Made by a program: the position numbers and the translations under genes. Under the pieces are notes generated by a model that saw only the letters and a list, made by a program, of their open reading frames with translations, was not told where the DNA came from and made no database searches. This document shows, piece by piece, positions 1-32,000 of a stretch of 32,000 nucleotides of DNA (position 1 is the stretch's first letter; every line of letters starts with the position of its first letter). The stretch lies in the NCBI RefSeq assembly GCF_001598795.1, contig NZ_BCZP01000024.1, forward strand, positions 1-32,000, in the 5' to 3' direction. Source of the DNA: Delftia acidovorans NBRC 14950. Lineage in GTDB: Bacteria > Pseudomonadota > Gammaproteobacteria > Burkholderiales > Burkholderiaceae_C.

Positions 1-2
1 TC

Positions 3-128
3 GCCTATCTCAAGCAACTGCACCCCGACAAGGTGGGGCAGTACCGAGCGAGTCTGCAGACCATCCGCGCCGAACTGGCGCGCCGGGTGCAGGAGTTGGA
101 CAGCGAATTGAAGGAGTGCGAACAATGA
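3..128 (+). CDS. C-terminal fragment (41 aa) of an unidentified upstream protein (...AYLKQLHPDKVGQYRASLQTIRAELARRVQELDSELKECEQ*)
   Basis: Open from the window edge in frame 3 with high third-position GC. Its TGA stop (126-128) overlaps the next ATG (125-127) as ATGA, suggesting translational coupling. Confidence 0.4.
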   Translation, partial: AYLKQLHPDKVGQYRASLQTIRAELARRVQELDSELKECEQ

Positions 129-1708
129 ATTTGGGAAGTGGTTTCGCTGCAGGCCTGGCACAGGGCCAGCAATTTACGAGGGGCATTGCTGATGCCTATC
201 GCGCCGGTCAGCAAATGAACGATGCGCGCGACCAGGCGGCGCAGAAAGAGGCGTTGAAGGGCATTGCCAGTGCCACCGCCGTGGAGTCCACGGGCTACAC
301 CGCCGATCAGGGCAAGGAGCTGGAAGGCTTGGCCGCCAACGGCTACAAGATCGACTTTGACGACGCACAGAAGGCCTATGTCGCGAGCAATGAAGCCGGC
401 GACACCAAGACCATCGCCATGCAGGGCGTGACCGATTTCATGGGCGAGCGCACGCAGGGCTCGATGAGCCGCGAGCAGCAGGACAGCACGCGCATGCTGG
501 CCATGGCCGACGTGATCGGCCGCACGGACCCAGAGCGCGGCCTGCAGATGCGTCAGCAGTTCCGCCAAGGCCAGCATGCTGAAAGGCGCCAGGCCCGCGA
601 GGAAAAGCAATGGGCCAGAGAGGACGGTATCGAGGCGCTGGACAAGGAAATCGGACAGTCGTTCAAGGATTCCCTGCGTGGTGAGGACGGAAAGGAGCGT
701 GCAGCCACGGCCGATGACTATCTGGCCAACATGCAGCAAAAAATCGCGCGCTATTCCGGCGCCGGGTTTGCAAAAGAGGCAGAGAGCGCCATGAAAGAGC
801 ACTACGCCATGGCCAACATCAAGCTGCAGACTGAAAGCAAGGAACGCGAGGCAGCCATTACCAAGACCATTGCCCGTTTGGATGCTGGTGACGCCTCGGG
901 AGTTATGGACTACTACAACAAGTTCCTGCCCACCGGGGACAAGCTCACCGGGGTGGAGCTGGGCAAGGATGGCAAGGTCGTGGCGCAGCGCGTGCGGCCG
1001 GACGGCAGCGAATTGCCGCCAATGACTATGGGGTCCATTGATGAACTTCGCACTGGGCTGCTCAAGAGCGCTGACTACAAATTCGCATACCAGATCAGCC
1101 AGGACCAGTTCACCAACAACTTGAAGCTCCGTGGCGAACGGCGCGCCGACAACGCCGACCGGCGCCAAGCTGGCGCGGATGCCCGCGCTGCAGCAGCACA
1201 CGGGCTCAACATGCAGGAGAAAGCAGAGAGCCTAAAGCAGAAGCGAGAGCTGCCTAGCATCCGCGAGGCCCTCGCAAGGGAGGCTGACCCATCCATCTCG
1301 GAAACCAAGATCCGGGGCGTGCGCGCGGGCATCGTGCCGACACCAGGGGCCGACAACGCTAAGGCCAAATACGACTACGACCCGGTGAAGGTGCAGAAGG
1401 CATTTGGTGAAACGATCCCGGCCCGTCTTCCGGGGGAAAAGGACACTGTGAAGCGCGACATGGACAAGGAGCGGCGCTTCCAGGAGTTCATGGCCGACAA
1501 CCCGAATATCCGGAGCGTAGACGAGGGGCTCATGAAATTTAATGTCACAGAAGTCAAAAACACCAGGAATGAGAAGGTCCGCCGGGCTGCCGCAGTGCGG
1601 GCGGCTATATCGCCTCAGGCTATAGCAGCCACAGCCAAGAAAAATGGAATCACGGAAGAGCAAGTCCGCGAGCGCTTGCGCGCGCACGGACTGATTCAGG
1701 TTGACTGA
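125..1708 (+). CDS. Hypothetical charged, Q/E/R/K-rich protein of the mobile-element module that precedes the giant ORF
   Basis: 1.6-kb ORF with high GC3. ATG 125 overlaps the upstream stop (the ORF track starts at GTG 116). The antisense ORF 5-1201 has shadow-ORF composition. No motif recognised. Confidence 0.65.
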   Translation: MNLGSGFAAGLAQGQQFTRGIADAYRAGQQMNDARDQAAQKEALKGIASATAVESTGYTADQGKELEGLAANGYKIDFDDAQKAYVASNEAGDTKTIAMQGVTDFMGERTQGSMSREQQDSTRMLAMADVIGRTDPERGLQMRQQFRQGQHAERRQAREEKQWAREDGIEALDKEIGQSFKDSLRGEDGKERAATADDYLANMQQKIARYSGAGFAKEAESAMKEHYAMANIKLQTESKEREAAITKTIARLDAGDASGVMDYYNKFLPTGDKLTGVELGKDGKVVAQRVRPDGSELPPMTMGSIDELRTGLLKSADYKFAYQISQDQFTNNLKLRGERRADNADRRQAGADARAAAAHGLNMQEKAESLKQKRELPSIREALAREADPSISETKIRGVRAGIVPTPGADNAKAKYDYDPVKVQKAFGETIPARLPGEKDTVKRDMDKERRFQEFMADNPNIRSVDEGLMKFNVTEVKNTRNEKVRRAAAVRAAISPQAIAATAKKNGITEEQVRERLRAHGLIQVD

Positions 1709-1717
1709 AAACAAGCT

Positions 1718-1731
1718 CCGTAGATCAGTTT
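1718..1731. repeat. Left arm (CCGTAGATCAGTTT) of a perfect 14-bp inverted repeat bracketing the protease cassette
   Basis: The reverse complement AAACTGATCTACGG occurs at 3010-3023. This arm overlaps the protease stop codon (1725-1727) and sits at the GC drop. Confidence 0.6.
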
Positions 1732-3005
1732 GTAAGAAGCTTTATATTATAGTATTTAGTCAAATATGGCCCAAGTGGTTGGTAAACTGACTTTGCTGCC
1801 GGGCCTCCGCCGAAGACTGCGCCACAGGTTCCGTCGGGATGTTCCCCGGGTGACCCAACATAAATGCCGATAGCATTAAAGGCATTCGAAACCACAGGGC
1901 CTCCAGAATCGCCGGGGCCTCCGCAGGCTGAAAATTCGCCAAAGAAGAATTCACGGCCTTTTATTGTATGACGGGTGCTTGGTGTTACTAACGTTCCGCA
2001 TCGCCAGCCATTGCTTCCTCCGGAAGTACAGATAGTTGTAAATGGTGTTGGAACTATCAGTGGCTTGACGTTTGCAAGGTTGTTGCCGGTCGTAATTATT
2101 TGCCGCTGCAAAGTATGTACGAAATTTGTGTTGCCAAAAAGAATGGCATCCATTTTGTGTTCCCAGCCATCTGCGAAAAACTCACCAATTAGTGGGCCTT
2201 TTATAGATCCGGGGCTATTGCCTGTGTTGAAATGGACAAATTTTCTTGATCTATCGTAATCAAGACAGTGCGCTGCTGTAATTGATCCTGGGTATATGTC
2301 GTCAATCACTACATGAAATCCAGTTGTGCATAAATACATGCTTTGGGTGCCATCGTATGTTGCGCCTATTTTTGTCCCAGAATATATGGTTCCCATTAAA
2401 GTAATCGGGCCATTTTGTTCTTCAAAAACAATTATTGATGTGTCAATGCCAGATCGTTGAATTATTTCTGTAATGTACTGATAGTTCTCTTTGCGACCGC
2501 GAACAAATACTTTATTTTCTTTTTCATAGACGCCGCTGCTTAGTAGAATTGCTTCGCCGCCTTGCTCAATTCCTCTGAAAATATCTGCGATTTTTGTCTC
2601 TATAGAATTTAGATAGGCTAAATTATAATTAACCTTCTTGAAAACAATTCGCTGGTTTTTATTTTGATTTTGGCTATTTTGTCGAAATATTGTTTCTTCT
2701 CCAGAAACTCCAATGACTAGTGTGGCGCGTTTATTGTCATCATATTCAATCCATGCACCACCAAATTCGTTGCCTAATTCTTGTTTTATGCTTTCCAAAT
2801 TTTTAGTTGATTCCGCTATTATGTTGTCATTATCGCTGGTTGCATATTCCTCTAGGCCGGCCGCCTTTAATGCGGATTCCTTTGAAGTATGTTTTGTAAA
2901 TGTGGTCTGATTTCCCTCGGTGACCGCATTTTCTTGGGAATAAGATGTTGTTGAAATAAGAAGGCCTAATGCAAGAAATATATTGCGCATAGTTGATTTA
3001 CTCAT
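1725..3005 (-). CDS. Secreted S1 (chymotrypsin-fold, alpha-lytic/streptogrisin-like) serine protease with signal peptide and long pro-region
   Basis: 426-aa ORF. N-terminal signal MSKSTMRNIFLALGLLISTTSYSQ. Catalytic His motif TAAHC (nt 2265-2279) and Ser motif GDSGGP (nt 1896-1913). About 36% GC between ~65% GC flanks. No Shine-Dalgarno before the ATG. Confidence 0.85.
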   Translation of the reverse strand: MSKSTMRNIFLALGLLISTTSYSQENAVTEGNQTTFTKHTSKESALKAAGLEEYATSDNDNIIAESTKNLESIKQELGNEFGGAWIEYDDNKRATLVIGVSGEETIFRQNSQNQNKNQRIVFKKVNYNLAYLNSIETKIADIFRGIEQGGEAILLSSGVYEKENKVFVRGRKENYQYITEIIQRSGIDTSIIVFEEQNGPITLMGTIYSGTKIGATYDGTQSMYLCTTGFHVVIDDIYPGSITAAHCLDYDRSRKFVHFNTGNSPGSIKGPLIGEFFADGWEHKMDAILFGNTNFVHTLQRQIITTGNNLANVKPLIVPTPFTTICTSGGSNGWRCGTLVTPSTRHTIKGREFFFGEFSACGGPGDSGGPVVSNAFNAIGIYVGSPGEHPDGTCGAVFGGGPAAKSVYQPLGPYLTKYYNIKLLTN

Positions 3006-3009
3006 TGAA

Positions 3010-3023
3010 AAACTGATCTACGG
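3010..3023. repeat. Right arm (AAACTGATCTACGG) of the 14-bp inverted repeat bracketing the protease cassette
   Basis: Perfect reverse complement of 1718-1731. It lies 5 nt upstream of the protease ATG (3003-3005) on the minus strand. Confidence 0.6.
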
Positions 3024-3257
3024 CTGCATGTTAGCCTCAAAGAGCAATGTCCTCAATAGATTGACATGAAAAATATAAAATTAATTTGTTTGCATGCTGT
3101 CTATTGGCATTGTGGTGAGCTAACGAATTGTCGATTCTTCAATGGCCGTGAGTGAGAGTGTGCAACCTCACTTATTGCACGATATAGACAAATTTGATTC
3201 CTCCGCGGTCGTACCAAGCCTGACAGCCTCAGCAGGGTTCTATCCGCGAGGTAATGC

Positions 3258-6200
3258 ATGCCCCAGACCACCCAAAGCGCCGCCGATGGCGGCGTTGACC
3301 TGTTCGAGATTGCCGGTATCAATCCCACGGCGAAGACGGCAACCCAGGCCCCGACCGGCGACGTTGACCTGTTCGAGCTGGGCGGTATCTCCATCGATGT
3401 GCCAAAGCCCAAGCCACAGGGCATTGGCGGCTATGTGGCCGATGCCATCACCGACGTGTTCAAGCGCGCGGGCGGCGCCGCTCTCTCTGGCGTGGCTGCC
3501 GTGCCCGAGGCCGCCCAGTCGGGCGTCCGCGCCACGGTGCGCAGCGGCGCCGGCGGCGACCCCGCCACGGTCATGCCCGGCGGCGCCTTCATCCCAAGCA
3601 TTGACACAGACGAGGCCATCAACGGCCCGATGACGCAGCAGCAGCTCGACCGCCGCGAGCTGCAGGCCGAGCGCGCGGCCGTTGGCGTGCGCCTGCCGGG
3701 CGCGGAGGCGCTGGCACGCGCGGGCCGCGATACGCAGAAGGCCATCAACGACACTAACAGCCAAGCCACGCAGCATGCGGTGGCCAATTCCCAGATCACG
3801 GGCAATCTGCTCAAGGGCGAGATCGACTTCGGCAAAGACCCGTCTGTGCGCGGCTTCCTGATGCAGGGCGCAGACGTGTTCGGCAGCATGTTCCCCGTAG
3901 TGGCCACGGCGCTGGCCACACGCAGCCCGGGCGCGGCCGGCGCGGTGGGCGGCGCCATGGCAGCGGGCGAGGGCGTAGAGAACGCGCGGGAGTTCATCGC
4001 CAAGCAGTCGCACGAGCAGCTGCTGGACACCAGCCCGCTGTATCGCCGCATGGTCGATGCCGGCGCGCAGCCCGACGAAGCGCGGCGGATCACCAGCGCC
4101 AAGGCCGAGGATGCCTCGGCGCTGCTGCAGGGCGCGGTGGCCACGTTCGGCGACCGCTTCACCGGCAAGCTGGTGACGGGCGGACTCGACCCGCTGCTGG
4201 CCCGCGTGGCCGGCCGCTCGGTGCTGGGCAAGACTGCGGCCGGCGCGGGCATCTCGGCGCTGGAGGAGGGCACGCAGGAGCTGATGGAAGGCGTGGCCTC
4301 GGACCTGGGCACCAAGAGCGTTGCCCACGGCAAGGAAATCGGCGAGGACTCGGCCGCCAACTTCGTGCTGGGCGCGCTGGGCGGATCAGCACCAGGTGCT
4401 GCCCGGGGCGTGGTGGCCGGCGTGAAGGATCGGGGCGCCAAGGCGGATGCCGGCGGGCGCAGCACGGTCATCGACGTGACCTACAAGGACGCCGAAGGCA
4501 ACACGGTCACGGACGTGGCCACGACCGCAGACGCTTACCCAGGTGACGGCGCTGCAGCTGCGCCTGTGCAAGACGCCCAGGCCTCGGCGCCTGTCTCGGC
4601 GCCGGCCGCGCCGCAGACGGAACAGCAGCGCGTGCAGCAGCCCGATGGCACGCCCGAAACCATGGACAGCACCACGGCTGCCACGCGCCTGGCCGAGCTG
4701 GAGGTGATCGACAGCACCACGGGCCTGAACCCGGTGCAGCAGGAGGAGCGTGCAGCACTGGCCCAGCGCCTGGAGCAGGACGCGGCGCGCGAGGCCGAGC
4801 TGGAAGCCCTGGGCGATGAGCCCCAGGCCGTGGCCGCCGAAGCTGCTGCGGACGAACAGGCCCCGGCGTTTGATCCGGGTGCAGTGCGGTCCAAGACCTG
4901 GCCCCAGTTTGTGCACGAGCGCGGCGAGAAGGTGGCCACCCTGCGCCGGGGCACGCCCATCTGGGACCAGCTGCAGCACGAATGGGCCGCAGTGAAGACG
5001 CGCCGCGCCGGCACCAACCCCGAGGGCACGGGCGCCGCCGGCACGCCGGCCCAGGAGATCCAGAACCGCGACCGCAGCCGGCCTGCCAGCGTGGTGCAGA
5101 TGCAGGGCATGGCCCAGAACCCCGACTACCTGCGGCTGGGCGTCTCGCGCAGCCCAGAGTCTGGCGCGCCCATGGTGTTCGCCGTGGGCGACCAGGCCGA
5201 CGCCGTGCAGGCGCTGGGTCGGGCCGACGTGGCCGTGATGAGCGATGGCCAGCGCGTGCCGTTCCGCTATGGCGTGATGGAGGCGGCCGACGTGCAGCCG
5301 TCCAACTTCGCGGACGGCGCCGTCAATCCGCTGTTCGACGCAGCGCACCCGGGCACGGTCAAGGCCTTGAACAACGGCCGCGTGGCAGGCCTGCGCGCTG
5401 CCTACGAGCGCGGCACGGCCGACGCCTACCGGCAGGAGCTGGCCGCCGACAGCGACATGCACGGCATCGACCCGGCCGCCATCGCCGGCATGCATGCCCC
5501 GGTGTTGGTGCGCCTGTACTCCGAGAAGGACAACCAGGTCAACATGGGCGCCAAGAGCCAAAGCCAGGCCTTGGGCCTGTCCGCCACGGAGCAGGCCGCC
5601 ACCGATGCGGCACTGGTGGACGGCGGCGTGCTGGAAGTGTTCGACAGCGGCGCCCTGGACAGTGCGGCAAACCGCGACTTTGCCCGCGCCTTCATCGGCA
5701 AGCTGCAGGAGCAGGGCCAGGACGTGGCCGGCATGGTGGACGCCAATGGCGCGCTCTCACCGGCCGGCGTCACCCGCCTGCAGGCGGCCCTTGTGCACAA
5801 GGCCTACGGCGACGGCGACCTGGTTGAATCGCTGTTCGGCTCCACCGACAACGACATCCGCGCCATTGGCGAATCCCTCAAAGCCGTGGCTGGCGAATGG
5901 GCAAACCTGCGCCTGGCGGCCGAGCGCGGCGCCATCAATGCCGAGGTGGACGTGACCGAGAACCTGCTGCAGGCCATCCGCCTGGTGCAGAAGGCCCGGC
6001 GCGAGCGCGCGGCCCTGCACGACGCTGTGCAGCAGGTGGACATGCTGACGGGCGACGTGCCCGATGCCCTGACCGTGGGCATGCTGCGCCTGCTGTACAG
6101 CGGCCATTACCTGACCCGGCCCGTGGGCCGCGACCGCCTGGTGGAGTCCCTGCGCGCATACATGGGCGCTGCCTTAGCGACCTCGGCCAGCGGTGATATG

Positions 6201-9200
6201 TTCGGCGAGCAGGTAGGCCCTGCCGCAATCCTTGCTGCCCTGAGCGGCCAACCCGTCCCAAAGCGACAACAGACCAATGACACAAGCACCGACTCCCAGC
6301 AAGCCCCAGCCCCGCAAGGCAGCCGAGAACCCCCTGGCAGCGATGCTGCTGGGCAGCGTGCTGATGCAGCAGGGCCAGAAGCACAGCGACAAGAGCCAGA
6401 CGGAGCAGGGCGAGCAGCTGCTGGAGATCGCGCAGAACGCCCAGGGCAAGATGCCGACGCCGACAGCGGCGCCGTAGCGCCCGCGCTGGAGCTTTCCAGC
6501 TACACCCCCGAAGAAATCCAAGCCCAGCAGGCCCAGCAGCAGGAGGCCGAGCAGCGCCGTGCGCGCGACGATGCCAAGGCAGATGCGGACGCGCGGGCCG
6601 AGCGCGAGCGCAAGGAAGTGGCCGAGCGCCAGACTGCCAGCGCCGAGCACTTCCAGCTGGGCCAGGATGCGAACGACTCGCTGAGCGGGCAGAAAGGCAT
6701 CTTCGATGCGCCGGCCGAAGCCGAGCCGGCCCAGCGCCACGATCTGGAGGCCATGTTCGACGAGGTGCTGGACGAGGTGGTCACGGAGCGCCAGGCCTCG
6801 CCCCGCTCCGGTGACTCGGTGCCGCACGGCAAGGCCTTGACGCAGGAGGCCGCCCAGGCTGCAGCCCAGGACTACCTGCGCTGGCTCGGCGCAAAGGCGC
6901 CCGGGGATGTGCGCCCCGGCATCCATGGCGGCTACACCTTCGAGGGCGGCCCCGGTGCCGTGCGCGTGAAGGCCGGGCACATCAAGGTGGACGGTCAGGA
7001 CCGCCTGCAGTTCCCGATTCAGCGTCTGCTCAAGCTGGCTGACCCGGCCAAGCCCAAGCCGCGCGGCCAGGCCGCCCAGAAGGCCGCCGGACAGGAAGCC
7101 GCGCGGGCGGCCTATTTCACGCCGGACAACATCGTCCGAAGCCAAGACGGCAGCCACGATCGCGTTGTCTCGTACACGGCACCCGATGCGGATGGCCGCT
7201 GGAGCGTCACCGTGCGTCCCGTGGAAAAGGAAGGCAATTCATGGGTGGATGTGCCAGGTCTGCGCGAGCGCACCCACGGCACGCAGCCCGATACCCGTGC
7301 ATTGAAGGCCGGCCCGGTCGCTCAGGCGCAGCCCGAGCGCGGCGCCGGTGAGGCACTGGCCAGCGCAGCCAAGAATGCCGGCGCGGGCCTGGCCGCCGCC
7401 ATCGATGGGCTGGGCGAGCTGTTCGGCGGCGCGGGCAAGCTCGGCTCAGGCCTGTCCTTCGATGAGCAGACATACGCCAAGGCCAAGCCGCTGTTTGCCC
7501 AGGCCGTGGCCAACCTGCAGGTCGCCGGCACTGACCTGCGCGATGCCATGCGGGCCGTGGTGCGCATGGTCGTAGACAAGTTCGGCGCCGAGGCGGCCGT
7601 ACGAATGAAGCCGTATGTTGTGCGCTACATCGAGGAAATGCGCGACAAGCATGCCGCATTCCCCGAAAATACCTCCAACGGAAAGGACACCTCCCATGTA
7701 TCAGGCTCCGCTGCCCATCTGGAACGAAATCGCCCGGAGTCAGCCGGTGCTCCCTCCGATGCTTCCCTCGATGCGCGAACTGTTCAGCGCGACACCCGAG
7801 ACTCTGCCAGCGCTGATCGACAAGCACCTGGACAAGCCGGCCGAGGCGATGGGGCTGGACACTCCGACGACGCTGGCTTTTCGGCTGGTGATGCCGCTGT
7901 TTATGGAAAACGAAGCGATCAGCGCATTCATCGAGGCGAAAGGCCAACCGCAGCTTCGCAGCTGCTTGCCGGAACTGACAACGGTCAGGGAGTGTCTGGA
8001 GCTGGCCGCACTGGAATACCGGCTCGACCAGTCACAACTGGCCAGCTTGCAGCGATCACTCGTGCAGCACGCGCAGCGGCTCGAAACCGAAGCGATAGCA
8101 GCAATGAACGCAGCGCAGAACGCGCAGTAGGTCCGGCGGTTGCGCCCAGCGCGGGCGAGGCCGCGCACCTGGCCAAGGGCGAGCAGCCGGCCCGCGCGCA
8201 TCGGCAGATCGACCTGACCGACGCGAGCAGCGTGGAGGAGCTTTTCGAGCGGCTGGAACACCTGGACCTGCCCACACGCACCAAGCCTCGGCAGGCCGCT
8301 GCAGCTGCTGGACCAGCGCCTGTAGGCGCCCAGCCGGCCACGGTGCCCAGCACGGCCACCCCACAGGCCCAGCCCGCGCCGGCCCAGCTGGCTACGGGGG
8401 AGCCCGGCTCCCTGAGTGGCCAGCTGCAGCGCGACGGGCGCCCGCTGGTGCCGCACACGACCAAGGGCGGCAAGCCGCTGCAGGGCATCGTCATGCAGGG
8501 CGTGGACCGGGACACGGCCATGCTCTACGACCCATACACCTTCAAGAAGGACGGCGGGTATTTCATCCGGGCCAAGCACCTGGCGCGCGAGGGCGTGGGA
8601 TTCCGGCGCGGTGAGAGCGCCGTGGCGCCGGCCATGACGGCCGACCTGGCGCAGGAGCTGCTGCGCATTGCCGGCAGCACGGCGCCTGCCGGTGGACGTG
8701 GAGCCCAGCAGGCGCCCATGGCGCGCGCGCAGAAAGTCGTGGACGAGGTGCGCAAGGCCTGGGCCAACGCGCCGCGCATCAACGTGGTGTTCGACCTGCA
8801 AGACCCGCGCGTGCCCCAGGAAGCGCGCGACACGGAGCGGCTGCAGGCGGCCGAGGGTGCAGAGGGAGTGCCCAAGGGCTTCTACTTCGATGGCGAGGTC
8901 TACCTGGTGGCGAGCCAGCTGGCCACGCCAGAGGAAGCGACCCGCGTGCTCTTCCACGAGGCGCTGGGCCACCACGGGCTGCGTGGTGCCTTTGGCGAGA
9001 AGCTGGACGCGGTGCTGGACCAGATCATCGTGGCCCGCCCGCGCGAGGTGCGCGCCAAGCTGCAGGAGTATGGCGAGCTGGACGACCTGGTGGGCCGGCG
9101 CTACGCGGCCGAGGAGGTGCTGGCCGAGATGGCCGAGATGCAGCCGCATCTGGGATTCGTGCGCCGCGCCGTGGCAGCCATCCGCGCCTGGCTGCGCGCC

Positions 9201-12200
9201 CATGTGCCCGCGCTGCGCGACCTGGCCATGACGGACGCGGAGATCATCCGCGACTTCATCCTGCCGGCGCGCCGCTGGGTGGAGCGTGGCGCTCTGGCTG
9301 CCGCTTCCGCGCCGGCAGCAAAACCTGCGTTCAGCCTGGACAGCGGTGCGGGCCGTCGCGCGCTGCAGGAACTGTCCGAGCTGGACGACCTGTTCACGTT
9401 CCCGAAGTCGCAACAGAAGGACCTGGCTGCCATCGCAAAGGAGCACAACCCCGAAATTCAGGTGAGCAAGCCCATCAGCATTGCAGGGCGCCAGGAGTAC
9501 ACGCTGACCATGCCGGGTGGCAAGAAGGCCATCCTGTCGGTGCGCCAGCCCAACCCGTATGGCGGCGAGCAGGTCTACGACATGCTCTACACCGCCGAGG
9601 GCATGGAGGCCGTGACCGGCCGGCCCGGTGTGAACCCCGAGGACGTGCCGCCCACGCCCGACGTATGGCTGGACGTGTCCCGGCTGGACCAGGGCGATGC
9701 CGGTGCAATGGCCTACAGCATCGCCTCGACCTTTGCCCACAACACAGACAGCATTTTCATCGGCGACCCGCACGGCCTGAGCAAGACCGCGCTGCGCCGC
9801 CGGCTGGAGCAGATGCTGTCCAGCGCCTTGAAGTTCGGCACCACGCGCCACCTGGCGCCGCATCCCGACCAGGTGCGCGGCGGCCATGGTGTGCCGGGCC
9901 TGCGATGGGTCTATGGGGATGACGTGGGCAATGTGGAGCGCATGATTGCGGCGAGCTTGGAGGGAATGGATAATGCATTTCCTTCATCCAATCAGATTGC
10001 ATACGATGCCGAACGAGGCACTTTCCGACTATCCGATTCCGGGCAGCAACTATCAAGACAGCAATTGGCTGGCTTGGTTGGACAATCCATCGAAAGAAGA
10101 CGTCGAATGGATGCAAGCGCGCCAGGAGACGCGGAAGCTGGCTGGCGAACAGTTGCGCGAGCGGCTGTCTGGCGTTCCCTTCTACGCGGAGAGGGCAGCT
10201 CGGGTGAAGGCAATCGACGGGGACGAGGCGCTGTACTGGGAAGGTTTGCTGAGCGGCACGCACAAGTTCTAGGCGACCCCAGTCCCAAGCTGCGCGTTTT
10301 CTACAGCCGCGGCCCCGCTGCCGGCGCGGCCACGCCGGCACCCTCAAAGGGCCTGCTGGGCCGCCTGCAGGACAAGGTGGCGGACCTCACCGGCTACCGC
10401 TCCGTCGATGACTTCCTCTACGCTTGGCAGGACAAGTTCATTGACCTCAAGCGCATCCAGGAACATATCAAGGCCCTGAACGGCACCGTCAGCGAGACGA
10501 ACGACGCGTACAGGGGCGAGGAGCTGTACCACAAGCGCGTGGCCAAGCGCACGGCAAACTTCCTGCGCGACGAAGTGCAGCCGCTGCTACGGCGCCTGAA
10601 CGCCACGGGCGTGGCCATCGAGGAGCTGGAGCGCTTCCTGCACGCCCGGCACGCGCCCGAAGCCAACCGCGTCATGGCCGAGCGCAACCCTGGCGCCCAG
10701 CAGCTGCAGGCGCAGCGCGATGGCGCCGCCAAGACCGTGGAAGATCTGCGCCGCCAGCTGCAGCGCGCTCAGGCCCGGGGCATGGCCACCGGCCCGGTGC
10801 AGAAGGCGCTGGGGCAGGCCCTCATCGACCAGGACCGCTGGGACGGCGCGGAGGCCTTCACAGGCACCGAGGACGAGCGCCTGTCCCTGTCGGGCATGAG
10901 CGATGCCGAGGCAGCGGCGGTGATGGCCAGCTACAGCCCGGAGCAGCGCCAGGTGCTGGACGAGCTGGCTGCGCGTGTGGACCGGATGAACGAAGGCACG
11001 CTGCAGACACTGGAGAGCTACGGCCTCATGGACCAGGCCACGCTGACGGCCTGGCGCAAAACCTACCGGCACTACGTGCCCCTGCACCGTGACGAAGCCC
11101 ACCCGGAGAGCAAGGCTCACCCCATTGGCCAGGGATTCAGCACCAAGGGCGATGCGGCCAAGAAGCGCACGGGCTCAAACGAGCGCGTGACCAACATCCT
11201 GAGCCACATCGTCATGCAGCGAGAGGCGGCATTGACGCGCGGCGAAAAGAACAACGTGGTCAAGCGCCTGTACCTGCTGGCCGCCCAGAACCCGGACAAA
11301 GATCTGTGGAGCCTGGAACTGCCCAAGAAAAAGGCGCTGGACCCTGATACCGGCCTGGTGCGCACAATGGTGGACCACGCGGCGAAGCTGCGCGCCAATG
11401 TCGTGTCGGTGCGGATCGGCGGCAAAGACCAGTACATCGTGTTCAACGAGCGCAACGAGAAGGCCGTGCGCCTGGCCATGGCCATGAAGAACATGGACGC
11501 CATGGAGCTGGACAGGTTCACGCGGGGCGCGGCCTGGATCACGCGCTGGTTCGCATCCGTCAACACTCAGTACAACCCGGTGTTCGGCGTCATGAACCTG
11601 GCGCGCGACCTGCAGGGCGCCATGCTGCAGCTGTCCACTACCCCCTTGGCCGGCAAACAGGCAGAGGTCTTCCGCAACATCCGGCGCAACACGCGCGCGA
11701 TCTACAAGGATCTGCGCCGCGAGCGTCGAGAGGAGGGCATCGGCACGAGCGAATGGGCCAAGCTGTGGGAGCAGCTGCAGCTGGACGGCGGCACCACGGG
11801 CTACCGTGACCTGCACGCCGATCCCCAGGACCGGGCCAAGAAGCTGCAGAAGGCGCTGGACCAGGTGGGCGAGGGCAAGGTGGTCGGCAGCGGCCGGGCG
11901 CTGCTGGCCTGGCTGTCGGACTTCAATGAAACCCTGGAAGCAACCACGCGCCTCGGCGTCTACAAGGCTGCGCTGGACCAGGGCATTAGCCGCCAGGAGG
12001 CCGCGAGCATCGCCAAGAACATCACGGTGAACTTCAACCGTAAGGGCCGGAATATGCCCGTGGCCGGCGCGCACTTCGCTTTTCTGAATGCGGCAATCCA
12101 GGGCAACAAGCGCATGCTGGAGACGCTGGCGGGGCCGGCCGGCCGCAAGATCATGATGGGCGGGGTGGCCCTGGGCATGGTGTCGGCCATGGCCGGCTAC

Positions 12201-13169
12201 CTGATGATGGGCGGCGGGGATGGTGCAGACGACGAGTGGAAGAAGATCCCGGGCTTTGTGAAAGAGCGGTCCATCATCATTCCGCTGGGCCGGCAGGACT
12301 ATGTGGCCACCCCGCTGCCGCTGGGGTTCCATGTGTTCCCCAACATCGGCCGCACCATCGTGGAGATGGCCGTGCACGACGACCCGACAAAGAGCCGAAT
12401 GGGTCACGTCCTGGACATGGCCGTGCTGGCCATGGATGCCTACAACCCGCTGGGCGGCTCTTCAAACCTGGGGCAGTTGGTGTCCCCCACCTGGCTCGAT
12501 CCCACAGTGGCGCTGTGGCAAAACCAGGACTGGACGGGCCGAGAGATCTACCGTGAAGACCGCAGCTCCAAGGACCCTAAGCCTGGCGATGCTCGGGCCA
12601 AGGATGCGGCTCCAGCTCCCTACAGGGTGATGGCCAGGACTGTGAACGCTATCAGCGGCGGCAACGAGTGGCGACCGGGCGAGTTCAGCCCCACGCCCGA
12701 GGCCATCGAGTACCTGTTCGGGCAGATCACCGGGGGCGTGGGCCGCGAAGCGTCCAAGGTCGCCAGCATGGCAACAGCGGCCTGGACGGGGGAGGAGTTG
12801 GCCGCGCACCAGCTCGTCCTGGTCGGCCGGGTCTATGGCAACTCGCGCGGTGTGAACGGGCAGAGCGCTGGCTACTACGAGAACGTCAAGCGCATCAACG
12901 TCAGTATGGCCGAGGCCAAGGGGCGCGTGGAGCGCGGGGAGGAGGCCGATGCTGTGTTGCTGGACGTGCCACTGGCTCAACTGGACGGTGCCGCATCCCT
13001 GGTGGACAAGCACATTTCCAACCTGGTGAAGGCGCGGCGCCGCGTGCATGCCAGCGACGATCCGAACAAGCGCGAGTTGGTCAAGTCGATCAATCAGGAG
13101 ATTGAACTCTCAATGCGGCAGTTGAACCAGGGGGTTGAGGATGTGCTTGGCAATTTCGGGGGGCGATGA
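3258..13169 (+). CDS. Giant 3303-aa multidomain protein, tentatively a phage/conjugative-element 'polyvalent' or virion-injected type with a C-terminal membrane-inserting region
   Basis: Uninterrupted 9,912-nt ORF in frame 3. ATG 3258 has GAGG 8 nt upstream. GC3 is very high over most of its length. Duplicated N-terminal G(G/D)VDLFE(I/L)xGI motif (15-bp GTTGACCTGTTCGAG twice, ~3293 and ~3362). Around aa 600-720 (...NNGRVAGLRAAYERG..., nt ~5370) it recalls ParB/ddrB-ParB-like domains, from memory only. FHEALGHHG metal-site-like motif at nt 8955-8975 has HExxxH spacing, not canonical HExxH. Q/A/E/R-rich linkers. Hydrophobic helices near aa 2964 (KIMMGGVALGMVSAMAGYLMMGG). Three stretches lose the frame-3 codon signature (see nested ORFs). 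Confidence 0.75.
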   Translation: MPQTTQSAADGGVDLFEIAGINPTAKTATQAPTGDVDLFELGGISIDVPKPKPQGIGGYVADAITDVFKRAGGAALSGVAAVPEAAQSGVRATVRSGAGGDPATVMPGGAFIPSIDTDEAINGPMTQQQLDRRELQAERAAVGVRLPGAEALARAGRDTQKAINDTNSQATQHAVANSQITGNLLKGEIDFGKDPSVRGFLMQGADVFGSMFPVVATALATRSPGAAGAVGGAMAAGEGVENAREFIAKQSHEQLLDTSPLYRRMVDAGAQPDEARRITSAKAEDASALLQGAVATFGDRFTGKLVTGGLDPLLARVAGRSVLGKTAAGAGISALEEGTQELMEGVASDLGTKSVAHGKEIGEDSAANFVLGALGGSAPGAARGVVAGVKDRGAKADAGGRSTVIDVTYKDAEGNTVTDVATTADAYPGDGAAAAPVQDAQASAPVSAPAAPQTEQQRVQQPDGTPETMDSTTAATRLAELEVIDSTTGLNPVQQEERAALAQRLEQDAAREAELEALGDEPQAVAAEAAADEQAPAFDPGAVRSKTWPQFVHERGEKVATLRRGTPIWDQLQHEWAAVKTRRAGTNPEGTGAAGTPAQEIQNRDRSRPASVVQMQGMAQNPDYLRLGVSRSPESGAPMVFAVGDQADAVQALGRADVAVMSDGQRVPFRYGVMEAADVQPSNFADGAVNPLFDAAHPGTVKALNNGRVAGLRAAYERGTADAYRQELAADSDMHGIDPAAIAGMHAPVLVRLYSEKDNQVNMGAKSQSQALGLSATEQAATDAALVDGGVLEVFDSGALDSAANRDFARAFIGKLQEQGQDVAGMVDANGALSPAGVTRLQAALVHKAYGDGDLVESLFGSTDNDIRAIGESLKAVAGEWANLRLAAERGAINAEVDVTENLLQAIRLVQKARRERAALHDAVQQVDMLTGDVPDALTVGMLRLLYSGHYLTRPVGRDRLVESLRAYMGAALATSASGDMFGEQVGPAAILAALSGQPVPKRQQTNDTSTDSQQAPAPQGSREPPGSDAAGQRADAAGPEAQRQEPDGAGRAAAGDRAERPGQDADADSGAVAPALELSSYTPEEIQAQQAQQQEAEQRRARDDAKADADARAERERKEVAERQTASAEHFQLGQDANDSLSGQKGIFDAPAEAEPAQRHDLEAMFDEVLDEVVTERQASPRSGDSVPHGKALTQEAAQAAAQDYLRWLGAKAPGDVRPGIHGGYTFEGGPGAVRVKAGHIKVDGQDRLQFPIQRLLKLADPAKPKPRGQAAQKAAGQEAARAAYFTPDNIVRSQDGSHDRVVSYTAPDADGRWSVTVRPVEKEGNSWVDVPGLRERTHGTQPDTRALKAGPVAQAQPERGAGEALASAAKNAGAGLAAAIDGLGELFGGAGKLGSGLSFDEQTYAKAKPLFAQAVANLQVAGTDLRDAMRAVVRMVVDKFGAEAAVRMKPYVVRYIEEMRDKHAAFPENTSNGKDTSHVSGSAAHLERNRPESAGAPSDASLDARTVQRDTRDSASADRQAPGQAGRGDGAGHSDDAGFSAGDAAVYGKRSDQRIHRGERPTAASQLLAGTDNGQGVSGAGRTGIPARPVTTGQLAAITRAARAAARNRSDSSNERSAERAVGPAVAPSAGEAAHLAKGEQPARAHRQIDLTDASSVEELFERLEHLDLPTRTKPRQAAAAAGPAPVGAQPATVPSTATPQAQPAPAQLATGEPGSLSGQLQRDGRPLVPHTTKGGKPLQGIVMQGVDRDTAMLYDPYTFKKDGGYFIRAKHLAREGVGFRRGESAVAPAMTADLAQELLRIAGSTAPAGGRGAQQAPMARAQKVVDEVRKAWANAPRINVVFDLQDPRVPQEARDTERLQAAEGAEGVPKGFYFDGEVYLVASQLATPEEATRVLFHEALGHHGLRGAFGEKLDAVLDQIIVARPREVRAKLQEYGELDDLVGRRYAAEEVLAEMAEMQPHLGFVRRAVAAIRAWLRAHVPALRDLAMTDAEIIRDFILPARRWVERGALAAASAPAAKPAFSLDSGAGRRALQELSELDDLFTFPKSQQKDLAAIAKEHNPEIQVSKPISIAGRQEYTLTMPGGKKAILSVRQPNPYGGEQVYDMLYTAEGMEAVTGRPGVNPEDVPPTPDVWLDVSRLDQGDAGAMAYSIASTFAHNTDSIFIGDPHGLSKTALRRRLEQMLSSALKFGTTRHLAPHPDQVRGGHGVPGLRWVYGDDVGNVERMIAASLEGMDNAFPSSNQIAYDAERGTFRLSDSGQQLSRQQLAGLVGQSIERRRRMDASAPGDAEAGWRTVARAAVWRSLLRGEGSSGEGNRRGRGAVLGRFAERHAQVLGDPSPKLRVFYSRGPAAGAATPAPSKGLLGRLQDKVADLTGYRSVDDFLYAWQDKFIDLKRIQEHIKALNGTVSETNDAYRGEELYHKRVAKRTANFLRDEVQPLLRRLNATGVAIEELERFLHARHAPEANRVMAERNPGAQQLQAQRDGAAKTVEDLRRQLQRAQARGMATGPVQKALGQALIDQDRWDGAEAFTGTEDERLSLSGMSDAEAAAVMASYSPEQRQVLDELAARVDRMNEGTLQTLESYGLMDQATLTAWRKTYRHYVPLHRDEAHPESKAHPIGQGFSTKGDAAKKRTGSNERVTNILSHIVMQREAALTRGEKNNVVKRLYLLAAQNPDKDLWSLELPKKKALDPDTGLVRTMVDHAAKLRANVVSVRIGGKDQYIVFNERNEKAVRLAMAMKNMDAMELDRFTRGAAWITRWFASVNTQYNPVFGVMNLARDLQGAMLQLSTTPLAGKQAEVFRNIRRNTRAIYKDLRRERREEGIGTSEWAKLWEQLQLDGGTTGYRDLHADPQDRAKKLQKALDQVGEGKVVGSGRALLAWLSDFNETLEATTRLGVYKAALDQGISRQEAASIAKNITVNFNRKGRNMPVAGAHFAFLNAAIQGNKRMLETLAGPAGRKIMMGGVALGMVSAMAGYLMMGGGDGADDEWKKIPGFVKERSIIIPLGRQDYVATPLPLGFHVFPNIGRTIVEMAVHDDPTKSRMGHVLDMAVLAMDAYNPLGGSSNLGQLVSPTWLDPTVALWQNQDWTGREIYREDRSSKDPKPGDARAKDAAPAPYRVMARTVNAISGGNEWRPGEFSPTPEAIEYLFGQITGGVGREASKVASMATAAWTGEELAAHQLVLVGRVYGNSRGVNGQSAGYYENVKRINVSMAEAKGRVERGEEADAVLLDVPLAQLDGAASLVDKHISNLVKARRRVHASDDPNKRELVKSINQEIELSMRQLNQGVEDVLGNFGGR
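6277..6477 (+). CDS. Nested +1-frame ORF E1 (66 aa: MTQAPTPSKPQPRKAAENPLAAMLLGSVLMQQGQKHSDKSQTEQGEQLLEIAQNAQGKMPTPTAAP)
   Basis: Frame-1 ORF inside the giant frame-3 ORF. Hand-counted GC3 is ~87% in frame 1, while frame 3 falls to about half. It ends in TAG and frame-3 GC3 resumes immediately after. There is no clear SD, so it is the weakest of the three. Confidence 0.4.
   Translation: MTQAPTPSKPQPRKAAENPLAAMLLGSVLMQQGQKHSDKSQTEQGEQLLEIAQNAQGKMPTPTAAP
7696..8130 (+). CDS. Nested +1-frame ORF E2 (144 aa, helical/acidic: MYQAPLPIWNEIARSQPVLPPMLPSMRELF...)
   Basis: ATG 7696 has AAGGA (7683-7687) 8 nt upstream. GC3 is ~76% in frame 1 versus ~45% in frame 3 by hand count. The protein composition looks natural, whereas frame 3 reads as R/S/G/A/D low complexity. 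Ends in TAG (8128-8130). Confidence 0.55.
   Translation: MYQAPLPIWNEIARSQPVLPPMLPSMRELFSATPETLPALIDKHLDKPAEAMGLDTPTTLAFRLVMPLFMENEAISAFIEAKGQPQLRSCLPELTTVRECLELAALEYRLDQSQLASLQRSLVQHAQRLETEAIAAMNAAQNAQ
9973..10272 (+). CDS. Nested +1-frame ORF E3 (99 aa: MHFLHPIRLHTMPNEALSDYPIPGSNYQDSNWLAWLDNPSKEDVEWMQ...)
   Basis: ATG 9973 has GGAGGG (9959-9964) 8 nt upstream; an alternative ATG is at 10006. GC3 is ~71% in frame 1 versus ~45% in frame 3. Local GC dips to ~55%. Ends in TAG (10270-10272). Confidence 0.5.
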   Translation: MHFLHPIRLHTMPNEALSDYPIPGSNYQDSNWLAWLDNPSKEDVEWMQARQETRKLAGEQLRERLSGVPFYAERAARVKAIDGDEALYWEGLLSGTHKF

Positions 13170-13336
13170 TGAAAAGGGTACGGTTCTTCTGGTGTGCAAC
13201 TGCTGCCGTCCTATTGTGGTCTTTTGGGTGCCTTCGTGTAGGGTCTACTTTGCAGGGGAAACCACCGTTGCCTGCTCCGGCTGAACTGACGCCAGATACC
13301 GCATTACGGTCGCCAACACGCTCGGACAAGGGATGA
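13166..13336 (+). CDS. Small (56 aa) signal-peptide or possible lipoprotein ORF (MMKRVRFFWCATAAVLLWSFGC|LRVGSTLQGKPPLPAPAELTPD...)
   Basis: ATG 13166 overlaps the giant ORF stop (13167-13169, ATGA). N-terminal basic plus hydrophobic segment ending SFGC, a non-canonical lipobox. The mature part is Pro-rich. It is below the 60-aa ORF-track cutoff and GC3 is only ~50%, so coding is uncertain. Confidence 0.35.
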   Translation: MMKRVRFFWCATAAVLLWSFGCLRVGSTLQGKPPLPAPAELTPDTALRSPTRSDKG

Positions 13337-13516
13337 AGGCGCAACAGGTTCCAGAGGTGCCAGTCAAGGATTCGTGTCGACGTGGATCTAGTTTGTCGTC
13401 GAGATCTCTCCGATCAATAGATTAGGATGTACCTTCTCTCGAAGGGAAGATTCCTGGTACTCTCCAATCGGAGAATCACGAGTGCATCAAACTGGGCTGT
13501 AAAAATCTATGTGAAT

Positions 13517-13546
13517 TTGTTAGAGGGCGGCAGCTTGCTCTAAAAT
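13517..13546 (+). promoter_or_regulatory. Candidate sigma70 promoter for the helicase-nuclease gene (-35 TTGTTA, 18-nt spacer, -10 TAAAAT)
   Basis: Hexamers at 13517-13522 and 13541-13546, about 29 nt upstream of the ATG at 13575. The ATG has a strong SD (GGGAGAAGG). Pattern match only. Confidence 0.3.
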
Positions 13547-13574
13547 TGCACACATTAAAGGGAGAAGGCGTCTT

Positions 13575-16097
13575 ATGGTTGATTTCAGTAAAAAGCTTGC
13601 AAGCAAGAAGGTCTCAAAAGTATCGGACCCCATTGAGCTATATAAAGGTCTTGATCGGGCCAGCGACAAGGGTCCACTTCGTCCTTCTCAGGATGCGATA
13701 TTTCGAGAGTGGAATGCGACCGGTCGCAATCAGCGCGACGTCATCGTCAAGCTGCACACCGGCCAAGGCAAGACGCTGGTTGGGCTTCTGATGCTGCAGG
13801 CCCGCCTGAACGAAGGAAAAGGTCCGTCCGTCTACCTTTGCCCGAACAACTACCTCATTGAACAGACCTGTGAGCAAGCGCGTCAGTTCGGAATTGCAAC
13901 GTGCCAAGCAGAACCTGATCTGCCCGAGGCGTTCCTCACAAGCGAGCAGATCCTTGTGACATCGGTGCAAAAACTCTTCAACGGCTTGACGAAATTTGGC
14001 CTTGAACGCAACTCAGTTTCTGTCGGGACTCTCCTGATGGACGATGCTCACGCGTGCGCAGATACGATCCGTGATCAATGCAAGATCCGTATCGATACCA
14101 GTGAACCAGCGTACCAAGCGCTCCGAACCTTGTTCGCTGCCGAGCTTGAACTACAAGGCGTTGGTACTTACGCTGACATCTGTAATGGGAAACAAGATGC
14201 GCTGCTGCCGGTTCCCTATTGGGTCTGGCGTGATCGCGAGTCCGACGTTGCAGCGATCCTGTCGGCAGCATCTGACCGAAGGAGCGTCAAATTCGCATGG
14301 CCGCTCTTGCGCAATATGCTCGCACACTGTCAGTGCGTTGTGTCCGGAACCTCGATCGAGATTGAGCCGCATATCGCACCGCTTCAATCTTTCGGAAGCT
14401 ACTGGAAGGCGGAGCATCGGATTTTCATGTCTGCCACGGTGACTGACGATGCATTCCTGATCAAAGGGCTTCGGCTGCAGCCATCGACGATCGTTGCTCC
14501 ACTTCTTTACTCTCAAGAAAGTTGGTCCGGCGAGAAGATGGTGCTGCTGCCTTCTGTCATCAATCCGCTGTTGGATCGTGAAGCGATCGTCGCTAAATTC
14601 GCTCCCAAGGATGCGCGTCGCCACTATGGCGTTGTGAGCCTCGCGACCTCTTTCAAGAACACAGCTGATTGGGAGACCTACGGTGCAAAGGTGGCAAAAA
14701 CGGAAACTGTGTGGACGGACATTAACGCATTGCGTAAGGGAAACTACGAGCAGACGCTGGTGCTGGTCAATCGCTACGACGGCATTGATTTGCCAGACGA
14801 TGCCTGCCGAATTTTGGTGATCGATGGAAAGCCCTACTCCGAGAGTCTGATAGATCTTTATCAAGAGGACTGCCGCCCGGCGAGCGACACTACCCTAATG
14901 CGTCTGGTTCGAAACATTGAGCAGGGCATGGGGCGAAGCGTGCGAGGCGAGAAAGACTATTCTGTGATTCTTGGAATCGGCGCTGATCTCACTCGGGCGC
15001 TCCGAGACCAGCATTCGCGAAGCTACCTATCGTCCCAGATGGCGACACAGATCGAGATCGGCATTGAGGTGGCTGGGTTCGCGAAAGATGATATTGCCAA
15101 TGGAGCCGATGCTGAGACGGCGTTCTTCGGCCTCATCCGTCAGTGCTTGGGTCGGGATGAGGGCTGGAAGGCGTTCTATGCCGAGTACATGGAGAAGGTT
15201 GAACTGAGAGGCGCCAATAAGCGGCTGCTCGGTATATACGCTGCTGAGCTTGAGGCTGAAGAGCTGTTTATGGCTGGAGACTACAGTGGTGCGGTGCAGC
15301 GCATTCAGAAGTTGATGGACGAACAAAATTTCGATGCGCCTGATCGTGGATGGTATCTCCAAACCATGGCGCGATACAGCTATCCGCTCGATCGGGCAGA
15401 GTTCAAGCGCCTGCAATTGGCTGCGCACGGAGCCAATCGCATAGTGATGAAGCCACCACAAGGTCTGAAGGTCACGAAACTTTCAGTGGTGAGTCAGGGA
15501 CGCGTTGAGCGAATAGCCCAATGGATTCGCAACCACAACGATTACGCCGAACTTGACATTGCGTTGGCGGACATTCTCGGACGTCTTGTATTCGGCGTGA
15601 AGGCGGACAAGTTTGAACAGGCGCTTGATGAGCTGAGCCGGGCGCTGGGCTTTGCTGGCGAGCGGCCCGACAAGGAATGGAAGGAGGGTCCAGACAACCT
15701 TTGGGCGCTGGATGACGCTAACTATATCGTCTGGGAATGCAAGAACGAGGTCGATCTGAGCAGGTCGGAGATCAATAAGACTGAGGCCGAGCAGATGAAC
15801 CGTTCCGCGGCATGGTTCCGGAAACACTACGAGGGATGCACTGCCATCCACATTGAGGTGCACCCCGCGTACCAGGTACAGAGTGCTGCCAACTTCTTGG
15901 TAGACGTAAAGGTGATGCGAGAGAAGGAGTTGAAGACGTTTGTGAAGGCTGTGAAGAAGTTTTTCCAGTCATTTCAGCGCCTCAATCTCAAGGACTTGTC
16001 TCTGCCGCACATCCAGAATCTCCTTGTCGAGAATGGATTGGACGTTGACAACCTGCTCAATGGAAGCTTTATGAGGAAGACCGTTGACCTAAAGTGA
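13575..16097 (+). CDS. SF2 (DEAD/DEAH-type) helicase fused to a C-terminal PD-(D/E)xK nuclease-like domain; candidate Hna-like single-gene anti-phage protein
   Basis: 840-aa ORF with strong SD. Motif I HTGQGKT (13755-13775), motif II DDAH (14040-14051), motif III SAT (14430-14438). C-terminal helicase lobe ...[26 protein letters not shown]... and motif VI-like [11 protein letters not shown]. Nuclease core ...ALDD(15711-15716)ANYIVW-ECK(15735-15743). About 52% GC, lower than the flanking core. Confidence 0.85.
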
Positions 16098-16452
16098 CCC
16101 ATTATGACCGAGCAGCCTTCGATTTCGGAGGCGCTGCTTGTTTGGATGTTGTGCGGTTGCGCCAATTGCAACCGACGAATAGCTGGCGATAATTGCAGCT
16201 AATAATCAGCCTACCGGTGGGGAGTGAATTTGATTGCGCCTGTAGCAGGCATCCTGAGTGGATGCTCAATGACTGCTCCTGGCCGATCTTCGAGGCTCGC
16301 TGCTGCTCCCAGAGCTAGGACGCCAGCCTCGTAGAGACTGTTAGGCGTGTTCCAGCAGCTTAAACGGCCGCATGACGGACGGTGTGAGTCTCGGCCCCTG
16401 TGCTATGACCAAAAACTGTCCAGAATACGCAGCAATAGGGTGAAAAAGGCAA

Positions 16453-16712
16453 GATTTCGAAAACACCGGAAGCGTGGCTATCGCTGCAAGTTGTTAATCG
16501 GAAAGGTGTTTTCTCTCATGCCTATTTCGGTGGATCGGACTTTTAATCCGTTGGTTGCGGCTCCCTGGGCAGGTTGTATTCCCAGACGGGTCTATGCGCC
16601 TTTCTGTTCAAAGGCTTCCGGGCTTGGTAGGGCCTCCATCACCGGTCGGTACATGCAGACACCCGGATCTACGCACCATTAGAAGCACAACTGAGCCAGC
16701 GATGCTGCAAAG
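16453..16712 (+). repeat. Copy 1 of a ~255-bp diverged direct repeat, possibly a structured RNA, containing a tRNA-Lys-like anticodon arm
   Basis: Aligns with 23140-23392 in the same orientation. Conserved blocks are GATTTCGAAAAYAC, GCGTGGCTATCGCTGCA, ATTTCGGTGGATCGGACTTTTAATCYGTTGG (30/31 identical), TCAAAGGCTTC and GAAGCACA. Between blocks, different sequences form hairpins at equivalent places. A possible closing helix ATCGCTG (16480-16486)/CAGCGAT (16697-16703) is kept in copy 2 with a G-U. Confidence 0.55.
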
Positions 16713-17702
16713 TTGCTACGGAGGGTCGGGGGTATTCCTCTAAGTTGCTGTCAGATAATGATTTTCTTCAAATATCAATCCAGTCCATCATGGGCGCAAC
16801 GGACATGCGCCACATGCTGGCAGGTGCTTGATTTTCTACGTTTTTCATTGATCTGATTGGGTTTTTTGCTCTGGCGGCTGCTCTTGGTTTTACGCCGTGG
16901 AACCCCGCTTTTCCTATTGTTCCAGCTCTGGGTGCTACAGATTGGGCTTGTGGCGTGCAATAGGAGCCATCACTGCACGCAAGTCGAAAGGTTCTGACCA
17001 GCGAATGGTTGCACCGGCGGGGGTACGAGCTGCAGCAGGGGCGTGCTTCAGGCCGGGCTCTGCACAAGAAGGTCTCAGTGGGGAGCTGCCGCGGAATTAT
17101 GTCAGCGCGGCCGAAAACGTGACTGAGTGGGGTCGTAGCAAAAGGTGGACTTCGCGCCGGCCGGCCTCCGGCCTGGCCCGGCTTCAAGCGGCCAGGCCCA
17201 TGAGTGGCGCGACGAAGGCCAATGGAAGAGCACCGTGGCGGCTGCTCGGGTAGCCAGCAGGAAGGTGTTGATGCAGACCGGGACTGTCAAGGCAGCCAGC
17301 AGTCTGCCTATCCCGGCCACCAAGGCGAGTAGCGAGGCGGCTGCAGGTGCGGTTACAGGTGCGGTTACAGGGCAGCACCTGATCGGCCGCGAGACCGGCG
17401 CGGATCTTCGAATACGTGAGCCTGAGTTGCAGGCCTTGCATGCCTGGCACGCAAGCATAGTGGTGCTTGCAAAAGCCGGAGGCATTCCAGCATCAAACTC
17501 CAGCATGCACATTACTCACATATCGCGTCCAGCTTGCTTCTGGATAGTTTGAGTTTTGGAAAAAAGAAGTGCGTTAGATAAATTTGATCTTCAGTCATTG
17601 CGGATTGTTGAAAAAATTCTATTTTTCCGGATGCATTTTGTGGCAAGTTCTACATGTGCTTTGAGCATTGCATCATGTATTTAACCAGTTGAGGCAAATT
17701 GA

Positions 17703-19010
17703 ATGAATGACATGAGGAAACAAGACTCATTCTCGCCCCAATCGCGCTTGCAAGCATTGCTGGCGGACCCTGGGATGGAGGATTTTTCAGGGTTAAACCT
17801 ATTGCTTGAGCAAGCCGGGTATGAACTGAGTTGGGTGGCGAGCGAATCTGATGTGCAGAATTTGCTCGAAAGGAAGCATGTTGATTTGCTTATATGCAAC
17901 ACGCGGCTGCTTGACGTGGACGACGGAAGGTGGATGGAAGAATTGATTGTCCAATCGTGCAATATTTCCGTGATTATTTTGGATGAAGGCGGGAGAGGGA
18001 ACGCTAGGGGAGGTATTGGGCGTTTATTGGGATTGTGCCGTCATATTATCAGCCCATGGGATAGCGATCAATTTTTGGCGACTATTGAACAGTTGAATGA
18101 GCAAAGGATTTCACGCCACGAAAATATTCGCCTCGAACAGAGAAATCGGACGCTGGTGAAAGAGTTGAGTGAACTCAGTTCGAAGCTGGAGAATGCTGCG
18201 CACGAGCATGACGACGAGCTTCTGGAAGCACATAGAAAGCTCAAGAGGAGTTTCGTGGCGACAATCCGGATGTTCTCGAATCTTCTGGAGTGGCGAGGAG
18301 GGGCGCTTGCCGGCCATTCTCGACGCGTGGCCGACCTGACTCGGCGAACGGCAAATATCATGCAGCTTGACGAAGGTGAGCAGCAAAATGCCTTTGTCGC
18401 TGCGTTGATTCATGATATTGCACACATAACGCTGCCCGACGGGTTGTTGAATAAATCAGTGACCAGCTTAAGCCATGAAGAGCTGGAGAAATATCGAACC
18501 CACTCCAGCTTGGGAGAACAACTGCTCCTGTCAATAGATGACGCACATGGGGTTGCCACTTTGGTCAGAGGCCATCATGAACGTTTCGATGGCGCAGGTT
18601 ACCCGGATGGGCTGAAAGGGGGAAATATTCCAGTAGGTGCGCGAATAATCGCAGTCGCAGATTGTTATGATGACCTGACAATAGGACATTTGAACGGTAA
18701 ATCTCTCACTCCGGCAGAGGCAAGAACCATAATATCCCATGGCAGGGGTACGCAATTCGACCCTGAGGTAGTCGATGCATTCTTGCAGATTCTGCTGCAG
18801 GCAACGCCCGCTGTTGATCCTGCACCATTTTATATTCGCTGTTCAGATCTCAAGCCTGGAATGGTCTTGGCCCAGGATTTTATGTCTGGAGAGGGTTTGG
18901 TTTTACTCACTGCAGGTCGGGTTTTGACTGAGGAGTTGATTCACAGAATACAACTACGTGTTCATCTTGGACGCAAGTTGCCGGTTCGTGCCATGACGGT
19001 GGCCGCATGA
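17703..19010 (+). CDS. HD-GYP domain protein (putative c-di-GMP phosphodiesterase) with a degenerate receiver-like N-terminus
   Basis: 435-aa ORF with GAGG 9 nt upstream of the ATG. HD motif HDIAH (18411-18425) and GHHERFDGAGYPDGL (from 18570). The N-terminal CheY-like segment lacks the acidic pocket and phospho-acceptor Asp (ADPG...; DLLICNTRL). About 45% GC. Confidence 0.85.
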   Translation: MNDMRKQDSFSPQSRLQALLADPGMEDFSGLNLLLEQAGYELSWVASESDVQNLLERKHVDLLICNTRLLDVDDGRWMEELIVQSCNISVIILDEGGRGNARGGIGRLLGLCRHIISPWDSDQFLATIEQLNEQRISRHENIRLEQRNRTLVKELSELSSKLENAAHEHDDELLEAHRKLKRSFVATIRMFSNLLEWRGGALAGHSRRVADLTRRTANIMQLDEGEQQNAFVAALIHDIAHITLPDGLLNKSVTSLSHEELEKYRTHSSLGEQLLLSIDDAHGVATLVRGHHERFDGAGYPDGLKGGNIPVGARIIAVADCYDDLTIGHLNGKSLTPAEARTIISHGRGTQFDPEVVDAFLQILLQATPAVDPAPFYIRCSDLKPGMVLAQDFMSGEGLVLLTAGRVLTEELIHRIQLRVHLGRKLPVRAMTVAA

Positions 19011-19147
19011 TGCGGGTTTTTCTCATAAAACGTCTTTATTGAATCCTATGAATTCCTGGGCTAAAGGGGAATATCGAAGATTGGTCTGGATGCTCCGATG
19101 TGGAAACTGTCCTTGTTACGAAATGTTGACGCAAATAAGTCCATTTA

Positions 19148-19381
19148 TCAGGGTTTCTTTGCCTTGAAGAACTTCAGCAGAATTTCGCCATTCAACGCGA
19201 CTGCTTGATTTTTCAATATATCTGCTATATGTGATGGAGGCGCTTCTGTTGAATAGAGCTTGTTGTCGCTCACTCGATATAAGATCCTGGTGGCGCCCAT
19301 GATGAATTCGTCTCCTTCGATATGGCCTACATACCTGCCATTTTTTGTGTAGGCTTTCCACCATCCGCCTTCAATCATCAT
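19148..19381 (-). CDS. Hypothetical small protein (77 aa: MMIEGGWWKAYTKNGRYVGHIEGDEFIMGATRILYRVSDNKLYSTE...)
   Basis: Clean ORF in a low-GC stretch with natural-looking composition and a weak SD (GAGA). No family recognised. Confidence 0.5.
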   Translation of the reverse strand: MMIEGGWWKAYTKNGRYVGHIEGDEFIMGATRILYRVSDNKLYSTEAPPSHIADILKNQAVALNGEILLKFFKAKKP

Positions 19382-19859
19382 ATGTCTCTTTCAGTTGGGG
19401 ATTTTATCATTGGGGCTCATTGTGTTTTTGAGCGCAACCAGATTCTATGTTGATGATTATTCTTTTGTGCAGGCGAGACAAAAATTGACAGAGTTTGGAA
19501 ACCATTCATTTATTTGATAATGAGTTTTCAAAATCAGCCCATGGCGTGAGTTGTGGTGCCATCGATATCCAGGAAGAGGGCGACGACGATACGGACACCT
19601 CTTGCACCACCAAGGGCAAAGCCGGACACCAGCATGCCTGCCGGGCCCGCGGCCACCGCCGCTGCGACGGTACGCCTCCTGAACCAAGAAGTGCAAAACG
19701 TGTTTGTAAAAACAGAAGTGATAGTTTGCATGCTAAATGCAACCGACTTCTTGATAAGTTTCTTTAATGAAGTGCGTTTTGTTTCAGTTGACAATGTTTG
19801 ATACTTTTTTGAGTCGGATCCACGTCAGGTGGGTCTCGGCCTTACCGGAGCCTCCCCTG

Positions 19860-20582
19860 ATGAATTTTTCAATTTCCCGCTGGCTGAGCGCAGCAGGTGT
19901 TGCGCTTTTACTGTGCTCCAACGCCGCAGCTCAGTGGTCCTACCCTCCAGGTAGTTCCTTGGTCGTTCCCCCTGGCGGTTCTGTTGACCTGTCCTGCTCC
20001 TCGTTGGACATGCAAGGGACCCTGGATCTCGGGGGGGCGCTGACTGTGGATTCTTCAGCAACCTTTGGAAGCACGGCAGCCATCACCAGCAGCGGCGGAA
20101 CGCTGTCCGTGGGCGGTGACCTGCACATCAATGGGTCGCTGAATGCAGGGAACAACACGATAGAGCTGCGCGATGGGTGCGACCCAGGCAACACGAGCCA
20201 GCTGAGCGGAACACTCGTGGTGCAGAACCTGACCATCAAGAGCACGAGTGGGCGCACTTTCGTTCTTCCCGTCGGGGCCAACATTACCGTGCTCGGCACT
20301 CTGACCATTGAGGGCGTGCCTGGCCAGCCGGTGGTACTGCAGGCGGCCAGCGGCACGGCCGTCATCAACCTTGGCCCTGGAGCGACGGTAGTGCGTGGCA
20401 ATGCCACCGTGCCAGCGAATGTGCAGATCGGCGCGCCGGTTTCCACAGCCGCCATTCCGACCTTGAGCGAGTACGGGCTGATGCTTCTTTCCCTGCTGAT
20501 GTCCATCGCTGTTTGGGTGCAGCGCAAGCGGTCGTCGGCTCCACGGCGCGATGCACGCGCAATCTGCAAGACATCTTTTTGA
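19860..20582 (+). CDS. Secreted repeat-rich (beta-helix-like) protein with an IPTL-CTERM sorting signal
   Basis: ATG 19860 has GGAG ~10 nt upstream (the ORF track opens at 19767). Signal peptide MNFSISRWLSAAGVALLLCSNAAAQ. C-terminus IPTLSEYGLMLLSLLMSIAVWVQRKR (IPTL at 20454-20465) gives motif, TM helix and basic cluster, as in the IPTL-CTERM family. Confidence 0.8.
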   Translation: MNFSISRWLSAAGVALLLCSNAAAQWSYPPGSSLVVPPGGSVDLSCSSLDMQGTLDLGGALTVDSSATFGSTAAITSSGGTLSVGGDLHINGSLNAGNNTIELRDGCDPGNTSQLSGTLVVQNLTIKSTSGRTFVLPVGANITVLGTLTIEGVPGQPVVLQAASGTAVINLGPGATVVRGNATVPANVQIGAPVSTAAIPTLSEYGLMLLSLLMSIAVWVQRKRSSAPRRDARAICKTSF

Positions 20583-20603
20583 ACCTTTGCGATTTCCTGA
20601 ATC

Positions 20604-21749
20604 ATGCGAAAAAAACCAACTGCTGCGTCTCCCTGGCTGATCCTCACTCTCTCCTCCGTTGCAGCGCTGCATGCGGCGGGCGCCTTGGCGGCTGACATCA
20701 CTCTCACGCCTCCTGCCGGTGGCGGGTTTGTGATCAAGAACCAGGCTGGGCAGGAACGCCTGCGCGTCCAGGACACCGGCCAGGTTCTGCTCCCTGCGCT
20801 GCCGTCAACATCGGCCTCCGGCACCCATGTGACTTGCCATGACGGCGCTGGGCAGCTCATGCCCTGCGCGGCAGGCGTGGGCGCAGGAGCGACGGGGGCC
20901 ACTGGTCCTGCGGGAGCTGCAGGAGCTGTCGGTCCTACCGGGCCTACCGGCGCAGGTACGCCTGGAGCGACCGGCGTGGCAGGTCCCATGGGTCCTACGG
21001 GGGTTACAGGGGCAGTCGGCCCTGCCGGCCCCACTGGCGCCGGCATACCAGGAGCCACCGGTGCGACAGGCCCCACAGGTGCGACGGGTGCAACCGGAGC
21101 GACCGGCCCCACCGGATCCACCGGGGCGCAGGGCCTTCAAGGAATCCAAGGCGTGCAGGGCGCTCCGGGTTCGACTGGAGGCGTTGGGCCGGTTGGCCCC
21201 ACGGGGTCCCAAGGGGCACAGGGCGCTCAAGGCAATCAAGGTATTCAGGGAATTCCCGGTCCCACTGGCGCCACCGGCGCGACGGGTCCTGCTGGCAGCG
21301 GCGGGGTGCAATTGGTGGACGGTGCCAACAACGTTCTTGGAAAGGTCTTGAGCGCAACTCGCAGCAGCATCACGATCGTGACCAGTACAGGACATTTGCT
21401 TGTGATGTCGTGGGACGGCACAGTCCCCAACGGCCAAATCTACTACCAAGGCAGTGGCGGCAATCTCTGCTCAGGTACAGCCTTCCTCAATTCGGGGAAC
21501 TCCACACCCGCATCTATCTATGCGAAGACGCTGGTGTGGTCCGGTTCGCTGGCATCGTTCATGGTTCCGGCTTCTGCACCGCAGTCCAATGGAACCGTGC
21601 TGTCTGCGGCCATGAGCGGCATCACTGGCATCGACAATCCGGCCTGCGGACCCTCCAGCAGCACCCAGCATGCCTGGCAGTTGCAGACCATCACCCCCGC
21701 ACTTGTGGGGCTACCGGCGACGATCACGTCCCCGCTGGTCTTCCAGTAG
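20604..21749 (+). CDS. Secreted collagen-like (Gly-X-Y) triple-helix repeat protein, paralog 1
   Basis: 381-aa ORF with signal peptide (...AAGALA|AD). N-terminal module [32 protein letters not shown]. About 143 aa of G-X-Y triplets with two short interruptions. Distinct ~150-aa C-terminal domain. Confidence 0.85.
20874..21306 (+). repeat. Coding Gly-X-Y (9-bp periodic GGN-NNN-NNN) low-complexity repeat within collagen-like gene 1
   Basis: [22 protein letters not shown]...[22 protein letters not shown]. It produces long spurious ORFs in other frames and on the opposite strand. Confidence 0.9.
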
Positions 21750-21761
21750 TACGCAGCTGTA

Positions 21762-21784
21762 TGAGCAGCTTGCTGAAAGCTGCT
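21762..21784 (+). terminator. 9-bp hairpin (GAGCAGCTT-gctga-AAGCTGCTC) just after collagen-like gene 1; no U-tract
   Basis: Perfect stem 13 nt downstream of the stop. Without a T-run, the terminator assignment is weak. Confidence 0.3.
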
Positions 21785-21911
21785 CGTGGCTCTACTCCCG
21801 TCCCGTTGATGGGCTTGAATGAGCCCGCGGTTCTATGTGAAGGATATGGCGGCAAAACCAAGCCGGCGTTGGCCGGCGCTCCGCAACGCCGATGACACAA
21901 CATTCACGACC

Positions 21912-22847
21912 ATGAAAACCATGAAATTTACGCTGCGCTCTGTTTCCTTTGCCGTAGCCATTGTTTTGAGTGGTGCTTCGATGGCGGCTCCTGGCGGCGC
22001 CGACATCACCATCACACCGCCGGCCAATGGTGGATTCGTCATCAAGAACAATGCAGGCAATGCAGAGCGGTTCCGGGTAATGGAAACAGGCGATGTATAT
22101 CTGCCCAACCTGTCCAATACAACGGAGGCTGGCAGCGTGGCCTGCTATGACGACGCGACGGGGCGACTGGGCAAGTGCGCAGCAGGCGCGATTGTGGGGA
22201 ACCCGGGTCCGACGGGAGCAACCGGAGCGACCGGTGCAACAGGGCCGGCAGGCGCGACCGGCGCGACCGGCCAGGCAGGCCCGGCGGGACCCACAGGTCC
22301 GACTGGCGTTCAAGGCCCAGCGGGCCAGACAGGCGCTCAAGGCCCCATTGGTGCCACGGGCCTTCAAGGTCCGACGGGGGCGCAGGGTGATATTGGCTTG
22401 TCTGGTCCCACAGGCCCCACCGGACCAGCAGGGGCTGGAGGAACTACTGCCACCTCAATGGCTGCTCACAATACAAGCGGTGCCGTAATAGCTGTGGTTC
22501 TCGGTGGGACCGATATTCCATTGCCTCAGTCGCAGAATCTCTCTGGATTCATGGTTAATGGTTTAAATACGATGTTTACTGTCCCTTCGAGTGGCAGGTA
22601 TAGGGTTAAATATTCTATTAAAACTAATGCCAATATGCTTGTTTCAGCAAGGGTTTTGTTGAATGGTACGCCAGTTGCGGCGCTTACAGAGAATACAACG
22701 ATCAGCGTTTCAAGGTTCGATGGTGAATCAATTTTGGCTTTGGCTGCCGGCGATACACTGAGGGTTCAATTCTTTGATATGCTTGGGGTGGTGACTTTGC
22801 AGTCAGGTAGCGGTGCTGCTCTAATCGCGGAAAAATTAAGCGATTAG
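21912..22847 (+). CDS. Secreted collagen-like protein, paralog 2, with a C1q/BclA-C-terminal-like globular head
   Basis: Starts at ATG 21912 or 21921 ([25 protein letters not shown]). The N-terminal module [33 protein letters not shown] is homologous to paralog 1. 82 aa of uninterrupted G-X-Y. The C-terminal beta-rich domain (...[30 protein letters not shown]...AGDTLRVQF) recalls C1q/TNF-like BclA heads, from memory. Confidence 0.8.
22197..22442 (+). repeat. Coding Gly-X-Y repeat within collagen-like gene 2
   Basis: [40 protein letters not shown]...[13 protein letters not shown]. Confidence 0.9.
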
Positions 22848-22864
22848 CATATTTGGATTTTCAT

Positions 22865-22896
22865 AAAGCGAGATGTATATCTCGCTTTATTTTTTG
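22865..22896 (+). terminator. Rho-independent terminator after collagen-like gene 2
   Basis: Perfect 10-bp stem AAAGCGAGAT / ATCTCGCTTT with loop GTAT, followed by ATTTTTTG. It lies 18 nt after the stop codon. Confidence 0.8.
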
Positions 22897-23139
22897 TTGT
22901 GTGGATTTGTGGCCTAAGGAATAGTATTTTTGATAAAAAAATGCCAGAGAGAGGAAATGGCCTGCGGGTATCTGAGGAAAGATGAAGTGGTGAAATAGAT
23001 GTGTCCCGGGTTCGGGTCTATACATTTCTACCGAGGGCTTGCAGAAGAGCTTTCCAACGCTGAGTGCAAGACTACCAACCAGACCATCCACTTTGACAAA
23101 AATCTGTCCAAAGTAGGTAGAAGTCGAGGGCAAATGCAT

Positions 23140-23392
23140 GATTTCGAAAATACTAGAGGCGTGGCTATCGCTGCAGTTTGTTGATTGTAAAATCTTTCTC
23201 TCTTATGCATATTTCGGTGGATCGGACTTTTAATCTGTTGGACGCGATCCCATAGGTAGGGGATATTCGAAAGTGATTCGATGTGTCCTTCTGCTCAAAG
23301 GCTTCTGAGCTAGGCAGAGGTCTACCCCGATAGGTGAGCATATGAAGACAGCCCGAAGCACAGTTAGGAGCGCAACTTAGCGATGGGTGCAG
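23140..23392 (+). repeat. Copy 2 of the ~255-bp diverged direct repeat (possible structured RNA)
   Basis: See copy 1. Core ATTTCGGTGGATCGGACTTTTAATCTGTTGG at 23211-23241. Closing helix candidate ATCGCTG (23167-23173)/TAGCGAT (23378-23384). Offset from copy 1 is 6,687 bp. Confidence 0.55.
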
Positions 23393-23443
23393 CAGCCGTG
23401 GCCTGTCCGGGGCTGGCCGGATTGGGTCATGGTGCAAAGCCGC

Positions 23444-24472
23444 TCAACAGGTGTGCGGCGCGGTTATCAAGTAAGCAAGGATGGCAGTGCACACACAAGC
23501 CAAGGCCACCATCAGTCCCAGCCACATGCCTTTGCGAGCGAGCATTGCCTCGTCCTGTGCGCGGGCGGCCTCATTACGGTAGAAGGCGGCTTCTTTTTGC
23601 GCTTCCAGCGCGCGATTTCGTTCTGCCCGCAGTGCAGCTTCCGAAGCTATCGCGCTGCGCCTGGCGTACTCGGCTCTTTTGTCTTCGCGCTCTTCCTGTT
23701 CCCTTCGCCGCCCCTCCAGCATGTGGCTGAACGGCGTCGATCCTGTTATTTGTTGGCGGGGTGGGGGGTCTCCCCCGCTGGGTCGTACTTTGAGCAGTAT
23801 GGGTTGAATTGGAGTACTTTTTTTGGCGGGGCTGTCTGGTGTTTTTTGAGTTTTTGTCTCGTTACCTTTTGTATTTTTGGAGATGGGAGTTTCTGAGTCC
23901 TTGATATTAATCTTGGGGTTTGATGTGGTTGGTTTGGATTTGCTGATTTTCCCGTTGAACTCGATGAGGGGAATCCTCGGTGAAACATGGGTTTCCCGGG
24001 TCTTATTGTTTGCATGGCTGGCGGGCTTTGAGTTTTTTGATGCGATATAGGAATGGTTTGATATTTGGGTGGGAGTTTCTACTCCATGCGGGTAGGAGTG
24101 GAGAAACGAACCATATTCAAAACGACCTGAAGCCTGCTGCTGGAATAGATTGATATCTTTAGGCGGTGATGGCGATTGCGATGAGCCTTTTGAGTTTGAT
24201 GTTGTCAATCGGAGGTCAGGTTCCGGAAGGCTCTGTGGCGATTGGGTAGTTTCATTCCCGAGAATTTCTTCAGGCGACAAGGCAGAGATGCTTGCATTCA
24301 AGGCCGCTCTCATCCTGTCCAGGGCTTTGTGATCACGTCCTGCGATGGATCCACTCAGGCCTGCGGCCTGTAAGCTGAGATCAGCAGGAGTAGTGGGGCT
24401 TTGCCCAAGATGATTTTTGGGCATGTTGCTTTCCGATTCTCTGTCTTCTTGCAACTTTTTCGGATCTGTCAT
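23444..24472 (-). CDS. Hypothetical S/T/P/K-rich, largely disordered protein with a C-terminal coiled coil and a single C-terminal TM anchor
   Basis: 342-aa ORF. ATG 24472 has a GAGAGAG SD-like run upstream. Charged helix EQEEREDKRAEYARRSAIASEAALRAERNRALEAQKEAAFYRNEAARAQDEAMLARKG is followed by MWLGLMVALACVCTAILAYLI. About 45% GC. Confidence 0.65.
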   Translation of the reverse strand: MTDPKKLQEDRESESNMPKNHLGQSPTTPADLSLQAAGLSGSIAGRDHKALDRMRAALNASISALSPEEILGNETTQSPQSLPEPDLRLTTSNSKGSSQSPSPPKDINLFQQQASGRFEYGSFLHSYPHGVETPTQISNHSYIASKNSKPASHANNKTRETHVSPRIPLIEFNGKISKSKPTTSNPKINIKDSETPISKNTKGNETKTQKTPDSPAKKSTPIQPILLKVRPSGGDPPPRQQITGSTPFSHMLEGRRREQEEREDKRAEYARRSAIASEAALRAERNRALEAQKEAAFYRNEAARAQDEAMLARKGMWLGLMVALACVCTAILAYLITAPHTC

Positions 24473-24703
24473 TGCTCTCTCACGGTCTCAGATGTGATCA
24501 GGCTATTGTGTCATCCCGGCCGCTTGGGCCTATGCCTTTGCAAGGCAATGAAGCACTTGCCGGTCATCCTTGTCCTTGGCGCAGTCAACGGGCCTGCGGC
24601 GCCCTTGACGGCATCAATACTCGGTGTTTCTGAACCGTCAGCCGAAGCATTGACGATGTGCCAATAGCGCCTCACTCGTCCGCGTTGTTTCTGCCCGGCC
24701 CCT

Positions 24704-25393
24704 TCACTGGCCCACGCCCTTGCCCAGCGACAGTATTTCGCTCGCATGCACGATGGCTTGGGCAATCTCCTCCACCGAGCTGCGCCGGCTCATGGCCTGG
24801 GCGCGGATCATGTCGTAGGCCTGGTCTTCGTTGATCTGGTGGGTTTGCATGAGGATGGCCTTGGCTTCGGCTACGCGGCGCTGGCCCAGCAGCTTGGCCT
24901 GGAGCTTGGCGATGCGCTGCTGCTGCTGGCGTGATTCCTTGTGGTTTCTGCGCGCCAGCACCAATGTGGACAGCAGGCCGAAAGAGCGTATGGGCGAGGG
25001 CAGGATGGCTTGCACCTGCAGTTCCAGCACGGCGGAGACGATGGTGGGGTTCTCGTAGTTGACCACGGCGATGGCGGTGGGCGGGCTCTCTCCCTCGCCC
25101 TGGGTCCAGGCGTAGTTCAACTGCAGGTGATCGGGGCGCACGGCCAGGAAGACCACGTCCGTGCCCTCGGGCAGGCTGGGCTGGGGCGGCCAGATGGCCT
25201 GGACCTGGCAGCCTATGCGCTGCAGCTGCTGGGCCAGCAGGCGGCCGTCCGCGTCGTCGGGGTGGACGACGGCAATGCGCAGCTGGCGCAGTTCCTTCAG
25301 TTGGGGCGAGGTGGCACGCAGCAGCGGTTTTCTTTCCAGCAGCGGCCGGCCTGTGGCAGCGCTGCCGGCGTCCTTGTTCGGGGCGGCATCCAC
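24704..25393 (-). CDS. amiR: AmiR-type ANTAR antiterminator (aliphatic amidase regulator)
   Basis: Collinear similarity to recalled P. aeruginosa AmiR (LRxLxVLV..., RIGCxVxxxWPPP, VVFxxx, ANTAR helix ...AKxxLMQxHxxxEdxAyxxxRxxAMxxR). GTG start 25393 lies 2 nt after the amiC stop. Confidence 0.85.
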   Translation of the reverse strand: MDAAPNKDAGSAATGRPLLERKPLLRATSPQLKELRQLRIAVVHPDDADGRLLAQQLQRIGCQVQAIWPPQPSLPEGTDVVFLAVRPDHLQLNYAWTQGEGESPPTAIAVVNYENPTIVSAVLELQVQAILPSPIRSFGLLSTLVLARRNHKESRQQQQRIAKLQAKLLGQRRVAEAKAILMQTHQINEDQAYDMIRAQAMSRRSSVEEIAQAIVHASEILSLGKGVGQ

Positions 25394-25395
25394 GC

Positions 25396-26544
25396 TCAGT
25401 TCTCCAGGGCACCGAGGCTGGCGGTCCAGTCGCCCAGGGAGTGGGTGACCAGGTAGGGGTCGGGCGAGACGGCCCGAGTGGCCTGGCGCACGATGGTGAA
25501 GCCGCCCTGGGCATTGGCGCGGCCCACGCGCGGGTGCAGCCAGGTGTGGTGGTTGTCGGGGTCCAGCCGGATGCGGCCCTGGGGCGCGTCGAATTCGCTG
25601 CCCAGCAGATGGGGCAGCAGCTCGCCTATTCGATCACTGCCGGCCTGGCGGAAGGCGTTGGCGAACAGGTGCATCTGAAAGTAGGCGGCCTCCCAGCACA
25701 GGTTGGGCCGGCAGTCGTCCCCCAGGCGCTGGCGCAGCCGGGCCAGGCAGCGCGCGTTGGCGGGCGAATCGATGGACTGGAAGTAGGGCGCGGCCGTGAA
25801 ATGTCCGCTGGCCACGTCGGCCCCCATCTGGGCGATCTCGGCCTCGGAGGTGGTGAGGCTGGCAATCGGCATGGTCTGCGGGCTGAAACCCGCATCGGCA
25901 TAGGCGCGGTAGAGGCTGGCCGTGGAATCGCCGACCACGGTGGAGAAGATGAAGTCCGGCTGCCTGACGCGGATGTCCTGCATGATGGCCGCGTAGTCGC
26001 GCTCGGTGGCGTCCAGCGGCAGGTAGTGTTCACCGAGCTTGTCGCTGCCCGGGTGCTGCATGACCAGCTCACCCATGATGCGGTTGGACTCGTAGGGATA
26101 GATGTAGTCCGAGCCGATGAGGTAGACCCGTGCGCCGAAGCTGCTGGTCATGTAGTCGGCCAGTTGCACGCTGTTCTGGTTGGGCGCGGCGCCCGTGTAG
26201 ATGACATTGCCCGAGAACTCGAAGCCTTCGTAGAGCGTGGGATAGAACAGCAGCTTGTTCCATTTCTCGACGATGGGGATGACGGCCTTGCGGCTGCTGG
26301 ACATGTAGCAGCCGAAGATGACGTTGATGCCGTCGCGCACGATGAGCTGCTCGGCCAGGGCCGCATAGCGGGCCGGCGTGGAGGCCGGGTCGTAGCGCAC
26401 TGCGACCAGTTCACGCCCCAGCAGGCCGCCCGCCTCGTTGATTTCGTCGATGGCCAGCTGCGCGCCCTGCAGCTGGGACTGGCCGATGGTCGATGTGGTG
26501 CCGGTGGCCGAGTAAAGAATGCCGACTCTGACGGGGTCGTTCAT
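25396..26544 (-). CDS. amiC: AmiC-type periplasmic-binding-fold amide sensor / negative regulator
   Basis: Starts at MNDPVRVGILYSATGTTSTIGQSQLQGAQLAIDEINEAGGLLGRELV (ATG 26544, GAAGGAA SD). LivK/AmiC-like type I PBP sequence without a signal peptide, immediately upstream of amiR. The ORF-track N-terminal extension to 26763 looks non-coding. Confidence 0.85.
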   Translation of the reverse strand: MNDPVRVGILYSATGTTSTIGQSQLQGAQLAIDEINEAGGLLGRELVAVRYDPASTPARYAALAEQLIVRDGINVIFGCYMSSSRKAVIPIVEKWNKLLFYPTLYEGFEFSGNVIYTGAAPNQNSVQLADYMTSSFGARVYLIGSDYIYPYESNRIMGELVMQHPGSDKLGEHYLPLDATERDYAAIMQDIRVRQPDFIFSTVVGDSTASLYRAYADAGFSPQTMPIASLTTSEAEIAQMGADVASGHFTAAPYFQSIDSPANARCLARLRQRLGDDCRPNLCWEAAYFQMHLFANAFRQAGSDRIGELLPHLLGSEFDAPQGRIRLDPDNHHTWLHPRVGRANAQGGFTIVRQATRAVSPDPYLVTHSLGDWTASLGALEN

Positions 26545-26624
26545 GGGTTCCTTCTGTGCCAGGTACTGGCTTGCGTTCTTTGCAGGCTTCAGGTTAATCG
26601 AGATTTCCGTGGCGCTTGCCGTGG

Positions 26625-28355
26625 TCAGCGGCCGGCTGCGAGCCTTGCGCCCATCTGGGACAGCCGCCTTGGCAGATGCCGCGCGTCGTCGGCAATGCCG
26701 TAGTTGCGCCCGCCAAAGATATGGCGCACATAGCCGTCTGCCTGGCTGTCCACGGCCAGGCAACTGATGCGTATGCCTGCGGCGCGGGCCTGCTGCACGG
26801 CGTGGCGCGCGTCTTCGATCAGGTAGCGATCGTCATGCACGTCGATGTCGGCGGGTGCTCCGTCGGTGATCACCAGCAGATGGCGCTGGCCAGCAGGCTC
26901 GGCTGCCAGCAGGCTGCTGGCGTGGCGCAGGGCTGCGCCCAGGCGGGTGGAATGGCGGCCCTGCAGTGCCTGCAACCGGGTGGCCGCTGCTGCGGCAAAG
27001 GGTTGGCCGAAGTCCAGCAGGCGCAGGTAGCGGACTTCGGTGCGCGTGTTGGACGAGAAGGCGTGGATGGCCAGGCGGTCCACGCCGGTCCTGTGGCCTG
27101 CGCGCGATTCGGCCAGCATGAGGGCCGCCTGTTTCTCCAGCTCCAGCAGGCTGGCGCCGTGGGGGCCGGGCGTGTTGACCGATTCGGAAGCGTCCATCAG
27201 CACGAGCACGCTGGTGGGGCGCGGGCCTTTGCCGGCACGCATGAAAAGGCGAGGTTCCGGTCGCAGGTTCAGGCGGCGGTCCACCTGGACCTCGATGGCG
27301 GCATTGAAGTCCAGGTCATCGCCTTCCCACTGGCGGCGCAGGCGCTGGCGCCGGTCCAGCTGGCGTGCGGGCGGCAGCGGCAGGGGCGGCAGTGTCTGTC
27401 TGCCGGCCTGGGAGCCTTTCCCGGCCAAAGCCTCGGCCTGCCATGCGGGCAGGGTGTCGATGACGGTGCACCAGTCCGTCTTCAGGCGCTCCGACCTGCG
27501 ATCCCATTCGGGATAGCTGTGGCGCGACAGTTCCAGGCCTGGGTCCAGCGACTGGCCTTCCTGTGCATCGGACTGCTGTCCTGCGCCGGCCGATGGAGGC
27601 GGAGCTGCACGCGCAGCGGTCTGCTGCAGCGCGAGTGTGTCTTCCTCGCCCTGAGGCGGCTCCGGATGCTGCCAGAGATAGCTGTTGTCATCACGGTAGA
27701 TGCTGGGCACGGCATGGTGCTGCGGGTCCATGCGCACGCGCATCTGGCCCAGGTCGTTGGCCAGGATGGACGCAATGGCCCGGAATGCGGCGTAGTCCTC
27801 CAGCCCGTGGCGCGTGGCGGTGTTCTCGAACAGGTCACGGGCCTTGTGGATCCAGTGGTTGCCGTCCATGCGCTCTGGCCACAGCAGCATGCGGTCCAGC
27901 CGGGCCATGAAGGCGGCAAAGCCCAGGTCGGATGGGTCGGGCTCGGGGGCGATGCAGGCCTCGAACCAGCGGCGCACGCCGGGGTGCTGCAGGCACAGCA
28001 GCCGTTCCACGCGCGCATCTTCCAGTGCGCCCACCACGGCCTGGCCCATGGGCTTGAGGGCGCTGCTGTCCTGGCGGGCGGGCGAAAAGCGCAGATGGGC
28101 TGCGGCATGGGCCATCGTGGCTGCGTGCAGGTGTGCCTGCATGGGCAAGTTGGCGGGAACCAGCAGCCGGGCAGGTTGGCTGATCAGCACGGCGCGCGGT
28201 GGCAGGGCGTGGGCCTGGCCCGGCGCCGGGGCACTGGCCGGCATCCTGGCCAGCGCCTGCACGGCGACAGGCTGGCGTGCCAGGCCGCTGGCCAGCAGGC
28301 CCAGCGTGTGCAGCAGGCGGGACTCTTCGGGCAAGGCAACGGAGACGATGGCCAT
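26625..28355 (-). CDS. VWA-domain protein of the NorD/CobT-like type, partner of the adjacent MoxR-class AAA+ ATPase
   Basis: 576-aa ORF. C-terminal VWA/MIDAS-like signature (VLVLMDASESV ... LLVITDGAPADIDVHD). Sits 12 nt downstream of the CbbQ/NorQ-like gene. Confidence 0.75.
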   Translation of the reverse strand: MAIVSVALPEESRLLHTLGLLASGLARQPVAVQALARMPASAPAPGQAHALPPRAVLISQPARLLVPANLPMQAHLHAATMAHAAAHLRFSPARQDSSALKPMGQAVVGALEDARVERLLCLQHPGVRRWFEACIAPEPDPSDLGFAAFMARLDRMLLWPERMDGNHWIHKARDLFENTATRHGLEDYAAFRAIASILANDLGQMRVRMDPQHHAVPSIYRDDNSYLWQHPEPPQGEEDTLALQQTAARAAPPPSAGAGQQSDAQEGQSLDPGLELSRHSYPEWDRRSERLKTDWCTVIDTLPAWQAEALAGKGSQAGRQTLPPLPLPPARQLDRRQRLRRQWEGDDLDFNAAIEVQVDRRLNLRPEPRLFMRAGKGPRPTSVLVLMDASESVNTPGPHGASLLELEKQAALMLAESRAGHRTGVDRLAIHAFSSNTRTEVRYLRLLDFGQPFAAAAATRLQALQGRHSTRLGAALRHASSLLAAEPAGQRHLLVITDGAPADIDVHDDRYLIEDARHAVQQARAAGIRISCLAVDSQADGYVRHIFGGRNYGIADDARHLPRRLSQMGARLAAGR

Positions 28356-28367
28356 GGCGCGCGGCCC

Positions 28368-29225
28368 TCAGGCGCCGAACTCTGCTTCGACCAGCTGGCG
28401 CAGCGCGGCGGCCGTGTCGGGGTCGTCGGTCAGGGCGCTGGTGATGGTCATGTCGCAGCTGTCGTGCACCGGCATGCCGTCGCGCATCAGCAGGCCTGCG
28501 TAGATCAGCATGCGGGTGGAGGCGCCTTCGTCCAGGCCCCGGTGGCGCAGTTCGCGCGTGCTGCGCGCCAGGCTGACCAGGCTGCGAGCGGTGGCCGGGG
28601 CAATGCCGGTCTCGTGGGCCACGATGTCCGCCTCGATCTCGGGCGCCGGGTAGTCGAAGTCCAGCGCCGCGAAGCGCTGGCGGGTCGATGGCTTCATGTC
28701 CTTGGCGCTGCTCTGGTAGCCGGGGTTGTAGGAAATCACCAGTTGGAAGTCGGGGTGCGCGTGGACCACCTCGCCCTTCTTGTCCAGCGGCAGGGCGCGG
28801 CGCGCATCGGTCAGCGGGTGGATGACGACCGTGGTGTCCTGGCGGGCCTCCACCACTTCGTCCAGGTAGCAGATGCCGCCGTGGCGCACGGCCAGGGTCA
28901 GCGGGCCGTCGTGCCAGGCCGTGCCGTCGGCATCCAGCAGGTAGCGGCCCACCAGGTCGGAGGCCGTCATGTCCTCGTTGCAGGCCAGCGTGACCAGGGG
29001 GCGCTTGAGCGCCCAGGCCATGTACTCCACAAAGCGCGTCTTGCCGCAGCCCGTGGGGCCCTTGAGGATGAGCGGCATGCGGTGCTGGTAAGCCTGGCGG
29101 TACAGCTGCACTTCGCGGCCCGAGGGGCGGTAGAAGGGCTCTTCCTCGATGCGGTAGGCCGCCAGCGGGTCGGCGGCCTGGTTGGCAGGAGCGTGCAGCG
29201 GGCCTGTGGTTGTTGTCGTGCTCAT
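28368..29225 (-). CDS. CbbQ/NirQ/NorQ/GpvN-family (MoxR-class) AAA+ ATPase
   Basis: Walker A GPTGCGKT, Walker B ICYLDEV, and typical family length (~285 aa). ATG 29225, or GTG 29231 as in the ORF track. It occupies the position of amiB in the Pseudomonas amidase operon. Confidence 0.85.
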   Translation of the reverse strand: MSTTTTTGPLHAPANQAADPLAAYRIEEEPFYRPSGREVQLYRQAYQHRMPLILKGPTGCGKTRFVEYMAWALKRPLVTLACNEDMTASDLVGRYLLDADGTAWHDGPLTLAVRHGGICYLDEVVEARQDTTVVIHPLTDARRALPLDKKGEVVHAHPDFQLVISYNPGYQSSAKDMKPSTRQRFAALDFDYPAPEIEADIVAHETGIAPATARSLVSLARSTRELRHRGLDEGASTRMLIYAGLLMRDGMPVHDSCDMTITSALTDDPDTAAALRQLVEAEFGA

Positions 29226-29296
29226 CTTCACTCTTCACCTTTCCGTGTTCATGGGCGGGCCTGCCCCAGGCCTGCAGGCTCGGAGGCAGGACGCTG

Positions 29297-30334
29297 TCAG
29301 CGGTGCTTGGGCGCCTCGTGCGGAATGCCTTCGATGGGGCATTCGGGCGTGCCTACGGTGGTGCGTGTGAAGGACTCCACCATCTCGCGCGTGCCCTCGG
29401 GATCGTTGACCCACTGGCTGTAGAAGTTGTAGGGGCAGGCGGCCACGCCCTTGTCCCCGTCGCCGGAGTTGATGGTGCCGGTGTAGCCCCGGTGCACCAG
29501 CTTGAACAGATGGTTCTGAGACTGGCCGTTCTTGCGCGCATCGCGGATCAGGTGCTTGGACAACTCGGCGTACTGGATGCCCATTTCCTCCTCGCCGGTC
29601 TCGCCCAGGGTGCGGCCGTCGAAGCCGATGATGGCTGAGTGCCCGAAGTACGAGTACACGCCATCGAAGCCCGCCGCATTGGCCACGGCCACGTAGCAGT
29701 TGTTCATGAAGGCCATGGCCTTGGAGACCATGATCTGCTGCTCCTTGGCCGGGTACATGTAGCCCTGGCAGCGCACGACGAGCTCGGCGCCACGCATGGC
29801 GCAGTCGCGCCAGATCTCGGGGTAGTTGCCGTCGTCGCAGATGATGAGGCTGATCTTCAGGCCCTTGGGGCCCTCGCTCACATAGGTGCAGTCGCCGGGG
29901 TACCAGCCCTCGATGGGTACCCAGGGCATGATCTTGCGGTACTTCTGCACGATCTCGCCCTGGTTGTTCATGAGGATCAGGGTGTTGTAGGGCGCCTTGT
30001 TGGGATGCTCCTCATGGCGCTCGCCCGTCAGCGAGAACACGCCCCAGACGTTGGCCCTGCGGCAGGCGTCGGCGAAGATTTCGGTCTCTTCGCCCGGGAT
30101 GGCGCTGGCCGTGTCGTACATCTCCTTGGCGTCGTACATGATGCCGTGCGTGGAGTACTCGGGAAAGATCACCAGGTCCATGCCCGGCAGGCCGCGCTTC
30201 ATGCCCACCAGCATGTCCGCGATCTTGCGGCAGTTGTCCAGCACCTCGGCCTTGGTGTGCAGGCGCGGCATCTTGTAGTTGACCACCGCCACGCCGACGC
30301 AATCGTTGCTGCTGGAAATATCTCCGTGTCTCAT
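29297..30334 (-). CDS. amiE: Aliphatic amidase (nitrilase-superfamily acylamide amidohydrolase)
   Basis: 345 aa starting [27 protein letters not shown]..., near-collinear with recalled P. aeruginosa AmiE (…EGWYPG…[20 protein letters not shown]…CQGYMYPAK…). AGGAG lies 8 nt upstream of ATG 30334. The ORF-track extension to 30430 is leader sequence. Confidence 0.95.
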
Positions 30335-30400
30335 GCTGCTACTCCTGAAGGGGTTGAGGGGGCGGCGCGCGGCATCACAGCCCCCTCGATTCCCGGCCAA

Positions 30401-30447
30401 CAAAAAAAGGCCCGAACCGCTCCGGGTCATGGAGCGGTTCGGGCCTT
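30401..30447 (-). terminator. Strong intrinsic terminator in the amiE leader; likely the AmiR-controlled attenuator, and possibly also the terminator of the upstream permease gene
   Basis: On the minus strand: 17-bp perfect stem AAGGCCCGAACCGCTCC / GGAGCGGTTCGGGCCTT, 7-nt loop, then a U-run (UUUUUG). It lies 67 nt upstream of the amiE ATG and ~195 nt downstream of the permease stop. Confidence 0.8.
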
Positions 30448-30641
30448 GTTGCCCGACATCTGCGCTGGCAGCTTTGGCAGCGGATGTCGTCTTGTCGGTA
30501 ATGCGGGAATGAATCGGGGCGATGCCTTATCGCCGTGCATGCATTGTTGCCATGCACCCGCTCCGCGCATATACGTCATATGCCGGTTGTGGCGGGCGCG
30601 AGGCCGTGGTATTTTCCGCGCGCGCTCTGCGCCCTGGTCCC

Positions 30642-32000
30642 TCAGAAGGACCCGAACATGGTGCCGAGCGTGATCACCAGCACCAGGGCCAGCAGTGGCG
30701 CGCCAATGGTCATGATGGCGATGTTGCCGTATGACTGGCGGTGCGTGAGGCCGCAGATGGACAGCAGCGTGATGATGGCGCCGCTGTGCGGCAGGGTGTC
30801 GAAGCAGCCGGCCGCCATCACCGCCACGCGGTGCAGCAGCTCGGGGCTGATGCCCAACTGGGCGGCCATGGCCAGGTAGTCCTTGCCCAGCGTGGACAGT
30901 GCAATCGACAGGCCGCCCGACGACGACCCCGTGATGCCCGCCAGCACGTTCATGGCCACGGCCTCGGAGATCAGCGGGTTGTGTGGCGCCACGTTGAGCA
31001 CGGCCTCGCGGATGATGGCAAAGCCCGCCAGCCCCGCGATGACCGCGCCGTAGCCCACCTCCGAGGCCGTGTTGAAGATGGGCAGCATGGAGCCCAGCAC
31101 GCCCTTGTTCACCGACTCCTTGAGATTACGCCAGCGGCCCAGGCCCAGCAGCACCAGTGCGGCGCAGGCCACGGCCAGGGCCATGATCAGCGCCCACAGG
31201 CCCGTCTGCTTGGCCGGGTCCACGGCAGGAAAGCGTTCCTTCAGAAAGCCGAAATCCATCTGCGGGAACACACCGTAGGTCAGCAGCGCATTGACTGCGA
31301 TCACCAGTACCAGCGGCAGCAGGGCCAGCAGCAGCGGCAGGTCCCGGCGGCTGTGCAGGGCGGGATCGCTTTCTTCATGCAGCCCCTGCTCGACGGCGTC
31401 GTCATGGTCGCCGTAGCCTTCGCCGGCCACGCGCGCCTTGGCCGCGCGCGACTGCAGCCACCACAGGCCCAGGGCCAGCATGGTCATGCCGCCGATGATG
31501 CCCAGGCCCGGCGCCGCGAACACATTGGTGCCGTAGTAGGGAATGGGAATGGCGTTCTGGATGGACGGCGTGCCCGGCAGCGCCGTCATGGTGAAGGTGA
31601 ACGAGCCCAGCGCGATGGTGGGCGGTATCAGCCGCTTGGGCACATGGGCCGCGCGGAACAGAGACTTGGCAATCGGATAGATGGCAAAGGCCACCACGAA
31701 CAGCGACACGCCGCCATAGGTGAGCACGGCGCAGGCCAGCACCACCGTGAGGATGGCGTGCTTCTCGCCCAGCACGCGCATGATCCAGTGCGATATCGCG
31801 GTGGCCGCGCCCGAGTCCGCCATCAACTGGCCGAACAGCGCGCCCAGCAGGAACACGGGGAAGAACTGCAGCATGTAGTTGCCCAGGGCGCCCATGAAGG
31901 TGCTGGTGTACAGCGGCAGCATGTGGCCCAGGTCGCCGGACAGCAGCACGGCCACGGCGGCCATCAGGGGGGCCAGCAGCAGCACGGAGATGCCTCGGTA
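30642..32000 (-). CDS. GntP-family (gluconate/organic-anion:H+ symporter-type) permease, N-terminus beyond the window edge
   Basis: Polytopic membrane protein. The ORF is still open at nt 32000 (the reading frame continues YRGIS-VLLLAP...). GntP-like segments ...FGQLMADSGAATAISHWIMRVLGEKHAILTVVLACAVLTYGGVSLFVVAFAIYPIA... Family call is from memory. Confidence 0.7.
   Translation of the reverse strand, partial: YRGISVLLLAPLMAAVAVLLSGDLGHMLPLYTSTFMGALGNYMLQFFPVFLLGALFGQLMADSGAATAISHWIMRVLGEKHAILTVVLACAVLTYGGVSLFVVAFAIYPIAKSLFRAAHVPKRLIPPTIALGSFTFTMTALPGTPSIQNAIPIPYYGTNVFAAPGLGIIGGMTMLALGLWWLQSRAAKARVAGEGYGDHDDAVEQGLHEESDPALHSRRDLPLLLALLPLVLVIAVNALLTYGVFPQMDFGFLKERFPAVDPAKQTGLWALIMALAVACAALVLLGLGRWRNLKESVNKGVLGSMLPIFNTASEVGYGAVIAGLAGFAIIREAVLNVAPHNPLISEAVAMNVLAGITGSSSGGLSIALSTLGKDYLAMAAQLGISPELLHRVAVMAAGCFDTLPHSGAIITLLSICGLTHRQSYGNIAIMTIGAPLLALVLVITLGTMFGSF

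Follow-up and report, generated by a model that had tools for sequence, protein, structure and literature searches.

Results

Features of the locus

The window (the whole stretch of Delftia acidovorans NBRC 14950 DNA that was analyzed, 32,000 nucleotides) contains a 9.9-kb ORF encoding a phage "polyvalent" protein with ddrB-ParB, LPD37 and LPD38 domains identified by Pfam (Table 1). The giant protein matches phrog_14770 (2027 bits), a homologous CDS of 3832 aa is present on the Comamonas plasmid NZ_CP083940, and a related LPD38 giant is packaged in the virion of phage phi24B (bioRxiv 10.64898/2026.04.10.717836). Within the giant ORF, which is read in frame 3, the ORF list gave three frame 1 ORFs, here called E1 (6277-6477, 66 aa), E2 (7615/7696-8130, 171/144 aa) and E3 (9946/9973-10272, 108/99 aa), none of which has an existing annotation. 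At a module junction directly 3' of E2, the relatives L026 and L027 carry about 2.5 kb extra and L004, a Delftia MAG, about 2.2 kb extra. Relatives have an SF2 helicase module, with an N6-methylase motif in L004; a Pfam domain search found no helicase or methylase domain in the window's giant.

Table 1. Coordinates of the giant gene, its domains and the nested genes in the window
Feature	Coordinates	Strand	Basis
Giant polyvalent-protein gene	3258..13169	+	3303 aa; open across E1, E2 and E3
ddrB-ParB domain of giant	5052..5516	+	Pfam PF18763, E 4e-19, aa 599-753
E1, probable nested +1 gene, 66 aa, basic, hydrophobic helix (ENPLAAMLLGSVL)	6277..6477	+	GC3 by exact count 0.90 in nested frame vs 0.46 in giant frame
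Shine-Dalgarno-like AAGGA, 8 nt 5' of E2 ATG 7696	7683..7687	+	Sequence
E2, nested +1 gene, 144 aa, large unannotated helical protein family	7696..8130	+	Homologues, alignment, dN/dS; GC3 by exact count 0.76 in nested frame vs 0.43 in giant frame
Module junction directly 3' of E2	8130..8180	+	blastn break at window 8176/8169
LPD37 domain of giant	9660..10190	+	Pfam PF18853, E 9e-51, aa 2135-2311
Shine-Dalgarno-like GGAGGG, 8 nt 5' of ATG 9973	9959..9964	+	Sequence
E3, nested +1 gene, 99 aa (ATG 9973) or 88 aa (ATG 10006)	9973..10272	+	Homologues, substitution pattern; GC3 by exact count 0.71 in nested frame vs 0.41 in giant frame
LPD38 (PLxRFG) C-terminal domain of giant	12228..12815	+	Pfam PF18857, E 1e-37, aa 2991-3186

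The coding signal switches frame in three stretches

GC3 in the giant frame was 0.8-0.97 over most of the ORF and fell to 0.42-0.50 only at ~6230-6500, ~7670-8120 and ~9920-10280, where G+C instead peaked at codon position 1 of the giant, the position that serves as third in the +1 frame. Comparison with contig L026 (92% identical) showed more substitutions at giant position 1 than at position 3 at 6225-6449, 7650-8111 and 10062-10286, and in no other part of the giant. The signal in the E1 stretch rests on just 3-4 substitutions per 50-codon window.

A preliminary description made from sequence alone had claimed that the GC3 signal moves from frame 3 to frame 1 in three stretches, and this held. 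Its hand counts of T-ending codons were exact on recount (one in E1; 12 in E2, 11 of them followed by C or T; 16 in E3, 13 followed by C or T), and the Shine-Dalgarno-like sites it placed before E2 and E3 were confirmed. Its suggestion, based on local GC dips, that the cassettes may be insertions found no support; the nesting is of old date and goes with specific modules. The GC dip might simply reflect the overlap, as GC3 in the nested frames (0.71-0.90) does not exceed the level usual for the giant, whose own GC3 there is 0.41-0.46. It had also read the depletion of stop-making successor codons as selection. When the nested genes were shuffled synonymously, the giant frame remained open with a probability of 0.80 for E1, as expected by chance at this G+C content, 0.14 for E2 and 0.001 for E3. 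On data from the window alone, openness is therefore significant for E3 only; for E2 it becomes overwhelming once comparative data are added.

Antisense genes could in principle cause such a shift in composition, and a 715-aa minus-strand ORF (7740-9887) does overlap E2 with its third positions on giant position 1. However, long antisense ORFs are common at 70% G+C, minus-strand ORFs over E2 in homologous loci often reach a maximum of just 58-150 aa and leave E2 uncovered, and the boundaries of the plus-strand family are fixed and its fold is confidently predicted. This explanation can be all but discarded. The same is true of sequencing or assembly indels, or fixed compensating frameshifts, by which the giant would truly be read in frame 1 in these stretches. 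The frame 1 translations do resemble ordinary protein, the frame 3 translations look off-frame, and L004, a close relative, is fragmented by frameshifts. However, each frame 1 ORF lies between two stops, which prevents frame 1 from connecting the flanks. In addition, more than 40 independent assemblies share the architecture, among them a closed plasmid and the finished genomes of cultured phages, and indels between homologues are whole codons.

E2 is a conserved gene nested in giants of diverse phages

E2 has 23 close homologues that could be aligned, with a conserved Met-Tyr/His-Gln start and conserved motifs, and a profile search with the family hit 503 database clusters, almost all of them 115-140 aa long with the domain beginning at residue 1. 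The AF2 (AlphaFold) model is all-helical and confident (pLDDT 83, pTM 0.76). Domain, profile and fold searches found no match to any fold or family, so homology offers no support for a function, and a comparison with P1 Ulx and DdrA found no relationship. The dN/dS ratio of E2 was 0.20 against L026 and 0.16-0.40 across 12 pairs, versus 1.1-3.8 when the same columns were re-read in the giant frame. E2 is a real gene; its translation is inferred, as there are no Ribo-seq or peptide data.

The giant frame was open over E2 in 49 of 53 loci, and in 44 of the 53 E2 lay within a giant ORF of 1,172-5,599 codons. E2 was in the +1 frame relative to the giant without exception, all flanking giant segments shared one common frame in every locus, and a control frame had open stretches of at most 61 codons. 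The hosts include Beta-, Gamma- and Alphaproteobacteria, Acidobacteria, Desulfobacterota, Planctomycetes and others, and five of the phages are cultured (Skulduggery, Parlo, D274, 45A6 and ZX1). The annotation of Parlo marks an embedded Rz1-type spanin and leaves E2 unmarked.

Across 38 loci, no giant-frame stop was observed over E2 versus 171.6 expected from each E2 gene's own codon usage. Loci with 39-46% G+C are among those without stops. T at the nested wobble position was observed 301 times versus 663 expected, and T preceding AA, AG or GA never, versus 174.5 expected. The giant-frame read had less hydrophobic content than expected in 35 of the 38 loci. Three stand-alone chromosomal homologues of E2 each had 5-7 stops in the equivalent frame. 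The giant frame is under selection across E2.

These data bear on the possibility that the locus consists of four large and three small separate genes, with frame 3 open by an accident of high G+C. In its favor, openness was not significant for E1 or E2 in the window alone, and gene callers on short contigs report E2 and E3 as separate genes. However, this reading is very hard to reconcile with the absence of stops even at low G+C, the absence of wobble T before AA, AG or GA, the stops in stand-alone homologues, the single frame of the flanking segments and the homology of E3's giant-frame read to LPD37.

Another alternative is programmed +1 frameshifting, in which E1, E2 and E3 would be alternative C-termini of truncated giants and not free-standing proteins. 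The frames are on the same strand with the nested one +1, and the window has no stop in the E2 frame for 29 codons 5' of ATG 7696. However, four loci (L006, L040, L044 and L048) have a frame 1 stop directly upstream of the conserved ATG. The Met start of the family is invariant and in many loci has GGAG or AGGAG 5-10 nt upstream; database members begin at profile residue 1, and stand-alone homologues are known. Frameshifting is thus very unlikely.

E3 overlaps the end of LPD37

The usual start of the E3 family is ATG 10006, and inspection of its upstream sequence found no Shine-Dalgarno site. In L026, the counterpart of ATG 9973 starts an upstream ORF of 7 codons, whose end lies 7 nt 5' of the conserved ATG of the family. 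Nine database homologues were found, mostly of 88-89 aa, and the structure model is poor (pLDDT 61). Substitutions followed the order position 3 > position 1 > position 2 in 13 of 15 pairs, amino acid changes were fewer in the E3 frame than in the giant frame in all 15, and dN/dS was 0.20-0.48, showing that E3 is under purifying selection in frame 1. For the E2 and E3 columns together, reading in the giant frame gave ratios of 1.0-3.8. Start and stop positions of both genes are conserved down to ~30% identity. The truncated remnant L054, in which the giant frame has gained a TGA, retains an intact E3 (298/300 nt).

The Erwinia phages PEp14, Stean and Pavtok have an E3-like +1 ORF at the same place, so that E3 is found at the LPD37 end in both beta- and gammaproteobacterial phages. 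In the Erwinia phages, the giant GC3 drops from ~0.85 to 0.43, and changes at position 1 exceed those at position 3 exactly at this spot. A blastp alignment of the giant-frame read with the PEp14 giant covers the C-terminal part of LPD37 across the entire E3 overlap; this part of the window's giant is co-encoded with E3. The overlaps had been proposed to lie in linkers, which failed for E3.

E1 is the least certain nested gene

E1 is the weakest of the three nested genes. About eight Comamonadaceae-type giants carry homologues of E1 in their +1 frame; dN/dS was 0.15-0.55 in closer pairs and ~1 in two of the three pairs that have diverged most. Inspection of the upstream sequence found no Shine-Dalgarno site, and E1 is shorter in the window than in its relatives. 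E1 is probably a gene, with its translation inferred.

These weaknesses, together with the absence of expression data for E1, E2 and E3, leave room for the view that the nested ORFs are unexpressed or useless relics of independent genes engulfed by fusion and that only the giant matters. However, relics would gather frame 1 stops. Low dN/dS in many pairs, conserved starts and stops, and an E3 that outlasts truncation and interruption of its giant make this unlikely as a general account. For E1 alone it remains a serious possibility.

Discussion

The data are probably best explained by true dual coding of one continuous giant and three small +1 proteins made by internal initiation. The preliminary description had proposed small +1 proteins within a giant kept continuous by selection, and dN/dS and the missing stops support this. 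It had named dual-frame dN/dS, frame 3 stops in homologues and structure prediction as checks: frame 1 ratios for E2 and E3 were 0.16-0.48 versus 1.0-3.8 in the giant frame, dozens of diverged loci had no giant-frame stops although many were expected, and the predicted structure was confident for E2 and poor for E3. Selection on both frames, conserved nesting and a tuned wobble position are shown.

Under this model, the 9.9-kb gene would be translated into one continuous polyvalent protein, read through the nested genes, and E1, E2 and E3 would arise from the same message by independent internal +1 initiation. That the small ORFs are translated and that the giant is a single chain are inferences made without Ribo-seq or peptide data. 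With +1 nesting, the wobble base of the nested codon is the first base of the giant codon, so that each TAA, TAG or TGA can be removed by a T-to-C change that is synonymous in the nested gene, and both frames can be maintained at little cost to the small protein. In the E1 and E2 regions the small gene is the constrained frame and the giant a hydrophilic linker rich in R/S/G/A/D. In the E3 region both reads are old, because the giant frame there is the C-terminal part of LPD37.

Such nesting resembles Rz/Rz1 spanins of lambdoid and other phages, in which a complete small +1 gene with its own start lies wholly inside a gene on the same strand and both frames stay open. However, the host gene here encodes a 3,300-aa polyvalent protein with three nested genes and not a ~150-aa spanin with one, and at E1 and E2 the constraint falls on the nested gene, with the host frame reading as a linker. 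Sequence, profile and fold searches found no similarity of the nested proteins to spanins. The arrangement likely adds a new form to the embedded phage genes typified by Rz/Rz1. Overprinted genes of small viruses, such as phiX174 E within D and K within A/C (reviewed in PMC8227390 and PMC3494269), likewise encode two out-of-frame proteins in the same nucleotides, with one frame compositionally odd, hydrophilic or disordered, and "synonymous" change suppressed in the odd frame. However, the genomes here are those of large dsDNA phages with no obvious compaction pressure. The direction also looks reversed at E2, where the odd frame is the giant's linker and the small gene is genome-like in codon usage, with stand-alone homologues on chromosomes.

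Lambda C/Nu3, T7 10A/10B and the tail chaperone G/GT are in-frame nested or programmed-frameshift products. They too yield more than one protein per structural-gene message, but their products share host-protein sequence, in frame or fused after the shift, whereas the products here are fully out of frame with their own starts, and at some loci with adjacent upstream stops. The host gene itself is typical of the polyvalent proteins of phages and conjugative elements, such as P1 DarB and DdrB (Iyer et al. 2017, PMC5512222), though unlike DarB it lacks the defining methylase and helicase modules. That paper, when searched by term, made no reference to overlapping genes, frameshifts or out-of-frame ORFs. 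The preliminary description knew of no account of multiple cassettes in a polyvalent-type gene, and no earlier description of such nested genes was found in the literature searched.

Each nested gene is linked to its own module: E1 comes after the ddrB-ParB block, E2 has a small helical domain on one side and the SF2 helicase on the other, and E3 lies at the end of LPD37. This suggests that the small proteins are most likely module-linked accessory proteins, a role that is inferred. E2 was followed by an SF2 helicase module in all nine other, diverse loci, but the window has E2 without that module, which makes a strictly helicase-dependent role doubtful. As accessory proteins, they would be co-inherited with their module during domain shuffling. 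E2 represents a large unannotated family that is likewise nested in phages of many bacterial phyla.

Results

Composition and identity of the giant gene

A sliding G+C count by codon position placed third-position G+C (GC3) in the frame of the giant ORF at 0.8-0.97 nearly throughout, with falls to 0.42-0.50 confined to about 6230-6500, 7670-8120 and 9920-10280. In these three stretches giant codon position 1, the wobble position for the +1 frame, took over the G+C maximum. Coordinates and frames showed that the small ORFs located there, E1, E2 and E3, each lie entirely inside the giant ORF, share its strand and are read in its +1 frame, and exact GC3 in the nested and giant frames was 0.90/0.46, 0.76/0.43 and 0.71/0.41, respectively. 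The preliminary description, made from the sequence alone, had claimed a frame switch at these stretches, and this held in both the sliding counts and the exact values. Its counts of T-ending codons were exact (a single one in E1, and a next codon starting with C or T in 11 of 12 cases in E2 and 13 of 16 in E3), and the Shine-Dalgarno sites it reported for E2 and E3 were both at the positions it gave. Recent insertion of the three ORFs as cassettes, a possibility raised by the local GC dips it described, was rejected because the nesting is ancient and linked to modules of the giant protein.

Two other explanations of the frame switch are all but excluded. Indel artefacts or compensated frameshifts could mimic such a pattern, but the +1 ORFs are closed off on either side, and finished genomes show the same arrangement. 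Antisense genes could also be the source of the composition shift, but minus-strand ORFs are short in many of the loci compared.

The giant protein matched PHROG 14770 at 2027 bits and contained the Pfam domains ddrB-ParB, LPD37 and LPD38. Multiple domains including DdrB-ParB and LPD38, both stated to be phage-specific (Iyer et al. 2017, PMC5512222), place it among the phage-type polyvalent proteins as defined there. Pfam found no methylase or helicase domain, and identity as a DarB-like antirestriction protein was rejected since the N6-adenine methyltransferase and SF2 helicase modules are missing; both are present in the relatives L001, L004 and L026. Close relatives were two IMG/VR contigs (L026/L027, about 92% nucleotide identity), a prophage in a Delftia lacustris metagenome-assembled genome (MAG; L004) and a Comamonas phage-plasmid. 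Megablast gave no match among phages, and the Comamonas plasmid was the sole match among plasmids. The giant gene of L004 is cut by frameshifts into about seven called genes, probably through MAG assembly error. A related LPD38 giant, gp47 of phi24B, is abundant in virions and is a proposed ejection protein (bioRxiv 10.64898/2026.04.10.717836). By analogy with gp47, which is the only basis for the idea, the giant protein studied here may be packaged in virions and delivered into the host.

E2 is a conserved gene

Among database proteins, E2 matched 23 of 118-140 aa and, from the fragmented Delftia MAG, one longer product of 244 aa. The 22 small homologues that align with E2 do so from an invariant Met, and the family alignment keeps the motifs WNxIAxSQ, PLLxENEAIS, LRxSLPEL and LAxxEY. 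A profile built on E2 matched 503 clusters among 1.84 billion representatives, nearly all of 115-140 aa and matching from residue 1; cluster look-ups returned no names. The AlphaFold model is confident and all-helical (pLDDT 83, pTM 0.76). The Comamonas plasmid carries a +1 ORF with the same Met and 56% identity, and between the two, E2 codon positions 1/2/3 carry 43/35/64 substitutions, which leaves the third position of the giant frame as the least variable. In the E2 frame, Nei-Gojobori dN/dS was 0.16-0.40 in 12 pairs (0.20 between the window and L026), whereas the same columns read in the giant frame gave ratios of 1.1-3.8. The start ATG is conserved, with AAGGA before it in the window and a GGAG-type Shine-Dalgarno sequence in many other loci. 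These data show that E2 is a real gene; its translation by internal initiation is inferred, as there are no initiation data.

The biochemical function of E2 was not hinted at by homology in sequence or fold searches. Foldseek with the E2 model against PDB and BFVD returned nothing below E = 1, and E1-E3 and the E2 family had no credible match in Pfam, PHROGs, NCBIfam or PDB sequences. An outer-membrane lipoprotein of the Rz1 spanin type was rejected on the absence of Pfam, PHROG and NCBIfam matches and on the all-helical prediction. The idea of E2 as a fused-phage counterpart to a P1 dar accessory gene found no support, since hhalign showed no relation to P1 Ulx or DdrA. E2 and E3 were also rejected as charge-based DNA mimics, because mean pI was no lower than 5.7 for E2 and 5.2 for E3. 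Scanning the window for Rfam families and tRNAs gave no match.

Both frames are under selection at E2

Scans of the collection with the E2 alignment gave 49 loci, to which four more loci and the window were added; 53 were tallied. The frame one base upstream of E2 was open across the entire homologue in 49 of the 53, and in 44 E2 lay within an ORF of 1,172-5,599 codons. The offset to the giant frame was always +1, and the remaining forward frame was open for at most 61 codons. The loci span a G+C range of 0.39-0.69 and hosts recorded as Beta-, Gamma- and Alphaproteobacteria, Acidobacteria, Desulfobacterota, Planctomycetes and others, and include the cultured phages Skulduggery, Parlo, D274, 45A6 and ZX1. 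None of the cultured-phage records opened annotates E2.

The expected number of stops was obtained by recoding the E2 proteins, each with the codon frequencies of the giant gene it lies in. Across 38 loci no giant-frame stop was observed within E2, compared to 171.6 expected. T at the E2 wobble position occurred 301 times compared to 663 expected, and never before codons starting with AA, AG or GA (174.5 expected). The giant-frame read was below its expected hydrophobicity in 35 of the 38 loci, with z down to -4.5. Three stand-alone homologues on bacterial chromosomes (L011, L012 and L024) have 5-7 stops in the equivalent frame, so the E2 sequence alone does not hold the giant frame open. Both frames are thus under selection: nested dN/dS over E2 and E3 is 0.16-0.48, and the giant frame is depleted of stops, hydrophobic residues and wobble T. 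If these were simply separate genes, the continuity of the giant would be accidental; this is very unlikely, as it is contradicted by the stop and wobble-T statistics and the stand-alone controls. Another explanation is that E2 is expressed as a fusion by programmed ribosomal frameshifting. This is equally improbable, since a +1-frame stop directly precedes the conserved ATG in L006, L040, L044 and L048 and the family domain begins at residue 1.

The neighbours of the stand-alone homologues are housekeeping genes: one case has MurB, an epimerase and a short-chain dehydrogenase, and the other has DAG kinase, Sir2 and CarA. The family is therefore found outside phages too. Another locus, L002, was rejected as truly stand-alone because its flanks are a decayed giant gene whose frame is still open. 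A HipA_2 gene, a DUF3037 gene and a type I restriction-modification operon (hsdR, hsdM, hsdS) adjoin this fragment.

E3 is linked to LPD37

E3 had nine database matches, most of 88-89 aa and beginning at the second Met. GGAGGG precedes ATG 9973, and there is no Shine-Dalgarno sequence before the family start, ATG 10006. Position 3 of the E3 frame was the most changed in 15 of 15 pairs (position 3 > 1 > 2 in 13), amino-acid differences were fewer in the E3 frame than in the giant frame in all 15, and dN/dS was 0.20-0.48. The structure prediction was poor (pLDDT 61). Openness of the giant frame across E3 is improbable within the window alone (P 0.001), and the frame is also open in L026, L004, L060, L064 and L067-L070.

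The Erwinia phages PEp14, Stean and Pavtok have a recognisably E3-like 60-aa +1 ORF at the same place and with the same end position. Precisely there, a comparison of PEp14 with Pavtok shows giant GC3 falling from about 0.85 to 0.43 and more substitutions at giant position 1 than at position 3. The giant-frame read through E3 can still be aligned with the C-terminal part of LPD37 in PEp14. Together these observations show that E3 is linked to LPD37 and that both reads are old. Positions ~190-242 of the Pfam LPD37 profile (PF18853) correspond to window 10006-10190, DNA that also encodes E3. Since the C-terminal part of the LPD37 match falls on E3-coding DNA both in the window and in the Erwinia phages, part of the conservation captured by PF18853 may stem from the other frame.

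In four metagenome contigs (L054-L057) just the 3' part of the giant is left, E3 plus a 931-aa LPD38 part, behind an unrelated Phage_capsid_3 gene and adjoining a Peptidase_S8 and AAA ATPase pair. E3 is intact there (298/300 nt identical), and the giant frame has gained a TGA inside it. Identity to the window is about 99% over E3 and about 87-90% in the flanks, for which recombination and strong dual-frame constraint are both possible explanations.

E1 is a probable nested gene

E1-like +1 ORFs were found in about eight Comamonadaceae-type giants, all of one clade, and share the motif NPLaa.LLg.VL followed by a helix. E1 dN/dS was 0.15-0.55 in closer pairs; of the three most diverged pairs, two gave 1.0-1.4. 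In the window E1 lacks a Shine-Dalgarno site, and the openness of the giant frame across E1 is expected by chance. The alignment of E1 homologues was too variable to scan the collection with, and a single-protein scan found only E1 itself. E1 is therefore a likely nested gene that has not been shown to be one; it could also be a relic.

Nested genes mark module borders

E2 ends 20-50 residues before an SF2 helicase domain (ResIII/DEAD/Strawberry-notch type) in nine of nine diverse loci, and a small helical domain, in several variants, precedes it in many loci. The window giant has no helicase, and its relatives carry extra DNA directly after E2 (about 2.5 kb in L026/L027 and about 2.2 kb in L004). 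In L004 the extra stretch codes for helicase-like sequence and has an NPPF methylase motif. The window giant may have lost this module or may never have gained it; E2 is still under purifying selection there despite the missing helicase. In the truncated L054, giant homology begins about 215 nt before E3. The helicase spacing, the extra DNA in relatives and the L054 break show that the nested genes mark module borders. That E2 and E3 cooperate with the giant product is inferred from this positional linkage.

Scanning GC3 in other high-G+C giants gave more candidate +1 stretches with protein-like, Met-initiated ORFs (L013, L022, L032/L038, L049). Except for a basic peptide, MALKPLKPSKQ(K/R)RKDK, common to L007 and L049, these recur only between near-identical loci.

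Around the giant gene, the ORF just upstream (39% G+C within DNA of about 65-70%) had no Pfam match and appears to have been acquired recently from a foreign source. The blocks of lower G+C downstream (0.47-0.55) may represent a moron or defence island where the prophage ends.

Coordinates of the giant gene, nested ORFs and other features
Feature	Locus	Position	Strand	Remark
Giant ORF	Window	3258-13169	+	3303 codons, single ORF
E1	Window	6277-6477	+	ATG-initiated, +1 of giant
E2	Window	7696-8130	+	ATG-initiated, +1 of giant
E3	Window	9973-10272	+	ATG-initiated, +1 of giant
426-aa ORF	Window	1725-3005	-	Just upstream of giant
Lower-G+C blocks	Window	13000-20000, 22000-25000		Downstream of giant
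DEAD/ResIII helicase	Window	13575-16097		Downstream of giant
HD-domain protein	Window	17703-19010		Downstream of giant
IPTL-CTERM protein	Window	19767-20582		Downstream of giant
Two collagen-repeat proteins	Window	20604-22847		Downstream of giant; one with BclA C-terminal domain
Place of extra module after E2	Window	~8170
Extra module after E2	L026	9833-12304		Closest relative
Extra module after E2	L004	10365-12599		Closest relative
Fragmented giant	L004	7091-17160
Decayed giant with E2	L002	4911-10375
Stand-alone E2 homologue	L011	1948-2322		Bacterial chromosome
Stand-alone E2 homologue	L012	10001-10375		Bacterial chromosome
Stand-alone E2 homologue	L024	10001-10393		Bacterial chromosome
Nested E2	Skulduggery (NC_070827)	near 33577-33918		Cultured phage
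E3-like ORF	PEp14 (NC_016767)	37775-37954		Erwinia phage
E3 in truncated remnant	L054	10001-10300
Other +1 candidates	L013	9161-9442, 13196-13864, 14705-14965		GC3 scan
Other +1 candidate	L022	2061-2333		GC3 scan
Other +1 candidate	L032/L038	13187-13579		GC3 scan
Other +1 candidate	L049	4081-4260		GC3 scan
Basic peptide	L007	7694-7885
Basic peptide	L049	2644-2778
iddB within ddrB	L066 (phage P1)	26577-26975		Opposite strand; annotation only

Discussion

Genes embedded out of frame are textbook rarities in double-stranded DNA phages, with Rz1 as the standard example. The arrangement of E1-E3 is like the classic embedded +1 genes of Rz/Rz1 and phiX174, in that an ORF lies within another on the same strand in the +1 frame and, at E2 and E3, both frames are selected; at E1 such selection is less certain, with dN/dS of about 1 in two of its three most diverged pairs. 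Nested genes in polyvalent or DarB-like proteins were not found in the full-text literature searched, though coverage was incomplete and an earlier mention is possible. A term search of Iyer et al. 2017 (PMC5512222) found neither overlapping genes nor frameshifts. The phage P1 record annotates iddB inside ddrB; if verified, this would be another nested gene in a dar-system protein.

The data show that the nested frame is selected for protein sequence and the giant frame for openness and hydrophilicity, and at E3 also for LPD37 sequence. Because the nested wobble base is the first base of any giant-frame stop, a synonymous T-to-C change there removes it, and the +1 offset makes dual coding cheap. 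This gives a rule for threading a long ORF through an existing gene. At E2 the small gene looks older and the giant's linker is the likelier newcomer: E2 has genome-like GC3 and stand-alone homologues, and the giant read is of low complexity, which suggests that the giant may have grown by reading through E2. With regard to de novo overprinting, both reads at E3 are common to the Erwinia phages and E1 is limited to one clade. The remaining steps are inferred. The small proteins would be made by internal initiation on the giant's message and would act with the neighbouring module, and nesting may hold each module and its partner together during module shuffling.

A bolder reading, less likely than not, is that out-of-frame nesting is a general design principle of phage polyvalent proteins, with a +1 partner gene at the border of each mobile module. 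The giants would then have grown by extending their frame through small genes that were already present, and not by overprinting new ones. The pairs under this same reading would be E2 with the helical-domain/SF2-helicase unit, E3 with LPD37 and E1 with the ddrB-ParB block. If true, domain-shuffling recombination could not separate a module from its partner, and the partner might act as a chaperone, as a packaging adaptor, or as an inhibitor holding the enzymatic domain harmless in the producing cell.

The findings mean that a family of at least 503 sequence clusters, that of E2, has been left without annotation although it lies in one of the most prominent phage genes, and that conserved proteins nested in giant ORFs are systematically overlooked by gene callers. 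The missing annotation extends to the RefSeq records of Skulduggery and Parlo and to the giant CDS in both PEp14 and Pavtok. At least one Pfam domain model, LPD37, reaches into a dual-coded stretch. More than 40 diverged dual-coding loci provide a natural data set for models of overlapping-gene evolution. Additionally, the study of polyvalent "antirestriction" proteins gains three new candidate partner proteins, which are open to immediate testing, since cultured pairs of host and phage exist (P. fluorescens SBW25 with Skulduggery, Serratia with Parlo, Erwinia with PEp14).

Follow-up and report, generated by a model that had tools for sequence, protein, structure and literature searches.

A cargo gene of a dusA-integrated Delftia acidovorans prophage assigned by sequence to the Hna helicase-nuclease family

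Hna is a single-protein helicase-nuclease abortive-infection system that was first found in Sinorhizobium meliloti. Within a 32,000-nt stretch of DNA from Delftia acidovorans NBRC 14950 (hereafter the window), the forward-strand gene at 13575-16097 encodes an 840-aa protein that, judged by its sequence, is a clear Hna orthologue and not a new family. This assignment draws on the open reading frame itself, on matches in the PDB, to the PADLOC PDC-S28 models and in Foldseek, and on a dN/dS estimate. The preferred reading, to which a probability of roughly 0.85 is given, is that the Delftia gene is an Hna orthologue that works as published and is carried by a prophage as a defence cargo. The gene is real but ordinary, as any current defence-annotation pipeline would label it Hna or PDC-S28, and, with the likely mechanism already published together with structures, its scientific weight is small. 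The locus does illustrate cleanly how Hna can be carried as a cassette of one gene, here in a swappable cargo slot adjoining the attachment site in a prophage that integrates at dusA.

The open reading frame begins with ATG and its product is intact. The protein has the layout of an Hna orthologue, an SF2 DinG/XPD-like helicase core (HEL1-HEL2) being followed by a helical linker and a C-terminal PD-(D/E)xK nuclease, and Pfam recognises ResIII/DEAD at aa 34-171 and Helicase_C_2 at aa 394-466. Each of the helicase motifs proposed in the sequence-only reading of this DNA could be located. Motif I, the Walker A sequence GQGKT (aa 63-67, 13761-13775), contains K66 and is invariant in 127 homologues, as are D156, D157 and H159 of motif II, DDAH (aa 156-159, 14040-14051). 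Motif III, SAT, occupies aa 286-288 (14430-14438) in the sequence and in the homologue alignment, whilst GRSVRG (aa 453-458) belongs to a helicase motif at aa 450-458 (14922-14948) that falls inside the Helicase_C_2 match, which is of DinG/XPD type. Together with K66 and D156/D157, the residues R36 and Q39 complete the set for ATP coordination and the Walker A and B motifs, and these two are likewise invariant across the 127 homologues. The middle helical region that had been proposed corresponds to an all-helical segment between HEL2 and the nuclease (aa 487-620, 15033-15434), for which the secondary structure of an AlphaFold model (pLDDT 81) gives seven helices. The proposed C-terminal D...ECK core is the PD-(D/E)xK catalytic core P706-D707 ... 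E721-C-K723 (15690-15743), equivalent to P712/D713/E727/K729 of Hna, in which P706, D707, E721 and K723 are kept and are invariant in the 127 homologues. Comparison with the Rhodoferax copy of hna gives a dN/dS of 0.047 at a dS of ~1, from which the gene is judged to be under purifying selection.

The closest relatives of known structure are all Hna. A phmmer search of the PDB matched 10uj_A at 1160 bits, aligning query aa 1-830 to target 1-836, and also returned 9ykj and 9yhn; entries 10UJ, 9YKJ and 9YHN are cryo-EM structures of S. meliloti Hna, as monomer and dimer. Identity to the S. meliloti protein is 61% (506 of 830 aligned residues). The PADLOC comparison that had been suggested as a check returned PDC-S28, with model PDLC04986 scoring 1001 bits (E 8.9e-302) over profile positions 1-822 of 831; the two PDC-S28 models give 1001.4 and 404.5 bits for the Delftia protein, and 1013.5 and 398.8 bits for S. 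meliloti Hna. PDC-S28 is what PADLOC calls the proteins known to DefenseFinder as Hna, the calls of the two coinciding on the same B. cereus proteins, and this is an equivalence of naming with no substantive difference. A Foldseek search with the AlphaFold model placed the Hna monomer 9yhn first (E 4e-98, TM 0.75-0.77), with XPD, DinG and CasDinG next but far behind, at ~1e-13. A helicase-nuclease family distinct from Hna was rejected, as the matches in both the PDB and PADLOC extend over the full length. The sequence-only reading, which had proposed Hna from the domain layout and had left the choice between orthologue and distinct family undecided, is confirmed in that proposal, and the choice falls on orthologue by virtue of the identity over 830 residues, the PDC-S28 scores and the conservation of residues that have been mutated in Hna.

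Mutants of Hna have been described at R36, Q39, D31, P34, P712/D713, E727 and K729, and K729A abolishes its activity (PMC13381803). The corresponding Delftia residues are R36, Q39, D31, P34, P706/D707, E721 and K723. At the dimer-interface loop of HEL1 the Delftia protein has S30, D31 and P34, where S. meliloti Hna has T30, D31 and P34; across the 127 homologues position 30 is H in 93, S in 27 and A in 4, and D31 and P34 are conserved. In addition, a 6-residue loop found just after W46 in S. meliloti Hna is missing in the Delftia protein. Because of S30 and this missing loop, regulation or trigger specificity may differ between the two proteins. One SSB trigger is known, for S. meliloti Hna only, and orthologues are expected to differ in recognition (PMC13381803). 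An orthologue of 61% identity would be useful for comparing the trigger specificity of Hna, as the structural paper asks.

The published mechanism of Hna comprises an ATP-bound, auto-inhibited dimer, a trigger in the form of a phage SSB, and a 3'-5' ssDNA exonuclease, the biochemistry having been done for the S. meliloti protein only (PMC13381803). By extension from this literature, the Delftia orthologue would share the enzymatic activities and their auto-inhibition through ATP, would be triggered by an SSB and would bring about abortive infection. In an uninfected cell, ATP bound by the DinG/XPD-like SF2 core would keep the protein as an auto-inhibited homodimer via HEL1, a state in which the C-terminal nuclease domain would be disengaged. 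The single-stranded-DNA-binding protein of an infecting phage would compete at the dimer interface and free monomers. With Mg2+ or Mn2+ as cofactor, the PD-(D/E)xK domain of these monomers would digest, in the 3'-5' direction, DNA that exposes a free single-stranded 3' terminus. The phage would then cease to replicate and the cell would die or arrest with no progeny released; the Delftia gene would most likely protect the lysogen, and the prophage, against other phages. It is improbable that the protein is directed at conjugative or plasmid DNA entering the cell, whether in addition to phages or in their place. Conjugation brings in single-stranded DNA with a free 3' end, along with plasmid-encoded SSBs as a possible trigger, an argument that derives solely from what has been published on the substrate (3' ssDNA ends) and on the trigger (a foreign SSB), and the published model does mention degradation of host plasmids (PMC13381803). 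However, the published phenotypes of Hna are all anti-phage, and nothing at the Delftia locus points specifically to plasmids.

The genomic setting is that of a prophage. The upstream neighbour of hna (3258-13169, forward strand) encodes a 3,303-aa phage 'large polyvalent protein' with ddrB-ParB, LPD37 and LPD38 domains (Pfam; phrog_14770, E = 0), of which 160 relatives are present in IMG/VR. On the structural side it is the final gene ahead of the cargo slot, and phage tail genes lie further upstream. Its ddrB-ParB and LPD domains had suggested a conjugative element, a reading rejected in favour of a prophage on account of the tail-tip, PB4-spike and tail-assembly genes upstream, the PHROG matches and ~55-kb relatives in IMG/VR. 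What lies next to the gene is thus not an ICE but a prophage that has integrated at dusA, in the 5' end of that gene. The sequence-only reading, which had placed the gene directly after a prophage/ICE-like module, was right about the prophage and needs only minor correction, over the ICE and over the position, as hna lies inside the element, 681 bp from its right-hand junction with the chromosome.

This junction was placed by comparison with three otherwise syntenic Delftia genomes (L028, L030 and L031) that have an empty site and lack the prophage, hna included. They align with the window from 16779 onwards and set the junction at 16778/16779, inside the start of dusA, so that the reverse-strand segment 16779-16848 comprises the prophage/chromosome junction and the orphaned original dusA 5' end (codons 1-23, MKNVENQAPASMWRMSVAPMMDW). 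The gene is identified as dusA by NCBIfam NF008774 (533 bits), and integration at the 5' end of dusA has been described (PMC4482086). On the prophage side, a conserved right arm (16392-16778) holding one copy of a ~305-bp repeat (16403-16709) is common to the prophage-bearing genome L029 and absent from the three empty-site genomes. Three Logan assemblies end contigs at window positions 17103-17132. An element boundary at ~17.1 kb, as these breaks might indicate, was rejected in favour of the junction set by the empty-site genomes, and a tRNA integration site was likewise rejected, the window having no tRNA genes and the target being dusA. Rfam gave no structured RNA match anywhere in the window, the 305-bp repeat included. 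A sequence in the core of the repeat, 'TGGCTATCGCTGCA', was considered as a sigma-54 promoter and discarded, its GG-to-GC spacing being two bases under the consensus.

The part of the prophage that is specific to this variant is the Hna cassette (13137-16391, forward strand), both flanks of which are shared with a related prophage (that of L029) carrying other cargo: blastn similarity to the latter stops at 13136 and restarts at 16392. Two further loci, L048 and L065, lose similarity to the window at 13129 and 13172. In close relatives the same slot holds a STAND-NTPase gene, which is a candidate defence gene, or surface-protein genes, or nothing. The copy in Rhodoferax has only hna itself in common with the window (13550-16102); like the limits of the cassette and the defence and mobility genes around homologues, this fits a stand-alone gene of variable surroundings that bears signs of horizontal transfer. 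In the dusA-integrated prophage the gene forms a cassette complete in itself, and the cargo slot that it occupies, near the att end, is an exchangeable one. Base composition sets it apart from the upstream gene, with a GC content of 53.7% for the cassette and 53.9% for hna against 68.2% upstream. The estimate made from the sequence at the outset was ~52% GC, and the claimed difference holds for the upstream neighbour but not downstream, as the region at 16-19.5 kb has a low GC content too (0.46-0.58).

A monocistronic hna, as first proposed, is plausible. The gap upstream of the gene is 405 bp, and the cassette flanks, from the left edge to the hna start and from the hna stop to 16391, contain only unsupported open reading frames of at most 56 aa as possible partner genes. 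Putative expression signals upstream (13517-13568, forward strand) consist of a promoter-like TTGTTA-18-TAAAAT (13517-13546) and a purine-rich, SD-like tract, AAGGGAGAAGG (13558-13568), both weak predictions, and a terminator-like hairpin (16115-16132, forward strand) 18 bp past the stop codon is weak and not above chance. Promoter-like sites numbered 2, with 2.6 expected in shuffled sequence, and terminator-like sites 3, with 4.8 expected; as they are no commoner than in shuffled sequence, these signals are weak evidence. The upstream gap and the SD-like tract agree with a separately expressed gene, whereas the promoter that had been attributed to it does not rise above shuffle expectation.

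Residence in a prophage raises the question of whether the gene instead serves the life cycle of the phage itself, as a helicase-nuclease for replication, recombination or repair. In favour of this are the location and a match of the protein (E 8e-117) to phrog_16128, a family of phage proteins of unknown function; in addition, an alignment-based scan of IMG/VR found 13 viral contigs that encode full-length relatives. Nevertheless, such a role is very unlikely. All 80 loci retrieved from phages with the adjacent polyvalent protein lack the gene, close relatives fill the slot with other cargo or leave it empty, and the GC content of hna is 14 points under that of the prophage genes. The complete phage genomes of INPHARED yielded no homologue, their sole match being a 501-kb Salmonella contig that is not a phage genome. 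Most homologues reside instead on chromosomes and plasmids, adjoining defence genes, and the orthologue that has been characterised serves in the defence of its host. A consistent placing of homologues within housekeeping repair operons had been named at the outset as an observation that would speak against a defence gene; the neighbours found are restriction-modification, Lamassu, Septu, Gabija-like, MADS and STAND genes, together with integrases and transposases.

For defence cargo, the reading preferred here, the prophage context also carries a cost: because it is carried inside a prophage, this Hna must tolerate the replication of its own phage, a point that was counted against the preferred explanation. 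The position of the slot beside attP of a temperate phage suggests, tentatively and with rather low probability, that prophage hna acts mainly as a weapon of phage against phage. The resident phage would therefore have either an SSB or a mode of replication to which Hna does not respond, or a dedicated anti-Hna factor. If this were true, the locus would naturally match an Hna with an SSB that fails to trigger it, or with an inhibitor. From such a pair the target of recognition by Hna could be defined, and it might emerge that alleles of Hna co-evolve with the SSBs of phages as markers of self and non-self among temperate phages.

That the protein is a housekeeping DNA-repair helicase of DinG/XPD type with an attached nuclease is the least credible reading, as the Helicase_C_2 and DinG-type profile matches and the structural neighbours XPD, DinG and CasDinG that favour it operate at the level of the superfamily only (11-14% identity; NCBIfam dinG_rel 18 bits against a cut-off of 548, rad3 12 bits against 247), the four-cysteine Fe-S cluster is lacking as in Hna, Delftia genomes that are otherwise syntenic do not have the gene, its taxonomic spread is patchy with variable neighbourhoods, and no conserved repair locus in the Delftia core genome was seen among the comparisons made.

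Among other defence systems, the two-component Hachiman HamAB and Gabija GajAB and the single-protein Nhi likewise couple a nuclease effector to a sensor that is a helicase or an ATPase. They differ from the Delftia protein in domain families and subunit organisation, and the PADLOC models of Hachiman, Gabija and Nhi gave no match to it even at E <= 1. The Rad3-like SF2 helicases DinG, XPD and CasDinG have the same helicase-core fold, with its Helicase_C_2 region and an Arch-like insertion of reduced size, but the Delftia protein is without the Fe-S cluster: no four-cysteine cluster was found between motifs I and II, where only C89 is invariant in the 127 homologues. The protein lies outside CasDinG, as PADLOC typeIV_DinG matches it at E 1e-10 with a best stretch of aa 402-466 only and not over its full length, and neither a type IV cas operon nor any other cas gene is present in the 32,000-nt window. 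In the ExoDinG exonuclease-DinG fusions the nuclease is N-terminal and DnaQ-like, whereas that of the Delftia protein is a C-terminal PD-(D/E)xK domain. Like Hna, ExoDinG proteins are 3'-5' ssDNA exonucleases (PMC13381803). The counterpart throughout is S. meliloti Hna itself, SMa2245 on pSymA, of 845 aa against 840 aa in Delftia. Both are single genes with the same HEL1-HEL2-NUC organisation and identical SF2 motifs and PD...ExK catalytic residues, and neither has an Fe-S cluster, in keeping with the description of Hna as a DinG-like core without the canonical cluster (PMC13381803). The NolR-type regulation of S. meliloti Hna is host-specific, and the two genes differ in their carriers: that of S. 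meliloti resides on a symbiotic megaplasmid, whereas that of Delftia, a betaproteobacterium, occupies the cargo slot of a prophage.

The Hna gene is an uninterrupted ORF of 840 codons with an ATG start (13575-16097, plus strand), and inspection of its product confirms the motifs described in the sequence-only reading: GQGKT (residues 63-67), DDAH (156-159), SAT (286-288) and GRSVRG (453-458) in the helicase, and P706-D707 ... E721-C-K723 in the C-terminal nuclease. Pfam places a ResIII/DEAD domain at residues 34-171 and Helicase_C_2, a second lobe of the DinG/XPD type, at residues 394-466. The proposal that this is an Hna-like defence protein can now be sharpened, as three independent lines (a solved-structure match, a defence profile and a predicted structure) identify it as an orthologue of Hna, the helicase-nuclease abortive-infection protein of Sinorhizobium meliloti. 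A search of all PDB chains matched one distinct sequence (10uj_A/9ykj/9yhn, 845 aa), which covers residues 1-830 of the Delftia protein at ~1160 bits; 10UJ and 9YKJ are, according to the depositing paper, the S. meliloti Hna monomer and dimer. The two proteins share 506 of 830 residues (61%), with identity fairly uniform along the length (54-66% per segment). The PADLOC search that had been proposed matched the candidate system PDC-S28 across the whole profile (E 8.9e-302), and a published comparison of annotation tools equates PDC-S28 proteins with those that DefenseFinder calls Hna. On the two PDC-S28 models, the scores of S. meliloti Hna (1013.5 and 398.8 bits) and the Delftia protein (1001.4 and 404.5 bits) are practically the same. 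An AlphaFold model made from 28 homologues (mean pLDDT 81.4, pTM 0.66) retrieved the Hna monomer as the top Foldseek match in the PDB (E 4e-98, TM 0.75-0.77), followed by XPD, DinG and CasDinG at E ~1e-13 and 11-14% identity. Leaving aside the HEL1 dimer loop, which differs at one residue (below), the protein agrees with Hna in every membership feature that can be assessed in silico.

This agreement extends to individual residues, as those mutated in the Hna study correspond one to one in the Delftia protein. The ATP-coordinating R36 and Q39 are the same in both, P712/D713/E727 of S. meliloti Hna are represented by P706/D707/E721, and K729, whose alanine mutant is nuclease-dead, by K723. In the dimer loop, D31 and P34 are retained and T30 is replaced by serine, at a position that is variable, and mostly histidine, among 127 aligned family members. 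K66, D156, D157, H159, S286-A-T288 and the motif VI residues are invariant across this alignment, as are the nuclease residues P706, D707, E721 and K723. Comparison with a 91%-identical Rhodoferax copy gives a dN/dS of 0.047 at a dS of ~1, from which it follows that the Hna gene is under strong purifying selection. The identical 840-aa protein was found in several independent assemblies.

S. meliloti Hna is a 3'-5' exonuclease dependent on Mg2+/Mn2+ that acts on ssDNA and 3' overhangs and does not cut dsDNA, 5' overhangs or RNA (PMC13381803). The same study describes an auto-inhibited homodimer, HEL1-mediated and driven by ATP binding rather than hydrolysis, in which the nuclease domain is disordered, and a competition between the ATPase and nuclease sites (kinetic partitioning). 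A phage SSB splits this dimer and unleashes the nuclease, leading to abortive infection, and phage mutants that escape Hna have altered SSBs (PMC13381803). Because all residues known to matter are conserved, this mechanism can be assigned to the Delftia protein by orthology with fairly high confidence: ATP binding would keep a HEL1-joined homodimer auto-inhibited, a phage SSB would break the dimer and free the 3'-5' ssDNA exonuclease, and the freed nuclease would give abortive infection.

The window maps to a 6.78-Mb scaffold of GCA_000741825.1, and the proteins flanking the gene fall into clusters with names taken from Delftia acidovorans and D. tsuruhatensis. The element around the gene, previously described as prophage/ICE-like, is a prophage. 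Phage tail genes (Phage_tail_APC, Phage_Tail_Tip/PB4_spike) lie upstream of the window, and a large polyvalent protein of 3,303 aa (3258-13169, plus strand, ~68% GC) carries ddrB-ParB (residues 599-753), LPD37 (2135-2311) and LPD38 (2991-3186) domains and matches phrog_14770 with E = 0. It also carries a zinc-protease-like HEALGHH motif. Its 160 relatives in IMG/VR are mostly on contigs of ~40-65 kb, in many of which the polyvalent-protein gene is the final gene before the contig end. The right-hand prophage junction falls at 16778/16779, since only the part of the window from position 16779 onward has a counterpart in three element-free Delftia genomes (L028, L030 and L031). In these genomes the junction point lies ~70 nt inside a minus-strand gene, dusA (533 bits on the NCBIfam equivalog, cut-off 269), which is intact and adjoins the HD-GYP gene; comparison with them identifies 16779-16848 (minus strand) as an orphan 5' fragment holding the first 23 codons. 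The prophage therefore sits in the 5' end of dusA, in agreement with known elements carrying dusA-specific integrases (PMC4482086); its far end, with the integrase and the restored dusA, lies outside the window. The Hna gene had been placed after the mobile element, but is found inside it.

Within the prophage, the Hna cassette is a discrete segment (13137-16391) that occupies an exchangeable, att-adjacent cargo slot 681 bp inside the prophage end, because related elements hold other content there. In L029, another Delftia with a related prophage at this site, similarity to the window runs to 13136 and picks up again at 16392; the intervening segment holds IPTL-CTERM and collagen-like genes in place of Hna. 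A viral contig (L065) with 89% identity in the C-terminus of the polyvalent protein encodes in the slot a 942-aa protein (L065 8318-11146, plus strand) with an N-terminal calcineurin-like metallophosphoesterase and nSTAND_NTPase5; after it come a dusA-like att segment and an integrase. Another contig (L048, 95% identical) has an integrase 1.1 kb downstream. Partial matches to the PADLOC 'Effector endonuclease' and PDC-S60 models make the 942-aa protein a candidate single-gene STAND defence protein. Hna was found in none of the 80 fetched loci of polyvalent-protein relatives. The Rhodoferax copy has only 13550-16102 in common with the window, essentially the gene alone, which supports the view that the Hna gene moves as a single unit.

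Base composition bears out only part of the earlier claim that the gene differs from both neighbours. At 53.9% GC (GC3 62.4%) it is unlike the giant gene upstream (68.2%, GC3 82.2%), but the downstream stretch at 16-19.5 kb is likewise low; towards the right-hand end of the window, chromosomal DNA reaches ~67% GC. The suggestion that it has its own promoter and SD is plausible: it is preceded by a 405-bp gap with a promoter-like site (13517-13546) and a purine-rich SD-like tract (13558-13568), and followed by a hairpin (16115-16132). These remain candidate expression signals, because promoter- and terminator-like sites do not exceed their counts in shuffled sequence.

Several further features of the prophage were recorded. 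Two ORFs that separate the tail genes from the polyvalent gene (116-1708, plus strand; 1725-3005, minus strand) match nothing in Pfam, PADLOC or PHROGs. The second encodes 426 aa in the GC trough of the window (~39-47% in a 1-kb profile, highly unusual against ~67% for the genome) and may likewise have been acquired, as a moron or a defence candidate. A 56-codon ORF (13166-13336, plus strand), whose start overlaps the polyvalent gene stop (ATGATGA), was not called by gene callers and has no PHROG match. Its N-terminus resembles a lipoprotein signal (…AAVLLWSFGC…), and it could encode a small lipoprotein of the exclusion type, if it encodes anything.

To the right, a response-regulator HD-GYP c-di-GMP phosphodiesterase (17703-19010, plus strand; Pfam HD_5, with a NosR-family match below cut-off) is only 50% GC, yet chromosomal and conserved beside dusA in prophage-free Delftia. 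Beyond it, a chromosomal cluster (19767-22847, plus strand) encodes a protein with an IPTL-CTERM sorting signal and two collagen-repeat proteins, of which the second has a BclA_C exosporium-like trimerisation domain. Every Delftia genome compared has the cluster, with gene lengths differing by strain (for example 381 versus 147 aa; 342 versus 288, 311 or 345 aa). A direct repeat of ~305 bp (71% identity; near-perfect cores GCGTGGCTATCGCTGCA and TATTTCGGTGGATCGGACTTTTAATC) has one copy in the prophage right arm (16403-16709) and one on the chromosome (23091-23394), directly downstream of this cluster, and Rfam gives no match to it. As the prophage copy in L029 follows a phage-borne paralogue of the cluster, the repeat looks like the common 3' flank of the IPTL-CTERM/collagen module, and is a possible recombination substrate. 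In three independent Logan assemblies, Hna-side contigs stop at 17125-17132 and HD-GYP-side contigs start between 17103 and 17289, varying by sample. The breaks at 17103-17132 were rejected as the prophage junction, which the empty-site genomes fix at 16778/16779; a short repeat or strain heterogeneity are candidate causes.

The Hna family is large (>4,000 clusters at 90% identity, counting scored candidates with E <= 1e-10) and spans Beta-, Gamma- and Alphaproteobacteria, Planctomycetes and cable bacteria. The best 120 clusters are nearly all of 839-845 aa and, where named, bear generic names such as 'DEAD/DEAH box helicase' or 'replicative superfamily II helicase'. In Polaromonas the homologue lies near paired type III methyltransferase and ResIII genes, on a Rhizobium plasmid near a pair encoding an AAA-ATPase and a UvrD-helicase, in Acidovorax near a trio (HTH, AAA ATPase and S8 peptidase) and, in another lineage, near an integrase, a PIN gene and LmuB_C/MC3/CTD7 genes. 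In the 97 ORFs around eight more homologues, PADLOC recognised, among others, PtuA, GajA, type II/III methyltransferases, MADS components and a SAVED-HNH effector, and Pfam matches include integrases, DDE transposases, a recombination directionality factor and STAND/NACHT NTPases. No repair operon recurs in the neighbourhoods examined, so the housekeeping repair context named as contrary to a defence role is not what is found, and the expected variable, defence-rich setting holds. The Acidovorax trio (L015 5821-9967), whose HTH_3 regulator, AAA ATPase and S8 peptidase (818 aa) genes are co-oriented, stops 34 bp before the start codon of the Hna homologue and may be another defence module. In a gammaproteobacterial MAG (L012 10001-12530) the homologue is broken into two overlapping ORFs (375 and 488 aa), through either a frameshift in a pseudogene or faulty assembly.

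With no homologue in the complete phage genomes of INPHARED, 13 IMG/VR contigs carrying one, and a match of the Delftia protein to phrog_16128, a family without assigned function, carriage of Hna by prophages is uncommon but not new. DinG, XPD and CasDinG are kin at the superfamily level only, their family thresholds not being reached, and the lack of a four-cysteine cluster between motifs I and II, in the Delftia protein and the family alignment, agrees with S. meliloti Hna, which is reported to be without an Fe-S cluster. Delftia Hna is a further member of the already known Hna family, and what interest remains lies in the clear-cut exchange of cargo within the slot and in the question of how a temperate phage can live with an SSB-triggered suicide nuclease that it carries.
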